Positions 1-64,000 of a DNA stretch of 64,000 nt are shown here, piece after piece. Below the pieces are notes generated by a model, which was not told the DNA's origin, ran no database searches, and saw only the letters and a list, made by a program, of their open reading frames with translations. Positions within the stretch are counted from its first letter, which is position 1. The number at the start of each line of letters is the position of its first letter. Made by a program: the position numbers and the translations under genes. Source of the DNA: Macrostomum lignano (taxonomy: Eukaryota); contig NIVC01003824.1 in NCBI GenBank assembly GCA_002269645.1, positions 1 to 64,000 of the forward strand, in the 5' to 3' direction.

Positions 1-2280
1 TATTTTCAGTCATAGTTTCATTTTCATTTTTGGGGCTCCCCAAACGGGAGGATTGCTAGTCTAATATTGCTAGTCTGTCTATTTGTTTGTAATGCATTGG
101 TTCAATTTTTTTTCTGCAACTTGGTTCATTCGATGTAAATCGCTAGGATTAGGGTTAAAAGGAGAGAAGGATCTCGCGGCGATGATGGTCTTCTCTCTGG
201 TGATGATGGTCGAAGCCAGGATCTGTCCCCCCGGAGAGTGATCTGGTGGGCCTAGCTGCGGTGCTGCACGTGGAAAGAGCTGGTGAGCATGATGTCCAGC
301 GATTCCCTGCCGCGCTAGTATCGGGTAGTGTTCCGGGCCCTTCCAACGTCCGCCTGTTGCTGCAGCTTTCGCGGCTTTCCCCTAGACGGGGTCCACGTGA
401 CGGGTCATGAAGCACAGGAGCCTCTTTTTCCTGTTTGTGCTTACAATTCTCCGGGGCGGTGGACAGGTGATGTCGAATTCGAAAATGAAGATTCGAAGAC
501 AAGGGACATGTCCGGAAAGCGGAGCATCCAGCTATCCAACAGACCGAGGATAGCCGTGAAACCGTCTCCGCCCGTCTCCGCAGCGAACCGGAATCCATGC
601 ACGGTTTCAGTGTGTCCGTGATCGCTTGACCCATCTTGAGGAGCTGCTGCCCAGACCGGCTGTCGTCGGGCTGGATGTGGAAGGCCTGGTCCTCGACGCT
701 CGTCTTCAGGCATCGGCTTAGTGTTTGGCCAGCGCCCCCGCTTTGGATCTCTCCGCAGCCGTGCGTGTTTTCTCACGAGCAGAGGTCTCGCCCGCGGAAA
801 GAGCCAGCGGCGCGCCAGAAGCTTTTGCGGCACCGACGCATCCGGCTGACGCGTGGAGTCCGCTTCTTTGTCGGATGTCGGGTCCTCAGAGGCGGCAGAT
901 GATGCGGCTTCCGCTCTCCTCTCTCTTTGCGCTTTCGGAATTTGGAATCCCTGGAAGCGAGCGATGCTACGCGGATTTTTCTTGGAGATGTTGAGTGAGA
1001 AAGTAGGTCAGTATCTTACACATAGTTAGGATTTAAAAATCCATGACTTCATGTACGAGTAGCTCTCACAGTACGGTGATCCATTCGGAATCAGATCCTT
1101 ATGGGGAAATAAGTTTACAAATCACACATGATAAACGAAATTCGCATCTAAAATTCGAAACTTCGAGTTTCCCAGAAAAAAAAACAGACATGCTAGAGAA
1201 AAAAACATATTTAATCAAGGCGTTCGTGAAGTTTAAAAATAACAGTAAGAATACTACGCCATTCTTCTGCCCGTCCATAGTCACCTGGTGCCACCTGTTG
1301 AGGGTCCAGAAGCTTCGCCTGGGTGAAAGTCAATGACCAACAAAGTCAGAGCTGACGCAGACACATGTGGTCGACGTGCTGACGAAATTTGGAGGCTTGG
1401 CAAGGCAGTGCTGAGGCGCAGTGCTGATTGGCGCACAGGGGTGTACTGAATACACAGGCGCTTATGGGAAAAATCCGACCTTCTGGCAGAATCGTTGAAT
1501 ATCTCGATGGTCGGAGGGCTGGCGACTTGATTCTTGTTTGAGAAGGTGCGCAACAAAAAATCTGCCTGTGTTCTTGAATTTCGTGTGCCTGCGTTGCCTC
1601 GTTCCGACGCAACAGAGCAAATGCCAGGGGGAAATTACCACCCCCCCCTCATTGGTAGTTCTACTGTGACGACGTGACTTTTGACGTCTTTTAAGTTCTT
1701 AGTGCAGCAGGGGGTTGAAGACCTAAAGCCCAAAGGGATGGGGCGGAGGAGGCGGCCTGTATGTTGGCGAAAATGCGCTTGATCTTCCCTATCATTTTTT
1801 CAGATGCAGCCGCTTCCCTCGCACCTGGTTGCGCCCCTGCACAAGTGCCTGCGAGTGTTTGCTTTCAAACAAAGCCAGAAGATAGACAGGTGCTGTTGAG
1901 TACAAAAGCTTGCAAAATGGAAAATGAACTGACATCGTGTCTCCAATAGCAGTTGCAGAATTGCACCTGGGACCGCCAATTTTATAAAGCACACAGATAA
2001 ACAGAGATTTAGCCAAACTGCCAAAAGACGTGTGTGAGTTCTATAAACACTCAACCAAGATGGATGCTACATGTACATGTAATACCACTTCTTTGGTCAC
2101 GAGGTCGATTGAGAAGAATCCAACTGAAATCACCCTAGACATAAGCAAGCAAAGTGTCACATGCAAAACTCTGTAAGGTTTAGCAGCCTGATCCAAAATG
2201 TAATTATAGCTCGTAGTTCTAAGCGTATTTCGCATGGAGCTCAACGTCCGTGCTCAGAGATGACCGGCTTTGAGGGGGGG

Positions 2281-2575
2281 GGGTTGTAGCCTACTATAGA
2301 TCGTCGGACTCGCGACTGAAAGGTCGGGGTTCGATTCCCGACCCACTTAGAACAACTTGTGTCCTTAAGCAAGACACTTAACTTTGTATTGCGTCAGTTC
2401 AACCAGCTGTAAAATGGGTGCCAACATTAGCTGAGGTAATTGAGGGTGTGTGCGGCGACCCCCAGTGAACAGCCGTACGCAGCCTTCAGATGCGCCGCAC
2501 AATAGCTGCGGCTGAGCTGTCGGTTGCACATCTGCCCATTAGAGCAGGTGTAATCAATTTTTATTATTTAATAAT
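2281..2575 (+). mobile_element. tRNA-derived SINE (family 1) with CORE-like central segment
   Basis: tRNA-like head with A/B boxes (GTAGCC...GGTTCGATTCCC), central TGTGTCCTTAAGCAAGACACTTAAC...CAGCTGTAAAATGGG resembling the MIR/CORE domain, AT-rich tail; near-identical copies at 9893-11268 and 52072-52396. Confidence 0.85.
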
Positions 2576-3000
2576 TATGATGCAGCTCTGTCAGGCTTCC
2601 TTGCGCATCCTTGAGAATGACGTACTGATTTTGCTCCACAATATGGCCGATTGGCTGTTACGTCTCAGCGTCCACCTTGCACGAGCCAGCCTGAGGCAGT
2701 GTATGCATGTGGCCAGTCTCACTATACTTGTTCTGTACCCTGCCTTTTTATTCATTCTTAAGTTTCTGGCAGCCAAAGCTATTGCGGTGCCTTCATCCAC
2801 CGTTTGAACCATGCAGGGCTCCATCTGTTTTCACTACGGCACTCGTGACAATAATTCTGGTTGCTTGGTTGGACGCAAGTGAGTTGCCATGAGGATTTTG
2901 CTTAGGGACACTTTGGTTAAAAAGAGTCTCACTTTGCCATAGACCATATGGTTTTGACTACAGACATCGCGCTGCACACAGCATCTTAGAAGAGGACCGC

Positions 3001-3110
3001 CTCTGCGTCTGTCGCCTGTCATCTGCGTCTTCATGGACATCCAGAAGGCTTTCGATTCGGTTTCCATGCGAGTCATCCAGAACATCCTTCGCACCCGTAC
3101 AACGTGCTTT
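3001..3110 (+). mobile_element. non-LTR retrotransposon reverse transcriptase fragment
   Basis: translates RLSPVICVFMDIQKAFDSVSMRVIQNIL, the RT (F/L)DxxKAFDSV motif; no intact ORF. Confidence 0.65.
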
Positions 3111-4098
3111 AGCAGCTGTGATGGTCCTGTGTAACAGGAGATGCTTGGGTGATCAAAAGAAATCAAAACGCGAAGGCCTCACGGAGCAGTGATCGATATA
3201 TTTGTTGACGTCAATCTACATAGAGAGCGAGATGTAGACACCATCTTGTAGACTCCGCGAGAAACAAAGAAGAAGAAAAGGAGACCAATCTCTGAGGGAC
3301 TACACTTGTCCAATTGGTAAGCGTTTACCAGCCTTAGTTCTTTGTTGCTAGCATTAATAAATTGATTAATTAAGTTTACGAGAGCAGTTTACTGTCGACA
3401 CATTTAAAAAAGGCCTCCTTGTTTCCTAGGATACATTCCTAGAGGATTTATTGATTGATTTGAGTTATCCGTTACGTTTCGGACGTAACGAAGAAGACGC
3501 TCTTCAGGAGGACCTATTACAGAAACCTAGAGAATTCAATTGTTCATTGGAGCGCACGTTTTATTGTTAATTCCGAGCTCGAGGATCGTCAAGAAATTCT
3601 GATTCGCTCTCGTTTTGGTCGACCCACAGATAAAGTGAAGGATCCACAGAAGCCAGTTTTCACTACAGTACAGCAAAGCCCGCTACACTCTTCAAGACAA
3701 GACGTTTGCAAGCTACTAAAGGAGCCGCTCGAGTAAGAGTTATTTGATTTTGCTTATACATGTACCTAGGCACTTTTTCCCCAGTGTCTAGAAGTGGGAG
3801 TTTTTGAGTGACTGATAACCACTCTTAAACTCTTCACAATCATAGCCAGTGAGATCTGCTGGCCACTGCGTACGCTCGTAGCTGCAGCATAGATTGATAG
3901 ATAGACACACACAAAAACTACTGAGCTCTTGCGCTTACGCGTTCGCGAAACAGGCGGAGGGGCCGGCAGCTGCGGTCTGGGTGCTGAGACCTAGCGCCTG
4001 CAAGTCAGCCACAAAACAGTCAGTTGGAGTCACAGTTCTTCCGCTCCGTCGGCTGATGCAAGAAGATTAGTGCCAACGGGACTCCCGAGGCAGTGGCC

Positions 4099-4690
4099 TG
4101 TTGTGAAGTGAGTTTACTAGCTGGTTCGTTCTGCTAGTTAGTGATTGGGGGTAAGGGAATGCGATGTACATGCGCACTCTGATTGACCTGGTGCGAGTGC
4201 GATCTCCACGGATGCGAGGCAAGCTGCAGAGCCACGTGTCATCACCTCTACGGGTGAGCGACATCATTAGCCCGACTATCGTCATGTTAGACGACGGCTC
4301 GAGGTGGCACACCAGCGTCTGTATGCCTCATGCGGAGCCCGAGGGTGCAAGCACGACTTCGGCAACGGCAATGCCGCCACAGCCGCCAGTGGCTGCAGAG
4401 CCGACAGCGCCAGAAGGCCCGACGGACCCGCCGCCGGCGACCGCTGAGGCCGACGCGGAGCTGCGGCGCAGTACGCGACTGCGGGCACCGCCGTTGTGGT
4501 ACGGCCAGGTCGTGACGCACTGATTGTCAGCTGTGAGGGCAATTAGTGACTGTTAAGGAGGAGGGTGAATGTTGTTAGTGAATTTACTCACTGGTTCGTT
4601 CTGCTAGTTAGTGATTGGTGGTAAGGGAATGCGATGTACAAGCACTCAGATTGTATATGTACATGCGTTCTCGATTAAATATTAAAGTTA
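4099..4690 (+). mobile_element. internally deleted Gypsy-like LTR element remnant
   Basis: ~75-bp direct repeats starting TGTTG at 4099 and 4570; integrase-tail-like peptide ending ELRRSTRLRAPPLWY-stop (4523); polypurine tract AAGGAGGAGGGTGAA at 4555-4569 directly before the second LTR copy. Confidence 0.7.
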
Positions 4691-5040
4691 CTCCACCCTT
4701 CGTGTGAGGGTTAATTGGTTTTCTGGACTTAACCTGACTGACTGGCTTGTCTCTCGCTCACTACATGGGCCCGGCAGCATCCGGCGGCGGCGCCGGTCCA
4801 AAGTGACGCTCAGGGTCTGGAATGCCGGCGTGGTCCATCGCGAGTCTCTGGACGGCAACCTCTCGGGGTAGTGCGCGTCCAGGGCTCGCTCTCGTGTGTC
4901 ATTCGTCGGCACCGCTTCCATGCCGTACAGGAGGATCGGCTCCATGTCACCGTGGAAGAGGCGCACCTTCAGGCCGTCCCTCGCAGCTGAGTTGAAGACG
5001 TTCCTGAGCAGGTGCGCCGCGCGCCAGTTCTGGTTCCTCC
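4690..5040 (-). mobile_element. RTE-like LINE RT C-terminal fragment
   Basis: minus strand reads RRNQNWRAAHLLRNVFNSAARDGLKVRLFHGDMEPILLYGMEAV, like the K(L/V)RLF..VE.ILLYG.E.W segment of RTE/CR1-type ORF2. Confidence 0.6.
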
Positions 5041-5399
5041 TGTCGGAGACGATTGGAGTTCAGACTCGTTGCTAGCGATCCGAAGAACGGAAGTCCTCGC
5101 ACAAGGCGATGGCATCTCCGTTAGCATAAATTATACTGAAAATTATTTCATACTCTACTGCCAGTAGAAATGTAAAAAATACGTCAAGTCAATAATATTT
5201 TCAATACATCTACATATGTACTGACCTACTGAATTGTAGTTTTTTGTCACTACACAACAAGGATGATGATCAGCATCAGCAAAGGCTGAGAGGGTTATGT
5301 ACTATTAATGATATGTAAGTTCTTAGTTATCCACCGACTAGAAACTTATACAGCGTGGTCCATTCTTTTTCCGCACGTACACTGGGGGGGGGGCGCCAC

Positions 5400-6690
5400 A
5401 TTCGGGCTGTCATTGTCTAATAGCTCTTGGATCAGCTTCTTCACTTCCGCCTCCCAGTGCAACGGCAGCTCCTTTGGCAGAATTCGCACCGGGACTCGTC
5501 AGTCAATGCAATGTTGTGCTCGTGACGGTCTGTTAGCCCCGAATTCTTGAAAGGTGTCTCCGCTGCACCGTTGGATAATGGATCCGACAGCTCCCGTGTC
5601 GCTGAGTCTTGCAGGAACGGAGGCTACCGAGCTTACCTTCCCCCTAGGCTATTTGAATCGCGAACAAGCCAGGCAGGCCAGCAATTCAGACAATCTCGGC
5701 GGGGGTTGTTTCTGGAAACCCGATAAGGGGATGCGGAGTTTACTGGGTAGACAGCGTAGCAGAGTGGCTTCTGCCATGTGTCCAATCTGCTGGTGGGCTG
5801 AATACAGTATTGGGGCATCTTGGCTATAAAACGCTGTAAAAAAATTGAAAGTTTTTCTTCTCAAACATCCGGGGGTTAAAACATCCAAAGCAAGCCCCAA
5901 ATCTATGCATGTTCTCTTCTTCTTCTTAAACGGGGGTGGAAAGCCAGGGAGGGGCTTGCCGCGGATCAGCCCGAAAGGGGGCTCTACCGCAGGGATCTGA
6001 CTGGGCCATACTGCCAGGGGCATGTAGCCCGAGAGGCCACGATTGGGACCAGAGCTCAGGACTCTGAGGAGAACATGGTGTATTGGTGCTACTAGCCCAA
6101 ACCTACGGTACAAGACACCGCCAACCCAAAAGTGGAATCAGGGACGGTTCTAGGACCGAGTCCACTCAGACCACCACCCAGCAGAAAAGTCCTCAGGAAA
6201 AAAAAAGCGAAAAAAAAGCTTGGGTTACTACTGAAAGCGGTCCGACAGCGGGGAAACCCCGAAGTCTACGGAAATTGCTTAACTATTGGAGCGAGTCTGG
6301 AAGGCTTGTTTCCGAGGGCGAGACTCCAGGCAGGAAGACCGTCTACCGGCTACAAACCCAAGGGTATCGCCTATCCAGCTCAGTATTGGAGGCCAGGCCA
6401 AGGGGTCGGGAAGGGGCACAAGGAGCAAAAGGACCCGGACTCAGCCGGTATCCTCGATTCGGGACGAACTCATTCCCCAGGACACCAATCCACTGTCAGG
6501 ATGAGAGCCAGAGACACTTAGGCAGGGAGACAACCAGAGGAGCCAGCAGATGGACCAAGGACAGAGCAGGATGGGCCGGGCAGGGAGGGCAGAGCTCATA
6601 ACTCCAAAGATTGGAATGGCAAACTAATGGCCGGGTAAAAACTACCTGGCCTGGCCAGGTAAATTGTTCTCTACTGCTGTTCTGCCCCGA
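5400..6690 (-). mobile_element. degenerate Gypsy gag-protease-RT remnant
   Basis: minus strand: aspartic protease-like LSDTGAVGSII (~5575-5605), RT-start-like VRILPKELPLHWEAEVKKLIQELLDND (~5410-5495), decayed knuckle-like HQQIGHMAE; many frameshifts; upstream limit approximate. Confidence 0.55.
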
Positions 6691-7394
6691 GAATAATTTC
6701 ATATGCTACAACACACCGTACTGCCATTGCTATTTGAAGTAGTAAGTAAATGCATGGTTTAGTAGAAGAGTTACTTGTACCTAAAAACCTGCGTACCTAA
6801 AAAGCAGAACCAAACAGAACCTGTTGAGTTGACAGAACCTGTGCAGCACCCGCAGTGGCGTACATGTACTCAGGATTTTGTATTGCAGAAGGCAGCCCTT
6901 GGGGGGGGGCACCTGTCCATATATCTTCCGGTATGTACGTACATGTAGATTCTCTGTCCAAAAAAGGAGATTTTGTCTTTATTGCGTGGCTTAGAGCTCC
7001 TTTCGTTTCGTTTTTTTGAGGAGATGCAGTTGTTTCAACTAATAAAAAATTGATCGATTTGGTTAATTTTTGTTTGTAGTTTATTTTAGATTGAATGTGG
7101 TTTAACAATTTGAGAGGGAAACTGAACTTTTTATTCATAGAGATGTTTGTTCTTCTACTTTTAAGTTTATATTTTTTTAGTTATTCAGAAGTCAAGTTTA
7201 ACGTTTACACGATGTCAAGGACTTCGTTTCACAGACCCTTGTATTCGATTGGGAATATGGAAAATGAAAGAAATTTATAACCATTTTTATAAGCCTCGAA
7301 ATCATGCGGCAGCATCAGAATTCAATAAGATATGAAAATTAGCCACCTGCGCATTTTTTCACCGAACATTGGAAACCTGGTGCAGGTCCTGCCG

Positions 7395-7760
7395 TTAAAA
7401 CACGGGGGCTAGCAAATCACCGGGCCATTCATCCAGCGCTCCATCTTCTTCGTGAACTCGGCGTCCGTGGCTTTGATCTTGTCGAGCGGCTTCTCGGGTT
7501 TCTCGGTTGGGTGAATCGAAGGAGCCTGGTTTGGTGCGGGCGTCGGCTTGTCGGAGCGACTCACCCGGATTGAGATCGAAGCTCTCAGACAGGTAGCTGT
7601 TCAGAGTCTTGGTCAGGTTGAAGGACGTCTTGCCGTCCACGCTGACCAGGACGTTCAGCTCGATGTCGCCTCCTGACGCCTCTTTGCGCTGATCCTCACT
7701 GCCTTGCTGCTGATCCTCGACGCCGAGGCAGAGCATCGAGGGAAGCAGCAGTAGCAGCAC
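7395..7760 (-). CDS. possible small secreted-protein exon or pseudogene, unknown function
   Basis: hydrophobic leader FLLLVLLLLLPSMLCLG then hydrophilic body, protein-like codon usage; no clear ATG start and no recognisable domain. Confidence 0.3.
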   Translation of the reverse strand: MLLLLLPSMLCLGVEDQQQGSEDQRKEASGGDIELNVLVSVDGKTSFNLTKTLNSYLSESFDLNPGESLRQADARTKPGSFDSPNRETREAARQDQSHGRRVHEEDGALDEWPGDLLAPVF

Positions 7761-8702
7761 TAGAAGAAGAAACGGTGATATAGATGGGCAAGAGTTGGTC
7801 TGATTTCACAAATTGAGACGGCTAGAGGATGTCTTGGAGAAGTCCGATTGGCCGCCCACTGTTAACCCAGCAGCTTCCGTGTCACGAGGATCTGCGCCAG
7901 TGTGCCGCGGTGAGGCTGGAACTCGATCTGCTCAGGTCGCTGGTTCGAATCCAGCACGAGCTGCAACCGCGATTGCAGCATCCAGTTGAACAGCTTCCAA
8001 GCTCTCCTCCCGAGAGCCTTGATGTTTCAGCAATTCTTCTACAGAATAAGAAGACAGAAGAAGAGCCACCTAATTTTATTAATTCCCCCATTAGTATTTT
8101 TTGGTTGACGGGGCGATTCTTTCATAGTTGAACCTCCTGACCCTTAGCCTAAACTAAATAAATAGAATATAGTTTAATATTTTTAATTGATATATATAGA
8201 TTCCTTAGTGACTGACAGGGTTTCCGCCGCCAGGAGCCCAGTCAGTGCAGCAGCTCTCGAGCTGCCTTGAACGCATGCGGGACATGAACCCCAGGGTCGG
8301 CTTGTGAGTCAGATTTGGGAAAGTTCTCCTTACTTTCCTCCTCTTACTTTACCTTTCAGGTGGGTTGGGGTTGCAGGTGAGTAGGATCGCAACCTACACA
8401 GCCGTGACACAGCCGTGACACTGCCCACCGTGCAGTGTGGCGGTCTTGGCTTCTGTCTTGGCCGTATTGGGTACGGGTTCTGCGAGGAAGTGAACCTGTA
8501 TGCATCAGGTACCTTTGGCCACGGCTCTGAGGAACAGGATTTACCCTCTAACCTTAGCGGGGTAGAACCACGGGTGATGGCTCAGCAACAGTGTTGATGA
8601 AATCGTACACATTGCCGATCTTTTGAACCGGGTCTATGATTCATGACTAAGTTCCAGAGAATCAGGCTTGAGGACTGACGCCCTACGGAGTCCGATGGGA
8701 GA

Positions 8703-8846
8703 TCATTTACATGATCGTGCGTGGTGCTCGTACGGGCCCGGGATTCGAGAGCCAGCTAGGATTCCAAACACATTATCGAAGGCACTATCAGTGTCGAGAA
8801 AAAGCGAGAGCGCATACCCTCTGGTCAAGCACGGCCTACGATGCTT
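8703..8846 (-). mobile_element. LINE RT fragment (I/R1/LOA-like)
   Basis: minus strand RGYALSLFLDTDSAFDNV resembles RT motif ALGVFLDIEGAFDNV. Confidence 0.55.
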
Positions 8847-9683
8847 CCGGCTGACGCACACCGGCTGACGCACACCGGCTGACGCACACCGGCTGACGCA
8901 CACCGGCTGACGCACACCGGCTGACGCACACCGGCTGACGCACACCGGCTGACGCACACCGGCTGACGCACACCGGCTGACGCACACCGGCTGACGCACA
9001 CCGGCTGACGCACACCGGCTGACGCACACCGGCTGACGCACACCGGCTGATGCACACCGGCTGATGCACACCGGCTGACGCACACCGGCTGACGCACACC
9101 GGCTGACGCACACCGGCTGATGCACACCGGCTGATGCACACCGGCTGACGCACACCGGCTGACGCACACCGGCTGACGCACACCGGCTGATGCACACCGG
9201 CTGACGCACACCGGCTGACGCACACCGGCTGACGCACACCGGCTGACGCACACCGGCTGACGCACACCGGCTGACGCACACCGGCTGATGCACACCGGCT
9301 GATGCACACCGGCTGACGCACACCGGCTGACGCACACCGGCTGACGCACACCGGCTGACGCACACCGGCTGATGCACACCGGCTGATGCACACCGGCTGA
9401 CGCACACCGGCTGACGCACACCGGCTGACGCACACCGGCTGATGCACACCGGCTGATGCACACCGGCTGACGCACACCGGCTGACGCACACCGGCTGACG
9501 CACACCGGCTGATGCACACCGGCTGATGCACACCGGCTGACGCACACCGGCTGACGCACACCGGCTGACGCACACCGGCTGACGCACACCGGCTGACGCA
9601 CACCGGCTGACGCACACCGGCTGACGCACACCGGCTGACGCACACCGGCTGACGCACACCGGCTGACGCACACCGGCTGACGC
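8847..9683. repeat. 14-bp minisatellite (CTGACGCACACCGG)n, ~60 copies
   Basis: exact tandem period 14; only variant is CTGATG...; source of the spurious RQPVCVSRCASAGV ORFs. Confidence 0.97.
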
Positions 9684-9892
9684 TCTCCTCTGTTTTCTGG
9701 CGAAATTCTTAAAAGCGGGCGATGCTACGGGCCGTCTTTTTTAAAGATGTGGGGCTTGCTTGAGTAGGTAAGTCAATATTGCCTGTTAGCCGTGGGGGGC
9801 CCGATTGTACAAATCAATGGACTACTATGTAGACTATAACGAAGTGTTCCTAGTGGTCCTTGAATATACGGTGATCCGTTTGGAGTCTTGGC

Positions 9893-11268
9893 AATAAATA
9901 ATAATAATAATAAATTTCACCTGCTTAATGGGCAGATGTGCAACCCACAGGTCAGCCGCAGCTATTGTGCGGCGCATCTGAAAGGCTGCGTACGGCTGTT
10001 CAGTCCAAGGACTGAGGGAAGGGGGGTCGCCACACGCACCCTCAATTTCCCCAGCTAATGCTGGCACCCATTTTACAGCTGGGTGTGATGTGTTCCTTAT
10101 TACCCGACTTTCGGTAATCAAGGAACAATCACTTCTAGCTCTATAGCTAGGCAACCCAGTAATCAAATGAAGGTATGTATTACCTTGAGTCCTGTCTCGG
10201 AGAGCTCTTCCTTGTTCTGTAGTTCTCGGATTTCCTTTGACTCTCGAACTTCGCTAGACGTCGATGTTCGTCACCAGGTCCGCGTTCCTTTACTTCCACT
10301 GAAGTCGTTTCCGGCCGGTATCTGTAGTGCGGACCAATGGGAAGCTTCCAAATCAACAATGGGTACCCTGCGCCAAACTGCGGTTTAATATAAGCCTACT
10401 CCTTCTAGTAGTGCCTCTATGCACTCTAGGTATAGCTCCGGAAACCACTGATAGTCTTCTAAGATCTATCAGGGGCAGTCCTTCTGGAGACTGCAACCAG
10501 TGGAGTCTAAACAGACTCAGGAGTCTCAACAGACTCACAATAAACTCAAGTCACTCTTGGACTTGAGCGAGACGTCTCAACCAACAGGCGCAAATGAGTA
10601 AGGCTTACCGCAAGAACTCGACCACGTCTTCGAGTTGCTTCAGGAAGTCTGCTGCAGAGCTTCCTCTTCGGAGCTTTCTCTCTCGGAGAATTGTGGCTCC
10701 GGGTCCGTTCCGGACCACTTGTATTTATAGGCAAATGGACCCCCATGAGGTCACGTGGGTCCAACTCTTCAGCTGTCAAAAAGGTCACGGTTTGGTTGCT
10801 GTCAAACATGGCAGGGTAGAAAGTTACTCCATTGGTTTAGTGTAAAAGCGCGTGATTGGTCATCGCATTCGAGTTATTTTTAGTTACATTTGATTGGGTC
10901 ACGTGCGTACGGTTGAATGATGCATCTTTCCTGGGGTTTGCGTTCGACAAGTACAGGTTACACGTGATTGGGTGATTTCTAAATTTAGCATGCTCAAGGT
11001 CTCTCTCTTTCTATTGGTTAGTCAGAATATACTTATAATTCAAAGCATACCTTTATTCATGCTCTTCAACTTACTACTGAATAAAATGTGTGAGTAGTAC
11101 GTTAACACTTTTATGTCTTTTTTTACGGGAGGTAGAACACTCTACAGGTGAACTGAAGCAATGCAGAGATAAGTGTTCTTCTCAAGGACACAAATGTTCC
11201 GAGTGGATCGAGAATTCAACCCCGACATTTCATCCGTGAGTCCGACCTCCAACCACTAGGCTACAGTC
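9893..11268 (-). mobile_element. SINE family 1 copy interrupted by a solo LTR
   Basis: 3' half at 9893-10085 and 5' half at 11147-11268 join seamlessly (CAGCTGGGTG|AACTGAAGC) when compared with the intact copy at 52072-52396. Confidence 0.85.
10086..11146. mobile_element. solo LTR, 1061 bp, 4-bp TSD GGTG
   Basis: starts TGATGTGTTC, ends GAACACTCTACA (TG...CA, imperfect terminal inverted repeat); GGTG duplicated at 10082-10085 and 11147-11150; orientation uncertain. Confidence 0.85.
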
Positions 11269-12299
11269 CCCTTGGATCTTGGGTGTTGGGTGTAGCCGTG
11301 GGTGGTGTCAGGAAAAGATTCTAAAAATCACACATGATCGACACAAGCATGCAGAATTTTTTTCTTATTCCATTCGTTATTCCTGCATCTAAAATTCGAA
11401 GAGATTATTCCAGAGAAAATTATCCTGAATCAGGTGCGCACGAAGATTTCAAATGTTTAAAGACACATCTAGGCGTGATTCAAATTGTTTGACGCGCGGT
11501 AGCTTTTGGTGTCTTTGAAGTCCCTGTCGTGGCGCAGCCGGAAAATTGTTCAGGAGGCGGATTCTAGAATCTATAATTGCTAGCTGAGGAGGCGGGCCTT
11601 TGTATTTTGGCGAAAATTCGCTGGGTCCCCCTTTTATATTTTTCAGGTGTTTACTGAAAAGTAGGGCTTTTTTCAGGTCCAGAAGCGGCTCTAAGCGCTT
11701 GCTTTGACCACAAGCTTTCAAACGAATCCGAAAGTGCTTCCTGACGTCGTGTCTCGATTAGTAGTCGCAGAACCGCAACTGGGACCGCCAACTTTATACA
11801 GCAGCACAGATAAACAGAGATGTAGCTCCCGGTAAATTCTCAAGCACGTGGTGTGGGTTTAATAAACAGTCAGCTACAATGTACATGTAGCTAGCCAAGA
11901 TATATGTTGCATGCCCCCCCCCCCCCAAAAAAAACTCTTTTGGCCATGAAGTCGGTTCAGGACTCGCTTCTTGGCCGATTTCTTGGCCATAGACAGTGCG
12001 TGCTATTGGGGGTACCGGCCGGTATTTATCGTACATTTCATCCTAAGCATGGCACAGCCCAGAAACCCTCCCGAAAGTTGTCTGTATGACTGTGAGGATT
12101 TTTGGATAAAGTGAAGGCTATAAACTTTTTTGACCGTGTCTACAACGAAAGAAAAGGTTAGCTACTACTCGGCTGTTCAGCTAATTTAATACTACTATAT
12201 GAACCCAGATCGGGGGTTTTTGCGAAGGTCCGTCGGGCTGATGTCGGCCTCTAGCACCGCGGCAAGGTGCTCCCTCGGGGTGTACCACCTCCCCTGGGG

Positions 12300-12400
12300 T
12301 GTACCTCCAGCAGGGTGGGCCTCCAGCGAGTGTACCTCCAGCGGGGTGGGCCTCCAGCGAGTGTACCTCCAGCGGGGTGTGCCTCCAGCGAGTGTACATC
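12300..12400. repeat. 31-bp tandem repeat x ~3
   Basis: GTACCTCCAGCGGGGTGGGCCTCCAGCGAGT repeated. Confidence 0.8.
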
Positions 12401-15400
12401 CGGCGGGGGATTCCCGCCCCTCCCACCAATGTCGTGTGCACGCGGTTAGTGTTGGGGGAACCCCGATGCTGACGCAGCCCTGTACAGTGAGCATGCAGGC
12501 CTCGGTGTACCAAGAGGCAGGGACAGAGGGGTACACTGAGTGCGCGGAGAGCCACCATCCCCCTGTAGCTGGGGACAGAAAACAGGCGGCCCCCTGTAGC
12601 AGGATGCGGGGGACAGGGAGCAGCCCTGTCGGAGGGGAACAGAGAGTGCGTGGAGGCAGTAAGGGATAGCTGCCCTGATATTCTTAACTAGGCCCCAACT
12701 ACAGGCTGTAAGTTCGCCTCTCCGCACCGCGGCCCCCGAATCCATCCCGTGTAATCGGCTAGCTCAACAACTGAACTTTATCCAGTTAATAAACAACGAA
12801 TCTGAATAACCCATATTTATTCTTCGATCAATATGAGCTAGCCTAGCGTTATCTTGAATATTTGGCCCGCGGGGCGTAAAATAACCAGTTCTCGATCGAC
12901 TCCGAGGCAAGTTCTGAGAATCTAACGGTCCGTAATACGTTAATTACGGTGATGGCAGCTCGTATGCTACTCATAGTAAGCTTTAAAGCTAATGGACGTA
13001 CATTGAATACGGTGTATGAGCCTGAACCACCGCGCCAAAGTAATGACCGCTTTGACTACGACTTCAACTACTCCCCCCTGGAATTGAGGACCCCGGCAGA
13101 CGGAGTAACCCGGTGGAAATAACGAGATTCGACTACCCGATTTCCCGGCTTTGAAATGCGAACTCAACGCAGGCGGCAGTTCAAAATACTAAATCGCACC
13201 ACCTCGAGCTCGCTCTTTGCTGGCAACTTTGCTCTCGCTCGGTGTAAACCTAGGTACAGTACAGAGAGACTATAGCGCTGCCTGCCGCCGTTTTCCCATT
13301 ACTTTTCTCCGCCCCCACCTCATATATAACAATGTTGCCGAAATGGCGAAACTTACATCAGTTATTGCCAAAGGTTATCTGAAATCTGTCGCCAAAACGG
13401 CAAAACCAACAGGGACAGCAATTTGAACCATGTAAACCATGTAAACAGTTACATGTAGCACGTAGCACTAATTTATTTTATTATAGGCCTGAGTTTACCC
13501 TTTTGAAAGGGGTGAGTCATGAGTGTAAAAGGGAACTGGCGTCACGAGTCCCACTGACTGTCCCTCTAGGCCTAGCGATTAGCATATTTTATATTTGTCA
13601 CCACGCTTCACTGCAGATGGTGCCAAAAATAGATGTATAGGCCTAGGTCTATAGATAGATGTTTTAAAATCTTTTGCTATTAAACTATTAGTGGGGGTAA
13701 AGTTGAACAAATGCTTTTCTATCTGGAACAAAAGTGTGGGTCATAATTTTATACCAATTTGCAATTTATCATTGGCAATGGCTTCTTATGACATAAGTTA
13801 TGTATTGTTGTGCATGGCTTAAGCTATAGAAATAGGGCCTATAGTAGGCCTGTACAGTACAATGCTCTTAAGTTATATTATAGACTAATATTAATAAGCC
13901 TAGGTCTAAGATGTATGTAAGGGCCTAGGCCCTAGTTTGCATATTATTCTTAGTCTTATTAGTATAGGCCTAACTTTACAAAAAGTTATATTTTTGACTC
14001 AACTTTTAAACATTTTTATACTATTATTTTTTGTTTATCATTATTAGTAAAATATTTCTATATACCCAATCCCCAATAATAATATTATGCTCTAATTCCT
14101 AATAATTGCACCATTGTTGCCAAGTTGTCTTGTCTTATACCTTGGTTTTAATTTCTAATGTGATACCTTGATTTCTAATAAGAATTGCCTGCTGAGATTT
14201 GCCTATAATGCAATTTGCCCACAAATAAATTGTCTGCCAAGGTTTGTCCACAATGCTATTTTCTTGCAATAGATTTCCATGCAGTAGATTTTGTTTATAT
14301 TGCTTCCCTAATGTTTAGTAAGTCTTAATAAAGAGATTTACCCAATCAAAACATTTAGGTAATAACTGCATATCAAATGCATATTTTTAGAGAGGGGCAA
14401 TACAAATAGAATCTAGCTGAAAAATATGCTATAGCTAAAAGTATTATAGGCAAACCTCAGTGAGAAACATCTTGGCAGGCAATTAATTCACTTGCAGGAA
14501 AATTGCATTGCAAAAATATCTCTATAGCCAATTTGTTCATAGGCAAAATGTATTGCAGGCAAATCTTGGCAAGAAAAGCTTAGTAAGCAAATCTCAATGG
14601 GCAAATCTTTTGCGAACAATTTGTGTGTAAGTAATTCTCATAGACCTAGGATATAGGCCTACATTCTAAAAAAGATAAATTATTGCAATGTGTAATTTTT
14701 TATTCATCAAAGTTTTAAAGTTTTTGTAAGCATAAGTTGGTGTGCAAAAAATTTACCTGAGCTTAAAGTGGTATGCCAAGATAATACATTGGTATGCCAA
14801 AATCTTTAGAATAGAAATTTCTAGTGTACTAGTAACCTTGAAAAGTGTGGGCCAAGCTAAGGTAAGTTGCAATAATGCCCACCCCAAAAATAGACATAGT
14901 ATACTAAGTAAATGATAAGGCATTTTGTCTTAATAATAGTCTTATTTATTCCCACCATTTACCCAAAATTATGTTAATTTTGCTTAAGGTTTCTTTTATA
15001 GGTAAGAATTTTTGGTCAAAAAGTAATTATTTCCTTGCTTGTTCTCCTTTATCCCTTGTCTAATTTTTATTGTTTTTTTCCAAACCCAGTTTTCTAATGC
15101 CATTATAAGTAGAATAGCATATTATTTGTCTGATTGCTCTTAGAGCCATAATCATGCAAATTGTAAAGGCATGCTATAAACTATTAGACCTCTTTTTGCA
15201 TAAATTATTAAGTTTTGGTTATTCACAATTATAAATCATTTTTCATTGCTTGGTTTTACCTACCATTAATGACTTGGTTGCTTCTTTGATGCAATGAGCT
15301 TCAAAGCTTTGTTTATACAGTATTATATAGTGTAAAATGCTTAGCTAATGATTGAAATATTTATATATCAACTTTGTTATTCCTAAGTATTTTGAATCTC

Positions 15401-15722
15401 AAAACCAAGTCTATTTTCTATTATTTGCTCTTGTGAACTTGCAATGTGTAGAGTATGGCAATAGCTAGGAGATAAATTTTAATAGTGTAAAGAGTTGTCT
15501 AAACCGGATTATTTCATGGTGAAAAGACCCCTGTTTCCACTGCAAATGCATTGACAGCAACTCCTGACATGTGCCTAATGTGTGCAATATGCATGTTTAT
15601 TAGTCATGGAACTTGTCAGAAAAATTATGCTAGAAGTGAAAAATAGCACAATCCCTTGTGCCAAACACTTGGGGTCACTTCTTATTCTTTAGAGTGTTCT
15701 TTTACTGCATCTTCCAGCTCAG

Positions 15723-17912
15723 ATGCCTCTGTTAGGCATACCCAGTCTGTTGTCACCTGAACTGCTCAAGTGCCTAGCAGAGATGGGCCATGGCGACACA
15801 CTGGTACTGGCTGATGCCCATTTTCCTAGCCACAGCATTGCCCAGAAGGCCGGCTGTTCTGTCATTCGCTATGACGGTGTCGAAATGCCTCAACTATTGG
15901 AAGCCATCATGTCTGTGCTGCCTATTGATACCTATATTGAGAGTCCCATTGCACTCATGCAGGTTCGTTGCTTGCTTGGTGGTTATGTTGAGCCTGAGGG
16001 AGACTGGCAAAGTATGCGCGGGGAGACGGAGAGGGTGGGGAGATGGAGAGGGGTGAGAAGACGGAGAGGGGTGAGAAGACGGAGAGGGGTGAGGAGACGA
16101 AGAGGGATGGGAAGACGCAGAGGGGTGGGAAGATGGAGAGGGATAGAGGGATGGGAAGACAGAGAGGGGTGGGGAGATGGAAAGGGGGAGGGGGATGGAG
16201 AGGGGTGACAAGACGGAGAGGGATGGGGAGATGGAGAGGGGTGGGGAGATGGAGAGGGGTGGGGAGCTGGAGAGGGGTGGAGAGACGTTGAGGGGTGGGG
16301 AGTCGGAGAGGGTGGGAAGATGGAGAGGGATGGGAAGACGCAGAGGGGTGGGAAGATGGAGAGGGATGGAGAGACGGAGAGGGATGGGGAGACGGAGAGG
16401 GATGGGGAGATGGAGAGGGATGGGGAGACGGAGAGGGGTGGGGAGACGGAGAGGGATGGGGAGATGGAGAGGGGTGGGGAGATGGAGAGGGATGGGGAGA
16501 CGGAGAGGGGTGGGGAGATGGAAAGGGGTGAGAAGACGGAGAGGGGTGGGGAGACGGAGAGGGGTGGGGAGATGTAGAGGGATGGGGAGCTGGAGAGGGG
16601 TGGGGAGATGGAGAGGGATGGGGAGATGGAGAGGGATGGGGAGACGGAGAGGGGTGGGGAGATGGAAAGGGGTGAGAAGACGGAGAGGGATGGGGAGATG
16701 GAGAGGGATGGGGAGATGGAGAGGGATGGGGAGACGGAGAGGGGTGGGGAGATGGAAAGGGGTGAGAAGACGGAGAGGGGTGGGGAGACGGAGAGGGGTG
16801 GGGAGATGGAGAGGGATGGGGAGCTGGAGAGGGGTGGGGAGATGGAAAGGGGTGGGGAGCTGGAGAGGGATGGGAAGACGGATAGGGGTGGGGAGATGGA
16901 GAGGGGTGGGGAGATTGAGAGGGATGGGGAGCTGGAGAGGGGTGGGGAGATGGAAAGGGGTGAGAAGACGAAGAAGGATGGGGAGACGGAGAGGGGTGGG
17001 GAGATGGAAAGGGGTGAGAAGACGGAGAGGGATGGGGAGATGGAGAGGGATGGGGAGATGGAGAGGGATGGGGAGACGGAGAGGGGTGGGGAGATGGAAA
17101 GGGGTGAGAAGACGGAGAGGGAATCAGGGATGGGGAGACGGAGAGGGGTGGGGAGATGGAAAGGGGTGAGAAGACGGAGAGGGATGGGGAGATGGAGAGG
17201 GGTGGGGAGATGGAGAGGGATGGGGAGATGGAGAGGGATGGGGAGACGGAGAGGGGTGGGGAGATGGAAAGGGGTGAGAAGACGGAGAGGGATGGAGAGA
17301 CGGAGAGGGGTGGGGAGATGGAGAGGGATGGGGAGCTGGAGAGGGGTGGGGAGATGGAAAGGGGTGGGGAGCTGGAGAGGGATGGGAAGACGGATAGGGG
17401 TGGGGAGATGGAGAGGGATGGGAAGACGGAGAGGGGTGGGAAGATGGAGAGGGGTGGGGAGCTGGAGAGGGGTGGGAGATGGAAAGGGGTGGGGAGATGG
17501 AAAGGGGTGGAGAGATGAAAAGGGGTGGGGAGACAGGGCTGGGGAGATTGAGAGGGTGGGGAGACGGAGATGGGTGGAGAGACGTTGAGGGGTGGGGAGT
17601 CGGAGAGGGTGGGAACTACATTTAGAACGGCTGTGGTGAGACAGTATGTGGAGGCATTAAGCATAATATTTGAATTGGCAGGTTGAGCCATCAGACGCTG
17701 ACAAATTCAGTCCCAACCCGCCAATCTGGTCGGACTATGCAAAAGTGCACCCGCACTTTAGCTTATTGACCAGCAGCAGCGGCAAAAGTCGGGTGCAACT
17801 ATTGCCTCGCGAACAGTTTTACAGAGCAGCGGAGAGGGCCTACTGTGTTGTCCATACGGGGGAGCTGGCCCAGTATGCTAACATCATTATCACCAAAGGC
17901 GTTGCTATTTGA
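15723..17912 (+). CDS. FUOM: L-fucose mutarotase (RbsD/FucU family); exons 15723-15962, 17682-17912
   Basis: [26 protein letters not shown] and [29 protein letters not shown] signature segments; phase-0 junction CAG|gttcg ... ggcag|GTT. Confidence 0.93.
16020..17615. repeat. purine/G-rich 18-bp minisatellite (GGGGAGATGGAGAGGGGT-like) filling the FUOM intron
   Basis: period 18 visible; generates the PSPHPS, RRGVG and MERGG pseudo-ORFs. Confidence 0.95.
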
Positions 17913-18469
17913 AATTTAATCTAAGTCTGTTTAGCTATCGTAAAGTTCTACTACATTGCAATAATTGTTAAAATGCTCAGCTGGAGTTTATAAAGTTAAC
18001 ATGTGCACAAATCGAGAATAATAATATTTTCTACCGGTTCTAGTTTTTTCATTTTTTGTTGTACTTTTCTATCGACAAATTTACACTCTAAGCTAGATAA
18101 TTAGTGCTTTTACTGTACCTATTTATCACCAATATAGGCAATATTATTATATATTTTTATACAAATTAAACTGGTAACATTCTATATGATTAAGCATTGT
18201 ATATTAATGCAGTTTGACTTTGGTTTTAAATTTCTAAGAATTTCTGCATTTGAATAGGCGCCATTTGATTTCTAGTTTCCAACAAAGGTACCACAGGGAA
18301 GCTCAGCCATGCATTAATCATAGAATTGTTAAAATTGTAGTTTTACCACATTCAATAGAATGAATTGTGGCCAAGGTAATCTACCTGTAGGAAAGACCAT
18401 CTAGATCAGGGTTGGCAGACTTTTTACCTCAAGGGCCAGATCGAGAACCTGGCGCATGACTGTGGGCCA

Positions 18470-18648
18470 GAGGAAGGGAGAGAGGAGAGAGAATAGAGAA
18501 GAGAAATAGGAGAAAGGAGAGAGAAGGGAAAGGAGGAAGAAAATAGAGGAAAAGGAGGAGAAAGGAAAGAGGAGGGAAAAGAGAGGAGAAGGGAGATGAC
18601 AGGAGAGATAAGAAGAGAGGTGAGAGAAGAAAACTGAGAAGAGACACA
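18470..18648. repeat. GA-rich low-complexity tract
   Basis: almost pure A/G between FUOM and G6PC. Confidence 0.85.
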
Positions 18649-18803
18649 AACCTTGAGCAGGCAGGACTGGTTGTACACCCTGTGTGAGCGTGTGTCTGTT
18701 CAGGGGTCAGGGGAGTGCTCATTACTGTTTGCCGGCAGTACCAACTGCCCTAATTAGGCAAAAGATTCGCTAAAACCAAGCCGAATAATTAACCTTGCTG
18801 GAG

Positions 18804-19931
18804 TCTGTATTCGATTCGCTTCATCTGTCCGGCGCTCGAGCCGTCTCGGGCCTACAGACCGGCTTGATGCCGCTGGCCCAGCCTCTAATGCTGCTATCTG
18901 ATTTTGGGCATCCCGTCAGCGCATTTATAATTGCTTTCCCATTGTGCTACGCATTGAACTCGCACCTGGGCCTCACGGTATTGTGGTCGGCCGCTTTCTC
19001 CGAGTGGCTCAATGGCTTGTTAAAATGGGCTCTGCACGGAGAGCGGCCCTATTGGTGGGTTGGCGAGCGGCTGCGCCAAGTGAATCTCACTCTGGCCCAG
19101 TTTCCTCAGACCTGCGAGACTGGCCCGGGGTCTCCGTCCGGTCACTGCATGGTGGCAGCGGCCTCCTGGTACATCCCTGTGCTGTACGCCAGCCAGAGCT
19201 TGCCAACCAAGTCCAGGTTGGCTGTCAGATACGCCTACTTTGCTGGCATCACCGCCCTGGGCGTGTCGCGCTGTTTCTTAGCAACTCACTTTCCGCATCA
19301 GGCTGTTGGCGGAGTGATCACCGGCTGTCTGCTGTCAATTGTGGCCGTGAAAATGGGTAGCCAGATACTTCGCCCGTTTGCTCTGCTATTGTTGGCCTTC
19401 CTAATGTTCAGCAGCTCCCTGGGTGTTAGTCACTGTCTGCGTCAGCTGGGCCTCGATCCCGACTGGTCCATCCGGCTGGCCGAACGGCACTGCGCCAGCT
19501 CGGAGTGGGTTAGCATTGACACTACGCCGCTATTCAGCATCCACCGCGATATTGGTGCCATCCTTGGCGCCGCTTTCTCCAGCTTCCTGGCCAGCCTGCT
19601 GCCTGTTCCGGCTCCTAGTAGAACCGTGACTAAGTGCTTCGCAGGATTCTTGTCAATGTGCGCCTGCGTATTGTTGGAGAAGCGATTCCAGCCGAAGCCA
19701 GGCTTCTCCGATCTACAGACTTATCTGTTTGCCGCATTCAAGTACGCCCTGATGCCGCTGATTGTCACTATTGTGCTGCCGGTGCTGGCAGCCAAGCTGG
19801 ACTCGCGTCGGCTGGCTAGCGCAGGCCGCGGCAGTCACCACGCCGTCAGGCCACACGCTGCCAGACACGGTACCGCCACGGCTGCTGCCAAACCTGCCGG
19901 TAAACGGTCCGCTGCTAAGAAGGAGCGCTAG
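18804..19931 (+). CDS. G6PC: glucose-6-phosphatase catalytic subunit (PAP2 family), single coding exon, start codon not genomically evident
   Basis: KWALHGERPYWW, TCETGPGSPSGH and SRCFLATHFPHQ catalytic motifs; multiple TM segments; C-terminal KKER fits a KKxx ER-retrieval signal. Confidence 0.93.
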   Translation, partial: SVFDSLHLSGARAVSGLQTGLMPLAQPLMLLSDFGHPVSAFIIAFPLCYALNSHLGLTVLWSAAFSEWLNGLLKWALHGERPYWWVGERLRQVNLTLAQFPQTCETGPGSPSGHCMVAAASWYIPVLYASQSLPTKSRLAVRYAYFAGITALGVSRCFLATHFPHQAVGGVITGCLLSIVAVKMGSQILRPFALLLLAFLMFSSSLGVSHCLRQLGLDPDWSIRLAERHCASSEWVSIDTTPLFSIHRDIGAILGAAFSSFLASLLPVPAPSRTVTKCFAGFLSMCACVLLEKRFQPKPGFSDLQTYLFAAFKYALMPLIVTIVLPVLAAKLDSRRLASAGRGSHHAVRPHAARHGTATAAAKPAGKRSAAKKER

Positions 19932-20005
19932 ATCGATTGTTGAATGCCTGGCGATCATTTATTAGAGCTCCTGCTTGCCTTGGCCTATAGTGAGACTCTT
20001 AGTGC

Positions 20006-20587
20006 CACATCTAATCCTGACTGTCAGACACATCTAAGCCTGACTGTCGGACACATCTAAGCCTGACTGTCAGACACATCTAAGCCTGACTGTCAGACAC
20101 ATCTAAGCCTGACTGTCAGACACATCTAAGCCTGACTGTCAGACACATCTAAGGCTGACTGTCAGACACATCTAAGGCTGACTGTCAGACACATCTAAGC
20201 CTGACTGTCAGACACATCTAAGCCTGACTGTCAGACACATCTAAGCCTGACTGTCAGACACATCTAAGCCTGACTGTCAGACACATCTAAGCCTGACTGT
20301 CAGACACATCTAAGCCTGACTGTCAGACACATCTAAGCCTGACTGTCAGACACATCTAAGCCTGACTGTCAGACACATCTAAGCCTGACTGTCAGACACA
20401 TCTAAGCCTGACTGTCAGACACATCTAAGCCTGACTGTCAGACACATCTAAGCCTGACTGTCAGACACATCTAAGCCTGACTGTCAGACACATCTAAGCC
20501 TGACTGTCAGACACATCTAAGCCTGACTGTCAGACACATCTAAGCCTGACTGTCAGACACATCTAAGCCTGACTGTCAGATATCTAA
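20006..20587. repeat. 23-bp minisatellite (CTGACTGTCAGACACATCTAAGC)n, ~25 copies
   Basis: near-perfect tandem array starting ~75 bp after the G6PC stop. Confidence 0.97.
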
Positions 20588-21063
20588 TGTCAATTGCCAG
20601 GATGTCAGCCATTTCTATCTGTGACTGTCAGATATATTTGCGCCTCTGCTCTCTCTAAGTGGTTTTTTCATTGTTTCCTTCAAAAACTCAAAATCTCAAT
20701 TATCATATAGGTTTTAGTTTAAATTTAATTTTTTCCGAGTTGCAGTGTGAAATTTTGTTTTACTGATGTATGTCTAATTGTCTGAGCAAACGGACCGTTT
20801 TTATACTGCTTTTAATTAATTTGCTTGTTTTGATAAATCAGACAATTTGTTAGTACATATAGTACTTTCATATTTGTTAGCTAACTTCAAATTGATGTTA
20901 CATTTAGCTTTAAGAATAATGTATCCTTAATTGCCTTAATTTTCTTAGTATCTTTCGTTTAAATAGTTAATTTACGAGTATCCATAGATCTAAGAGTTGA
21001 TAGACATTGATAAATAGATATAACTTCTGTGCAAGATGTACTACTTGTGTACACTCAGCAACC

Positions 21064-21355
21064 CATGGATGAATAATATAACTGGATCGCCAGAAGCTTG
21101 GTTTTTTGGTCCTAGCCATTGACAAGCACCAGCATCACAAGAAGCTCAGAATGCCGTACTTTCACACAGACAAATAGCCGCTGCAGAAGCTGCAAACCTT
21201 TATTTATAAGTATTCTATTTTATGTCCAAGCACATGCTCGCAATATATGCAGGGTGAAAGTACGGCATTCTGAGCTTCTTGTGATGCTGGTGCTTGTCAA
21301 TGGCTGGGACCAGGAAACCAGGCTTCTGGCGATCCAGTTATATTATTCATCCATG
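21064..21355. mobile_element. MITE with ~100-bp TIRs and 8-bp TSD (hAT-like)
   Basis: CATGGATGAATAATATAACTGGATCGCCAGAAGC... mirrored at the right end; CAGCAACC at 21056-21063 and 21356-21363. Confidence 0.92.
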
Positions 21356-21824
21356 CAGCAACCAGGTTAAAAGAATTCTACCCGAAACCAGTTTTCTCGT
21401 AACTCTGCCACTGTCTCCTCAACAGCCTAAGCTGGGGCTTTGTGACGACACAGTTGCGATGACAAAGTGAATTTTGTCAACTGGGGATAATTTGACTACT
21501 GGTTTCGGGGTGAAAACTTGTGTGTTTTTAAATCTGTGTACTTTATCGAATTTTTTAAAGTTACCTTTGCTTTATTTGAAGTCCATGTTAGCTATTTGAT
21601 TGTATGTAGCAACCTTTCTTCTTGATTTCTCTCTCTCCACTGGACCATTTTTTAGCGTATGCATTTCTTGTTGCTTGCCCGCTAAAAGATTTGGCTGCTT
21701 CTTTGCGTGACTCGGGCTAGGATCCGCGATGCTTGCAGAAAATGAACTAAAAAAGCAGTCGTAGCTATTTGTGATGATTCTTTACTGGGAAACGGCACTA
21801 AGGAAGCTAGATGAAAACCGTACC

Positions 21825-22382
21825 TACTAGACCAAGTCGCCTCAGAGTTGTTTTATAGTCGCTGCAGGTAACGCAGGTTAAATAGGAAAGAAATGGACTC
21901 GAGACAACTGTAAAAAAGCCGAAATGTCACGGTACGAGTACAAGGCGCAAAAAATGTCATCAAAGAGTCGCCTAGAAGAGTCAATTTGAGGCCTTTTATT
22001 GTCTGCGACTCTGAAACGACTCTGGGGCCGTAGAGTCATATTGAGACATGCCATAGTCGCTGTAGAATCACTGAGTTGCGTCTAGAGGGCATTTGCGTCA
22101 CTTTATGCATTAGAACCGCATTTCGCATTTATAACAACTCTATTTAGACTACTTGAGTCAGTAGAAAGTTAAGCGCTAACACAGACGACTTTTGGACGAC
22201 TTTTTCACGACTCTCATGATTCTATAACTCACGTGATGGGCTCTTGTGACTCATCAGTCGCCTCTCCGTCGCATTGAAGTCGTTTGAGTCGTTAAAAAGT
22301 AAGAGTCGCCCCAGAGTCGTTTGAGTCACTATAGTGAGTTGTTTGCGATGAGATGACTCTTTGGCGATTCTTGTCACGGTAA
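21825..22382. repeat. degenerate element packed with GAGTC/GACTC(G) motifs, possible old MITE
   Basis: many dispersed AGTCG/CGACT/GAGTC motifs in both orientations; weak terminal similarity ACCGT...AAGTCGCC. Confidence 0.4.
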
Positions 22383-22630
22383 CGTTTTCAACAAAAAGCA
22401 CTCGATCGGGATGATTCTGCTCTGGGAATCAGCAGAAGAAAAATCCGAAAACCTCAGGGATTTTCGTATGATTCCAGCTACGTCAGAAGCAGAAGAAGAA
22501 GCACTTGATTTTTTAGCAAGATACCTGTCATATAACAAATAGCCTATTTGCTACCCTGTGTTAGTCTGTAAATGTTTTCCATCTAGAAGTTAAACGCTTT
22601 TTTGGACACCAATTATAGGATCGGAATAAA

Positions 22631-22987
22631 GGGGGGCCGTAGCCCAGCGGTAGCGCAGCTGCTCTGGTGTGCCGCGACCCAGGCTCGATTCCAAGTGCAG
22701 CCACATTAATTTGGGGCTGGATTGGAATCTTGGCTTGGCTCGCTTGTGCAATTAACGGCCTTGAGAGCCAACCCCCCAAGGCGCAGTGAAGTGTACATGC
22801 CTAACAATCGATAAAGTTAGGGCCGCTGTACACTCCTGTGTGAGTGTGTGCCTGCGTAACGTATCCGCGCGCTTGTATGCCTGCTCAGGGGAGTCGGCGG
22901 AATGGGCAGTAATGCCTCTCGCCGGTTGTGTGCCAATGACGCTTAAATTGCGCCAGGGTGCACACAACCCCCCTGCCTCTAAAAAAA
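22631..22987 (+). mobile_element. tRNA-derived SINE (family 2) with TSD
   Basis: A box TAGCCCAGCGG, B box GGCTCGATTCC, A7 tail; flanked by AGGATCGGA(A)TAA at 22617-22629 and 22987-22998. Confidence 0.8.
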
Positions 22988-24067
22988 GGATCGGATAACA
23001 TGTTTGAAATCCCATATTCCAGTTTTAATTGATGTTAGCTAATTTTAGCGCTGTACTGGCAATAGAGACTGAAGTTATAAATCAGAAATGTGAAATGTGA
23101 AATGCAATGACTGTTTTGCGCACACTTGGTTGCCAGCCAGAGCAATTTCACAATATGTGCCACTATAGCTATTTAGCAGGTATTAGCAAGGTACCGGTAT
23201 TTTTTGAGACTATAAAAACCCTATGGCTCTAGTCTGTATCATTGACTGCACTGCCAAATTATTGAAATACATAATGTAAACCCCGGAATTGCATCGCCCT
23301 CCTCACATGTTGCTAAGTGTATTGGTTTTAATTATTTTTTTTAATTTTAGCTGCTAAAATAACAGTGTGGATGTATGGATGGATCGGGATGACGGCCTAA
23401 GAACACAAAACGTTACACTAGCCAACTAAAATCTCGATCTTGTGAAGATAATCCACGTTGAATTAGGGAAGGGTTGTAGGCCTAGCTCTGTTGCTATAGT
23501 CAACAAGGATCCCTGTTGGGTCTTGTAGGACTTCAAGTTTTGATTTCAAAGTTATTAATAATCAGTTCTGTTCAGTTCATTGAATTAGACATTGATAGCT
23601 TTAAATCTGTATTAATTAAGCTTTGTTTAGGTCTTAGGCACTAATTTTTGTGTATCTATGCTTAATAAAGTTTACACTGAGTGCTGACATTTGACTCATT
23701 TATTTATCATTGATCCGTACCTAACTTGGTCAGCATGATTTTCTTCATTCTGTGTCTCTATTCACAGTGAGGCTTGCAATGATAGTATCTATATCCAACC
23801 TCCATTGGATAGACCAAATAGTGTGTATTCAGCTTTGCGCTGAAGCGTACAATGAGAAGCGTGTATAAATATTGATAGGCAAAGTGTCCCGTCCATTTGC
23901 TATACGTCAAGACGGACTGGAATTTAACTAAACAGCACCCGCAGTAAATTTTTTATTAACAAAACCTTTTTAAAAACATTTTATTACAGTTTAACTAACT
24001 TGTTGACCTGATAGTTGTCACGCCACAATTATAATCAATTAAAGAATAAACTATCAAGTCTTAATCA

Positions 24068-24484
24068 ATGGAGAAGTTCATCGGCACCTGGCGCCTGGAG
24101 TCGTCAGAGAATTTCGACGCCTACATGAAAGCAATCGGAGTTGGCTTTGTATTGCGCAAAGTTGGCAACACGGTCAAGCCGGATGTGCAGTTTTTGCGCA
24201 ACGAGGACGGCACCTGCACTATGAAGACCATCTCTACGTTTAAGAACTCGGAGATCACGTTTGAGTTGGACAAAGAGTTCGAAGAGACCACCATTGATGG
24301 TAGGAAGGTGCGGAGCACGATGACGATGACCGAGGGTGGCGAGCTGGTGCACAAGCAGGCCAGCGAGCCAGAGACCGTTATTGAACGCAAGCTGCAGGGC
24401 GATGGCGACAACGAGATGGTGTGCACAGTCAAGGCTGGTGACGTGGTCTGCACCCGTGCCTATAGGAAGCTTAATACGGCTTAA
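24068..24484 (+). CDS. FABP: fatty acid-binding protein (iLBP family), intronless
   Basis: GTWRLESSENFDAYMKAIGVG signature, FELDKEFEETTIDGRKV, ligand triad IER...RAY; AATAAA at ~24615. Confidence 0.95.
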   Translation: MEKFIGTWRLESSENFDAYMKAIGVGFVLRKVGNTVKPDVQFLRNEDGTCTMKTISTFKNSEITFELDKEFEETTIDGRKVRSTMTMTEGGELVHKQASEPETVIERKLQGDGDNEMVCTVKAGDVVCTRAYRKLNTA

Positions 24485-25876
24485 CTAAACTGCGTTGGTG
24501 GTAGTTTGAAAATTGAGAACTCTTCAAGAACGTCTTTTAGTAGAAGGCCGGCGCTGCACTCTCAACTTATTCGACTGTTTTTGCGATTATGAATATGCCC
24601 AGTTTCGTTCGTTCAATAAAATGTTAAATCCAATTTAAATTCGTGCCATAAGAACGCCTAGTTATAAGCATTTGTTAAATCTTGAACGTGCTCACTTATC
24701 TTGCTTGCCTTATTAGGCGTTCGAAAGCATTTTGTTAAACTAAGTCCCATTTTGGCGCGAATTTGAATCAGATTTAATTTAAGAAAAGGGACAGCATGAC
24801 TTCCGTTAGACAGTTAAAATGACAGTGCAGTGTATGCAACTACTACTAGTAGTCTTGCGAACACGCAGTATAATGTTATTAAAACTTAATTATTCTGATT
24901 GTTATTATTTACTCTGCTAATCCCAATGGCGTAAAAATGAATAAAAAGCGGAAATTATTGTCACAGCTTATATTAACTATTGGTCACGTTTATATAGTTT
25001 TTGTTTGTCTACTGTTTGTGTCCATTAATTTCTATAATATTTAATATCTTTAACAAGCTTGATACCTATTTATTCGCTTAAGTTGTGTTTCTTTTGTCAT
25101 CCTTAATTATTATTGCCGGTCGAACCATTACTACATGCTAATTGCTTTATGTTTTGCTTGTTCGCTTTTTCTGTCATTATACTCTTTCTAATCCAATGCT
25201 ACTTCAAGTAGGTCTTAAAAGTGTGGTAATCTATATGAGTTCAAATCGTTGTTTCTAGTCCATAACGCTATGAACGTTCAGTTGATGTGCAATATTGATG
25301 TCCCAAGTGCAATAAAATAGACACACGTTTTATCAGTCCATTTTAAAACAAGTTTGAATATTTTACTAGGTTACTGCTTTGGTTCAACACTTATTAAAAT
25401 GTTTCTTAGGCTTCCATGCTAGAATCTATATAGTAAATATGCGTTTTCGCAATCATTTTCAAGCGTGTTTACTTCATATAAAGTAGGTCAAAGTATTTCA
25501 ATAATAGTTGTCTAAGATCTAAGATCTAAGATCCCGCTTATCAGCAGATTTTTCGATAATTAGTTGATTTTCAGACCAACAAAGTTTTCAGTTTTCCAGT
25601 TTAAAAGGACTCAAATTTCCGATTGTTATAAAATCTCCTTATTTTTATGGACTAGTCGTTTTGTTATTAGTTACCTAAACAGCTTGCTTATTCCAGCTTA
25701 TATCTATAGTATCTATATATGTCTAAATATATATATAACGAAACGTTTAAAACAAAAGAAATGACCGCCTTTAACATCTTCAAGGTCGCAAAGCTAATAA
25801 CGGTCGGTTTATAAAAAGAAGTCTGCGAACAGTTACGCGCACAATAAATTTTTTTGACTTTCGATTTTAAAGTTAC

Positions 25877-27154
25877 CAGTGTTGGGCACTTCCGTTACCG
25901 AGTAACTTGCAAATGGTAACGCAAGTTACTTTTCCGTAAAGCGTTCCTTACGCAAGTTACTTTCCTATTTTGGTAACGGAGTAACGGTAAGTTACTCAAA
26001 TTTCGGAAGTCCGTTACAGTTACTTTGCAACAATCGCAATATTTAAATTTAAAACTGATATGCTTAGCTATTACTCCAGTTGTCACATTTTTAGCATTTT
26101 TCATTCCTAAATTCAAAACTAAGTGAATAATATCATACGGTATTACGCTGTAATTAATAAAGAAATACTTGAAACATGTTTTTACTTTGTTATTTTCGGT
26201 AAAATATTTTTGCTTTTCGTTTTAAGTTAATAAAAATATTTTGTTTAGTTCTTAGAAACAAACAACCAAAGAAAGAAATTCATCTGTAGTCTCCACAAAT
26301 CCACTCAGTGATCGACGTAGCCAGGAATTTTAATTTGGGGGGGGGGGCGGGTTGGCCTGGCTGGCCATGCCTCATGCCATTGCCAATTTTAGCGCCGCAG
26401 GCACTCATTTTAGCGCCGCAAGCACTCATTTAAGCGCCGCAAGCACTCATTTAAGCGCCGCAGGCACTCATTTAAGCGCCGCAGGCACTCAATCGCCTCA
26501 TGGTTTTTGGTACCCGCCACGCCCAACCCCACCCCCCCCCCCAGGTGGGGTGTCTTGCAGGTGGGGTGAAGTTGCCGCCCCAACGATTGTTAAGGCGGCC
26601 TCCCTAGCTACACCACTAAAGTCCACTGGCACTGCACTGCACTGCACAATTTAATATTAATGATAATAATTGAAAATAAATAAAAAGACTAGTAAAGCAG
26701 ACTATAGAGTGGAGTAAAGCCAGGTACTTATTACGAGCGATGTATTATCAAGGACAACTGAAGTTACGTTAAGTTGTCCTTGTGTATTATAACTTATAAT
26801 GTTATTAAAAATTAAATTGCGTTTTGCCTTTAACGTTTCTGACCTTCAGCTTCTTTTCTTTTTACGGAAAGGGCCTAAAGTGATTAAAATTTAATACAGT
26901 TACTGAAATTAATGTTGTTGTATTCTTCCTCCTGGCTTTCGCGATCATTTGTGCTGTTCCAGCGCATTTGCAATGTTAAAAAAGCAGAAAATTTTGTTAA
27001 TAACATAGGTAACGGAAGTAAGTAACGGAAGTAACTTAAAAGTTACCGGGTTTTTGTATAAAGTTACTAGGCTAACGTAAGTTACTTTTTATAAAGTGGT
27101 AACTTAAGTTACAGTAACGCAAGTTACTTTTTTTGAGTAACTTGCCCAACACTG
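25877..27154. mobile_element. non-autonomous hAT element, TIR CAGTGTTGGGCA, 8-bp TSD AAAGTTAC
   Basis: TSD at 25869-25876 and 27155-27162; dense subterminal GTAAC/GTTAC motifs at both ends. Confidence 0.9.
26306..26619. mobile_element. nested hAT-like MITE (CAGTG..CGTAGCCAGG / CTAGCTACACCACT) with internal 21-bp array
   Basis: imperfect TIRs, TSD AATCCACT/AGTCCACT, five AGCGCCGCAGGCACTCATTT units. Confidence 0.7.
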
Positions 27155-27214
27155 AAAGTTACTGTAGATTTAATGTTAGCTCCGTCAGCTCCATTTTATA
27201 CAATTTCTAGAATA

Positions 27215-27511
27215 CGAGGGGTGTCTCAGAAGTAGTGTCACTTTTGCTTGCTTCCACAAGTATTAATGTGTGTTTAAAAATCATATGCCTTAAAAGTTAG
27301 CGGCTTATTTTAGCTTTCATGCCACGAAAGTCCGATCTTTATAAGTGCTTCCTGCTGTAAGCAGCATGCATTTGTTCGCATACCCTTAGCCATAGAAATA
27401 CACACCGCATAGTGCTCGCTCAGAAGACAGCCACAAGTACAGCTGATCAAGCACAGAGTTAAACACACATTGAAGCAAGCAAACGTGACACTAATTCTGG
27501 GACACCCCTCG
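27215..27511. mobile_element. Tc1/mariner-type MITE, 297 bp
   Basis: TA|CGAGGGGTGTCTCAGAAGTAGTGTCAC ... GTGACACTAATTCTGGGACACCCCTCG|TA. Confidence 0.92.
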
Positions 27512-27939
27512 TAGTTTTTGAACCCGTTGTATTTACATGTACATTTGACATTGTCATGTACATGCCCTTTGATGAGCATATGATACCTTTTAGATTTAGC
27601 GCATATCATGCATATGGGGATAAATTTATATATAGTAACCAGTAATTTACTTTCAACTCGCCTTTACATTGCAAAAAAGTATTCAAAACAGTCGACTGCG
27701 TAAAAGCTGTTATTTTTAGGTTAGCTTGCAAAATCTATTCAGTTTGGTTTGACTTCCCGTATCTTGTTAGTACAAACTAACGACTGTCGTTATGTTTAAA
27801 GTTTACATCGCCAACTTTTTGTGGGCATTTTGAAAGGCCAACTTTCCATGATACACATTAACTTTGCAAATTGCGTCACTCGTTGCACAAAACAACGAGT
27901 TATTAGCTCGTTATTAGCTTTAATAACGAAAAATACCTA

Positions 27940-28365
27940 GTGAAAAAGCATCTCAAGATACACAGAGAAAGAGAACTTAGCCAAAAGCTAGAGAATCAGC
28001 AACATATTAAACTCTACAAAAACGCCTATCTCTACAAAAAAATCTGCAGGCCCGACCTTTCAGATTACTTTCCATGTACATTTAGAAACAAAAAATTCTT
28101 AACAACCCTCCTAAAACTGAAATGCGAGATTACACCCAACTTTTTTTCTCAAGAACCATGTAAAATGTGTGGAGCGCGAAATGGTTCTGACATTCTACAC
28201 TACTTGACCGAATGTCCACAAACTGAAGAGATCAGGAAAAAATACTTCTGTCAATTCCTCTTAAATAGCAATCAAATACACAAGATAGGATATGCTACAA
28301 ATGAAAAAAGAGTCAGAAAAGAACTCACTGGTGTAGCTAAAATATATGAAGTCATGAATAGCTAA
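27940..28365 (+). mobile_element. 5'-truncated LINE ORF2 C-terminus (CCHC region)
   Basis: LLKLKC...CKMCG...DILHYLTECPQTEEIRKKY, typical post-RT zinc-knuckle region of non-LTR elements. Confidence 0.7.
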
Positions 28366-30754
28366 AACAGTTAAACAAACTGAATCAGATACATTAGCAG
28401 TGTAACAAATCCGCTTTTCAGTTGTTTATTCATTTACTGTCTTTTTTAATTCCCTATTTAAATCGTCGTTATTCGTTAAACGTAAAGTTCTTTCGAAGTA
28501 TTGTTTATGTTCGTTTTTTCACGCTTTGAAATATCACGCGCTTTCAAAAATACTACATCTTTTTTTACAAACTCGCTTACCAAAGTAATCTCGCAATTAA
28601 AGCTATACCTCGTAATTTGTACTCATTTTTGTATTAATATTTATACTCGTTGTTAGTTATTAGTCGTCACTTTTCGTCCAAAAATACCGTAAAAATTCTG
28701 GCGCGCTTTCAAATACTTTATCTTTTACCATAACTCTAACTCTTACTACTACTAACTCGCGGCAAATCGTCTTTATAAACTTCTATTTCGAAAACTTTTC
28801 CAAATACATAGCTCTATAATATATTGGCCAAACAGGCTAATTGCCTGAGCCAAATTCTCTTACTACTACTAAAAACGAAACTGAAAAACCGAAACTTAAA
28901 TACTGATACTGATACTGTGTTATAAAATAAACTGTCTTGAAATGTCTTGGTTTAATTTTTTTGCATCTTTGCAAGCAAATATAACTAGACATTTTATCAC
29001 GTCTCATCCTTTTAATAAATATAGGTTGCTGTTGCAGTTTTAGTATTCATTCTCATTTAGCAGAATTTAATTTTTTTTTCAAATCATTTAACAGTTTCCT
29101 GCGTTACCTTAAATTACATTAATCAAGAACTCAATATCACGGTAAGCTTTGATTTATGTATTTTTTGTTTCTATAATTTATCTATTAGGCCCTAATACCT
29201 ATCTATGATATATCTACAATACAATAGACTAGAGATCATATCTGACAATGTGGCCATTGTGGGTTCTGGTTTGTAATTGAAAGTTGGCATATAGTTGGCA
29301 TAATGTTCTACTGACATATCATATTGGCTGTAAGTAATAAGAAACTTGGTTTAAACTTGCTTAAAATTTTTATTCATTTTTTTTTATTTTGGCATATATT
29401 CAATGCCATGCCACATAATGTCAATGAATAAAAATTGAGATTTCAAAATGTGCTTTTTGGCTTTGGTGGGTATACATAGGCACAAACAACCCTAAAAGCA
29501 ACACTAAGACTCCAAAAAGTCTTCATAGAACTTTTTGGAGTTGGTTGTAGAGACTATGATATGTATTTCCCATTCAGATATATTAATCATTTCTTTTATT
29601 AAATATATATTTATATATAAATAGATTTATATAAAATAAAATATTTATATAAAATAAATATTATTAATAATATTTTAATATTTGTTGTCTTAGAGTTATA
29701 ATTTATTTTAAAAGTTAAAGTCTGCTATCTATTGCACCTTGGCAAAAGCTATTGTGGTGCTATAATTTTGTGATAAGCATCTATAGCATCTAAGCATAAT
29801 GCATATAATTTATAAATTATAAATAAACCTATGCCTATAGTGCTTATCTATAGTATGCTAGGGCCTAATACTAGAATAAGTTTATTTGTATTTGCACCAT
29901 GAATTGGAACTATTTTTGTTAGCCCTACACTTTACTATGTTAGATATTTTTCTTTTTCTACTATTGCACCAGAATGTACTGATATAGCACACATTCAAGT
30001 TCAACCCTTTTTTGCTCTGAAATCTTCCTAACTATTGACCTGTGTCACTTATTTGCAGGATCTAAACTTGTACTCTAATAGGGCTTCATAATGCATAGGT
30101 ATACTATTAATATTAGTATTAATAAAACCAGAACCTACCATATTTAGTTTTCATTAAAGTCTAAGCCTTTATAGTAGGAACCAGATACTTTAGTATTAGT
30201 CAGTTTGGTAATAGTCATTTTAAAAAACATTTATTTTGGTGACAAGTTAGGGCCTACTTTGGTACTAAATATGTATGGAAGATTGAGTGTCTATTATTAA
30301 TAAGTTTTTATTTGTGTTTTTAAAGGTAATTAAAAATGATGCTTTATCATTGTTTTATTATTATTTCTTTAAATACCTTCTAGTTCTTGCTTTTATAGTT
30401 ATTGTTAATAATATATATTAATATCCACTTGAAAAAGCCCTTGGCACACTAGTATGGAATTTCTATATAAAATCAAAAATCAAAAGCAAAAGCTTTATTT
30501 TCATAGTTTTAGCTAGGCTTATGGGACATTTTTAAAGCTAAAATGCCATATGAAGAAAAAAGTTTGCATAGAAATATAATCAACTATATTCCATATTGCA
30601 AAGCATATAAATAAATGTTTTAAATTTTTTAACTTACACAAATTGCTAATTTTTGAATAAACTATGACTAACTTTCTATAGTAGTCTAAATTTTATCCTA
30701 TTATTTGCTTTATTGTTTTAAATATAAATATACCCTATTAATCCCATTTTAGGC

Positions 30755-33700
30755 ATGACATTTAGCTTCACAATTCTGGATGAGAACAAACTACAATTCA
30801 ATATATCAGTGCCAAACCATCTGTCAATTCAGTTCTATTCAGCATCTTGCAACAGCTCAATTGCACTTATTCCTCACAGTTTTGGCCTGTTGCAATTGGC
30901 TGATTTATTGAGTTCAGTAATAGGTTTTACATTGCCACCTAATAATCCAAGTGTGATACTAATTGACAAGGAAGGTCACTTAATGACAGTTAAAACTGAT
31001 GAAGATTTAAGGCAGGTCTACTATTGGCATAGGTAAGTGTGAATTTTTTTCACTAATCTCACTATAAAATAAGTCAAGTGCACCTGATTTATGATTTTTG
31101 ACTAGCTGATAGGTGGAACTATGATTTATGACTGACTGATGCACAGGTGCAGTTTTGATTTATGACTGACTGATGAGCAGGTACAGTTATGATTTATGAC
31201 TGACTGATAGGTGCAGTTATGATTTATGACTAACTGATAGACATGTGAAATTATGATTTATGACTGACTGATGCACATGTGCAGTTATGATTTTTGACTG
31301 ACTGATAGACAGGTTAATTTATGATTTATACCAAGCTTACAGAATATAGCTTTAATAACTAAACTATGTAATGACTTCTCCCACACTACGAAGTTTCGTT
31401 AAGCTGCACCAAACGCAGCAGCATCAGCAGCCGCAGACTCGGCAACGCTGGGGCCGTCTCCCGCATCACGTGACTGTCTGGCTGTGCGGCGGGGTCGCCC
31501 TGCTAGCGCCCAGAGCTCTGCAATTCGATGAGCTGACCTCCGCTTGTGCTGACATTCTGACTAGGCTTGGCCAGACCTGCGCTGTTGCCGGTGCCAACCT
31601 AGCACCCGAACTGCTCACCACAATGTCCAATGGGCAGTGTCAGTTGTGCTCCGAGAATTCTGTGTAAGCACACTGATAATTACCTGATTAGTATACAGAA
31701 TGGTGCGATGTGGTTTCGATTGAAACACCTCAAGCATTTGCATGCCAAATACGAGGCTTGTCTGGCAAATTGTCCCCAGAGTCGTTTTAGAGTAGCAGAC
31801 AATATCGCCCCAATAATCGACTCAAATTGACTCTTCTAGGCGACACTCATGGCCTGAGACTACCCTACGCTATGTAATGAGGCCTGAAAAATTTTCTCTT
31901 TTACCGACACCGGCATACTTTTGATGAATCCAGCGATTGCAAGTTGCAGGCTTGACTTAAGTGAATGACGAGGTAACAGAGGTATAGTGACAGAGCTGGA
32001 GACCAAAAATCGTGTCAATAATCACTTTGGATCGCCCCAATAATTGCCTTGGATCTCCACAATAATCGCCCTAAAATCGCCCCGATAATCGCCCTACAAA
32101 TTGCTTCGCCCAAATTGAAAAATCGCCCAAAAGTCGCCAATAATCAACCTAAAAATCGCTCTTATAATCGCCCCAATAATCACCCCAATAATCGCCCCAA
32201 TAATCGCCAAAATAATGACCACAATAATCGCCCCAATAATCGCCACATTAATCGCCCCAATAACCCCCCAATAATCGCCACAATAATCGCCACAATAATT
32301 GCCAAAATAATCGCCACAATAATCGCCGCAATAATCGCCCCAATAATCGCCGCAATAATCGCCGCAATAGTCGGCCCCAATAATCGCCCAAATAATGGCC
32401 TCAATAATCGCCCCAATAATCGCCTAAATAATCGCCACAATAGTCGCCCCAATAATCGCCCAAATAATCACCTTAATAATCGCCTCAATAATCGCCCAAA
32501 TAATCGTCCCAATAATCGCCCAAAAACCGATCCAATAATCGCCCCAATAATTGCCCAAATAATCGCCCCATTTATCGCCCAAATAATCGCCCCAATAATC
32601 GCCTAAATAATCACCACAATGGTCGCCCCAATAATCGCCCAAATAATCGCCTTAATAATCGCCCCAATAATCGCCCAAATAATCGTCCCAATAATCGCCC
32701 AAAAACCGATCCAATAATCGCCCTAATAATTGCCCAAATAATCGCCCCATTTATCGCCCAAATAATCGCCCAAATAATCGCCCCAATAATCGCGTCAATA
32801 GTCGCCCCAATAATCACCACAATAATCGCCCCAATAATCGCCCCAATAATCGCCCAAATAATCGCTTCAATAATCGCCTCAATAATCGCCCCAATAATCG
32901 CCCCAATAATCGCCACAATAATCGCCCCAATAATCCATCCGCATGCCACCCTGCAGCAGTTCGGGCATGCAAACAACCATTCGAAGCGAGTCCGCCTACG
33001 CCAGCATTCGCAGCTCGTCGTCTCCCTGCTGCTGCCAGTTTCAATTCTACAGTCAAGCAGGAGGCAGCGCTGGCTCCGTGCAGATGCCAAGTCAGCCAGC
33101 CTCAGCGGCAGCAGCCTGTTCTGCAGCTGCGGCTGAACCCGGCCAGTCTGAGGAAGCCCTGGCCGCTAGACAATGGTGCTTGGATGACTTTGACTTCGGT
33201 CAGGAAAGAAATTGCCTTGGCTTTGGTCAGTTTGGCACCGTGTACATGGCTATGTGCAAGTGAGCGGTGGGAGATGGGAAAGTGGGATGTGGGAGATGGG
33301 AGAGTGGGATGTGGGAGATGGGAGAGTGGAATGTGGGAGATGGGAGAGTGGGATGTGGGAGATGGGAAAGTGAGATGTGGGAGATGGGAGAGTGGGATGT
33401 GGGAGATGGGAGAGTGGGATGTGGGAGATGGGAAAGTGAGATGTGGGAGATGGGAGAGTGGGATGTGGGAGATGGGAGAGTGGGAGAGTGGGATATTGGA
33501 GATGGGAGAGTGGGAGATGGGAGATGGGAGAGTGGTAGATGGGAGATGAGAGATGGGAGAGTGGAGAGTGGGAGATGCAAGAGTAGGAGAGTGAAAGAAT
33601 GGGAGAGGGAGAGTTGGGAGAGTTGGAGACTGGGAGATGCGAGAGTGAGAGATAGGAGATGGCAGAGTGGAAGATAAGAGACTGGGAGATGGGAGACTGG

Positions 33701-34861
33701 GAGCTGAGAGATAGAAGATTGAGAGACAGGAAATGGGAGACTGGGAGAAGGAAGAGTGGGGATTGGAGAGTGGGAGATGGGTGAGTGAAAGAATGGGAGA
33801 AGGAGAGTTGGAGACTGAGAGATGGGAGAGTGAGAAATGGGAGAAGGAGAGTTGGAGACTGAGAGATGGGAGAGTGAGAAATGGGAGGATAGGAGAGTGG
33901 AAGATGGGAGAGTGAGAGATGGGAGAGTGGAAGATGGGAGAGTGAGAGATGGGAGAGTGGAAGATGGGAGAGTGAGAGATGGGAGAGTGGAAGATGGGAG
34001 AGTGAGAGATGGGAGAGTGGAAGATGGGAGAGTTGGAGACTGGGAGATGCGAGAGTGAGAGATGGCAGAGTGGAAGATAAGAGACTGGGAGATGGGAAAT
34101 GGGAAGTGAGAGATTGGAGATGGGAAAGTGGGAGAGTGGAAGATGGGAGACTGGGAGAGTGGAAGATGGGAGACTAGGAAATAGGAAAGTGGGAGAGTGG
34201 AAGATGGGAGAGTGGGAGATGGGAAAGTGGAAGAGTGGAAGATGGGAGAGTGGGAGATGGGAGACTGGGAGATGGGAGAGTGGGAGATGGGAGACTGGAA
34301 GATGGCAGAGTATAAGATGGGAGACTGGGAGATGGGAGAGTGGGAGACTGGAAGATGGGAGACTGGGAGAGTGAGAGATGGGCAAGAGGGAGATGGGGGA
34401 GCAAAAATGCAGACAGTATCAGCAGTCCTTAAGCCCCCACCCCCGGCCACTCAGGGTGACCAACAAGCCGGTCGCTCTGAAGTCCATCGACCTGTGCGCC
34501 CTCGGCAACATGGGCGGCAATGCTGGCCGCTTAGACGAGGCGGAGATCGAACGGCTGATGCTGGAGCTGAAGCTGCTGGCCGACTGCAGGCACGACAATA
34601 TCATCAGCTACCTGTGCTCGTTCTTTGAGCAGTCGCGGGGCCGGCTGTTCATCTGCACGGAGGTGATGGACGCCGGTTCGCTGGATAAGCTGGGGATCGC
34701 CGACGATCCAGTTCTCGGTTAGTCAGAGCTCTGTTGTGGTGCCTGTGTCTGCCTATCTGTGCCTGTGTCTGCCTATCTGTGCCTGTCTGTGCCTGTCCGT
34801 GTCTGTCTGTGCCTGTCTGTAGGTGTCTGTCGGTGTTTGTCTGCCTGTCTGTGCCTGTCTA

Positions 34862-34902
<41 letters not shown>

Positions 34903-34905
34903 GCC

Positions 34906-34946
<41 letters not shown>

Positions 34947-35005
34947 GCCTGTCTGTCTGTCTGTCTGCCTGTCTGTCTGCCTGTCTGTCTGCCTGTCTGT
35001 CTGCC

Positions 35006-35092
<87 letters not shown>

Positions 35093-35121
35093 GCCTGTCT
35101 GTCTGTCTGTCTGTATGTGCC

Positions 35122-35166
<45 letters not shown>

Positions 35167-35207
35167 GTCTGTCTGTCTGCCTGTCTGTCTGTCTGTCTGT
35201 ATGTGCC

Positions 35208-35260
<53 letters not shown>

Positions 35261-35277
35261 GTCTGTCTGTATGTGCC

Positions 35278-35312
<35 letters not shown>

Positions 35313-35313
35313 G

Positions 35314-35367
<54 letters not shown>

Positions 35368-37441
35368 ACACAAGCTCGCAATTGTCAGGCTTCGTCACCG
35401 TGTCAGTGGTGAACGGCCTGGCCTACCTGTGGCAGCGGTGCATTGTGCACCGGGACGTGAAGCTGGCCAACATCCTGGCCTGCCGCTCAGGCCGCGTGAA
35501 AATCTGCGACCTCGGCCTGGCCAAGGAGGCGGCGCCAGCCGGTCAAGACGCTGCCGCCTATGTGTCCACCTGCCTGGCCAGCTCGTTCTGCGGCAGCTAC
35601 GAGTACATGTCGCCGGAAAGGGTCCGAGCCAAGCGCTACGGGCACAGGGCGGACGTGTGGGGCCTCGGCGTGGCGCTGTACGAGCTGGCCTGCGGTCAGC
35701 GGCCCTTCGGCGGTCGCGGCGCGCTGCTCGGCCAGATGCTGGCGGACATCCGCGAAGCTCGGGTGCCGCGGATGCGAGCGGATATTGCTGAGGCATTGTC
35801 CGCCGAGTTCCACGCCATGTACACTGCTTGGTGAGCTTTGGGGCTTTGGCTTAGTTTGTTGGGTCTCCCTGTGTGTTCGGAGGCAATTTGGACAGATCAA
35901 TCAGATCTTCTGAATGTTTGATTAGATCTTGTGGACCCTAGATTAGATCATCTAGATAGTAGCTTAGATCATCTAGACACCAGATTAGATCATCTAGACA
36001 CCAGATTAGATCATCTATACTAGGCACTAGATTAGATCATTTAGACTAGACACTAGATTAGATCATCTAGACTAGACACTAGATTAGATCGTCTAGACTA
36101 GACACTAGATTAGATCATCTAGACTAGACACTAGATTAGATCATATAGACTAGACACTAGATTAGATCATCTAGACTAGACACTAGATTAGATCATCTAG
36201 ACTAGACACTAGATTAGATCATCTAGACTAGACACTAGATTAGATCATCTAGACTAGACACTAGATTAGATCATCTAGACTAGACACTAGATAAGATCAT
36301 CTAGACTAGACACTAGATTATATCATCTAGACTAGACACTAGATTAGATCATCTAGACTAGACACTAGATTAGATCATCTAGACTAGACACTAGATTAGA
36401 TCATATAGACTAGACACTAGATAAGATCATCTAGACTAGACACTAGAGAAGATCATCTAGACTAGACACTAGATTAGATTATCTATACTAGGCACTAGAT
36501 TAGATAATCTCGACACTAGATTAGATCATCTCGACACTAGATTGATCATCTAGACTAGATACTAGATTAGATCATCTAGACTAGACACTAGATAAGATTA
36601 TCTAGACTAGACACTAGATTAGATCATAGGCTAGACACTAGATAAGATTATCTAGACTAGACACTAGATAAGATTATCTAGACTAGACACTAGATAAGAT
36701 CATAGGCTAGACACTAGATAAGATCATCTAGACTAGACACTAGATTAGATCATCTAGACTAGACACTAGATTAGATCATCTAGACTAGACACTAGATTAG
36801 ATCATCTAGACTAGACACTAGATAAGATCATCTAGACTAGACACTAGATTAGATCATCTAGACTAGACACTAGATTAGATCATATAGACTAGACACTAGA
36901 TTAGATCATATAGACTAGACACTGGATTAGATCATCTAGACTAGACACTAGATAAGATCATCTAGACTAGACACTAGATTAGATCATCTAGACTAGACAC
37001 TAGATTAGATCATCTAGACTAGACACTAGATTAGATCATCTAGACTAGACACTAGATTAGATCATCTAGACTAGACACTAGATTAGATCATAGGCTAGAC
37101 ACTAGATAAGATTATCTAGACTAGACACTAGATAAGATCATAGGCTAGACACTAGATAAGATCATCTAGACTAGACACTAGTTTAGATCATATAGACTAT
37201 ACACTAGATTAGATCATCTAGATTAGATAATCTAGGTATTTAATATCCTAAAAAGCCATTTTCAACTGCTTATTTTCACAGCTTGCAACGCAAAGCGAAG
37301 CACCGGCCATCCAAGCTGACCATAAAGAGCTGCCCGTTCTACGCGAAGTTCGCGAACCTGTCCGGCTCCGCAGCCGCAGAGCTGACGGAGCACTTTAAAG
37401 CTTGGCTCGCCTCGGCTTTGATTAGAATTGGGCGGCGTTAA
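30755..37441 (+). CDS. MAP2K5: MAP kinase kinase 5 (MEK5)-like, PB1 + STE7 kinase; exons 30755-31032, 31394-31663, 32957-33259, 34455-34717, 35389-35830, 37282-37441
   Basis: PB1 OPCA-like [16 protein letters not shown]; [42 protein letters not shown]...[25 protein letters not shown]; all five junctions are GT-AG and phase-consistent (2,2,2,1,2). Confidence 0.88.
31085..31330. repeat. ~30-34-bp degenerate repeat (TTATGATTTATGACTGACTGAT...) in MAP2K5 intron 1
   Basis: about 7 imperfect units. Confidence 0.85.
32030..32935. repeat. 12-bp minisatellite (AATAATCGCCCC)n in MAP2K5 intron 2
   Basis: period 12; source of NNRP and IIAP pseudo-ORFs. Confidence 0.95.
33266..34400. repeat. purine-rich GGGAGAT/GGGAGAGT compound repeat in MAP2K5 intron 3
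   Basis: starts immediately after the donor GTGAGC. Confidence 0.95.
34735..35366. repeat. (TCTG)n microsatellite in MAP2K5 intron 4
   Basis: tetranucleotide tract; CLSV ORFs are artefacts. Confidence 0.97.
35935..37232. repeat. 26-bp minisatellite (TAGACTAGACACTAGATTAGATCATC)n in MAP2K5 intron 5
   Basis: period 26, roughly 45-50 units. Confidence 0.97.
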
Positions 37442-37637
37442 CTGCAGCTAACTAACTGCCAACTTGTTAATTTTTTGTTTATTTAAATATGTTTTTGAGG
37501 TGCTGCTAACTTTGTTCTTATTCTACACCGGCTATAGTTATCTGTAGCTAGAGATATATAAATATAATGATGTGCACCATGTTCTGATTTTCATGTAATA
37601 ATTCTGTACATCTTTATGCTCGTTGACCAAGCTTACT

Positions 37638-39506
37638 GAATCCACAGACTCAATCTAGGGTGAGATTTTGAATGCACTGACTCAATCTAGGGTGAGATTT
37701 TGAATCCACAGACTCAAAATATAGGTGACATTTTGAATGCACTGACTCAATCCAGGGTGACATTTTGAATGCACTGACTCAATCCAGGGTGAGATTTTGA
37801 ATGCACTGACTCAATCCAGGGTGAGATTTTGAATGCACTGACTCAATCCAGGGTGAGATTTTGAATGCACTGACTCAATCCAGGGTGAGATTTTGAATGC
37901 ACTGACTCAATCCAGGGTGAGATTTTGAATGCACTGACTCAATCCAGGGTGAGATTTTGAATGCACTGACTCAATCCAGGGTGAGATTTTGAATGCACTG
38001 ACTCAATCCAGGGTGAGATTTTGAATGCACTGACTCAATCCAGGGTGAGATTTTGAATGCACTGACTCAATCCAGGGTGAGATTTTGAATGCACTGACTC
38101 AATCCAGGGTAAGATTTTGAATGCACTGACTCAATCCAGGGTAAGATTTTGAATGCACTGACTCAATCTAGGGTGAGATTTTGAATGCACTGACTCAATC
38201 TAGGGTGAGATTTTGAATTCACTGACTCAATCTAGGGTGAGATTTTGAATCCACTGACTCAAAATTTAGGGTGAGATTTTAAATGCACTGACTCAAAATG
38301 TAGGGTGAGATTTTAAATGCACTGACTCAAAATGTAGGGTGAGATTTTAAATGCACTGACTCAAAATCTAGGGTGAGATTTTAAATGCACTGACTCAAAA
38401 TGTAGGGTGAGATTTTGAATGCACGGACTCAATCCAGGGCGAGACTTTTAATTGCACTGACAATCTAGGTGAGATTTTGAATGCACTGACTCAACAATCC
38501 AGTCTGAGATTTTGAATGCACAGACTCAAAATATAGGTGACATTTTGAATGCACTGACTCAATCTAGGGTGAGATTTTGAAACCACTGACTCAATCCAGG
38601 GTGAGATTTTGAATGCACTGACTCAATCCAGGGTGAGATTTTGAATGCACTGACTCAATCCAGGGTAAGATTTTGAATGCACTGACTTAATCTAGGGTGA
38701 GATTTTGAATGCACTGACTCAATCTAGGGTGAGATTTTGAATCCACTGACTCAAAATGTAGGGTGAGATTTTAAATGCACTGACTCAAAATGTAGGGTGA
38801 GATTTTAAATGCACTGACTCAAAATCTAGGGTGAGATTTTAAATGCACTGACTCAAAATGTAGGGTGAGATTTTGAATGCACGGACTCAATCCAGGGCGA
38901 GACTTTTAATTGCACTGACAATCTAGGTGAGATTTTGAATGCACTGACTCAATCCAGTCTGAGATTTTGAATGCACAGACTCAAAATATAGGTGACATTT
39001 TGAATGCCCTGACTCAATCTAGGGTGAGATTTTGAAACCACTGACTCAATCCAGGGTGAGATTTTAAATGCACTAACTCAATCCAGAGTGAGATTTTGAA
39101 TGACCTGACACAATCGAGGGTGAGATTTTGAAACCACTGACTCAATCTAGGGTGAGATTTTGAATCCACAGACTCAATCCAGGGTGAGATTTTGAATGCA
39201 CTGACTCAATCCAGGGTGAGATTTTGAATGCACTGACTCAAAATGTAGGGTGAGATTTTGAATTCACTGACTCAAAATCTAGGGTGAGATTTTGAATTCA
39301 CTGACTCAAAATCTAGGGTGAGATTTTGAATTCACTGACTCAAAATCTAGGGTGAGATTTTGAATTCACTGACTCAAAATCTAGGGTGAGATTTTGAATG
39401 CACGGACTGAATCCAGGGGGGAGACTTTTAATTGCATTGACAATCTAGGGTGAGATTTTGAATGCACTGACTCAATCTAGGGTGAGATTTTGAATCCACT
39501 CACTCA
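37638..39506. repeat. 32-bp minisatellite (AATGCACTGACTCAATCCAGGGTGAGATTTTG)n between MAP2K5 and TIMMDC1
   Basis: ~58 units, 32-34-bp variants; ~460-bp internal block duplication (marker GCACGGACTC...GGCGAGACTTTTAATT at ~38421 and ~38879). Confidence 0.97.
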
Positions 39507-39637
39507 AGCCAGAATGAAAGCTTTGGATTATAACCTACTGCTTCCAAAGCAAAATGAAAATCCGTTTACAATCAAATCCTGCATTCACTTTTTCAGCCTT
39601 ACAAACCAATTTTGTGACATTCCACATCGAGCTCCCA

Positions 39638-40748
39638 ATGAGCCTCTCCGACCTGGTCAGACTTCGCGGCTTTCGAGCAGCCGCCTCGCCGATCCACTGC
39701 CGAGCTTCATCACCGCCACCGCCGCCGCACAGCCTCCCTCCGGCGCCAGTCGATGATCTTGACGAGTCCCTGCTGGCAGACGATCTGGGCGCCATGGAGC
39801 TGGAGCTTCGGCACCGGGACGCCTACCTGAGGTCGCTGGGCTCGCCGTCCGCTGAGACTGTGGCCCGCAGCACCCTGGTGACTGACAGCCAGGTGGACCA
39901 GATCATGGCTAGCGAAGGTCCGTTAGACAGGCTTAAGGATCTCTACGCGCTCAACGAAGATAATGAGCCTTCCTATGAGCTAGCCAGCGTCATGCTGGTT
40001 TCTATGGCAACGTTTACGTATTTGAATGTTCGCTACACTGTGCAGGAGAGGCGGCTGGCTGGGGTCAGCTTTGAGGAGAGAAACAAGCTGACTGTGTTCG
40101 CCTCCAAGCAGCAGGTGGGGATTTTGTTTTTGTGAATATTAACCAAATATGCTCAAACCTCGGAGAATCGCCCCTCAAGCCCCAGAGAATCGCCCCTCAA
40201 ACCTCAGAGAATCGCCCCACAAACCTCAGAGAATCGCCCCTCAAGCCCCAGAGAATCGCCCCTCAAACCTCAGAGAATCGCCCCACAAACCTCAGAGAAT
40301 CGCCCCTCAAACCCTAGAAAATCGCCCCACAAACCTCAGAGAATCGCCCCTCAAACCGCAGGCGTCTCGCCGCAAGATGGACTACATCACAATGCGCGCC
40401 CTCCGCCTGGGCTTGAAGCGCTCCGCCAGCTCTTTGATTTTTGCTCCGCTGTTCCTCGGCGGCGCCCAGTGCATCTCGGCCGTGCGCGGCCGCTCCTCGC
40501 CGCTGGACTTCTTGCCGTCGGGCATCGCAGCCGGCGCCTGCGTTCGCGGTGCCCACGGCCTCCAGCCGATGCTGGGCGGTGCCGTTCTGGGTGGCTTCCT
40601 TGGCGCCGTGGTCGGGACAGTGGTGTACGGCATCCAGATGTACTGCGGCCTGACCTACGAGGAGATGCGGCGCTACCGACTGACCGAACGGAGCGAGCGG
40701 GATGCCCGGCTGATGGCCAAGCTGAACGCTGCAAGAGAGCAGGCCTGA
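39638..40748 (+). CDS. TIMMDC1: complex I assembly factor TIMMDC1 (Tim17/22/23 family); exons 39638-40114, 40362-40748
   Basis: GPLDRLKDLY matches GWDRLRELF; ISAVRGRSSPLDFLPSGIAAG...GLQPMLGGAVLGGFLG matches the TIMMDC1 TM region; Arg-rich N-terminal presequence; phase-0 junction. Confidence 0.8.
40150..40358. repeat. 22-bp tandem repeat (AAACCTCAGAGAATCGCCCCTC)n forming the TIMMDC1 intron
   Basis: ~9 units; last unit supplies the acceptor CCGCAG. Confidence 0.93.
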
Positions 40749-40871
40749 CTTCGGCGGGAGCGTCGAGATATCGAGATATTCAACGATGCCTTCGGGAAGG
40801 ATTTGAGTTTTCAAGTTCAAATCAATCTTGTCGAGTCTTTACACTAGTGGGCCGCTTTTGCAAGCTCGAAC

Positions 40872-41140
40872 TTTACAACCCATAAACTTCACAACCCACC
40901 GACTTCACAGCCCACAAACTTCACAAGCCACAAACTTCACAACCCACGGACTTCACAGTCCACAAACTTCACAAGCCACAAACTTCACAAGCCACAAACT
41001 TCACAAGCCACAAACTTCACAACCCACAAACTTCACAAGCCACCGACTTCACAACCCACTAACTTCACAATTCACAAACTTCACAACCAAAACTTCACAA
41101 CCCACAAACTTCACAGCCCATAAATTTCACAACCCACAAA
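40872..41140. repeat. ~16-bp repeat (CACAAACTTCACAACC)n
   Basis: shares the CTTCACAA core with the 52750-54740 array. Confidence 0.88.
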
Positions 41141-41532
41141 TGTCGAAAAGTCCTGCTGGTCACCTTTCTAGCTCCATAGTTCATAATTTTGTCTACATTG
41201 AAGAAGCTGCCTATATATAAATACAGGTTTTGCTAATCAATTTAACTATGTTTGTTTAAGAGTCAATCTTAAAGAAAAAAGTCGAATAACTTAAGTGTGA
41301 AAAGTTCAAGTAGTTCATATTTTGTGTGCTGGATGAATTTCTAGGCATTTGGCTTGTTTGTCTTTTGCTCATTAATTGGTATCGTTTGTTCTGCTCTTTG
41401 GCATGCTCAGAGTCCACGCCTCTGCTGTGTAAAATATACTGTACTGTTGAGCCCGCTGCCTTTATGGTGCACTGCTTATGCTGCGCATTGAAGCTTGACG
41501 AATGCAAGTCAAATAATTCTGTTAGCGGTGTT

Positions 41533-41990
<458 letters not shown>

Positions 41991-42433
41991 AACTGTCACT
42001 CATTCCTGTTGTTAGCAATTTTAGAGCACCCTATCTAATGCATCAGTATTTGCTCTGGGCTGAGTGTCTGACTGACGGACTCTAATTCAAATATGGAAAT
42101 ATCCCAAGAGGTCCATTATGCTTTGCGTGAGTTAAATAGCCAACAGTATTAACAAGTGACTCTCAAAGGATGGCAAACATTCGTCTGCTTGTGTTTGTAA
42201 TTTAATTTGCGTGTTGAAGATGACACAATTTTGCAACTCAATTAGCTACCATAGCAAATATACTTTCTAGGAAATAGCCAGTGCAGCTAACAGCTGCAAC
42301 ACTGGAATTAAGCGGATTATGGAACGGATTCGGCGTTTCGGCTGAAATTTTTCATAAAAGCGGAAAACTCGATCGACTGCTGTTGAGGAAAATTTTCTTA
42401 GATTAAATTTATTAAATAAAAAAGAAGTCTACA

Positions 42434-45400
42434 ATGATTCAAATCGTTCGCTCTGGACTGCTGCTGCTCCTCTGCTGCTGTTCGCTGGGTAAGTTGGCAG
42501 GCAGGCAGCTGCTAGGCTGGGGGGCAGGAATGTCGGATAGGATCTGAATTCAATATGAGGGACTGGGTTAATGGCGCCTAATGATCATTTGATGAGGCTA
42601 CATGTAAATGGAGATCATCAGTGAGGCTAAATGGTCATTAGTGAGGCTAAATGGTCATTAGTGAGGCTAAATGGTCATTAGTGAGGCTAAATGGTCATTA
42701 GTGACGCTAAATAGTCGTTAGTGACGCTAAATGGTCATTAGTGAGGCTAAATGGTCATTAGTGAGGCTAAATGGTCATTAGTGAGGCTAAATGGTCATTA
42801 GTGACGCTAAATAGTCGTTAGTGACGCTAAATGGTCATTAGTGAGGCTAAATGGTCATTAGTGACGCTGAATGGTCATTAGTGACGCTAAATAGTCGTTA
42901 GTGGGGCTAAATGGTCATTAGTGACGCTAAATGGTCATCAGTGACGCTGAATGGTCATTACTGACGCCAAATGGTCATTAGTGACGCTAAATGGTCATTA
43001 GTGACGCTAAATGGTCATTAGTGACGCTAAATGGTCATTAGTGACGCTAAATGGTCATCAGTGACGCTGAATGGTCATTAGTGACGCTAAATGGTCATTA
43101 GTGACGCTGAATGGTCATTGGTGACGCTAGATAACAGTGATCGATAGCTCCGAAATGAAGTACTCGAACGGATGTTCATTCCAGCCTCCAGCGTCGGCTC
43201 CAACGTGAACCAGGTCGAGCTGGTCAGAACCGACTCGGTTTTCATCGACAATGTGACGAGCAGTTTCGAGCTGAATGTGACTGGCGTCAGGTCTGAGATC
43301 GAGTGCGCCACGGCCTGCATGCAGAGAGGCTGCTCAGTAGCCAGTGTGGCCAAAGGCTCCGAACTCTGCCGAATGATTTGTATAGTCGACTTCACCCAAC
43401 TGCCGCCGAATTCGAACGCGAGTCGCGTCCGGCGACACATTGAGGCTGGACCGTCCGATCGGCTGTGGAAAGTTGCCGGTCTGGAGCTGCGGCTGGCCGC
43501 CCTGCTGCCGCCGTTTGAGAAGACTTTTTCTGGTGAGTTTTTTGGAGGGGGGAATCTGGTGGTCTGATGGTTCCAGAAATACAGCGATGGAGCGTTGAAG
43601 GCGGTCGCCGACATCGTGACATGCGACGAGACTTGGGTGTACTGCTACGAGCCAGAGCGCAAGTGCCAGTCGCAGGTGAGGGCGTTTCCAGACGAGGTGC
43701 CGCCAACGAAGGTCGTGCGAGGCGGGAGCACCGGCAAGCAGATGGTCGCAACTTTTTTCCGTCGCTCAGGTCACGTGGCGACTGTGCGGCTGCTGGATCA
43801 GCGCACGGTGACTGCGGCCTGGTATACCGGCGTCTGCTTGCCACAGGTCATCCACAGCCTGAGCAGGACGCGTCCGAAGTCAGGTGTCCGATGCTCACAC
43901 GGATCAGGCAACACAGCAGTTTCTGCAGACTCAGGGACCAGTCACCCGCCAAAGTCACCCGTCATACTCGCCTGATCTGGCACCGTGTGACTTTTTCTCT
44001 TCCCTAAAGTCAAGGGACTCGCTGCGTGGCCGGCGATTTTCGACTGCAGAGGAGGCTGCTGATGCATTCGACAAGATGGTGAAAGGGGTGTCCACTTCTG
44101 AGTGGCACCACTGCTTTGTCACCACGTTTGAGAGGATGAGGCGCTGCATCCAAGCTGATGGAGACTACTTTGAGAAGCTGTGAAAATTTCAGCTTCATAG
44201 CTGCTTCTGTTTAGATGTAGCTAAGAACTTTTGCAGTGCCCCTCGTATGAGCTCAAGTTGACAGGCCCTTTCTCTCTTCTTTGACAAACAACTGTTCTTT
44301 TCCTGCTCAAAGCCTCGCAGGATGGCCGGTTCGGTTCAGATTCGGTTCGGTTCAGAACAACGGTTCGGTTCAATCGGTGCAGCTGCCGTTCACCGCCTGC
44401 TACCGGATCGAGGCTCTGGGCGCTGACGGCGGTTCTGTAGGCTTCACTAGAGGAGGCAACGGCGCCAAAATGAGCGGCAACTTCAGCCTGACAGCGGGAA
44501 CGGTTCTGTCCGTTGTTGTCGGGCAGAGAGGCAGGGATTGTGGATTATTGTCTTTTGTCTACAGACGCAATGCTGGCGGCGGCGGAGGCAGCTTCGTGTA
44601 CACGAAGCCCGAGGAGACCCTGTTGCTGGCTGCCGGAGGTGGCGGCGGTGCCAGCAAAGATTCTAAAGGTGATCCAAGTCTGCGAATCTGAGGGACTGTA
44701 GGAGAATCGGCGCCAAATCTGAATGATTAGAAGAATCGGCGCCAAATCTGAAGGATTAGAAGAATCGACGCCAAATCTGAGGGATTAGAAGAATCGGCGC
44801 CAAATCTGAAGGATTAGAAGAATCGACGCCAAATCTGAGGGATTAGGAGAATCGGCGCCAAATCTGAATGATTAGAAGAATCGGCGCCAAATCTGAAGGA
44901 TTAGAAGAATCGACGCCAAATCTGAGGGATTAGAAGAATCGGCGCCAAATCTGAAGGATTAGAAGAATCGACGCCAAATCTGAGGGATTAAGAGAATCGG
45001 CGCCAAATCTGAATGATTAGAAGAATCGGCGCCAAATCTGAATGATTAGAAGAATCGACGCCAAATCTGAAGGATTAGAAGAATCGACGCCAAATCTGAA
45101 GGATTAGAAGAATCGACGCCAAATCTGAAGGATTAGAAGAATCGACGCCAAATCTGAGGGATTAGGAGAATCGGCGCCAAATCTGAAGGATTAGGAGAAT
45201 CGGCGCCAAATCTGAGGGACTGTAGGAGAATCGGCGCCGAATCTGATGGACTGTAGGAGAATCGGCGCCAAATCTGAGGGACTGTGGGAGAATCGGCGCC
45301 AAATCTGAGGGACTGTAGGAGAATCGGCGCCGAATCTGATGGACTGTAGGAGAATCGGCGCCAAATCTGAGGGACTGTGGGAGAATCGGCGCCGAATCTG

Positions 45401-46415
45401 AGGGACTGTAGGAGAATCGGCGCCAAATCTGAGGGACTGTGGGAGAATCGGCGCCAAATCTGAATGATTAGAAGAATCGGCGCCAAATCTGAAGGATTAG
45501 AAGAATCGACGCCAAATCTGAAGGATTAGAAGAATCGACGCCAAATCTGAGGGATTAGGAGAATCGGCGCCAAATCTGAAGGATTAGGAGAATCGGCGCC
45601 AAATCTGAGGGACTGTAGGAGAATCGGCGCCAAATCTGAGGGACTGTAGGAGAATCGGCGCCGAATCTGATGGACTGTGGGAGAATCGGCGCCAAATCTG
45701 AGGGACTGTAGGAGAATCGGCGCCAAATCTGAGGGACTGTGGGAGAATCGGCGCCAAATCTGAGGGACTGTGGGAGAATCGGCGCCAAATCTGAGGGACT
45801 GTGGGAGAATCGGCGCCGAATCTGAGGGACTGTAGGAGAATCGGCGCCAAATCTGAGGGACTGTGGGAGAATCGGCGCCGAATCTGAGGGACTGTAGGAG
45901 AATCGGCGCCGAATCTGAAAGGCAAACTGCAAACTGCAGGCGCGGACGGCCAGGGTGGCACCAGCGGAACGGACTCCGTGCCGGACTCTCCCAACAAAGG
46001 CTTCGGCGGCTCGAACGGCCAGCCGGGGTTCACGAAGACGGATGCGGCGCCAACTGGTGAGCGTCACGGAGGCTCGGGAGCAGGCTGGCTTGGAAGGCCC
46101 AACATGACCCGGAACTCAAGCTACGATGGAGAGCCTGGAAGCGGCCTGGCGAACGGCTGGGTGGGCGGTGAGGCTGGGTCCGAACACGTCTACAAGGGCG
46201 GCTTCGGCGGCGGCGGAGGCGGCGGCCACAACGGAGCCAGCGGCGGCGGCGGCGGCTACAGCGGCGGCGGAGCCGGTCTGGCCGAAGGCATTGCCGGAGG
46301 CGGCGGCGGCTCCTACTGCGGCGGCAGCGGCTGCGTTGGCGTCACAGGCGGCAACTCCAAATCCGGCAAGAATCACGGGTCAGTGAAGATTGAGCTGCTG
46401 CATACTATGTGCTGA
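42434..46415 (+). CDS. secreted protein: signal peptide + PAN/apple-like domain + ALK/LTK-type glycine-rich domain, no TM or kinase; exons 42434-42488, 43185-43532, 44321-44668, 45940-46415
   Basis: MIQIVRSGLLLLLCCCSL leader; IECATACMQRGC..C; YRIEALGADGG...GGNGAKMSGNFSLTAGTVLSVVVGQRG, AGGGGGSFVY...LLLAAGGGGG, GGFGGGGGGG...GGGGGYSGG, GGGGGSY as in ALK/LTK ectodomains; all junctions phase 1. Confidence 0.8.
42615..43130. repeat. 20-bp minisatellite (GTGA[G/C]GCTAAATGGTCATTA)n, intron 1 of the ALK-like gene
   Basis: period 20, ~25 units. Confidence 0.96.
43566..44245 (+). mobile_element. truncated mariner transposase pseudogene in intron 2 of the ALK-like gene
   Basis: IVTCDETWVYCYEPE, VTAAWY, HPSYSPDLAPCDF, LRGRRF...GDYFEKL; middle catalytic D region deleted; right TIR ending CCCCTCG|TA. 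Confidence 0.9.
44685..45920. repeat. 29/31-bp minisatellite (AGAATCGGCGCCAAATCTGA+[AGGATTAGA|GGGACTGTAGG]) filling intron 3 of the ALK-like gene
   Basis: two unit variants in blocks; array runs to within ~20 bp of both splice sites. Confidence 0.96.
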
Positions 46416-46489
46416 GAAGCTGAGCTGTCACTTTTGATTGGACATTTAAAGCGATTCTATCTGCGACTTTTTGCGCCTACTGCGCTGAG

Positions 46490-46735
46490 AGAGTGTCTGC
46501 GGCACCGAAATGAGTGTATGCGGCACCGAAATGAGTGTATGCGGCACCGAAATGAGTGTCTGCGGCACCGAAATGAGTGTCTGCGGCACCGAAATGAGTG
46601 TCTGTGGCACCGAAATGAGTGTCTGCGGCACCGAAATGAGTGCCTGTGGTGCCAAAATGAGTGTATGCGGCACCGAAATGAGTGTATGCGGCACCGAAAT
46701 GAGTGCCTGTGGCGCCAAAATGAGTGCCTGCGGCA
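46490..46735. repeat. 21-bp repeat (GCGGCACCGAAATGAGTGTCT)n
   Basis: ~11 units; reverse complement matches the internal array of the MITE at 26306-26619. Confidence 0.9.
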
Positions 46736-47136
46736 GTTTCAAACTTTGAAAGTGGACCTAGAAAATATTTCTAAAGTTTATGGAAGGTGGTCAGCTATTG
46801 GTGGGGCTACCATATACAGCCAGGGTTTCTTTTATCAGATACGCCATAGCATCCGGCATTTTGACTTTCAAAGTGACATCCTGATTTTTGACCCCTGATT
46901 GGCATCTATACAGCTATCTCTGCAACTATCTATATACAACTATCATACAGCTATCTACGAGCTGTACCAGATATCAATCTTTTGCTTCACTTTCTGTCGA
47001 CAATGAGTTTAATTTTTAAATAGACAACCCAAGTTATTGTTGATTCTTAGCAATGCAAAATATTTTATTGGAAATAGCTAAAACTGTCTAGCCCGTGATT
47101 GGATGAAAATATGTTTGCAATTGTTCATTTTGTTCT

Positions 47137-47169
47137 CTGTCTGTCTGTCTGCCTGCCTGCCTGCCTGCC

Positions 47170-47212
<43 letters not shown>

Positions 47213-47261
47213 GTCTGTCTGTCTGTGTCTGTCTGTCTGTCTGCCTGCCTGCCTGCCTGCC

Positions 47262-47299
<38 letters not shown>

Positions 47300-47317
47300 C
47301 CTGCCTGCCTGCCTGCC

Positions 47318-47358
<41 letters not shown>

Positions 47359-47365
47359 GCCTGCC

Positions 47366-47406
<41 letters not shown>

Positions 47407-47421
47407 GCCTGCCTGCCTGCC

Positions 47422-47460
<39 letters not shown>

Positions 47461-47597
47461 GTCTGTCTGTCTGTGTCTGTCTGTCTGTCTGTCTGTCTGT
47501 CTGGCTGTCTGTATGTGTCTGTCTGTCTGTCTGTCTGTCTGTGTCTGTCTGTCTGTGTCTGTCTGTCTGTCTGTCTGTCTGTCTGGCTGTCTGTATG

Positions 47598-47672
<75 letters not shown>

Positions 47673-47687
47673 GTGTGTGTGTGTGTG

Positions 47688-47722
<35 letters not shown>

Positions 47723-47755
47723 ATGTCTGTCTGTCTGTCTGTCTGTCTGTCTGCC

Positions 47756-47786
<31 letters not shown>

Positions 47787-48063
47787 GTGTCTGTCTGCCT
47801 GTCTGTCTGTCTGTCTTTCTGTCTGTCTGTCTGTCTGTGTGTCTGTCTGTCTGTCTGTCTGTCTTTACGTGACTGTCTGTCTGTCTGTGTCTGTCTGTCT
47901 GTCTGTCTTAGTGTCTGTCTGTCTGTCTGTCTGTGTGTCTGTCTGTCTGTGTGTCTGTCTGCCTGTCTGTCTGTCTGTCTGTCTTTCTGTCTGTCTGTCT
48001 GTCTGTGTGTCTGTCTGTCTGTCTGTCTTTACGTGTCTGTCTGTCTGTCTGTGTGTCTGTCTC

Positions 48064-48117
<54 letters not shown>

Positions 48118-48189
48118 AGTTTGTCTGTCTGTCTGTCTGTCTTTACCTGTCTGTCTGTCTGTCTGTGTGTCTGTCTGTGTGTCTGTCTC

Positions 48190-48239
<50 letters not shown>

Positions 48240-48265
48240 AGTTTGTCTGTCTGTCTGTCTGTCTG
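47137..48265. repeat. (TCTG)n microsatellite, ~1.1 kb
   Basis: tetranucleotide tract with CCTG and TG interruptions. Confidence 0.97.
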
Positions 48266-48609
48266 TGCCTTAACTTCGACAACAAGAGGCAAATGAAGAT
48301 GTATTATCACAGTCGTATATTGCTCTTTCAAAGACTCAATTTTAAGTTTGTTGGAACCAATGGATTCAGAGTTATAAAATAAAATAGATCTCATGACTGT
48401 CTGTCAAATATTCCTGAGCTGCAATGAGTCGCCAATCCCGACTGCTTCAATTCCGTCGGTCGATTTTCGACGCATTTTCGACGGCTGTTCGAGCGGCTGC
48501 AAATGAAAGGGAAAAATTGATTGAGAGGCATCGCAGTGCTGGCTTGTGAAAGTGTATCCTCATCAGAGACGGATTGGAAAATTCTTGTAAACGCCAGGGA
48601 AGGTTTAAC

Positions 48610-48965
48610 TGAAATAAAACTTCAGGGAGGGGCTTTGGAAACTGAAAAAAAAACTTTAGGGAGGGGGTTCGGATACTGAAAAAAAACTTCAGGGAGGGGC
48701 TTTGGAAACTGAAATAAAAACTTCAGGGAGGGGCTTTGGAAACTGAAATAAAAACTTCAGGGAGGGGCTTTGGAAACTGAAATAAAAACTTCAGGGAGGG
48801 GCTTTGGAAACTGAAGCAAAACTTCAGGGAGGGGCTTTGGAAACTGAAACACAACTTCAGGGAGGGGGTTCGGATACTGAAAAAAACTCCAGGGAGGGTT
48901 CGGATTCTGAAACAAAACTTCAGAGGGGGGTTCGAAAATTGAAGCCAAACTTCAGGGAGGGGGTT
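48610..48965. repeat. ~34-bp repeat (CAGGGAGGGGCTTTGGAAACTGAAATAAAAACTT)n
   Basis: ~10 imperfect units. Confidence 0.9.
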
Positions 48966-48974
48966 CAGCGATGA

Positions 48975-51900
48975 TCATATAACATCAACCGCAACCTCCA
49001 CAATCGAGCAAAAGCTGCTTACATGAACCCGAGCTCCCACCGCAGATTTGCTCCTTCTCTTCTCCAGGTTGCCATCCTCAGCCTCCTGATTGCCCACCCC
49101 CGCCGCCTCATCCTTCGCCAAGCAGCCTCCGCAGCCCGCCGCCTCGTACAGGCGAGCCACGCCGGCCAGCAGATGTCGGCGTTGCACTTTTATCGGCTCG
49201 ATGCCGCACTTCAGCCACGAGCTGCGCCGGGCTTTAATGACGGCAGAGACAGGAAATGAGGCTGGATTGGGATGAAGGTGCCTGCTACTAGGTATGAGTA
49301 GTATCTGCAGCACTTACTCAAGCAGCTGCAGACAAGTCCAACAGACACTGTGACCAGAACACCCACGACTGGGGTCCACACGTAGCTGATTGTGTAGATG
49401 TACTCTTGGAGAAACCTGGGTGAATTTGGTGCGTTTCTGCTTTGTTCTGGCGTTTCCTACTGATTCCATTCTAGTCTCCTTCTCCCACACCCTCCCGACT
49501 CCCCACACCCTCCCTGACTCCCCATACCCTCCCGACTCCCACACCCTCCCGACTCCCCACACCCTCCCGACTCCCCACACCCTCCCGACTCCCCACACCC
49601 TCCCGACTCCCCACACCCTCCCGACTCCCCACACCCTCCCGACTCCCCACACCCTCCCCGACTCCCCACACCATCCCCGCCTCCCCACACCCTCCCTGAC
49701 TCCCCACACCCTCCCCCGACAACTCCGTTCACACAGCTCACACTCCTTTCACACAGTTCACACCCTTCACACAGCTCACACCCTTCACACAGCTCACACC
49801 CTTCACACAGCTCACACCCTTCACACAGCTTACACTACTTTCACAAAGTTCACACCCTTCACACAGCTCACACTCCTTTCACACAGTTCACACCCTTCAT
49901 ACAGCTCACACACACTACTTTCACACAGTTCACACCCTTCACACAGCTCACACCCTTCACACAGTTCACACCCTTCACACAGCTCACACCCTTCACACAG
50001 TTCACACCCTTCACACAGCTCACACTCCTTTCACACAATTCACACCCTTCATACAGCTCACACACACTACTTTCACACAGTTCACACCTTTCACACAGCT
50101 CACACCCTTCACACAGCTCACACCCTTCACACAGCTCACACCCTTCACACAGTTCACACCCTTCACACAGTTCACACCCTTCACACAGCTCACACTCCTT
50201 TCACACAGTTCACACTCTTCACACGGCTCACACTCCTTTCACACAGCTCACACCCTTCACACAGCTTACACTACTTTCACACAGCTCACACTCCTTTCAC
50301 ACAGTTCACACCCTTCACACGGCTCACACTCCTTTCACAAAGTTCACACCGTTCACACAGCTCACACTTCCGCAGCTCACACTCACACAGCTTCTCCGTC
50401 TGCAGGTTGGCATCTACAGGCTCACCCGCTAGAAGATTTCTCAGTCAATCCTCCATCTGTGCTGCCCCAGTCCAGGCTGCTCGTCATGATACTACTAGCA
50501 GCAGTAGTAGCAGTAGTAGAGAACTGCTGTTCCAACTGGCAGCCGGTGATATTGGCGGGCAGTCTCACATTCTCCCTGCTGATACTGTAGGCCCCGATGC
50601 CGACCCACATGGAGCAGGCCAGGCCCACCAGGGGGCCCACCGCGGCCCCGAGCCAGTTGGCACAGGGGAACAGGCAGCCAAGAAGGAACAGGCCGACGCT
50701 GGGGCCAGCCGCCGCGCCCAGGAATGTGGTCACCGCCTGGATGATGGTGCCGCCTAACTGGGCCACGATATACGCCACCGCCGTGCTGAGGAGACCGGCT
50801 GCGGCTACCAGCGACTTGGCAACCAGTGTAGCCCGGGATTCTGACAGCTGGGAGGTTTTGGTGTAGGTCTAGTAGGTTCTGGTGTGGGTCAAGTAGGCTC
50901 TGGTGTAGGTCTAGTAGGTTCTGGTGTAGGTCTAGCAGGTTCTGGTGTATGTTAGTAGGTTCTGGTGTAGGTCTAGTAGGTTCTGGTGTAGGTCTAGTAG
51001 GTTCTGGTGTAGGTCTAGTAGGTTCTGGTGTAGGTCTAGTAGGTTCTGGTGTAGGTCTAGTAGGTTCTGGTGTAGGTCTAGTAGATATTGGTGTAGGTCT
51101 AGTACATGTAGATTCTGATGTAGGTCTTTTAGGGTTTTGATGTAGGTCTAGTAGGTTCTGGTGTAGGTTTAGTAGATATTGGTGTAGGCTTTGGTTTAGG
51201 TTTTGGTGCTATTAGGGGAGGTTTTAAACAATATATAGTATAAACAATATAAACAATATAGCAGATGGGTTGCCAAGGTGCACCGCCGGTCACCTTCTTG
51301 CACGCGTACGGCCGCAGCAGGTCGGTCCAGGCGATGGTGGACACGGAGCTCAGCGACGAGGACACTGACGACAGAGCGGCAGCCAGCAGAGCGGCCGTGA
51401 ACAAACCCGGAAATCCGGGCACGTTCATGCGCTCCATCACGTAGTAGGTGACGATCTGGTTGGTGTCCGCCCAGCCTGCGGTGTGAATGTCGCAGGCCAC
51501 GGAGGCGTAGCGGCCGAAGATCGCCAGCCCCACCAGGGTGCACACGCTGACCATGATCCAGTGGCCGACGAGGCCGAACACCACGCTCCTGCGGGATGGC
51601 GTTGCTGGGGTTGTTTATCACGGAGTTGTGCTTTTTAGGTGCGTTTAAATTGTGTTTATATTCAAATGTGTTTATATTCAAATGTGTTTATATTCAGGCG
51701 TGTTTAGATTTTTTTGTGATCATTTAGGTGTACTAATCAATAAGGTGTGTTTATTGACAGTCTACTTAGGAGCTGGGTTGTTTTAAGAAGCGTGTTTTTG
51801 ATTATTTAGGTGTACGTTTAAAGAAATTATGTCTGTTTCAAGGCGTGTTTATCTACATAATGTGATGATTTTCAATACAAGCGAGCCTTGCTCTTATTGA

Positions 51901-54900
51901 TTTTTTTAAAGCGCAGGTACTTGTTGACTATAAACTCAATATGAAATTGTTCTTTCGACAGACAGCCATGTAGTTAAAGGAATGAAACAGCCACACAGAA
52001 AACCGATAAACAGGCTGTTTCTTTTATCCCATTAACCTTGAATCGCAAGCCTTCAAATATTCTTAGAAACAATAAAATAATAATAATATTAATAATAATA
52101 ATAATTGATTACGCCTGTCCCAATGTGCCAGATGTGCAACCGACAGCTCAGCCGCAGCTATTGCGCGGCGCATCTGAAGGCTGCGTACGGCTGTTCAGTC
52201 CAAGGACTGGGGGGCTTGGGGGTCGCCACACACAGCCTCAATTACCCCAGCTAATGCTGGAACCCATTTTACAGCTGGGTGAACTGAAGCAATGCAGAGT
52301 TAAGCTTAAAGACACAAGTTGTTCCGAGTAGGTTGAGAATCGAACCCCCGACCTTCCAGTCGTGAACCCGACGCTCTTACCACTGGGCTACAAGCCTTAG
52401 ACACCGACAAGAAGCTCAAAGAGCTCATCAGTTCTCACAACTTAGCAGCTCGGAGACTTGGCAGTGAGCAGTACCGCTGCACAGACGGCTGACTGACGGC
52501 CACCTGAATCAGCCAGTACATCGCCTGGCCGAAGATCATGCCCCACAGCGAGTGGCGCTCCCTCGGGTCCGCAGTCAACGGTGGCAACTGCAGCCTGCCG
52601 TAGTCCATGTTCAGCTGCCACATTTGGCCAAACCCGCCTGAATCAACCACGGCCTGAGGGATATGAAAGAAAACTGTAAAGAGAATGTTCGTGACATCTG
52701 CTGGTGAATTTCTAAACTTTACAAGCACGAGACTTCAGAGGCCCCAATCATCACAAGCTCCTATCTTCACAAGCTCCAATCTTCACAAGCTCCAATCTTC
52801 ACAAGCTCCAATCTTCATAAGTTCCAATCTTCACAAGCTCCTATCTTCACAACCTACAATCTTCACAAGCTCCAATCTTCACAAGTTCCAATCTTCACAA
52901 GCTCCAATCTTCACAACCTACAATCTTCACAAGCTACAATCTTCACAACCTACAATCTTCACAAGCTACAATCTTCACAACTTACAATCTTCACAAGCTC
53001 CAATCTTCACAAGTTCCAATCTTCACAAGTTCCAATCTTCACAAGCCTCAATCTTCACAAGCTCCAATCTCCACAAGCCCAATCTTCACAAGCTCCAATC
53101 TTCACAACTTACAATCTTCACAAGCTCCAATCTTCACAAACTCCAATCTCCACAAGCCCAATCTCCACAAGCCTCAATCTTCACAAGCTCCAATCTTCAC
53201 AAACTCCAATCTCCACAAGCCCAATCTCCACAAGCCCAATCTTCACAAGCCTCAATCTTCACAAGCTCCTATCTTCACAAGCTCCAATCTTCACAAGTTC
53301 CTATCTTCACAGGTTACAATCTTCACAATTTCCAATCTTCACAAGCTCCGATCTTCACAAGTTCCTATCTTCACAACCTACAATCTTCACAAGCTCCAAT
53401 CTTCACAACCTACAATCTTCACAACCTACAATCTTCACAAGCCCCAATCTTCACAAGTTCCAATCTTCACAAGCTCCAATCTTCACAACCTACAATCTTC
53501 ACAAGCTACAATCTTCACAACCTACAATCTTCACAAGCTACAATCTTCACAACTTACAATCTTCACAAGCTCCAATCTTCACAAGTTCCAATCTTCACAA
53601 GTTCCTATCTTCACAACCTACAATCTTCACAAGCTCCAATCTTCACAAGTTCCAATCTTCACAAGCTCCAATCTTCACAACCTACAATCTTCACAAGCTA
53701 CAATCTTCACAACCTACAATCTTCACAAGCTACAATCTTCACAACTTACAATCTTCACAAGCTCCAATCTTCACAAGTTCCAATCTTCACAAGCCTCAAT
53801 CTTCACAAGCTCCAATCTCCACAAGCCCAATCTTCACAAGCTCCAATCTTCACAACTTACAATCTTCACAAGCTCCAATCTTCACAAACTCCAATCTCCA
53901 CAAGCCCAATCTCCACACGCCCAATCTCCACAAGCCTCAATCTTCACAAGCTCCAATCTTCACAAACTCCAATCTCCACAAGCCCAATCTCCACAAGCCC
54001 AATCTTCACAAGCCTCAATCTTCACAAGCTCCTATCTTCACAAGCTCCAATTTTCACAAGCTCCAATCTCCACAAGCCCAATCTTCACAAGCTCCAATCT
54101 TCACAAGCTCCAATCTTCACAAGCCCAATCTTCACAAGCTCCAATCTTCACAAGTTCCAATCTTCACAAGTTCCAATCTTCACAAGCCTCAATCTTCACA
54201 AGCTCCTATCTTCACAAACTCCAATCTTCACAACCTACAATCTTCACAAGTTACAATCTTCACAAGTTCCAATCTTCACAATTTCCAATCTTCACAAGCT
54301 CCAATCTTCACAACCTACAATCTTCACAAGCTCCAATCTTCACAACCTACAATCTTCACAACCTACAATCTTCACAATTTCCAATCTTCACAAGCTCCAA
54401 TCTTCACAACCTACAATCTTCACAAGCTCCAATCTTCACAACCTACAATCTTCACAACCTACAATCTTCACAACCTACAATCTTCACAACCTACAATCTT
54501 CACAACCTACAATCTTCACAACCTACAATCTTCACAACCTACAATCTTCACAACCTACAATCTTCACAACCTACAATCTTCACAAGTTACAATCTTCACA
54601 AGCTCCGATCTTCACAGGTTACAATCTTCACAATTTCCAATCTTCACAAGCTCCAATCTTCACAAGTTCCAATCTTCACAAGCCCCAATCTTCACAAGCC
54701 CCAATCTTCACAAGCTCCAATCTTCACAAGCTCCAATCTTCATTTCTAACGTACTCTGCTCATGTCATAATACTAAAAGACCGTGGAGACTCAGGTAGTT
54801 GATCACCTTGACAGCAACAGCCACAGTGCCAGCCAGCATGATGCCAGCTTGAATGGCGTCAACCCACACCACCGCCTTCATGCCGCCGAGCAGAGTGTAA

Positions 54901-56579
54901 AAAGTGCCGATTATGCCGCAGGCGGCTATCACGTACTCGCGACGGACTGCGCTGTCCGTGACTGCAAGTGGTTGCAGTGGAGAATGGGCCGCTGGGAGAT
55001 GCTCTTGCTCCCCTGTATTCTGAACACACTGTCCACTTTTCCATTCCTTCCCCATCCGTGCACTCTTCCTATCCGTGAGCTTTTCTCACTTCATTCTTCT
55101 CCATCCAACTTCTCTACCATCCTTGACTGTTGACTTTCACATGTACAAGGACAACTTAAGTAGAAGGACGCAACACTCGAAATCTATAAATACACTACAG
55201 GGATAGGAGGTTTTAATTTTTTCAGCATAAAAATTGTTATTGCTTTGGATAGGAGGCAGATCCAGCGTTCATCTTTTGATATGCTGTGCCTTTCTTATTG
55301 CTCTATCGATATTCATAAAGCTTCATTTGAGAAAACTTTAAAAATAATGACAAGACCAATTTAACATGAAAAATCGATTAATGCGTCGTTAGAGCAGCAT
55401 GTGAGGCACAGAATAGTGTGATTAGAACTTTCTCTGACACTGTTAAGAGACCCAATCACTGTTTCGGTGTTGAGAAATTTCCTATCTCCGTAGTGTATTT
55501 TTCGGTGAAAAGTTGCCTTCAAAACATTTACCACAGATATCGAGTGTTGCGTCCTGTATATGCTACTTGAGTAGTCCTTGCATATGTTTTGTTTTTAATT
55601 CCTCTAATATAGATTCATAAAATAGGTACCGAATAATTTTGTTACCTCTCTCAGTGGCTGTGCATGGTGCAAATATGGCACTCCCGGCGTACATGATCTG
55701 AAATGCATCTTGTTTTAATCACTTAGTACAGCAAATTTGATTTTATTAATTGTACATGTACCAACTCGCTATGACTTACCATAATGACCAAATTCAGGAG
55801 GGTCCCGATGCAGCGCACCAGCTTAGATTGGAATCTCTGCTCCAGATACTGGTTTGAGTGTTTGAGATGGGTTTGGTTTGAGCAGTGCGATAGTGTCTGT
55901 AGCAGAAATCCGTGACATACGAAAAGGCGCAGGATACCGTCAATTGTCACTGACAGTCAATTTTCACCTGACAGTCAATTGTCACTGACAGTCAATTGTC
56001 ACTGACAGGCAATTGTCACCTCAATTGTCACTGACAGTCAATTGTCACCTGACAGTCAACTGTCACTGACAGTCAACTGTCACTGACAGTTAATTTCCCT
56101 GACAGTCAATTGTCTCTGACAGTCAATTGTCACCTGAGAGTGAAATGTCACTGGCAATCAAATTGCGGCAGTCGCAGACCCGCAGGAAATAGCTACAAGC
56201 AGCTTTATCAAAAAATGCCTCCAGTTACCTCGAAGGCGCTGGTTATTCGCAGCTGATAGAACAGTCCAACGAACAGAAACGCTGTCGTCAGGTACGCAAT
56301 GGTTGCGCCGATCAGGTGAAAGTGAAACCCAATGCCGTTCAGGTAGATCTCGGCCGGATGTCCCAGGATGAGGATGGCGGACAGGAAGCTGGCCACCAGA
56401 GACACGGACACTGGCACCAGTCTCATACTGCGATCTCCCATGAGATACTCGGCTGTTGTCTTCTGCTTACCGCCCGACAAGGCAAAGTAGATCCCCACTG
56501 AGCACGAAATGAGCAACGACAAGACTAGGATGACGTAGTCTGCCCAGTGGAAGCTGTTTCTGGTGCGTTCCAGAGCCAT
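48975..56579 (-). CDS. sodium:solute symporter, SLC5A5/6/8/12 (SMCT/SMVT) subfamily; exons 56579-56229, 55848-55780, 55697-55646, 54961-54807, 52653-52439, 51588-51294, 50847-50426, 49415-49318, 49261-48975
   Basis: WADY...GIYFA...EYLMGDRSM...[20 protein letters not shown]; YLEQRF; [18 protein letters not shown]; SQPSVQRY; [21 protein letters not shown]; ISYVW; junctions phase-consistent (0,0,1,0,2,0,2,1); last exon end could alternatively splice at ~49021. Confidence 0.9.
49490..50390. repeat. two abutting 18-bp arrays (CCCTCCCGACTCCCCACA)n and (CACACCCTTCACACAGCT)n in SLC5 intron 7
   Basis: period 18 in both; switch at ~49720. Confidence 0.93.
50862..51195. repeat. 21-bp repeat (GTAGGTCTAGTAGGTTCTGGT)n in SLC5 intron 6
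   Basis: period 21. Confidence 0.93.
52072..52396 (-). mobile_element. full-length SINE family 1 copy in SLC5 intron 5
   Basis: GGCTTGTAGCCCAGTGGTAAGAGCG...GGTTCGATTCTC head, CORE-like segment, (ATT)n tail, probable TSD TTAGA(A/C)AC. Confidence 0.88.
52750..54742. repeat. 16-bp minisatellite (TCTTCACAAGCTCCAA)n, ~2 kb, SLC5 intron 4
   Basis: period 16; source of the spurious 705-aa ORF. Confidence 0.97.
55938..56160. repeat. 17-bp repeat (TCAATTGTCACTGACAG)n in SLC5 intron 1
   Basis: unit contains the quasi-palindrome TGTCA-C-TGACA. Confidence 0.85.
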
Positions 56580-57075
56580 GCGATTATTGTGCACCTGCAG
56601 CTGTTCACCATGTACTGTGATTGAAGTTTGAAAACACTTCTCACTTGAAAGCTCGAATTAAAGGCTATGAGAAACCCTATTAAGTCCGAGTCTCAGCTTA
56701 GTTCGAGCTCACTACTAATCTTTCGTGTTATCTGTGCTCGTAATCAGCGCTGTTGGTTCGCCGTTGATATTTTCAACAGTTTAGAGCAAAGCAGTGATAG
56801 TGTGTCGCTGTGCGTTATTTAATTTGCTGTCCTACTTTTTTGCATACACGTCACCTCTACCTATCTGAATTTTATACGTTGACCTAACTTGTATGACATG
56901 TACAGTTGCGTTTTCTAAACAGAGCTGGGTGGAGTTTTGCCATAGACTAATTCCTCGCTAGAAAAGTACAATAGAGAGACAGGAAGAGCTGCAACTTTGC
57001 CGAAAATTTTTATAAGTCGATTTGCGAATCAATAAGATCTTAAATATTTTCAAAAGGAAAATCCAAGCAGTAATG

Positions 57076-57810
57076 TTAGGCCAGTTGCAGTTTGACCCAG
57101 TCGGCGCTCGTCTCGATCTCCGCCTCCACCTGAGCGTCGGTGAACAGCAGCAGGCGGCAGGCTCTCAGCTTGCTGTTGTACAGCACGTGTCTGCAGCTGC
57201 CGTCAATCATAGCGGCTGCAAAGCATTCAAAAGCGCTGCTCACATTCGGCACATCGGTGAAGCAGTACTCGGAGTTGAAGCTCTGGCGATTGAAGGCGGT
57301 AGGCGTCCAGACGCCGGCAGTCGGCGGTCGGGCACCGGCTACGAACTCGCAGGCGAACCCGAAGTTCGATTTGCAACTTCTGTCAGCCAAGTAACTGCCG
57401 TTGTACAGTCGGAGGCAGTTGGCGATAACTCCACCATTCGGCTCATTGTTCCTAAACAGGCTGCCGTCCTCCGGGAGGATGCCGTTTCCGTTGATCCTCT
57501 GCCAGCCGGCTCTGTTCCGGTTTCTCTCATCGGCCAGGTCGCTCAGCCCGACCCACAGATCGCAGCTGCAGTTGGCATCGCGGATTCTCCCTTTTCGAAA
57601 CTTCTGGATGGAACTGTGCGAGTTGACGAGCTCGCCTCCGATCGATGCGCACTGCCGATTGGCTGAGCACCAGCTGTGGTTCTGAGCTGTGCTCACGAAC
57701 AGGCACAGACCGGCCTGCACGGTGAACGGTGCGGGACACGGCAGCAGATCCTGCGACTGCAGCAGCTGGCATCTCAGCAGGAGCAGCAGCAGCAGCAATG
57801 GCTGCATCAT
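57076..57810 (-). CDS. secreted C-type lectin (EPN motif) with C-terminal PAN/apple-like domain, single exon
   Basis: signal peptide; CPAPF...C, WCSANRQCASIGGELV, LWVGLSD, NNEPNG...NC...LADRSC...FACE; tail FECFAAAMIDGSCRHVLYNSKLRACRL. Confidence 0.9.
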   Translation of the reverse strand: MMQPLLLLLLLLRCQLLQSQDLLPCPAPFTVQAGLCLFVSTAQNHSWCSANRQCASIGGELVNSHSSIQKFRKGRIRDANCSCDLWVGLSDLADERNRNRAGWQRINGNGILPEDGSLFRNNEPNGGVIANCLRLYNGSYLADRSCKSNFGFACEFVAGARPPTAGVWTPTAFNRQSFNSEYCFTDVPNVSSAFECFAAAMIDGSCRHVLYNSKLRACRLLLFTDAQVEAEIETSADWVKLQLA

Positions 57811-58529
57811 TGACGCTCACAAATTATAGATTGGGTGCTCTTCTGCTGTTTTCCTAATTAGAAAATAGTTCCACTCCCGGGGCAAACGTTACTAATGCTC
57901 AAGTTGCAAAACTGCTGCTACTTCTCAAGAATGAATTAAGACGCATTCAGCCAGCGTCAGGCGTATCTTAAATAGCCGATCTTGTACCTCTGACTACTCC
58001 CATTGGCTAAACTCCATCTAGTAGCATTGAGGCTTCTCTCTCGAATCGGAATCTGTACGTCTGTCCCGCTTGACTAATCAAAGCTTGGCTCTAAACTTAA
58101 CGTACCCTCCAAGCAGTGCAGTACCCAGAAGCTGAGGCTGTTCAAGTTTGCACATTAATGTGGTTGCGAGCATTTGAGACTGGGAGACGTTGCAGACGCT
58201 CAAGCAACCTCTGTAAACAAGAAAAGCCTCTATCTCTGCATGCATGTCTACCTGTGAAACAAAACCTACGAGCGTATAAAAGCATGATTTACGAGCTAAA
58301 TGGGATCAATTTATGGATGAAAGGCTGTTGGCAAAGCTTAGAACACGCTTTCGGCCATGGATTGAACTCAAGGCCAAGTCTAGCGCTACTTTTCTGTTTG
58401 GCATTGGTAAAAGTCAGCGCGAGTTGGAGGACTTGCGCACGTAGAGCATTGGAATTACTGCATTTTTCGCACCTGCACGAAGCAAGAAAATTCGATTTAA
58501 AGAAGTGATTCAACCGAAACAACCGCCAA

Positions 58530-58590
58530 AAGGTGCGAACAGGCACAGACCAGCCTGCAGGAGTGAACGGTGCGGGGACATGACTGCTAC
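58530..58590 (-). pseudogene. fragment of a lectin paralog (N-terminal CPAPFT..QAGLCLF segment)
   Basis: near-identical to 57695-57742. Confidence 0.7.
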
Positions 58591-59309
58591 AGCCTCATAC
58601 CGAATTTCAATCCTTATATTAAAACTCGCAGAAAAGTACTTTGCCTGCTTCCAAAAATGATTTGTCAGCTTTGCTGGGTGACTATTGACTATACTTCGCG
58701 TCGCCTGACTTCCTTTCCAAATTAAATACATGTAGGTTTTCCCGCCTTTCAGCCAGTCCGCTAAATCAGCTCATGTTGGTTTTGGAGTCGCTACTAGCTT
58801 TCAGTTGCTAAATAAGCATGCAATTCTGTCTGTATCAGTCAGTTTAGACAATATCTGGATGGTTTGGTGACAACAACCTCCTGGCTAATGGTTATTTTAC
58901 TGTAGTATAACAGGACAAAAAACTTTTAAGATCGTGTAAGTTTTTGGAGGCCAATTTCCTAAAAAAATAGCTAAACTGCGGAGATGGGATCGAAATCATT
59001 TTTTCATCACAAAATCAACGATTGCATTTGATCTGGGGCAAGTGAAGATGATCACTCCTTTAATTTAGCATCCGAAACAGTATACTCTGTTGTATTTTAG
59101 ATGAATTGCTGAGATACACAGACTCAAAGATTAAAACAGTTATTCCATTCAATCTTGTCTCCGCAACGATGGACGCTGATTGCTAATTCAGACTAAACAT
59201 AAACCATGCGACTAAAAAGTCTGGCTCCGATTGTCGACTGTAATGAAAAGCTGAACAAATTCAAAACTTGCAGGTAAGAGTTCTTTAAAGCAGCTCTCCA
59301 TATCTTAGC

Positions 59310-59480
59310 AGATGGCAGCGGACTCCGTTCAATCGCACCAGCTACAACCGATCAGCCCCGCGAGTACTGCCACGCTGACCTGCTGTAGGTACAGCAGACA
59401 CGTGCTGTACAACAGCAAGCTGAGAGCCTGCTACCTGCTGCTGTTCACCGACGCTCAGGTGGAGAACATCAAGACAAGCA
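59310..59480 (+). pseudogene. inverted fragment of a lectin paralog C-terminus
   Basis: reads SRHVLYNSKLRACYLLLFTDAQVE on +, matching 57110-57190 on -. Confidence 0.8.
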
Positions 59481-60038
59481 TAAATAGTTGGCCCAATTTT
59501 GGCATCTCGACTTAGCAATTTACCTCTGTATTGCTACGTAGGTTGTAATTACGTAATATTTTAGTCCCGTTGCTGTACGTGTGCATCGAAAATAGTTGAC
59601 AATGTGCCAAAATACAAAAACAATTTATATAAGAAAATCTTGTATGGATTTTGACAGCAAAGTTGACTAAGACTTGTCACAATTGGATTAATTTCATCAG
59701 AAGATCTATTAATTTACCAGGGTTTCCATGGACTCTATAGCTCCTGTACGAGCCGGACCAGTGCTCAAAACAAACTCAAACCGACAGGAGTTACTGTATC
59801 CTTTATAGCACCAATAGCAACCGGTAGCTTTGAAAGTATATAGATGATAAAAAATGACAAGACATTGGCAACTCTTGACAACATTGAGTTGAAGTGCTTT
59901 TCCTCACTGTCTGTCAAATAAAAAAGTTTAAAAAATATACTTGGCTGTAAAATACTACTATAACTATACTATTGCTAATAGATAGGGCCAGTTTATGCTC
60001 ACTGTCTCGTCACTAGTGAATTCTCCATTCGTTAGTCA

Positions 60039-60791
60039 TCAAGCGTCATTGAACCGAACGCACTCAAAGATGGCCATCGAAGTCCTCTCTCCTTCAAAGT
60101 CAAGCCCGTTTGCTTTCTCTTGCGTTTGCCAACCGTAATGCCTAGCTATGGCTACCAGAGCCTCGACAATGCCCATTTTAATAGAAAATCCGATCAGGAC
60201 TTTCCCGCCAGGCGACACTAGTTGGCTGGCCTGATCAAACAGTTTGTGCAGGCAGGCGTAGTTCGGATCGCGAATGGCGCGTTCGGTCATTGTCAGCTGA
60301 CCGATCGACTTGTCTGTGTGATGAAACGGATAGTTCCAGAAGACGCAGTCAAACTTCTCGACTTCTCCCGCGTCAACGAAGGCGTCCATGACGTCACTCT
60401 GGGTGACCTTCACCCTGTCAGTGAGTCGGTGACGCTTCAGATTCTCCAGCGTGTTCTCCAACGCACTCTGACTGATGTCGACGGCAAATATGCGAAGCCG
60501 AGGCCGATTCTGAGCCACCAGAACTGCCACGCAACCGCAGCCGCTGCCGATTTCAAGAAAGGTGCCAGAGTCCGGCAGGAACTCGCACAGCTTGTTGCAC
60601 AAAAATTTCGACCCAATGAAAATTGATGGCGAGAAAACGCCAGGATGAACGGCGAACTCGCGACCTTCAAGAATCACTGTGTCAGTTGAGTTCATGGTCT
60701 CATTTTGGTCAATTTTTTCATTTGTTCTTTGCGTGAATTCATCCTTTATTTTCCATTCTGGTTTCCAGAACTCCTTTGCCCTTGATTCCAT
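60039..60791 (-). CDS. class I SAM-dependent methyltransferase, HemK/PrmC-like, intronless
   Basis: FAVHPGVFSP, motif I FLEIGSGCG, AVDISQSALENT, VTQSDV, motif IV FDCVFWNYPF, LVSPGGKVLI; intact 250-aa ORF. Confidence 0.88.
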   Translation of the reverse strand: MESRAKEFWKPEWKIKDEFTQRTNEKIDQNETMNSTDTVILEGREFAVHPGVFSPSIFIGSKFLCNKLCEFLPDSGTFLEIGSGCGCVAVLVAQNRPRLRIFAVDISQSALENTLENLKRHRLTDRVKVTQSDVMDAFVDAGEVEKFDCVFWNYPFHHTDKSIGQLTMTERAIRDPNYACLHKLFDQASQLVSPGGKVLIGFSIKMGIVEALVAIARHYGWQTQEKANGLDFEGERTSMAIFECVRFNDA

Positions 60792-62824
60792 CTTAGCGGC
60801 ATGAATTTTATATGATCAATTTGACAAACTTGCAGTGAAATCTTTCAATTTAATGGATTTTAAGCCCTATTATCAACTAATAATTGCCACTTTTAGCTTA
60901 TCGAAATACTCAGTAAAAATTTTTTAAAGTATATTAGCTAAACATCTTAATAGGGCCTAGAATTCCTAACAAAACAGACTAAGTCCCAAAACTTGACTAT
61001 TGGCTTCATAGATTAATGTTATCTAAAAGTGTAATTTAATATTATAGATTAGTGGTCTATCTTTTAAGCCTAATTTATACTTTAATTGCATAGTTTTTTT
61101 CATACCTGATTTTAATATTACTTGCTAGTAAGACATGTTAAAAGTTTATACCATTGCAATCTTCTTAAAAGGGACATATTTTATATGCTTAAGTTTAAAT
61201 TTAAAACTTAAAGTAGGATTAATTACATGGAAATTAATTTGAACCTATAAATATATATTAAATATGAGCTAGAGATCCCAATCTTTTCTATTCTATGTCA
61301 TATACTGTTAAGCATCAAAGTCAATAGAAAATATAAATAATACATTTTATAATTTAGTTTACTTATGCAACTTTTATTTTACTAAGAGTAGCTTTTTGGT
61401 AAATTAATAAAACCAGGTATAGCATAGGGCTGCAAAATTTTTCAAATAGAACAATTCTATAAAATATGCACAGAGAAAATATTATACATAAAATATCAAA
61501 CAAGTGGAAAATAACAAGCCTATTAACTTAGGCCAAGACACACAAAATAGGCCCCTTTTTAAAACAGGACATAAATTAGGTTAACCATTAGCTATAATTC
61601 TGTAAGGCAACTAAATTCCATTATAGATTCAGTATCATAATAATAACAATCATTCATAGTAATAATTCTGTCATTAGAATATTTTTATTGCCAAGAATAA
61701 CTAGCGAGATTGAAAAAAACGAATTGTAGAAGCGTCAAAATTAAAAAAGGAGACTTTCGGGAGTATCATTCATTAGCGCTCGTGTGGTTTATGCCCACAA
61801 CTATAACTATTGAGTGGTTAACTCAGCCTTCAGGGAAGATAAAGCTAAAGCAAAATGACTATAGGCTTTAGCTATTATTTGTTGTTTTAAGTGCTATGTT
61901 ATGTACTCGTACTTCGAGTTAAAGTCAATGAATTCGTGTAATATTGCACTCACGCTCACACTTGAAGTCCATTGGCTCGTCAAATGGTCTATTATGGTGA
62001 ATGCCGAATGGACATTGTAAAAAATTCAGAAATAATCTTGAAATAGGAAACTTTGTTACAAAGTCAAATTTAATTGAAAGTTAATGCAAAATTTTGTTAA
62101 TAAACGTTATAACAAAAATTTCAACGTGAATTCGCAAGAAATGTGAGAGCTGCAAACTTATTTTTTATTTTTTATTCTAACTGTATATACTCTTACTGTT
62201 ATGAGTTTTTGGTGACGACACTTGGTACTTTGTACTGCGTTGCATGTACATCGCCCTCAGTAATCATCACCGATCGATGCTCTCACCTATCAAATCAATC
62301 ACCAATAAGATTCAGATATATGTACTAATAGTTTGCGTGATCTAGCTATACTCGATTTATATAATACAATTTATATCATATAAACGTAAATGACTTGTAA
62401 ATACATTAGGGCCTGTCAACCACACTTATAAGCTCATAAAAATGGAGCCCGAGCCGCTTATGTACACAAATGATACATCATTCTGCTCACAGTGATACCA
62501 GAAAGCTGGGTTTGGCAAAAACCGACAAAATTTGGACTTGGAATAAGGGAGAATAAGCAAGGGGATAATTAGGGACCACATTAATTTTATGAGCTAATTT
62601 TAGTTTATTTATGTATTCCCAACAATGAGGCAGCTCTCCTACACAACTCGCCCTGAGCCAGCAGGAAGCAAGGACCACTAGAAGTTACCGTTGTTTTTTT
62701 ATTTTTTTTGTAACTTCTAGTTCTCCTTAATGGCAATTGGCATGAAGCTGCGCGGACCACAATTGTAGGAGTTGACATCCTGCATGGCCACTCCTGTACC
62801 ACTGCATCGCAGCCTCGACCAACC

Positions 62825-64000
62825 TGCAGGGTGCAGGTGGCAAACTTCGTGAAACCGGTTATCATCCTACATGTACTTCAAGAGCCCTGGACGAAGAAAG
62901 GAAACACCAAAGAAGCCATATTCGTGTCTACCCATCTCAAAACCTTGCACAGACCGGACCTCTCTCTCTGCAGAGACGTCTGTGTCATTCAATCCAACGA
63001 CATTATCACCAACCGCACGGTCCTCATCGCCTCGATTCGTATCCCTGGTGATGGCCCCACGGTTCCACCCAACCTCACCTCCCTCTTGAACTACCGTAGG
63101 TGTAGCCATCATGTTCACCAGCCGCCGGAGGATCGAACCTCTCTCCCTCTATGGGCAAACCCGTTGCCATGGAGAAGCAAACCAGATGTCTGGGCGTCAC
63201 CCTCGACCACAAGTTGAGCTCAACGCGTCCAAACCAAAGCCCGCAAAGCTCTCTTGACTCTCGCGCAGATCCGCAGAGCTTTCGACGCTACCTGGGGCCT
63301 CATCCTCACCGCCTCTAGTGGAGTTACACTGCCATATTGAGAACGGCCATCTCCTTCGCCGGCTTCATCTGGAACAGTGCCCTAGAGGTGAATGGGATTA
63401 TTGAAGCTCTTAACAGGATGCAAGGCCGCGATCGTCGAGCTATCATGAACGAGACTCCCTCTACGCACTTTGATGGCATGAACTCCTTCCTGGACATTCC
63501 CCCCTTGACCTCTTTGTCGGAGGGGAGGCTATGAAGACCACACGCCGTCTACTTGCCGCGGGTGTCCTCAACCAGAAGCAGTTCGTCTTCAGAAAGCGGA
63601 ACCCCCGGCCGCACGGCGACCTCAGCCTGCGAGACCTGGAAGCAGCGGGAGGCCTGCTGGTCCTTTTGCTCCCGTCCCGTTTACGCTCTGCCATCTGATC
63701 AAATTCAAAACCAGCATTCCACCACGTCATGAAGCAAGGGACAAATGGAAACCCCATGAAATCCACTGTTTCACTGAGGGGTCCCAAATCAACTCTGCCT
63801 CTGGCTTCGGCTACTGCATCGTGTCTGGAGGGAGAACCGTGGAAGCCTTCTCCCAGCACACCGGCACCTGCTCCACCGTCTTTCAGACCGAAGTTCTCAC
63901 CATCAGCTCCTGCGCCTCTGGGGAAGGAGATTATCCTCCACTCGATACCTTCCACTCGATCCACGCCCTTGAGCGCACCACCACCTGCTCGAGTACAGTC
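62825..64000 (+). mobile_element. degenerate, internally deleted LINE with endonuclease, RT-end and RNase H fragments (I/Nimb/LOA-like); runs off the window
   Basis: LQEPW...LSLCRDVCVI...VLIASI (APE); PWRSKPDV.GVTLDHKLS (RT end, frameshifted); IHCFTEGSQ...SGFGYC...STVFQTEVLTI (RNase H). Confidence 0.8.

What the first reader, a model, noticed from the sequence alone, without database searches (positions are those of the whole stretch)
18786..18869. G6Pase lacks a genomic start codon for its conserved N-terminus; the AUG may come from a spliced leader
Seen: an in-frame TAA (18786-18788) precedes the ORF and the first ATG is at 18867. Yet residues before it (DSLHLSGARAVSGLQ) align with the conserved G6PC N-terminus (NVLHDFGIQSTHYLQ). 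An AG at 18802-18803 sits exactly in phase 0 before TCT GTA TTC GAT. Known: flatworm spliced leaders end in AUG, which can act as the initiator Met. Inference: trans-splicing gives M-S-V-F-D-S-L-H..., so translation of this gluconeogenic enzyme would depend on SL addition.
Basis: partly seen in the sequence, partly recalled or inferred. Interest (0 to 1): 0.72.

Follow-up and report, generated by a model that had tools for sequence, protein, structure and literature searches.

The report
Flatworm G6Pase lacking genomic start codon
In the flatworm Macrostomum lignano, an otherwise intact glucose-6-phosphatase gene has no genomic ATG ahead of its conserved first helix, so its start codon most likely comes from the trans-spliced leader RNA, a mechanism already documented in schistosomes.

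Summary
The window is Macrostomum lignano contig NIVC01003824.1. It carries an intronless glucose-6-phosphatase (G6Pase) gene at 18804-19931.

- **No genomic start.** The 21 codons at 18804-18866 encode the conserved N-terminal luminal helix. This includes the invariant Gln that corresponds to human Q20. In-frame stops lie upstream at 18786 and 18771. The first ATG is at 18867.
- **Lost ancestral ATG.** The codon where 102 of 117 homologues have Met is TTC here.
- **Three copies agree.** All three genomic copies share this layout. The coding sequence is under purifying selection (19 synonymous against 6 non-synonymous changes).
- **Spliced leader fits.** The published M. lignano spliced leader (SL) ends in ATG. 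Of the AGs in the window copy, only the one at 18802-03 lets that ATG open a full-length frame (MSVFDSLH...).
- **Annotation agrees.** GenBank marks all three copies as 5'-partial. One begins exactly after this AG.

Initiation from the SL AUG is therefore the best explanation (about 0.7). I could reach no RNA-level evidence, so trans-splicing at this site is inferred, not shown.

The rivals are initiation at ATG 18867, a near-cognate TTG, and an unseen cis-spliced 5' exon.

The mechanism is already known from Cheng et al. 2006 (over 40 Schistosoma mansoni cDNAs). This is a new member of a known kind and of modest interest.

The parts
18804..19931 (+). Intronless G6Pase coding body. It runs from the first base after the AG to the stop TAG (19929-31): 375 codons, with no ATG in the first 21.
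   Evidence: ORF and translation. PAP2 Pfam hit at E = 6e-17. Human G6PC1 in the PDB at E = 7e-45. AF2 model with pLDDT 88.7; Foldseek top hits are human G6PC1 9j7v/9j7u with TM 0.78-0.87. Against the paralogue there are 19 synonymous and 6 non-synonymous changes.
18804..18866 (+). Twenty-one codons (SVFDSLHLSGARAVSGLQTGL) encoding the N-terminal luminal amphipathic helix LH1. They lie upstream of the first genomic ATG.
   Evidence: Position-matrix score 24.6 bits, the best of 58,326 six-frame 18-mers, with 0 of 100,000 shuffles reaching it. Column composition. Modelled as a confident helix, pLDDT 88-97.
18810..18812 (+). TTC (Phe) in the alignment column where homologues carry their initiator Met. 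This is the lost ancestral start codon.
   Evidence: 102 of 117 homologues have M in this column. Many library hits align their residue 2 with the residue after this F.
18855..18857 (+). CAG encoding the invariant Gln, equivalent to human G6PC1 Q20.
   Evidence: Q in 114 of 117 homologues and invariant in alignment A2. In human G6PC1, Q20 bridges LH1, TM4 and LH2, and Q20R strongly impairs activity and expression (PMC11789071).
18802..18803 (+). AG, the proposed SL trans-splice acceptor (context CTGGAG|TCT). It is in phase 0 with the ORF.
   Evidence: Sequence. Conserved in all three copies. In the window copy it is the only AG giving a full-length SL-AUG ORF, MSVFDSLH..., 376 aa. The annotated CDS of paralogue PAA93593.1 starts exactly here.
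18786..18788 (+). In-frame TAA closing the frame upstream. It is present in the window and in L003, and is TAC in L002.
18771..18773 (+). Second in-frame TAA, conserved in all three copies. There is no ATG between it and 18804.
   Evidence: Sequence and alignment A1.
18692..18803 (+). Conserved ATG-free block upstream of the acceptor. It is a candidate outron or promoter-proximal region.
   Evidence: 4 substitutions and no indels in 110 nt against L002. The distal intergenic DNA has 75 substitutions in 724 nt plus 123 indel columns.
18795..18797 (+). In-frame TTG with A at -3, a near-cognate start usable only on an unspliced mRNA. This belongs to a rival explanation.
   Evidence: Sequence. Conserved in all three copies, whereas the adjacent CTG (18798-800) is CAG in L002.
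18852..18857 (+). CTACAG, an alternative acceptor that matches the published trans-acceptor motif [T/C]TNCAG. It is also in phase 0 and would give MTGLMPL... (358 aa) without LH1.
   Evidence: Motif from PMC8629364.
18867..18869 (+). First genomic in-frame ATG, in a weak context (T at -3, C at +4). Starting here deletes LH1.
18596..18621 (+).
   Evidence: Present in the window and L003. The ATG is AGG in L002, which has no equivalent.
19023..19301 (+). PAP2/G6Pase catalytic signature: K-x6-RP (19023-19049), PSGH (19134-19145) and SR-x5-H-x3-Q (19266-19301).
   Evidence: Invariant columns K79, R86, P87, P116-H119, R161, H167 and Q171 in alignment A2. Motif definition from PMC11789071.
15723..17912 (+). 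Upstream same-strand gene (RbsD_FucU family). Its stop lies 891 nt before the acceptor, so it is a possible operon partner.
   Evidence: Called genes. Start context. AATAAA at 18165.

Best explanation
The locus is a functional, intronless glucose-6-phosphatase gene of Macrostomum lignano that has lost its ancestral genomic start codon (Met to Phe, TTC 18810-12).

Proposed mechanism: the pre-mRNA is trans-spliced at the AG at 18802-03. In the divergent copy L002, the CAG three bases upstream could also be used. Splicing joins the 35-nt spliced leader, which ends ...UUGCAUG, directly to UCU GUA UUC GAU. The SL's terminal AUG then serves as the initiator and gives M-S-V-F-D-S-L-H-L-S-G.... That product contains the luminal helix LH1 and its invariant Gln.

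What is shown:
- the gene's identity and intactness
- the absence of any genomic in-frame ATG ahead of a significantly conserved N-terminus, in all three copies
- the in-phase AG
- an SL that ends in ATG (from the literature)

What is inferred:
- that this AG is used as a trans-splice acceptor
- that ribosomes start at the SL AUG
For: 1. **Identity.** PAP2 domain. Human G6PC1 at E = 7e-45 across the whole length. Catalytic motif invariant. AF2 model with pLDDT 88.7 matches G6PC1 structures at TM 0.78-0.87.
2. **Conserved N-terminus without an ATG.** The position matrix gives 24.6 bits and ranks the segment first of 58,326 six-frame 18-mers. F sits where 102 of 117 homologues have M. In-frame stops lie at 18786 and 18771, and there is no ATG in the conserved 110-nt upstream block.
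3. **The helix matters.** Human Q20, equivalent to the Gln at 18855-57, bridges LH1, TM4 and LH2, and Q20R impairs activity (PMC11789071).
4. **The gene is under selection.** There are 19 synonymous and 6 non-synonymous differences against paralogue L002. The single change in 18804-18866 is synonymous.
5. **Organism and SL.** M. lignano. The SL ends in ATG, and 30-39% of genes are trans-spliced (PMC8629364; PMC5730564).
6. **Acceptor.** Only AG 18802-03, plus the extra CAG in L002, gives a full-length SL-AUG ORF.
7. **Annotation.** The published pipeline trims the SL, cuts transcripts at SL-read peaks and runs TransDecoder. All three copies come out 5'-partial, with starts 0, 12 and 15 nt after the AG, and none extends upstream.
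8. **Precedent.** The SL AUG is required by more than 40 S. mansoni cDNAs (Cheng et al. 2006, via PMC9851317). The Macrostomum SL ATG has been flagged as a likely start codon (PMC10468722).
Against: - No SL-containing read, EST or cDNA for this gene could be reached.
- In the window copy the acceptor is GAG, not the preferred CAG, and it lacks a clear polypyrimidine tract.
- The annotation's 5' ends are ragged. The neighbouring RbsD_FucU gene is 5'-partial in two copies although it has a genomic ATG. The exact AG start of PAA93593.1 could therefore be coincidence.
- The phase match has a one-in-three chance. Cheng et al. reported 28% of trans-spliced S. mansoni transcripts in frame, which is about chance level.
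- A consensus acceptor at 18852-57 is also in phase and could compete.
- No close orthologue exists in the libraries to test conservation of the arrangement.
Confidence: 0.7

Rival explanations
1. Translation starts at the first genomic AUG (18867). The mRNA would either be unspliced, with a transcription start near 18800-18820, or trans-spliced at the consensus CTACAG acceptor (18852-57). The protein would then lack LH1, and the upstream homology would be an untranslated relic.
For: ATG 18867 is the first AUG on any transcript starting within 18692-18866, because the conserved upstream block contains no ATG. Annotated transcript 5' ends fall at 18802-18819, which could equally be a cluster of transcription start sites. 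CTACAG fits the published acceptor motif better than CTGGAG. A few database homologues are annotated without LH1, for example P0117.
Against: The 18 pre-ATG residues keep the family's most conserved N-terminal positions (D, L, H, G, L, Q) with an open frame. Loss of the equivalent of Q20 is damaging in human G6PC1, yet the rest of the CDS is under purifying selection. TTC differs from ATG at two positions, so the loss is not very recent. ATG 18867 has a poor context. All annotated transcripts include sequence upstream of 18857.
Confidence: 0.12
2. Non-AUG initiation on a conventional, unspliced mRNA. A near-cognate codon upstream of the helix, TTG at 18795-97, starts translation and gives (M)LESVFDSLH....
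For: TTG 18795 is in frame, lies downstream of the 18786 stop, has A at -3, and is conserved in all three copies. Near-cognate initiation is documented in animals (PMC9851317).
Against: UUG is generally a weak initiator. The adjacent CTG is not conserved, being CAG in L002. None of the three RNA-based gene models extends upstream to include 18795. The organism has a ready source of AUG in its SL.
Confidence: 0.07
3. A cis-spliced upstream exon supplies the ATG and is joined to the same AG.
For: Phase-compatible ATG-to-GT candidates exist. ATG 18596 through 18619 is followed by a good donor, GTGAGA, in the window and L003. ATGACT|GTGGGC near 18456 is shared by all three copies.
Against: The GTGAGA candidate lies in a GA-rich simple repeat, and its ATG is AGG in L002. 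The only shared candidate has a poor donor, ACT|GTGGGC. The RNA-seq-guided gene models of all three copies are single-exon and 5'-partial, with no upstream exon. Homologues need at most a few residues ahead of this point.
Confidence: 0.05

Closest known systems
SL 3'-terminal AUG used as initiator methionine in flatworm mRNAs (Cheng, Cohen, Ndegwa & Davis 2006, J Biol Chem 281:733; Schistosoma mansoni)
   Same: The organism is a flatworm whose SL ends in AUG. The acceptor puts that AUG in frame with an ORF that has no genomic AUG for its conserved N-terminus. The predicted result is that a full-length protein requires trans-splicing.
   Different: The species is a free-living macrostomorph, not a schistosome. 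Trans-splicing and SL-AUG use are inferred from sequence and annotation and are not shown on cDNA or in translation assays. Here the position of the lost ancestral ATG can be pinpointed (Met to Phe).
Human G6PC1 / vertebrate G6PC1-3 glucose-6-phosphatase catalytic subunits (PDB 9j7v, 9j7u, 9jtl)
   Same: The nine-TM PAP2 fold, the KX6RP-PSGH-SRX5HX3Q signature, the N-terminal luminal helix LH1 with the invariant Gln, and a C-terminal di-lysine (KKER against KKSL-type).
   Different: Sequence identity is only about 30-37%. The gene is intronless. It has a roughly 35-residue basic, low-confidence C-terminal tail. The initiator Met is not encoded in the genome.
SL-resolved operons of M. lignano (Ustyantsev & Berezikov 2021)
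   Same: The upstream gene is on the same strand, 891 nt (CDS to acceptor) away. That is under the 1-kb repeat-adjusted threshold the authors used. The gene order is kept in all three copies.
   Different: The distance is far above the roughly 100-bp mode for operons. A conserved 110-nt block just upstream could be an independent promoter. Co-transcription was not tested.
slORFs: ORFs created by start codons inside spliced leaders (slORFfinder, PMC9851317)
   Same: A start codon carried by the SL defines the reading frame of the recipient mRNA.
   Different: That work mostly concerns new or alternative ORFs and near-cognate codons in nematodes. Here the SL AUG would restore the canonical ORF of a conserved enzyme.

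Membership tests
Glucose-6-phosphatase catalytic subunit (G6PC family, PAP2 superfamily) | PAP2 phosphatase signature KX6RP - PSGH - SRX5HX3(D/Q) | tested here: met
   KWALHGERP, PSGH and SRCFLATHFPHQ are present. These columns are invariant across 20 aligned homologues. Pfam PF01569 at E = 6e-17.
Glucose-6-phosphatase catalytic subunit (G6PC family, PAP2 superfamily) | Full-length similarity and the nine-TM fold of G6PC1 | tested here: met
   phmmer against the PDB gives G6PC1 at E = 7e-45 over residues 8-336. The AF2 model has pLDDT 88.7 and pTM 0.85. Foldseek top five hits are all human G6PC1, TM 0.76-0.87.
Glucose-6-phosphatase catalytic subunit (G6PC family, PAP2 superfamily) | N-terminal luminal amphipathic helix LH1 with the conserved Gln (human Q20) | tested here: met
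   It is encoded at 18813-18866 and predicted helical with high confidence. Whether it is translated is the open question.
Glucose-6-phosphatase catalytic subunit (G6PC family, PAP2 superfamily) | Hydrolysis of glucose-6-phosphate in the ER lumen | not testable with these tools
   This needs an enzyme assay. The family also includes G6PC2/3-like members with low or different activity.
Flatworm mRNAs that use the SL 3'-terminal AUG as initiator | The organism's spliced leader ends in AUG | tested here: met
   The published M. lignano SL is CGGTCTCTTACTGCGAAGACTCAATTTATTGCATG (PMC8629364). The organism was identified through the contig record. No SL RNA gene lies in this window.
Flatworm mRNAs that use the SL 3'-terminal AUG as initiator | The SL AUG is in frame with the ORF at the acceptor, with no intervening stop | tested here: met
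   AG 18802-03 gives ATG+TCT..., a 376-aa ORF. In L002 the extra CAG acceptor is also in phase.
Flatworm mRNAs that use the SL 3'-terminal AUG as initiator | No genomic in-frame AUG is available for the conserved N-terminus | tested here: met
   In-frame stops at 18786 and 18771. No ATG in 18692-18866. This holds in all three copies.
Flatworm mRNAs that use the SL 3'-terminal AUG as initiator | The mRNA is actually trans-spliced at that acceptor (SL-bearing reads or cDNA) | tested here: inconclusive
   There is only indirect support. All three copies are annotated 5'-partial by a pipeline that trims the SL and cuts at SL peaks, and one starts exactly after the AG. However, 5' ends are ragged elsewhere, and no reads or cDNAs were reachable.
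Flatworm mRNAs that use the SL 3'-terminal AUG as initiator | The protein begins with the SL-encoded Met | not testable with these tools
   This needs N-terminal proteomics, ribosome profiling or reporter assays.
Downstream gene of an SL-resolved operon (M. lignano) | Same-strand upstream gene within 1 kb (repeat-adjusted), and a trans-spliced downstream gene | tested here: inconclusive
   The RbsD_FucU stop at 17912 is 891 nt from the acceptor, and part of that distance is a GA-rich simple repeat. The threshold comes from PMC8629364. Trans-splicing and co-transcription are not shown.

The most novel reading that the evidence does not exclude
After losing its own ATG, this G6Pase may have become obligatorily dependent on trans-splicing, with the choice between two in-phase acceptors acting as a switch. 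The weak GAG acceptor at 18803 would give an LH1-containing, active enzyme. The consensus CTACAG acceptor at 18857 would give an LH1-less, probably inactive product. SL site choice or efficiency would then set glucose output post-transcriptionally.
Probability: 0.08. Interest if true: 0.55.

Novelty: new member of a known kind. Interest (0 to 1): 0.3.

Why it matters
If confirmed, this is a clean, gene-level example outside the parasitic flatworms of a conserved metabolic enzyme whose start codon has moved from the genome into the spliced leader. The lost ancestral ATG is identifiable as a Met-to-Phe change.

It has a practical side. SL-trimmed transcript annotation in Macrostomum leaves such genes as '5'-partial hypothetical proteins'. 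Re-attaching the SL ATG before ORF calling would complete them.

It also gives a simple test case for SL-AUG initiation in a species where transgenesis works. It does not reveal a new mechanism.

Tried and rejected
- **Protein-library search for SL-joined transcripts.** I searched for transcript-derived fragments carrying the translated SL prefix plus the N-terminus. The search returned only 5 candidates and no hit, not even the window's own protein. I treat this as uninformative rather than negative.
- **Cluster members.** The three members of the protein's 90% cluster are all GenBank genome annotations. There are no transcriptome-derived members.
- **Closer orthologues.** I looked for other Macrostomum or flatworm sequences to test conservation of the missing ATG. 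Nothing is closer than about 38-50% identity in either library. Annotated parasitic-flatworm orthologues carry an M at the ancestral position.
- **P0172.** This protein starts MSVTRELY..., which superficially resembles the predicted MSVFDSLH. It is only 36% identical and its contig is not on record, so I dismissed the match as coincidence.
- **Gene identifier in the literature.** Mlig010597 was not found in any paper text or held supplement.
- **Metagenome scan.** An exact scan of metagenome contigs for the exon start found 0 hits.
- **Retrogene idea.** I tested whether an SL relic survives upstream of this intronless gene. The local alignment of the SL to the 120 nt upstream scores no better than shuffles.
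- **Other features.** There is no SL RNA gene in the window and no Rfam family hit.
The candidate at 18596-18619 is not conserved in L002.
- **Paralogue divergence as a coding test.** For 18804-18866 there is one synonymous change in 63 nt, which is too little to separate coding constraint from the equally conserved non-coding block upstream.
Full report
**Where the window comes from.** The ORF's product is on record on contig NIVC01003824.1 of assembly GCA_002269645.1. Locus L001 from that record is identical to window 8816-29931, so window coordinates equal record coordinates. A member of the same 90% protein cluster is PAA93593.1, 'hypothetical protein BOX15_Mlig010597g1, partial [Macrostomum lignano]'.

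**The observation.** The sequence shows the following:
- TAA at 18786-88, in frame with the ORF
- codons TTA ACC TTG CTG GAG at 18789-18803
- AG at 18802-03
- TCT GTA TTC GAT TCG CTT CAT... from 18804
- the first in-frame ATG at 18867
- the stop TAG at 19929-31

A further in-frame TAA lies at 18771-73. The ORF has no introns.

**What the gene is.** Several lines agree that it is a G6Pase.
- Pfam finds a PAP2 domain at E = 6e-17.
- phmmer against the PDB finds human G6PC1 at E = 7e-45 over nearly the whole length.
- The signature KX6RP / PSGH / SRX5HX3Q sits in invariant columns of a 20-sequence alignment.
- An AlphaFold2 model built on that alignment has mean pLDDT 88.7 and pTM 0.85. Its best PDB matches are the five human G6PC1 entries, TM 0.76-0.87.
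- The C-terminus ends KKER, a di-lysine motif.

**Is the pre-ATG homology real?**
- I aligned the N-termini of 117 homologues. The column of F (TTC, 18810-12) holds M in 102 of them.
- The following M. lignano residues match the dominant residues at the best-conserved columns: D (65/117), L (56), H (75), G (108), L (92) and Q (114).
- A log-odds matrix of these columns scores the 18 residues at 18813-18866 at 24.6 bits. That is the best of 58,326 stop-free 18-mers in six frames of the window, with the next at 13.0. None of 100,000 shuffles reaches it.
- Exhaustive HMMER hits typically align their residue 2 to the residue after F.
- The invariant Gln at 18855-57 corresponds to human Q20. In the cryo-EM study of human G6PC1, Q20 lies in the N-terminal luminal amphipathic helix LH1 and bridges LH1, TM4 and LH2. 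The disease mutation Q20R strongly reduces activity and expression (PMC11789071).
- The AF2 model places this stretch in a confident helix.

So the gene encodes a conserved, probably needed N-terminal element for which the genome offers no AUG.

**Three genomic copies.** M. lignano carries two further copies, L002 on NIVC01000024.1 and L003 on NIVC01000260.1. Both have the same gene order: RbsD_FucU, G6Pase, lipocalin, kinase.

L003 has no substitutions against the window from 17913 to the stop codon. L002 is diverged:

| Region (window vs L002) | Substitutions | Notes |
|---|---|---|
| Distal intergenic DNA | 75 in 724 nt | plus 123 indel columns |
| Block just upstream of the AG | 4 in 110 nt | no indels |
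| 18804-18866 | 1 in 63 nt | synonymous |
| 18867-19928 | 24 in 1062 nt | mostly third positions |

Across 18804-19931 this totals 19 synonymous and 6 non-synonymous changes, so the gene is under purifying selection.

The layout is shared by all three copies:
- no ATG between the conserved TAA at 18771 and 18867
- AG|TCT conserved
- F at the ancestral Met column

L002 differs in three informative ways:
- The 18786 TAA is TAC.
- CTG at 18798-800 is CAG. This creates TTGCAG|GAG|TCT, a tandem acceptor whose upstream member fits the published motif and is also in phase.

**The spliced leader and the mechanism.**
- The published M. lignano SL is the 35-mer CGGTCTCTTACTGCGAAGACTCAATTTATTGCATG. It is found on 30-39% of genes. 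The top motif at trans-acceptors is [T/C]TNCAG, present at 9,551 of 21,754 sites (PMC8629364; PMC5730564).
- All reported flatworm SLs end in AUG (PMC12582326).
- Cheng et al. 2006 showed that the SL AUG can serve as initiator. It is in frame in 28% of trans-spliced S. mansoni transcripts and is required by more than 40 cDNAs (as summarised in PMC9851317).
- For Macrostomum, the SL ATG has been explicitly flagged as a likely translation start (PMC10468722).
- I joined ATG to the sequence after every AG from 18687 to 18857. In the window copy only AG 18802-03 gives a full-length product, MSVFDSLH..., 376 aa.
- Upstream AGs give ORFs of 3-48 codons. The CTACAG acceptor at 18852-57 gives an in-phase product of 358 aa that lacks LH1.
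- An N-terminal extension of three residues before the ancestral Met column is within the range seen among homologues.

**What the existing annotation adds.** The published pipeline trimmed SL sequences, mapped SL-bearing reads, cut transcriptional units at SL-read peaks (TBONE), and then called ORFs with TransDecoder. A gene that depends on the SL AUG would come out of that pipeline as 5'-partial.

That is what is seen. The three CDSs start at SVFD (exactly after the AG, in L002), at SLH (+12, in the window) and at LHL (+15, in L003). None reaches upstream and none has an upstream exon.

I weight this only moderately. The neighbouring RbsD_FucU gene is also 5'-partial in L002 and L003, starting 9 nt after a genomic ATG. 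In the window copy its CDS starts at an ATG that directly follows CAG. Model 5' ends are therefore sometimes ragged. The lipocalin and kinase genes have ordinary ATG starts in all copies.

**Rivals.**
1. *Initiation at ATG 18867.* This is possible on an unspliced mRNA or after splicing at CTACAG. It discards LH1, which conflicts with the conservation of those codons and with selection on the rest of the gene.
2. *Near-cognate TTG at 18795.* It has A at -3 and is conserved. It requires an unspliced 5' end that no gene model shows.
3. *A cis-spliced ATG exon.* The good-donor candidate lies in a GA-rich simple repeat and is absent from L002. The only shared candidate, ATGACT|GTGGGC, has a poor donor.
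4. *A retrogene carrying an SL relic.* Rejected, because there is no SL similarity upstream.

**What could not be done.** No RNA-level data were reachable.
- The protein libraries hold only the three genome-derived entries.
- One targeted search behaved oddly and is uninformative.
- The gene identifier is absent from the searchable papers and supplements.
- A metagenome scan found nothing.
- No close orthologue is available.

**Verdict.** Its key step, SL addition at 18804 followed by use of the SL AUG, remains an inference. The mechanism is well established in flatworms, so this is a new member of a known kind. It is a tidy example, useful for annotation and as a test case, but not surprising to a specialist.

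Noticed in passing
window 16020-17613: An 18-bp tandem repeat (GGGGAGATGGAGAGGGGT, about 88 copies, 82% matches). It is strongly purine-skewed and lies inside the span of the upstream RbsD_FucU gene, presumably in an intron. That gene's span differs between the copies: 2190 nt here, 1679 in L002 and 1013 in L003. This suggests the array length varies.
   Followed up: partly
window 20006-20580: A 23-bp tandem repeat (CACATCTAAGCCTGACTGTCAGA, 25 copies, 99% identical). It starts only 75 nt after the G6Pase stop codon, so it is probably in or next to the 3' UTR. The 3' flank aligns poorly between the three copies.
   Followed up: no
window 15712-15731; L002 7360-7380; L003 8067-8087: The upstream RbsD_FucU gene's ATG (15723) directly follows ...CTCAG. 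If that AG is a trans-splice acceptor, the SL AUG would sit in frame immediately before the genomic AUG. In L002 the CAG is CAA. In L002 and L003 the GenBank CDS is 5'-partial and starts 9 nt after the ATG.
   Followed up: partly
window 15723-34484 versus L002, L003 and L005: The gene order RbsD_FucU, G6Pase, lipocalin, protein kinase is kept in three separate contigs. One copy (L003/L005) has no substitutions against the window from 17913 to the G6Pase stop codon; the other (L002) differs at about 2% of coding positions. This fits the reported hidden polyploidy and large duplications of M. lignano.
   Followed up: partly
window 18469-18620: A GA-rich simple-repeat tract between the two genes. 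It shows indels and substitutions between copies.
   Followed up: yes
tool behaviour: A 110-aa plain-letter query made of the translated SL prefix plus the G6Pase N-terminus returned only 5 word-sharing candidates and no hit. The window's own protein P0001 shares about 95 identical residues with that query. The result should not be read as absence of matches.
   Followed up: no

What the first reader, a model, noticed from the sequence alone, without database searches (positions are those of the whole stretch)
29142..31388. 2.25-kb CpG-void domain covering the first intron and the entire PB1 coding exon of MAP2K5
Seen: a by-eye scan finds no CG dinucleotide from just after a donor-like site (CACG|GTAAGC, ~29141) to 31389, although GpC, TpG and CpA are common. 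The 700 bp upstream has many CGs, and exons 2-6 of the same gene are very CG-rich, so one gene has two opposite codon regimes. Known: germline 5mC deamination erodes CpG, and some invertebrates concentrate methylation in 5' gene bodies of housekeeping genes. Inference: this is a sharply bounded, TSS-proximal methylation or mutational domain of fixed size (~2 kb) that marks the start of a transcription unit. It is a genome-wide TSS marker that could be read from sequence alone.
Basis: partly seen in the sequence, partly recalled or inferred. Interest (0 to 1): 0.78.

Follow-up and report, generated by a model that had tools for sequence, protein, structure and literature searches.

The report
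CpG-free 5' gene domain, flatworm
A 2.25-kb stretch at the start of a flatworm (Macrostomum lignano) kinase gene really has no CpG at all; it most likely marks a small, sharply bounded patch of germline DNA methylation just downstream of the promoter, but only some genes have one, so it is not a general gene-start marker.

Summary
There is no CG between 29140 and 31389, where about 46 are expected. This is the longest CpG gap in the window.

The window is Macrostomum lignano contig NIVC01003824.1. The void runs from a conserved splice donor (CACG|GTAAGC, 29142) after a TATA-containing conserved block. It ends 5 nt before exon 2 (31394) of a divergent MAP2K5-like kinase. It therefore covers intron 0, a strongly constrained AT-rich coding exon 1, and intron 1.

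It is not a transposon, and the two other subgenome copies keep it (CpG o/e 0-0.1 outside a very young transposon in one copy).

Two more such domains exist:
- 13606-15793 has the same anatomy and sits upstream of the FUOM start codon.
- 60800-61704 lies upstream of a methyltransferase gene.

At least six other gene starts in about 127 kb have none.

Flanking DNA shows no CpG hypermutability. In the diverged copy, CpG-creating differences inside the voids are under-represented (5 against 13 expected, P=0.011).

The best explanation is a footprint of a promoter-proximal germline methylation domain. The species keeps DNMT1 and DNMT3, and its methylation pattern is unpublished. No methylation or transcript data could be examined.

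The "fixed size" and "genome-wide TSS marker" claims are not established.

The parts
29142..31388 (+). The CpG void as reported: 2247 bp, GC 28.6%, 0 CpG against 46 expected.
28872..29141 (+). Conserved block with TATAAAA (28921) and a putative non-coding exon 0 that ends at the donor CACG|GTAAGC. It still holds 5 CpG (28876, 28890, 29000, 29102, 29140).
   Evidence: 3.7% mismatches to subgenome copy L003, against about 12% (substitutions plus indels) in the void. The donor and TATA are conserved. TSS and exon status are inferred only.
29142..30752 (+). Intron 0 (or outron): GC 26%, 0 CpG against 27.6 expected, T>A on the coding strand. The AT-rich spot at 29608-29687 received independent DNA-transposon insertions in the two other copies.
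30755..31032 (+). Coding exon 1 of the kinase (92 codons + 2 nt), a PB1-like N-terminus. GC 36%, GC3 0.35, 0 CpG against 9.2 expected. Strongly constrained: 3 differences in 279 bp against L003.
31033..31393 (+). Intron 1 (donor AG|GTAAGT) with a CpG-free 34-bp tandem array at 31089-31329. The first CpG (31389) lies in the last 5 nt before the acceptor.
31394..31663 (+). Exon 2, where CpG resumes: 18 CpG, o/e 0.74, GC 60%, GC3 0.66.
27894..28871 (.). Copy-specific dispersed-repeat insertion, probably a 5'-truncated non-LTR element, with a CX2CX9HX4C ORF end and a CpG-rich AT-rich tail. TSD is AAAAC. It sits about 50 bp upstream of the TATA box and is not part of the void.
13259..13605 (+). Conserved 5' block of the FUOM gene: GC box CCGCCCC (13309), TATATAA (13323) and donor G|GTGAGT (13512).
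13606..15793 (+). Second void: 2188 bp, GC 32%, 2 CpG (14613, 15505) against about 51 expected. It runs through strong acceptors (15692, 15718) into the first 70 nt of the FUOM coding exon (ATG 15723).
60800..61704 (-). Third, shorter void: 905 bp, GC 25%, 1 CpG against 14 expected. It ends about 10 bp upstream of the start codon (60791) of a minus-strand MTS-type methyltransferase gene, and is kept in copy L004 at 38233-39036.

Best explanation
The void is the mutational footprint of a small, sharply delimited domain of dense germline CpG methylation. The domain begins about 100-200 bp downstream of the promoter of a subset of M. lignano genes. It extends about 1-2.4 kb through the first intron or introns and any exon lying inside.

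Proposed mechanism (steps 2 and 3 are inferred; no 5mC data were available):
1. DNMT1 and DNMT3 are retained in this flatworm.
2. They keep every CpG in the domain methylated in the germ line.
3. 5mC deamination, which is faster in AT-rich DNA, converts CpG to TpG/CpA about 15-40 times faster than CpG is re-created. With about 283 TpG+CpA sites the equilibrium is about 2-5 CpG, which matches the 0-5 seen in the three subgenome copies.

Sequence outside the domain (promoter block, exon 2 onwards, downstream introns, neighbouring intergenic DNA, young repeats) is unmethylated and keeps CpG o/e near 1.

Shown: the void, its anatomy, its conservation, the absence of CpG hypermutability in the flanks, and a deficit of CpG-creating differences inside it. 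Inferred: methylation, the TSS, and the germ-line timing.
For: - 0 of 46 expected CpG while GpC o/e is 1.63. The TpG+CpA surplus (about 54) is about equal to the missing CpG. GpC is the standard control that methylation does not affect (PMC5915941).
- Among AT-rich (<33% GC) unique 400-bp windows, CpG o/e is bimodal: 10 of 19 are below 0.2 and the rest are 0.4-3.
- All three subgenome copies keep the void. In L003 it has 8 CpG in 4.07 kb against 92 expected. In L002 every CpG but one lies in a very young 2-kb transposon.
- Flanking DNA shared by the copies shows no CpG hypermutability. CpG-site transitions are 24/349 against 81/1502 at other G/C sites, and CpG-changing differences are 23 observed against 19 expected.
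- Inside the voids the diverged copy shows 5 CpG-creating differences against 13.0 expected (P=0.011); controls show 12 against 10.5.
- The constrained coding exon 1 shares the regime (0 of 9.2 CpG, GC3 0.35), while exons 2-5 of the same gene do not.
- The older transposon inside the L003 domain has 3 CpG against 21.7 expected. The very young one in L002 has 22 against 35.
- M. lignano retains DNMT1 and DNMT3, has low global 5mC, and no methylation pattern is published for any free-living flatworm (PMC11292947, PMC9246332, PMC10658182).
- A second void has the same TATA / exon 0 / donor / 2.2-kb void / ATG anatomy.
- All three voids show T>A on the coding strand, as transcribed introns do.
Against: - No methylation data were examined. 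The only WGBS paper (Wasik 2015) is not held.
- CpG o/e of 0-0.07 is far lower than in known methylated invertebrate genes; the low mode in honeybee is 0.47.
- Methylation confined to the first about 2 kb after a promoter runs against the usual exclusion of DNMT3 from H3K4me3 chromatin (my own knowledge).
- The void edges coincide with splice sites, which a chromatin domain need not do.
- Void 3 shows no TpG surplus (o/e 0.83).
- The ongoing-suppression test is modest (P=0.011). Its window-lineage half (0 against 9.4) is circular, because the void was ascertained on that copy.
- Voids are also the most AT-rich unique DNA and evolve about twice as fast, so an unrecognised context effect is possible.
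Confidence: 0.5

Rival explanations
1. Fossil footprint. The domains were methylated in an ancestor and lost their CpGs then. Nothing CpG-specific acts on them now, and they have simply not yet regained CpG.
For: Global 5mC in adults is reported as low. With no CpG left there is nothing to methylate. The copy L003 has re-acquired 5 CpG in the void-1 homolog and 14 in the void-2 homolog. The suppression test is only P=0.011.
Against: Across about 6% per-lineage divergence, about 13 CpG-creating differences were expected in L003 and 5 were seen, while the flanks behave neutrally. A transposon that entered the L003 domain after the copies split is itself down to 3 CpG of 21.7 expected, although its starting content is unknown.
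Confidence: 0.15
2. Selection. First-intron and promoter-proximal regulatory DNA of these genes is kept CpG-free, for example to stay invisible to the methylation and CpG-binding machinery. It is built from an AT-rich vocabulary of binding sites.
For: The voids share over-represented words. GGCCTA/TAGGCC places 19 of its 32 window occurrences in 9.5% of the window (P about 4e-12). TGCCAA occurs 17 times against 4.7 in controls. There are conserved islands inside intron 0. Exon 1 is constrained even at synonymous sites. The edges fall at splice sites.
Against: Most void DNA evolves faster than its flanks, with many indels and transposon insertions. Site-by-site selection against every possible CpG is therefore implausible. 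The motifs are not conserved base for base in L003. The TpG/CpA surplus points to a mutational origin.
Confidence: 0.12
3. Methylation-independent, transcription-coupled cytosine deamination in a promoter-proximal zone (R-loop or single-stranded DNA). This would resemble the roughly 2-kb zone of somatic hypermutation downstream of vertebrate immunoglobulin promoters, but with CpG preference and acting in the germ line.
For: The domains start 100-200 bp after the inferred TSS and end about 2.4 kb downstream in two unrelated genes. Transition divergence at G/C sites is raised in the voids, 11-26% against about 5%. The domains are AT-rich with T>A on the coding strand.
Against: There is no G-over-C skew in voids 1 and 2 (G 269 / C 273; G 359 / C 345). 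GpC and GGCC are enriched, not depleted. Loss is strictly CpG-specific, and TpG and CpA are raised almost equally (1.27 and 1.19), so both strands are hit. No such CpG-specific deaminase process is known in flatworms (my own knowledge).
Confidence: 0.08
4. Not a biological domain. The tract would be a single CpG-poor transposon or foreign insert, an assembly artefact, or chance in AT-rich DNA.
Against: P(0 CpG) is at most 1e-20. The tract has no similarity to anything else in the window and no terminal repeats. It contains a constrained coding exon spliced into the annotated protein. It is present in three independently assembled subgenome copies. AT-rich neighbours have CpG o/e 0.9-1.8.
Confidence: 0.02

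Closest known systems
Mosaic (gene-associated) germline methylation of invertebrates, read from CpG o/e bimodality (Suzuki and Bird model; honeybee, Ciona, oyster, cnidarians; PMC5915941, PMC4378273, PMC8857923)
   Same: CpG is depleted while GpC is unaffected. There is a TpG/CpA surplus. The landscape is bimodal, with sharply different neighbouring domains. DNMT1 and DNMT3 are present in the species.
   Different: The unit here is a 1-2.3 kb promoter-proximal, mostly intronic tract rather than a whole gene body. Depletion is essentially complete (o/e 0-0.07, against about 0.3-0.5). The rest of the same gene, including its exons, is CpG-normal. Methylation was not measured.
5'-biased intragenic methylation of holometabolous insects (bees, ants, wasps, silk moth; my own knowledge)
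   Same: Global 5mC is low. Methylation is concentrated in the first 1-2 kb of the transcription unit of a subset of genes, just downstream of an unmethylated promoter.
   Different: In insects the signal is strongest in exons and leaves only moderate CpG depletion. Here introns and an exon are equally void. The phylum is different, and nothing is known about which histone marks are involved.
Vertebrate CpG islands
   Same: Promoter-anchored domains of about 1-2 kb whose CpG content differs sharply from the surroundings, because their germline methylation state differs.
   Different: The sign is inverted. Here the background is CpG-normal and the promoter-proximal domain is CpG-free and AT-rich. 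The domain starts after the first exon, not over the TSS.
Somatic-hypermutation zone downstream of immunoglobulin promoters (AID; my own knowledge)
   Same: A mutational domain that begins 100-200 bp after the TSS and fades about 2 kb downstream.
   Different: That process is somatic, targets the WRC context, and is strand-biased through single-stranded DNA. Here the process is germline, strictly CpG-specific and shows no G/C skew.
Fungal repeat-induced point mutation (RIP)
   Same: AT-rich tracts with sharp borders and loss of one C-containing dinucleotide.
   Different: RIP targets duplicated DNA, depletes CpA (in Neurospora) and raises TpA. Here the tract is unique DNA, CpA is raised (1.19) and TpA is about 1.0. 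No RIP machinery is known in animals.

Membership tests
Germline-methylation CpG-depletion footprint | CpG o/e far below 1 while GpC o/e is not reduced | tested here: met
   CpG 0 of 46 expected and GpC o/e 1.63. Voids 2 and 3 have CpG o/e 0.04 and 0.07.
Germline-methylation CpG-depletion footprint | Compensating surplus of the deamination products TpG and CpA | tested here: met
   Void 1 has TpG 1.27 and CpA 1.19, a surplus of about 54 against 46 missing CpG. Void 2 has 1.24 and 1.16. Void 3 does not show it (0.83 and 1.12). AT-rich controls are 0.87-1.01.
Germline-methylation CpG-depletion footprint | Region-specific CpG hypermutability or continued suppression of new CpGs | tested here: inconclusive
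   Flanks show no hypermutability. Voids show 5 CpG-creating differences against 13.0 expected in the independent L003 lineage, P=0.011. The window-lineage half of the test is circular.
Germline-methylation CpG-depletion footprint | The organism has maintenance and de novo CpG methyltransferases | not tested
   Taken from the literature only: DNMT1 and DNMT3 are retained and global 5mC is low (PMC11292947, PMC9246332).
Germline-methylation CpG-depletion footprint | 5mC actually present on the remaining CpGs of the domain | not testable with these tools
   No bisulfite or nanopore data are available. Wasik 2015 is not held.
   Conserved TATA-containing blocks end in conserved donors immediately before voids 1 and 2. 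No transcript-end data were examined.
   Only 3 non-repeat voids of 600 bp or more occur in about 127 kb. The PAP2, FABP, SLC5 (two paralogs), lectin-like, Tim17-like and 1556-aa gene starts lack one.
   From the TATA box to the first CpG after the void is 2468 bp (void 1) and 2471 bp (void 2). Void 3 is only about 0.9 kb. n=2, and the anchors were chosen after the fact.
CpG-poor transposable element | Terminal repeats or TSD, other copies, or transposon ORFs; presence/absence polymorphism between copies | tested here: not met
   There are no other copies in the window or loci and no terminal repeats. The tract is present in all three subgenome copies and includes a constrained host exon. True transposon insertions nearby are recognisable and separate.
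MAP2K5 (PB1 domain + MAP2K kinase) | Kinase domain of the MAP2K class | tested here: met
   Pfam Pkinase E 5e-48. The best solved-structure matches are MEK1/dSOR1, E 1e-28. Identity to anything in the database is only about 34%.
MAP2K5 (PB1 domain + MAP2K kinase) | N-terminal PB1 domain | tested here: inconclusive
   Pfam PB1 E 0.002 (exon alone) and 0.03 (whole protein), both below the 23.6-bit cut-off. The only PDB hits are MAP2K5 PB1 at E 0.7. No homolog was found in 1.84 billion representatives. The AlphaFold model has pLDDT 51, though its beta-beta-alpha-beta-beta-alpha order is compatible with PB1.
RIP-like hypermutation | Acts on duplicated DNA; CpA depleted and TpA raised | tested here: not met
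   The sequence is unique. CpA o/e is 1.19 and TpA 1.02.

The most novel reading that the evidence does not exclude
M. lignano would have a previously undescribed methylome architecture that works as an inverted CpG island. In a subset of genes, a ruler-like domain anchored at the core promoter is so densely methylated, or otherwise CpG-mutagenised, in the germ line that every CpG has been extinguished. The first intron(s) and any exon inside are affected, while the promoter block and the rest of the gene stay CpG-normal. The domain ends about 2.47 kb from the TATA box in both fully documented cases. Such domains would be readable from sequence alone and would mark one class of promoters.
Probability: 0.2. 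Interest if true: 0.7.

Novelty: new variant of a known kind. Interest (0 to 1): 0.45.

Why it matters
A 2022 review (PMC9246332) states that no genome-wide methylation pattern is known for any free-living flatworm. M. lignano is the transgenic, regeneration-competent model that still has DNMT1 and DNMT3.

If these CpG-free tracts are methylation footprints, three things follow:
- They predict where the little 5mC in this animal is aimed: a narrow promoter-proximal zone of some genes. That is unlike the whole-gene-body pattern taken as ancestral for bilaterians.
- They would explain the low global 5mC, because the targets have run out of CpG.
- They give a sequence-only handle on one promoter class, useful for choosing regulatory regions for transgenes.

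There are also practical consequences. One gene can carry two opposite codon and CpG regimes. CpG o/e computed per gene would miss domains of this size.

Tried and rejected
- **Transposon or foreign origin.** Self-BLAST of the void against the window found only its own 34-bp array. The repeat finder found no terminal repeats. Rejected.
- **Whole-window repeat scan.** One search was swamped by microsatellite arrays and was of little use.
- **Window against L002.** Only 0.4-0.7% substitutions, too few (9) for any spectrum test.
- **Window-lineage CpG-gain test.** 0 observed against 9.4 expected. Rejected as circular, because the void was ascertained on this copy. Only the L003 half was kept.
- **Sampling random M. 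lignano loci through the mariner-type transposase at 43568-44180.** The search returned no M. lignano proteins. One capped search was wasted.
- **Exact look-ups.** My reconstructions of the methyltransferase and lectin-like ORFs were not on record.
- **Published promoter sequences.** Those of Wudarski 2017 are stored truncated at 400 nt, so they could not serve as independent 5' regions.
- **Wasik 2015.** This is the only bisulfite data set, and the paper is not held.
- **AlphaFold model of exon 1.** Made without an alignment and too poor (pLDDT 51) for a fold search.
- **Non-coding RNA.** Rfam and tRNA scans found nothing, so the conserved block before the void is not a known RNA gene.
- **Pfam on ORFs in 1-13 kb.** Nothing was found.
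- **Ruler test in L003.** A 1.35-kb transposon there has pushed exon 1 further from the promoter. The few CpGs are not distributed differently before and after +2.47 kb. Uninformative.


Full report
**1. Observation.**
Direct counting shows no CG between 29140 and 31389, a gap of 2249 bp. It is by far the longest in the window.
- The tract 29142-31388 has GC 28.6% and 0 CpG against 46 expected.
- GpC o/e is 1.63, TpG 1.27, CpA 1.19 and TpA 1.02.
- The chance of this is about 1e-20 from base composition, and about 5e-30 at the CpG density of neighbouring AT-rich DNA.
- The later exons of the gene have CpG o/e 0.47-1.04.

**2. Where the window comes from.**
An intronless FABP gene in the window is encoded on GCA_002269645.1 contig NIVC01003824.1 at the same coordinates. 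The window is the first 64 kb of that contig. NIVC01 is the Macrostomum lignano Mlig_3_7 assembly (PMC5730564). The assembly contains three subgenomes (PMC10733133). I recovered all three copies of this locus:
- the window itself;
- L002, which differs by 0.4-0.7% in substitutions;
- L003, which is 87-93% identical in BLAST.

I also recovered L004, another stretch of the L002 contig. It is homologous to the right part of the window and to sequence beyond it. L005 is an older paralogous segment.

**3. Anatomy.**
The annotated 571-aa product (P0218) confirms the following structure:
- Coding exon 1 is 30755-31032, with donor AG|GTAAGT.
- Exon 2 starts at 31394.
- The first CpG after the void (31389) therefore lies in the last 5 nt of intron 1.
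- The left edge is a donor-like site, CACG|GTAAGC (29142).
- In the diverged copy L003, the 300 bp before and across that site differ by only 3.7%, and the site itself is identical. Just downstream, the sequence differs by 10-25% and has indels.
- The conserved block contains TATAAAA at 28921.

I infer a core promoter, a non-coding exon 0 of about 190 nt, and then intron 0. Alternatively intron 0 is an outron. The ATG sits 3 nt after a strong acceptor, and 39% of M. lignano genes are trans-spliced (PMC5730564). The void therefore equals intron 0 + coding exon 1 + intron 1, exactly.

Exon 1 is a real, strongly constrained exon. It shows 3 differences in 279 bp against L003, two of them synonymous. 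Yet it has GC3 0.35 and no CpG (9.2 expected). Exon 2 has GC3 0.66 and exon 5 has 0.84. The 'two codon regimes in one gene' claim is correct.

**4. The upstream CpG-rich stretch.**
The stretch 27894-28871 is a copy-specific insertion with a 5-bp target-site duplication (AAAAC). Both other copies have an empty site. Its ORF ends in a CX2CX9HX4C knuckle, and another copy lies elsewhere. It is probably a 5'-truncated non-LTR element. The native flank 27155-27893 still has normal CpG, so the boundary stands.

**5. Not a transposon or artefact.**
- The void has no other copy in the window or loci and no terminal repeats.
- No RNA family matches.
- All three subgenome copies contain it.
- In L003 the homologous 4.07 kb has 8 CpG against 92 expected. 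That stretch is enlarged by a 1.35-kb DNA transposon and a longer 34-bp array.
- In L002, all CpGs but one lie in a very young 2.04-kb DNA transposon with clear terminal inverted repeats.

**6. More such domains.**
After masking tandem arrays, about 127 kb of distinct M. lignano DNA (window, L004 1-38 kb, L005) holds only three unique CpG-free tracts of 600 bp or more.
- **Void 2 (13606-15793; 2 CpG against about 51 expected)** repeats the anatomy. A block conserved in all three copies carries a GC box (13309), TATATAA (13323) and a consensus donor G|GTGAGT (13512). The void follows, then strong acceptors, then the FUOM start codon at 15723.
- **Void 3 (60800-61704; 1 CpG against 14 expected)** ends about 10 bp upstream of the start codon of a minus-strand methyltransferase gene. 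Copy L004 keeps it.

All three voids abut a coding start in the correct orientation and show T>A on the coding strand. In contrast, the starts of the PAP2, FABP, SLC5 (two paralogs), lectin-like, Tim17-like and 1556-aa genes have no such tract. The feature marks some gene starts, not gene starts in general.

Among AT-rich unique 400-bp windows, CpG o/e is bimodal: 10 of 19 are below 0.2 and the rest are 0.4-3.

**7. Mutational evidence.**
Between the window and L003, the CpG-normal flanks (20650-25876) show no CpG hypermutability:
- Transitions occur at 24 of 349 CpG-site positions, against 81 of 1502 other G/C positions.
- CpG-creating or CpG-destroying differences number 23 observed against 19 expected from context-free rates.

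Inside the voids the same calculation gives 5 against 22.4. The window half of that (0 against 9.4) is circular, because the void was ascertained on the window copy. The fair test is the L003 lineage: 5 against 13.0, Poisson P=0.011. Controls give 12 against 10.5. So there is moderate evidence that CpGs are still being suppressed inside the domains and only there.

A simple balance supports the size of the effect. There are about 283 TpG+CpA sites, and G:C-to-A:T changes run at about twice the A:T-to-G:C rate. That gives an equilibrium of roughly 71/k CpGs, where k is the hypermutability factor. For k = 15-40 this is 2-5 CpGs, which matches the 0-5 observed (inference).

Void DNA also diverges about twice as fast as its flanks. 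That argues against site-by-site selection.

**8. Explanation.**
The CpG-specific loss, intact GpC, matching TpG/CpA surplus and regional specificity are the classical footprint of germline 5mC (criteria as in PMC5915941). According to the literature, M. lignano keeps DNMT1 and DNMT3 and has low global 5mC. No methylation pattern is known for any free-living flatworm.

I therefore favour a narrow promoter-proximal methylation domain in a subset of genes (confidence 0.5). The nearest analogue is the 5'-biased intragenic methylation of holometabolous insects. The differences are that depletion here is complete, mainly intronic, and confined to about 1-2.4 kb.

Rivals:
- a fossil of past methylation (0.15);
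- selection for CpG-free regulatory introns (0.12);
- a methylation-independent transcription-coupled deamination zone (0.08), weakened by the absence of G/C skew and by enriched GpC and GGCC;
- transposon, artefact or chance (0.02).

**9. Gene identity.**
- The kinase domain is MAP2K-like. The best solved relatives are MEK1/dSOR1 at E 1e-28. It is only about 34% identical to anything in the protein database.
- Exon 1 matches Pfam PB1 below the cut-off, at E 0.002 alone and 0.03 in the whole protein.
- Its only PDB hits are the MAP2K5 PB1 domain, at E 0.7.
- It has no homolog at E<=0.001 among 1.84 billion representatives other than its own protein.
- The single-sequence AlphaFold model is poor (pLDDT 51) but has a PB1-compatible order of strands and helices.

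'Divergent MAP2K5-like' is reasonable. 'PB1' is unproven.

**10. Unexplained.**
- The distance from the TATA box to the first CpG after the void is 2468 bp for the kinase and 2471 bp for FUOM. This is striking, but n=2, the anchors were chosen after the fact, and void 3 does not fit.
- The word GGCCTA/TAGGCC (consensus TATAGG(G)CCTA) has 19 of its 32 window occurrences in the three domains (P about 4e-12). In L004, 3 of 7 occurrences lie in the void-3 homolog.

**11. Verdict.**
The feature is real and sharply bounded, and the subgenomes keep it. Methylation is the best explanation but is untested. The generalisations (fixed size, genome-wide TSS marker) are not supported by the roughly 127 kb available.

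Interest is moderate. It is a new variant of the known methylation-footprint phenomenon, in a phylum where the pattern is unknown. It can be tested directly with existing bisulfite data.

Noticed in passing
window 27894-28871: Copy-specific insertion of a dispersed repeat. It has a 5-bp TSD (AAAAC), an ORF ending in a CX2CX9HX4C knuckle and a CpG-rich AT-rich tail. It sits about 50 bp upstream of the kinase gene's TATA box. L002 and L003 have the empty site, and a 90% identical copy lies at L002 4-459.
   Followed up: partly
window 29608-29687; L002 13289-15326; L003 12889-14237: The same AT-rich, palindrome-rich spot in intron 0 received two unrelated DNA-transposon insertions in the other two subgenome copies. 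Their terminal inverted repeats are TAGGGACTCCAGTGAG and GCAAAATCCA. The older insert has 3 CpG of 21.7 expected, and the very young one has 22 of 35.
   Followed up: partly
window 13484-14656, 29186-30251, 60954-61548; L004 38386-38980: The word GGCCTA/TAGGCC (consensus TATAGG(G)CCTA) is concentrated in the three CpG-free domains: 19 of its 32 window occurrences fall in 9.5% of the window. TGCCAA/TTGGCA is also about 3.6-fold enriched over AT-rich controls.
   Followed up: partly
window 28921 to 31389 and 13323 to 15794: The distance from the TATA box to the first CpG after the void is 2468 and 2471 bp in two unrelated genes. n=2, and the comparison was made after the fact.
   Followed up: partly
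window 30755-31032: The exon-1 peptide has no detectable homolog in 1.84 billion protein representatives apart from its own protein. The exon is nevertheless almost invariant between subgenomes, synonymous sites included.
   Followed up: yes
window, whole: Roughly a third of the window is tandem arrays with periods of 4-34 bp and lengths up to 2 kb, mostly inside introns or between genes. Some units contain CpG and keep it (for example ATAATCGCCCCA at 32164-32935). Others have none (for example the 32-mer at 37637-39507, which fills the space up to the next gene start at 39605).
   Followed up: partly
window 43568-44180: A mariner/SETMAR-type transposase pseudogene with one frameshift. The closest relatives (64-70% identity) come from short metagenome and read-archive contigs. 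None is from M. lignano.
   Followed up: partly
window 44251-44688: An ORF with an ALK/LTK glycine-rich domain (Pfam E 1e-8). It is followed by a 29-bp tandem array and is not in the gene calls seen.
   Followed up: no
window 57079-57816 (-): An ORF of 244 aa with a signal peptide, which by eye looks like a C-type lectin plus PAN/apple-like domains. It lies between the SLC5 and methyltransferase genes and has no gene on record.
   Followed up: partly
L004 10001-51514: The annotated SLC5 gene model in the homologous contig spans 41.5 kb and nests the methyltransferase gene. This is either a very distant 5' exon or a fused model.
   Followed up: no
window 2377-2534 with 52129-52304; 21064-21355: Long-range inverted copies of a roughly 160-bp element (90-99% complementary, 50 kb apart), and a 102-nt-arm hairpin (96% complementary). 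Both are probably small transposon remnants.
   Followed up: no
window 24068-24484: An intronless FABP (lipocalin-fold) gene with GC3 0.74 and CpG o/e 1.03. It is present in all three subgenome copies.
   Followed up: partly
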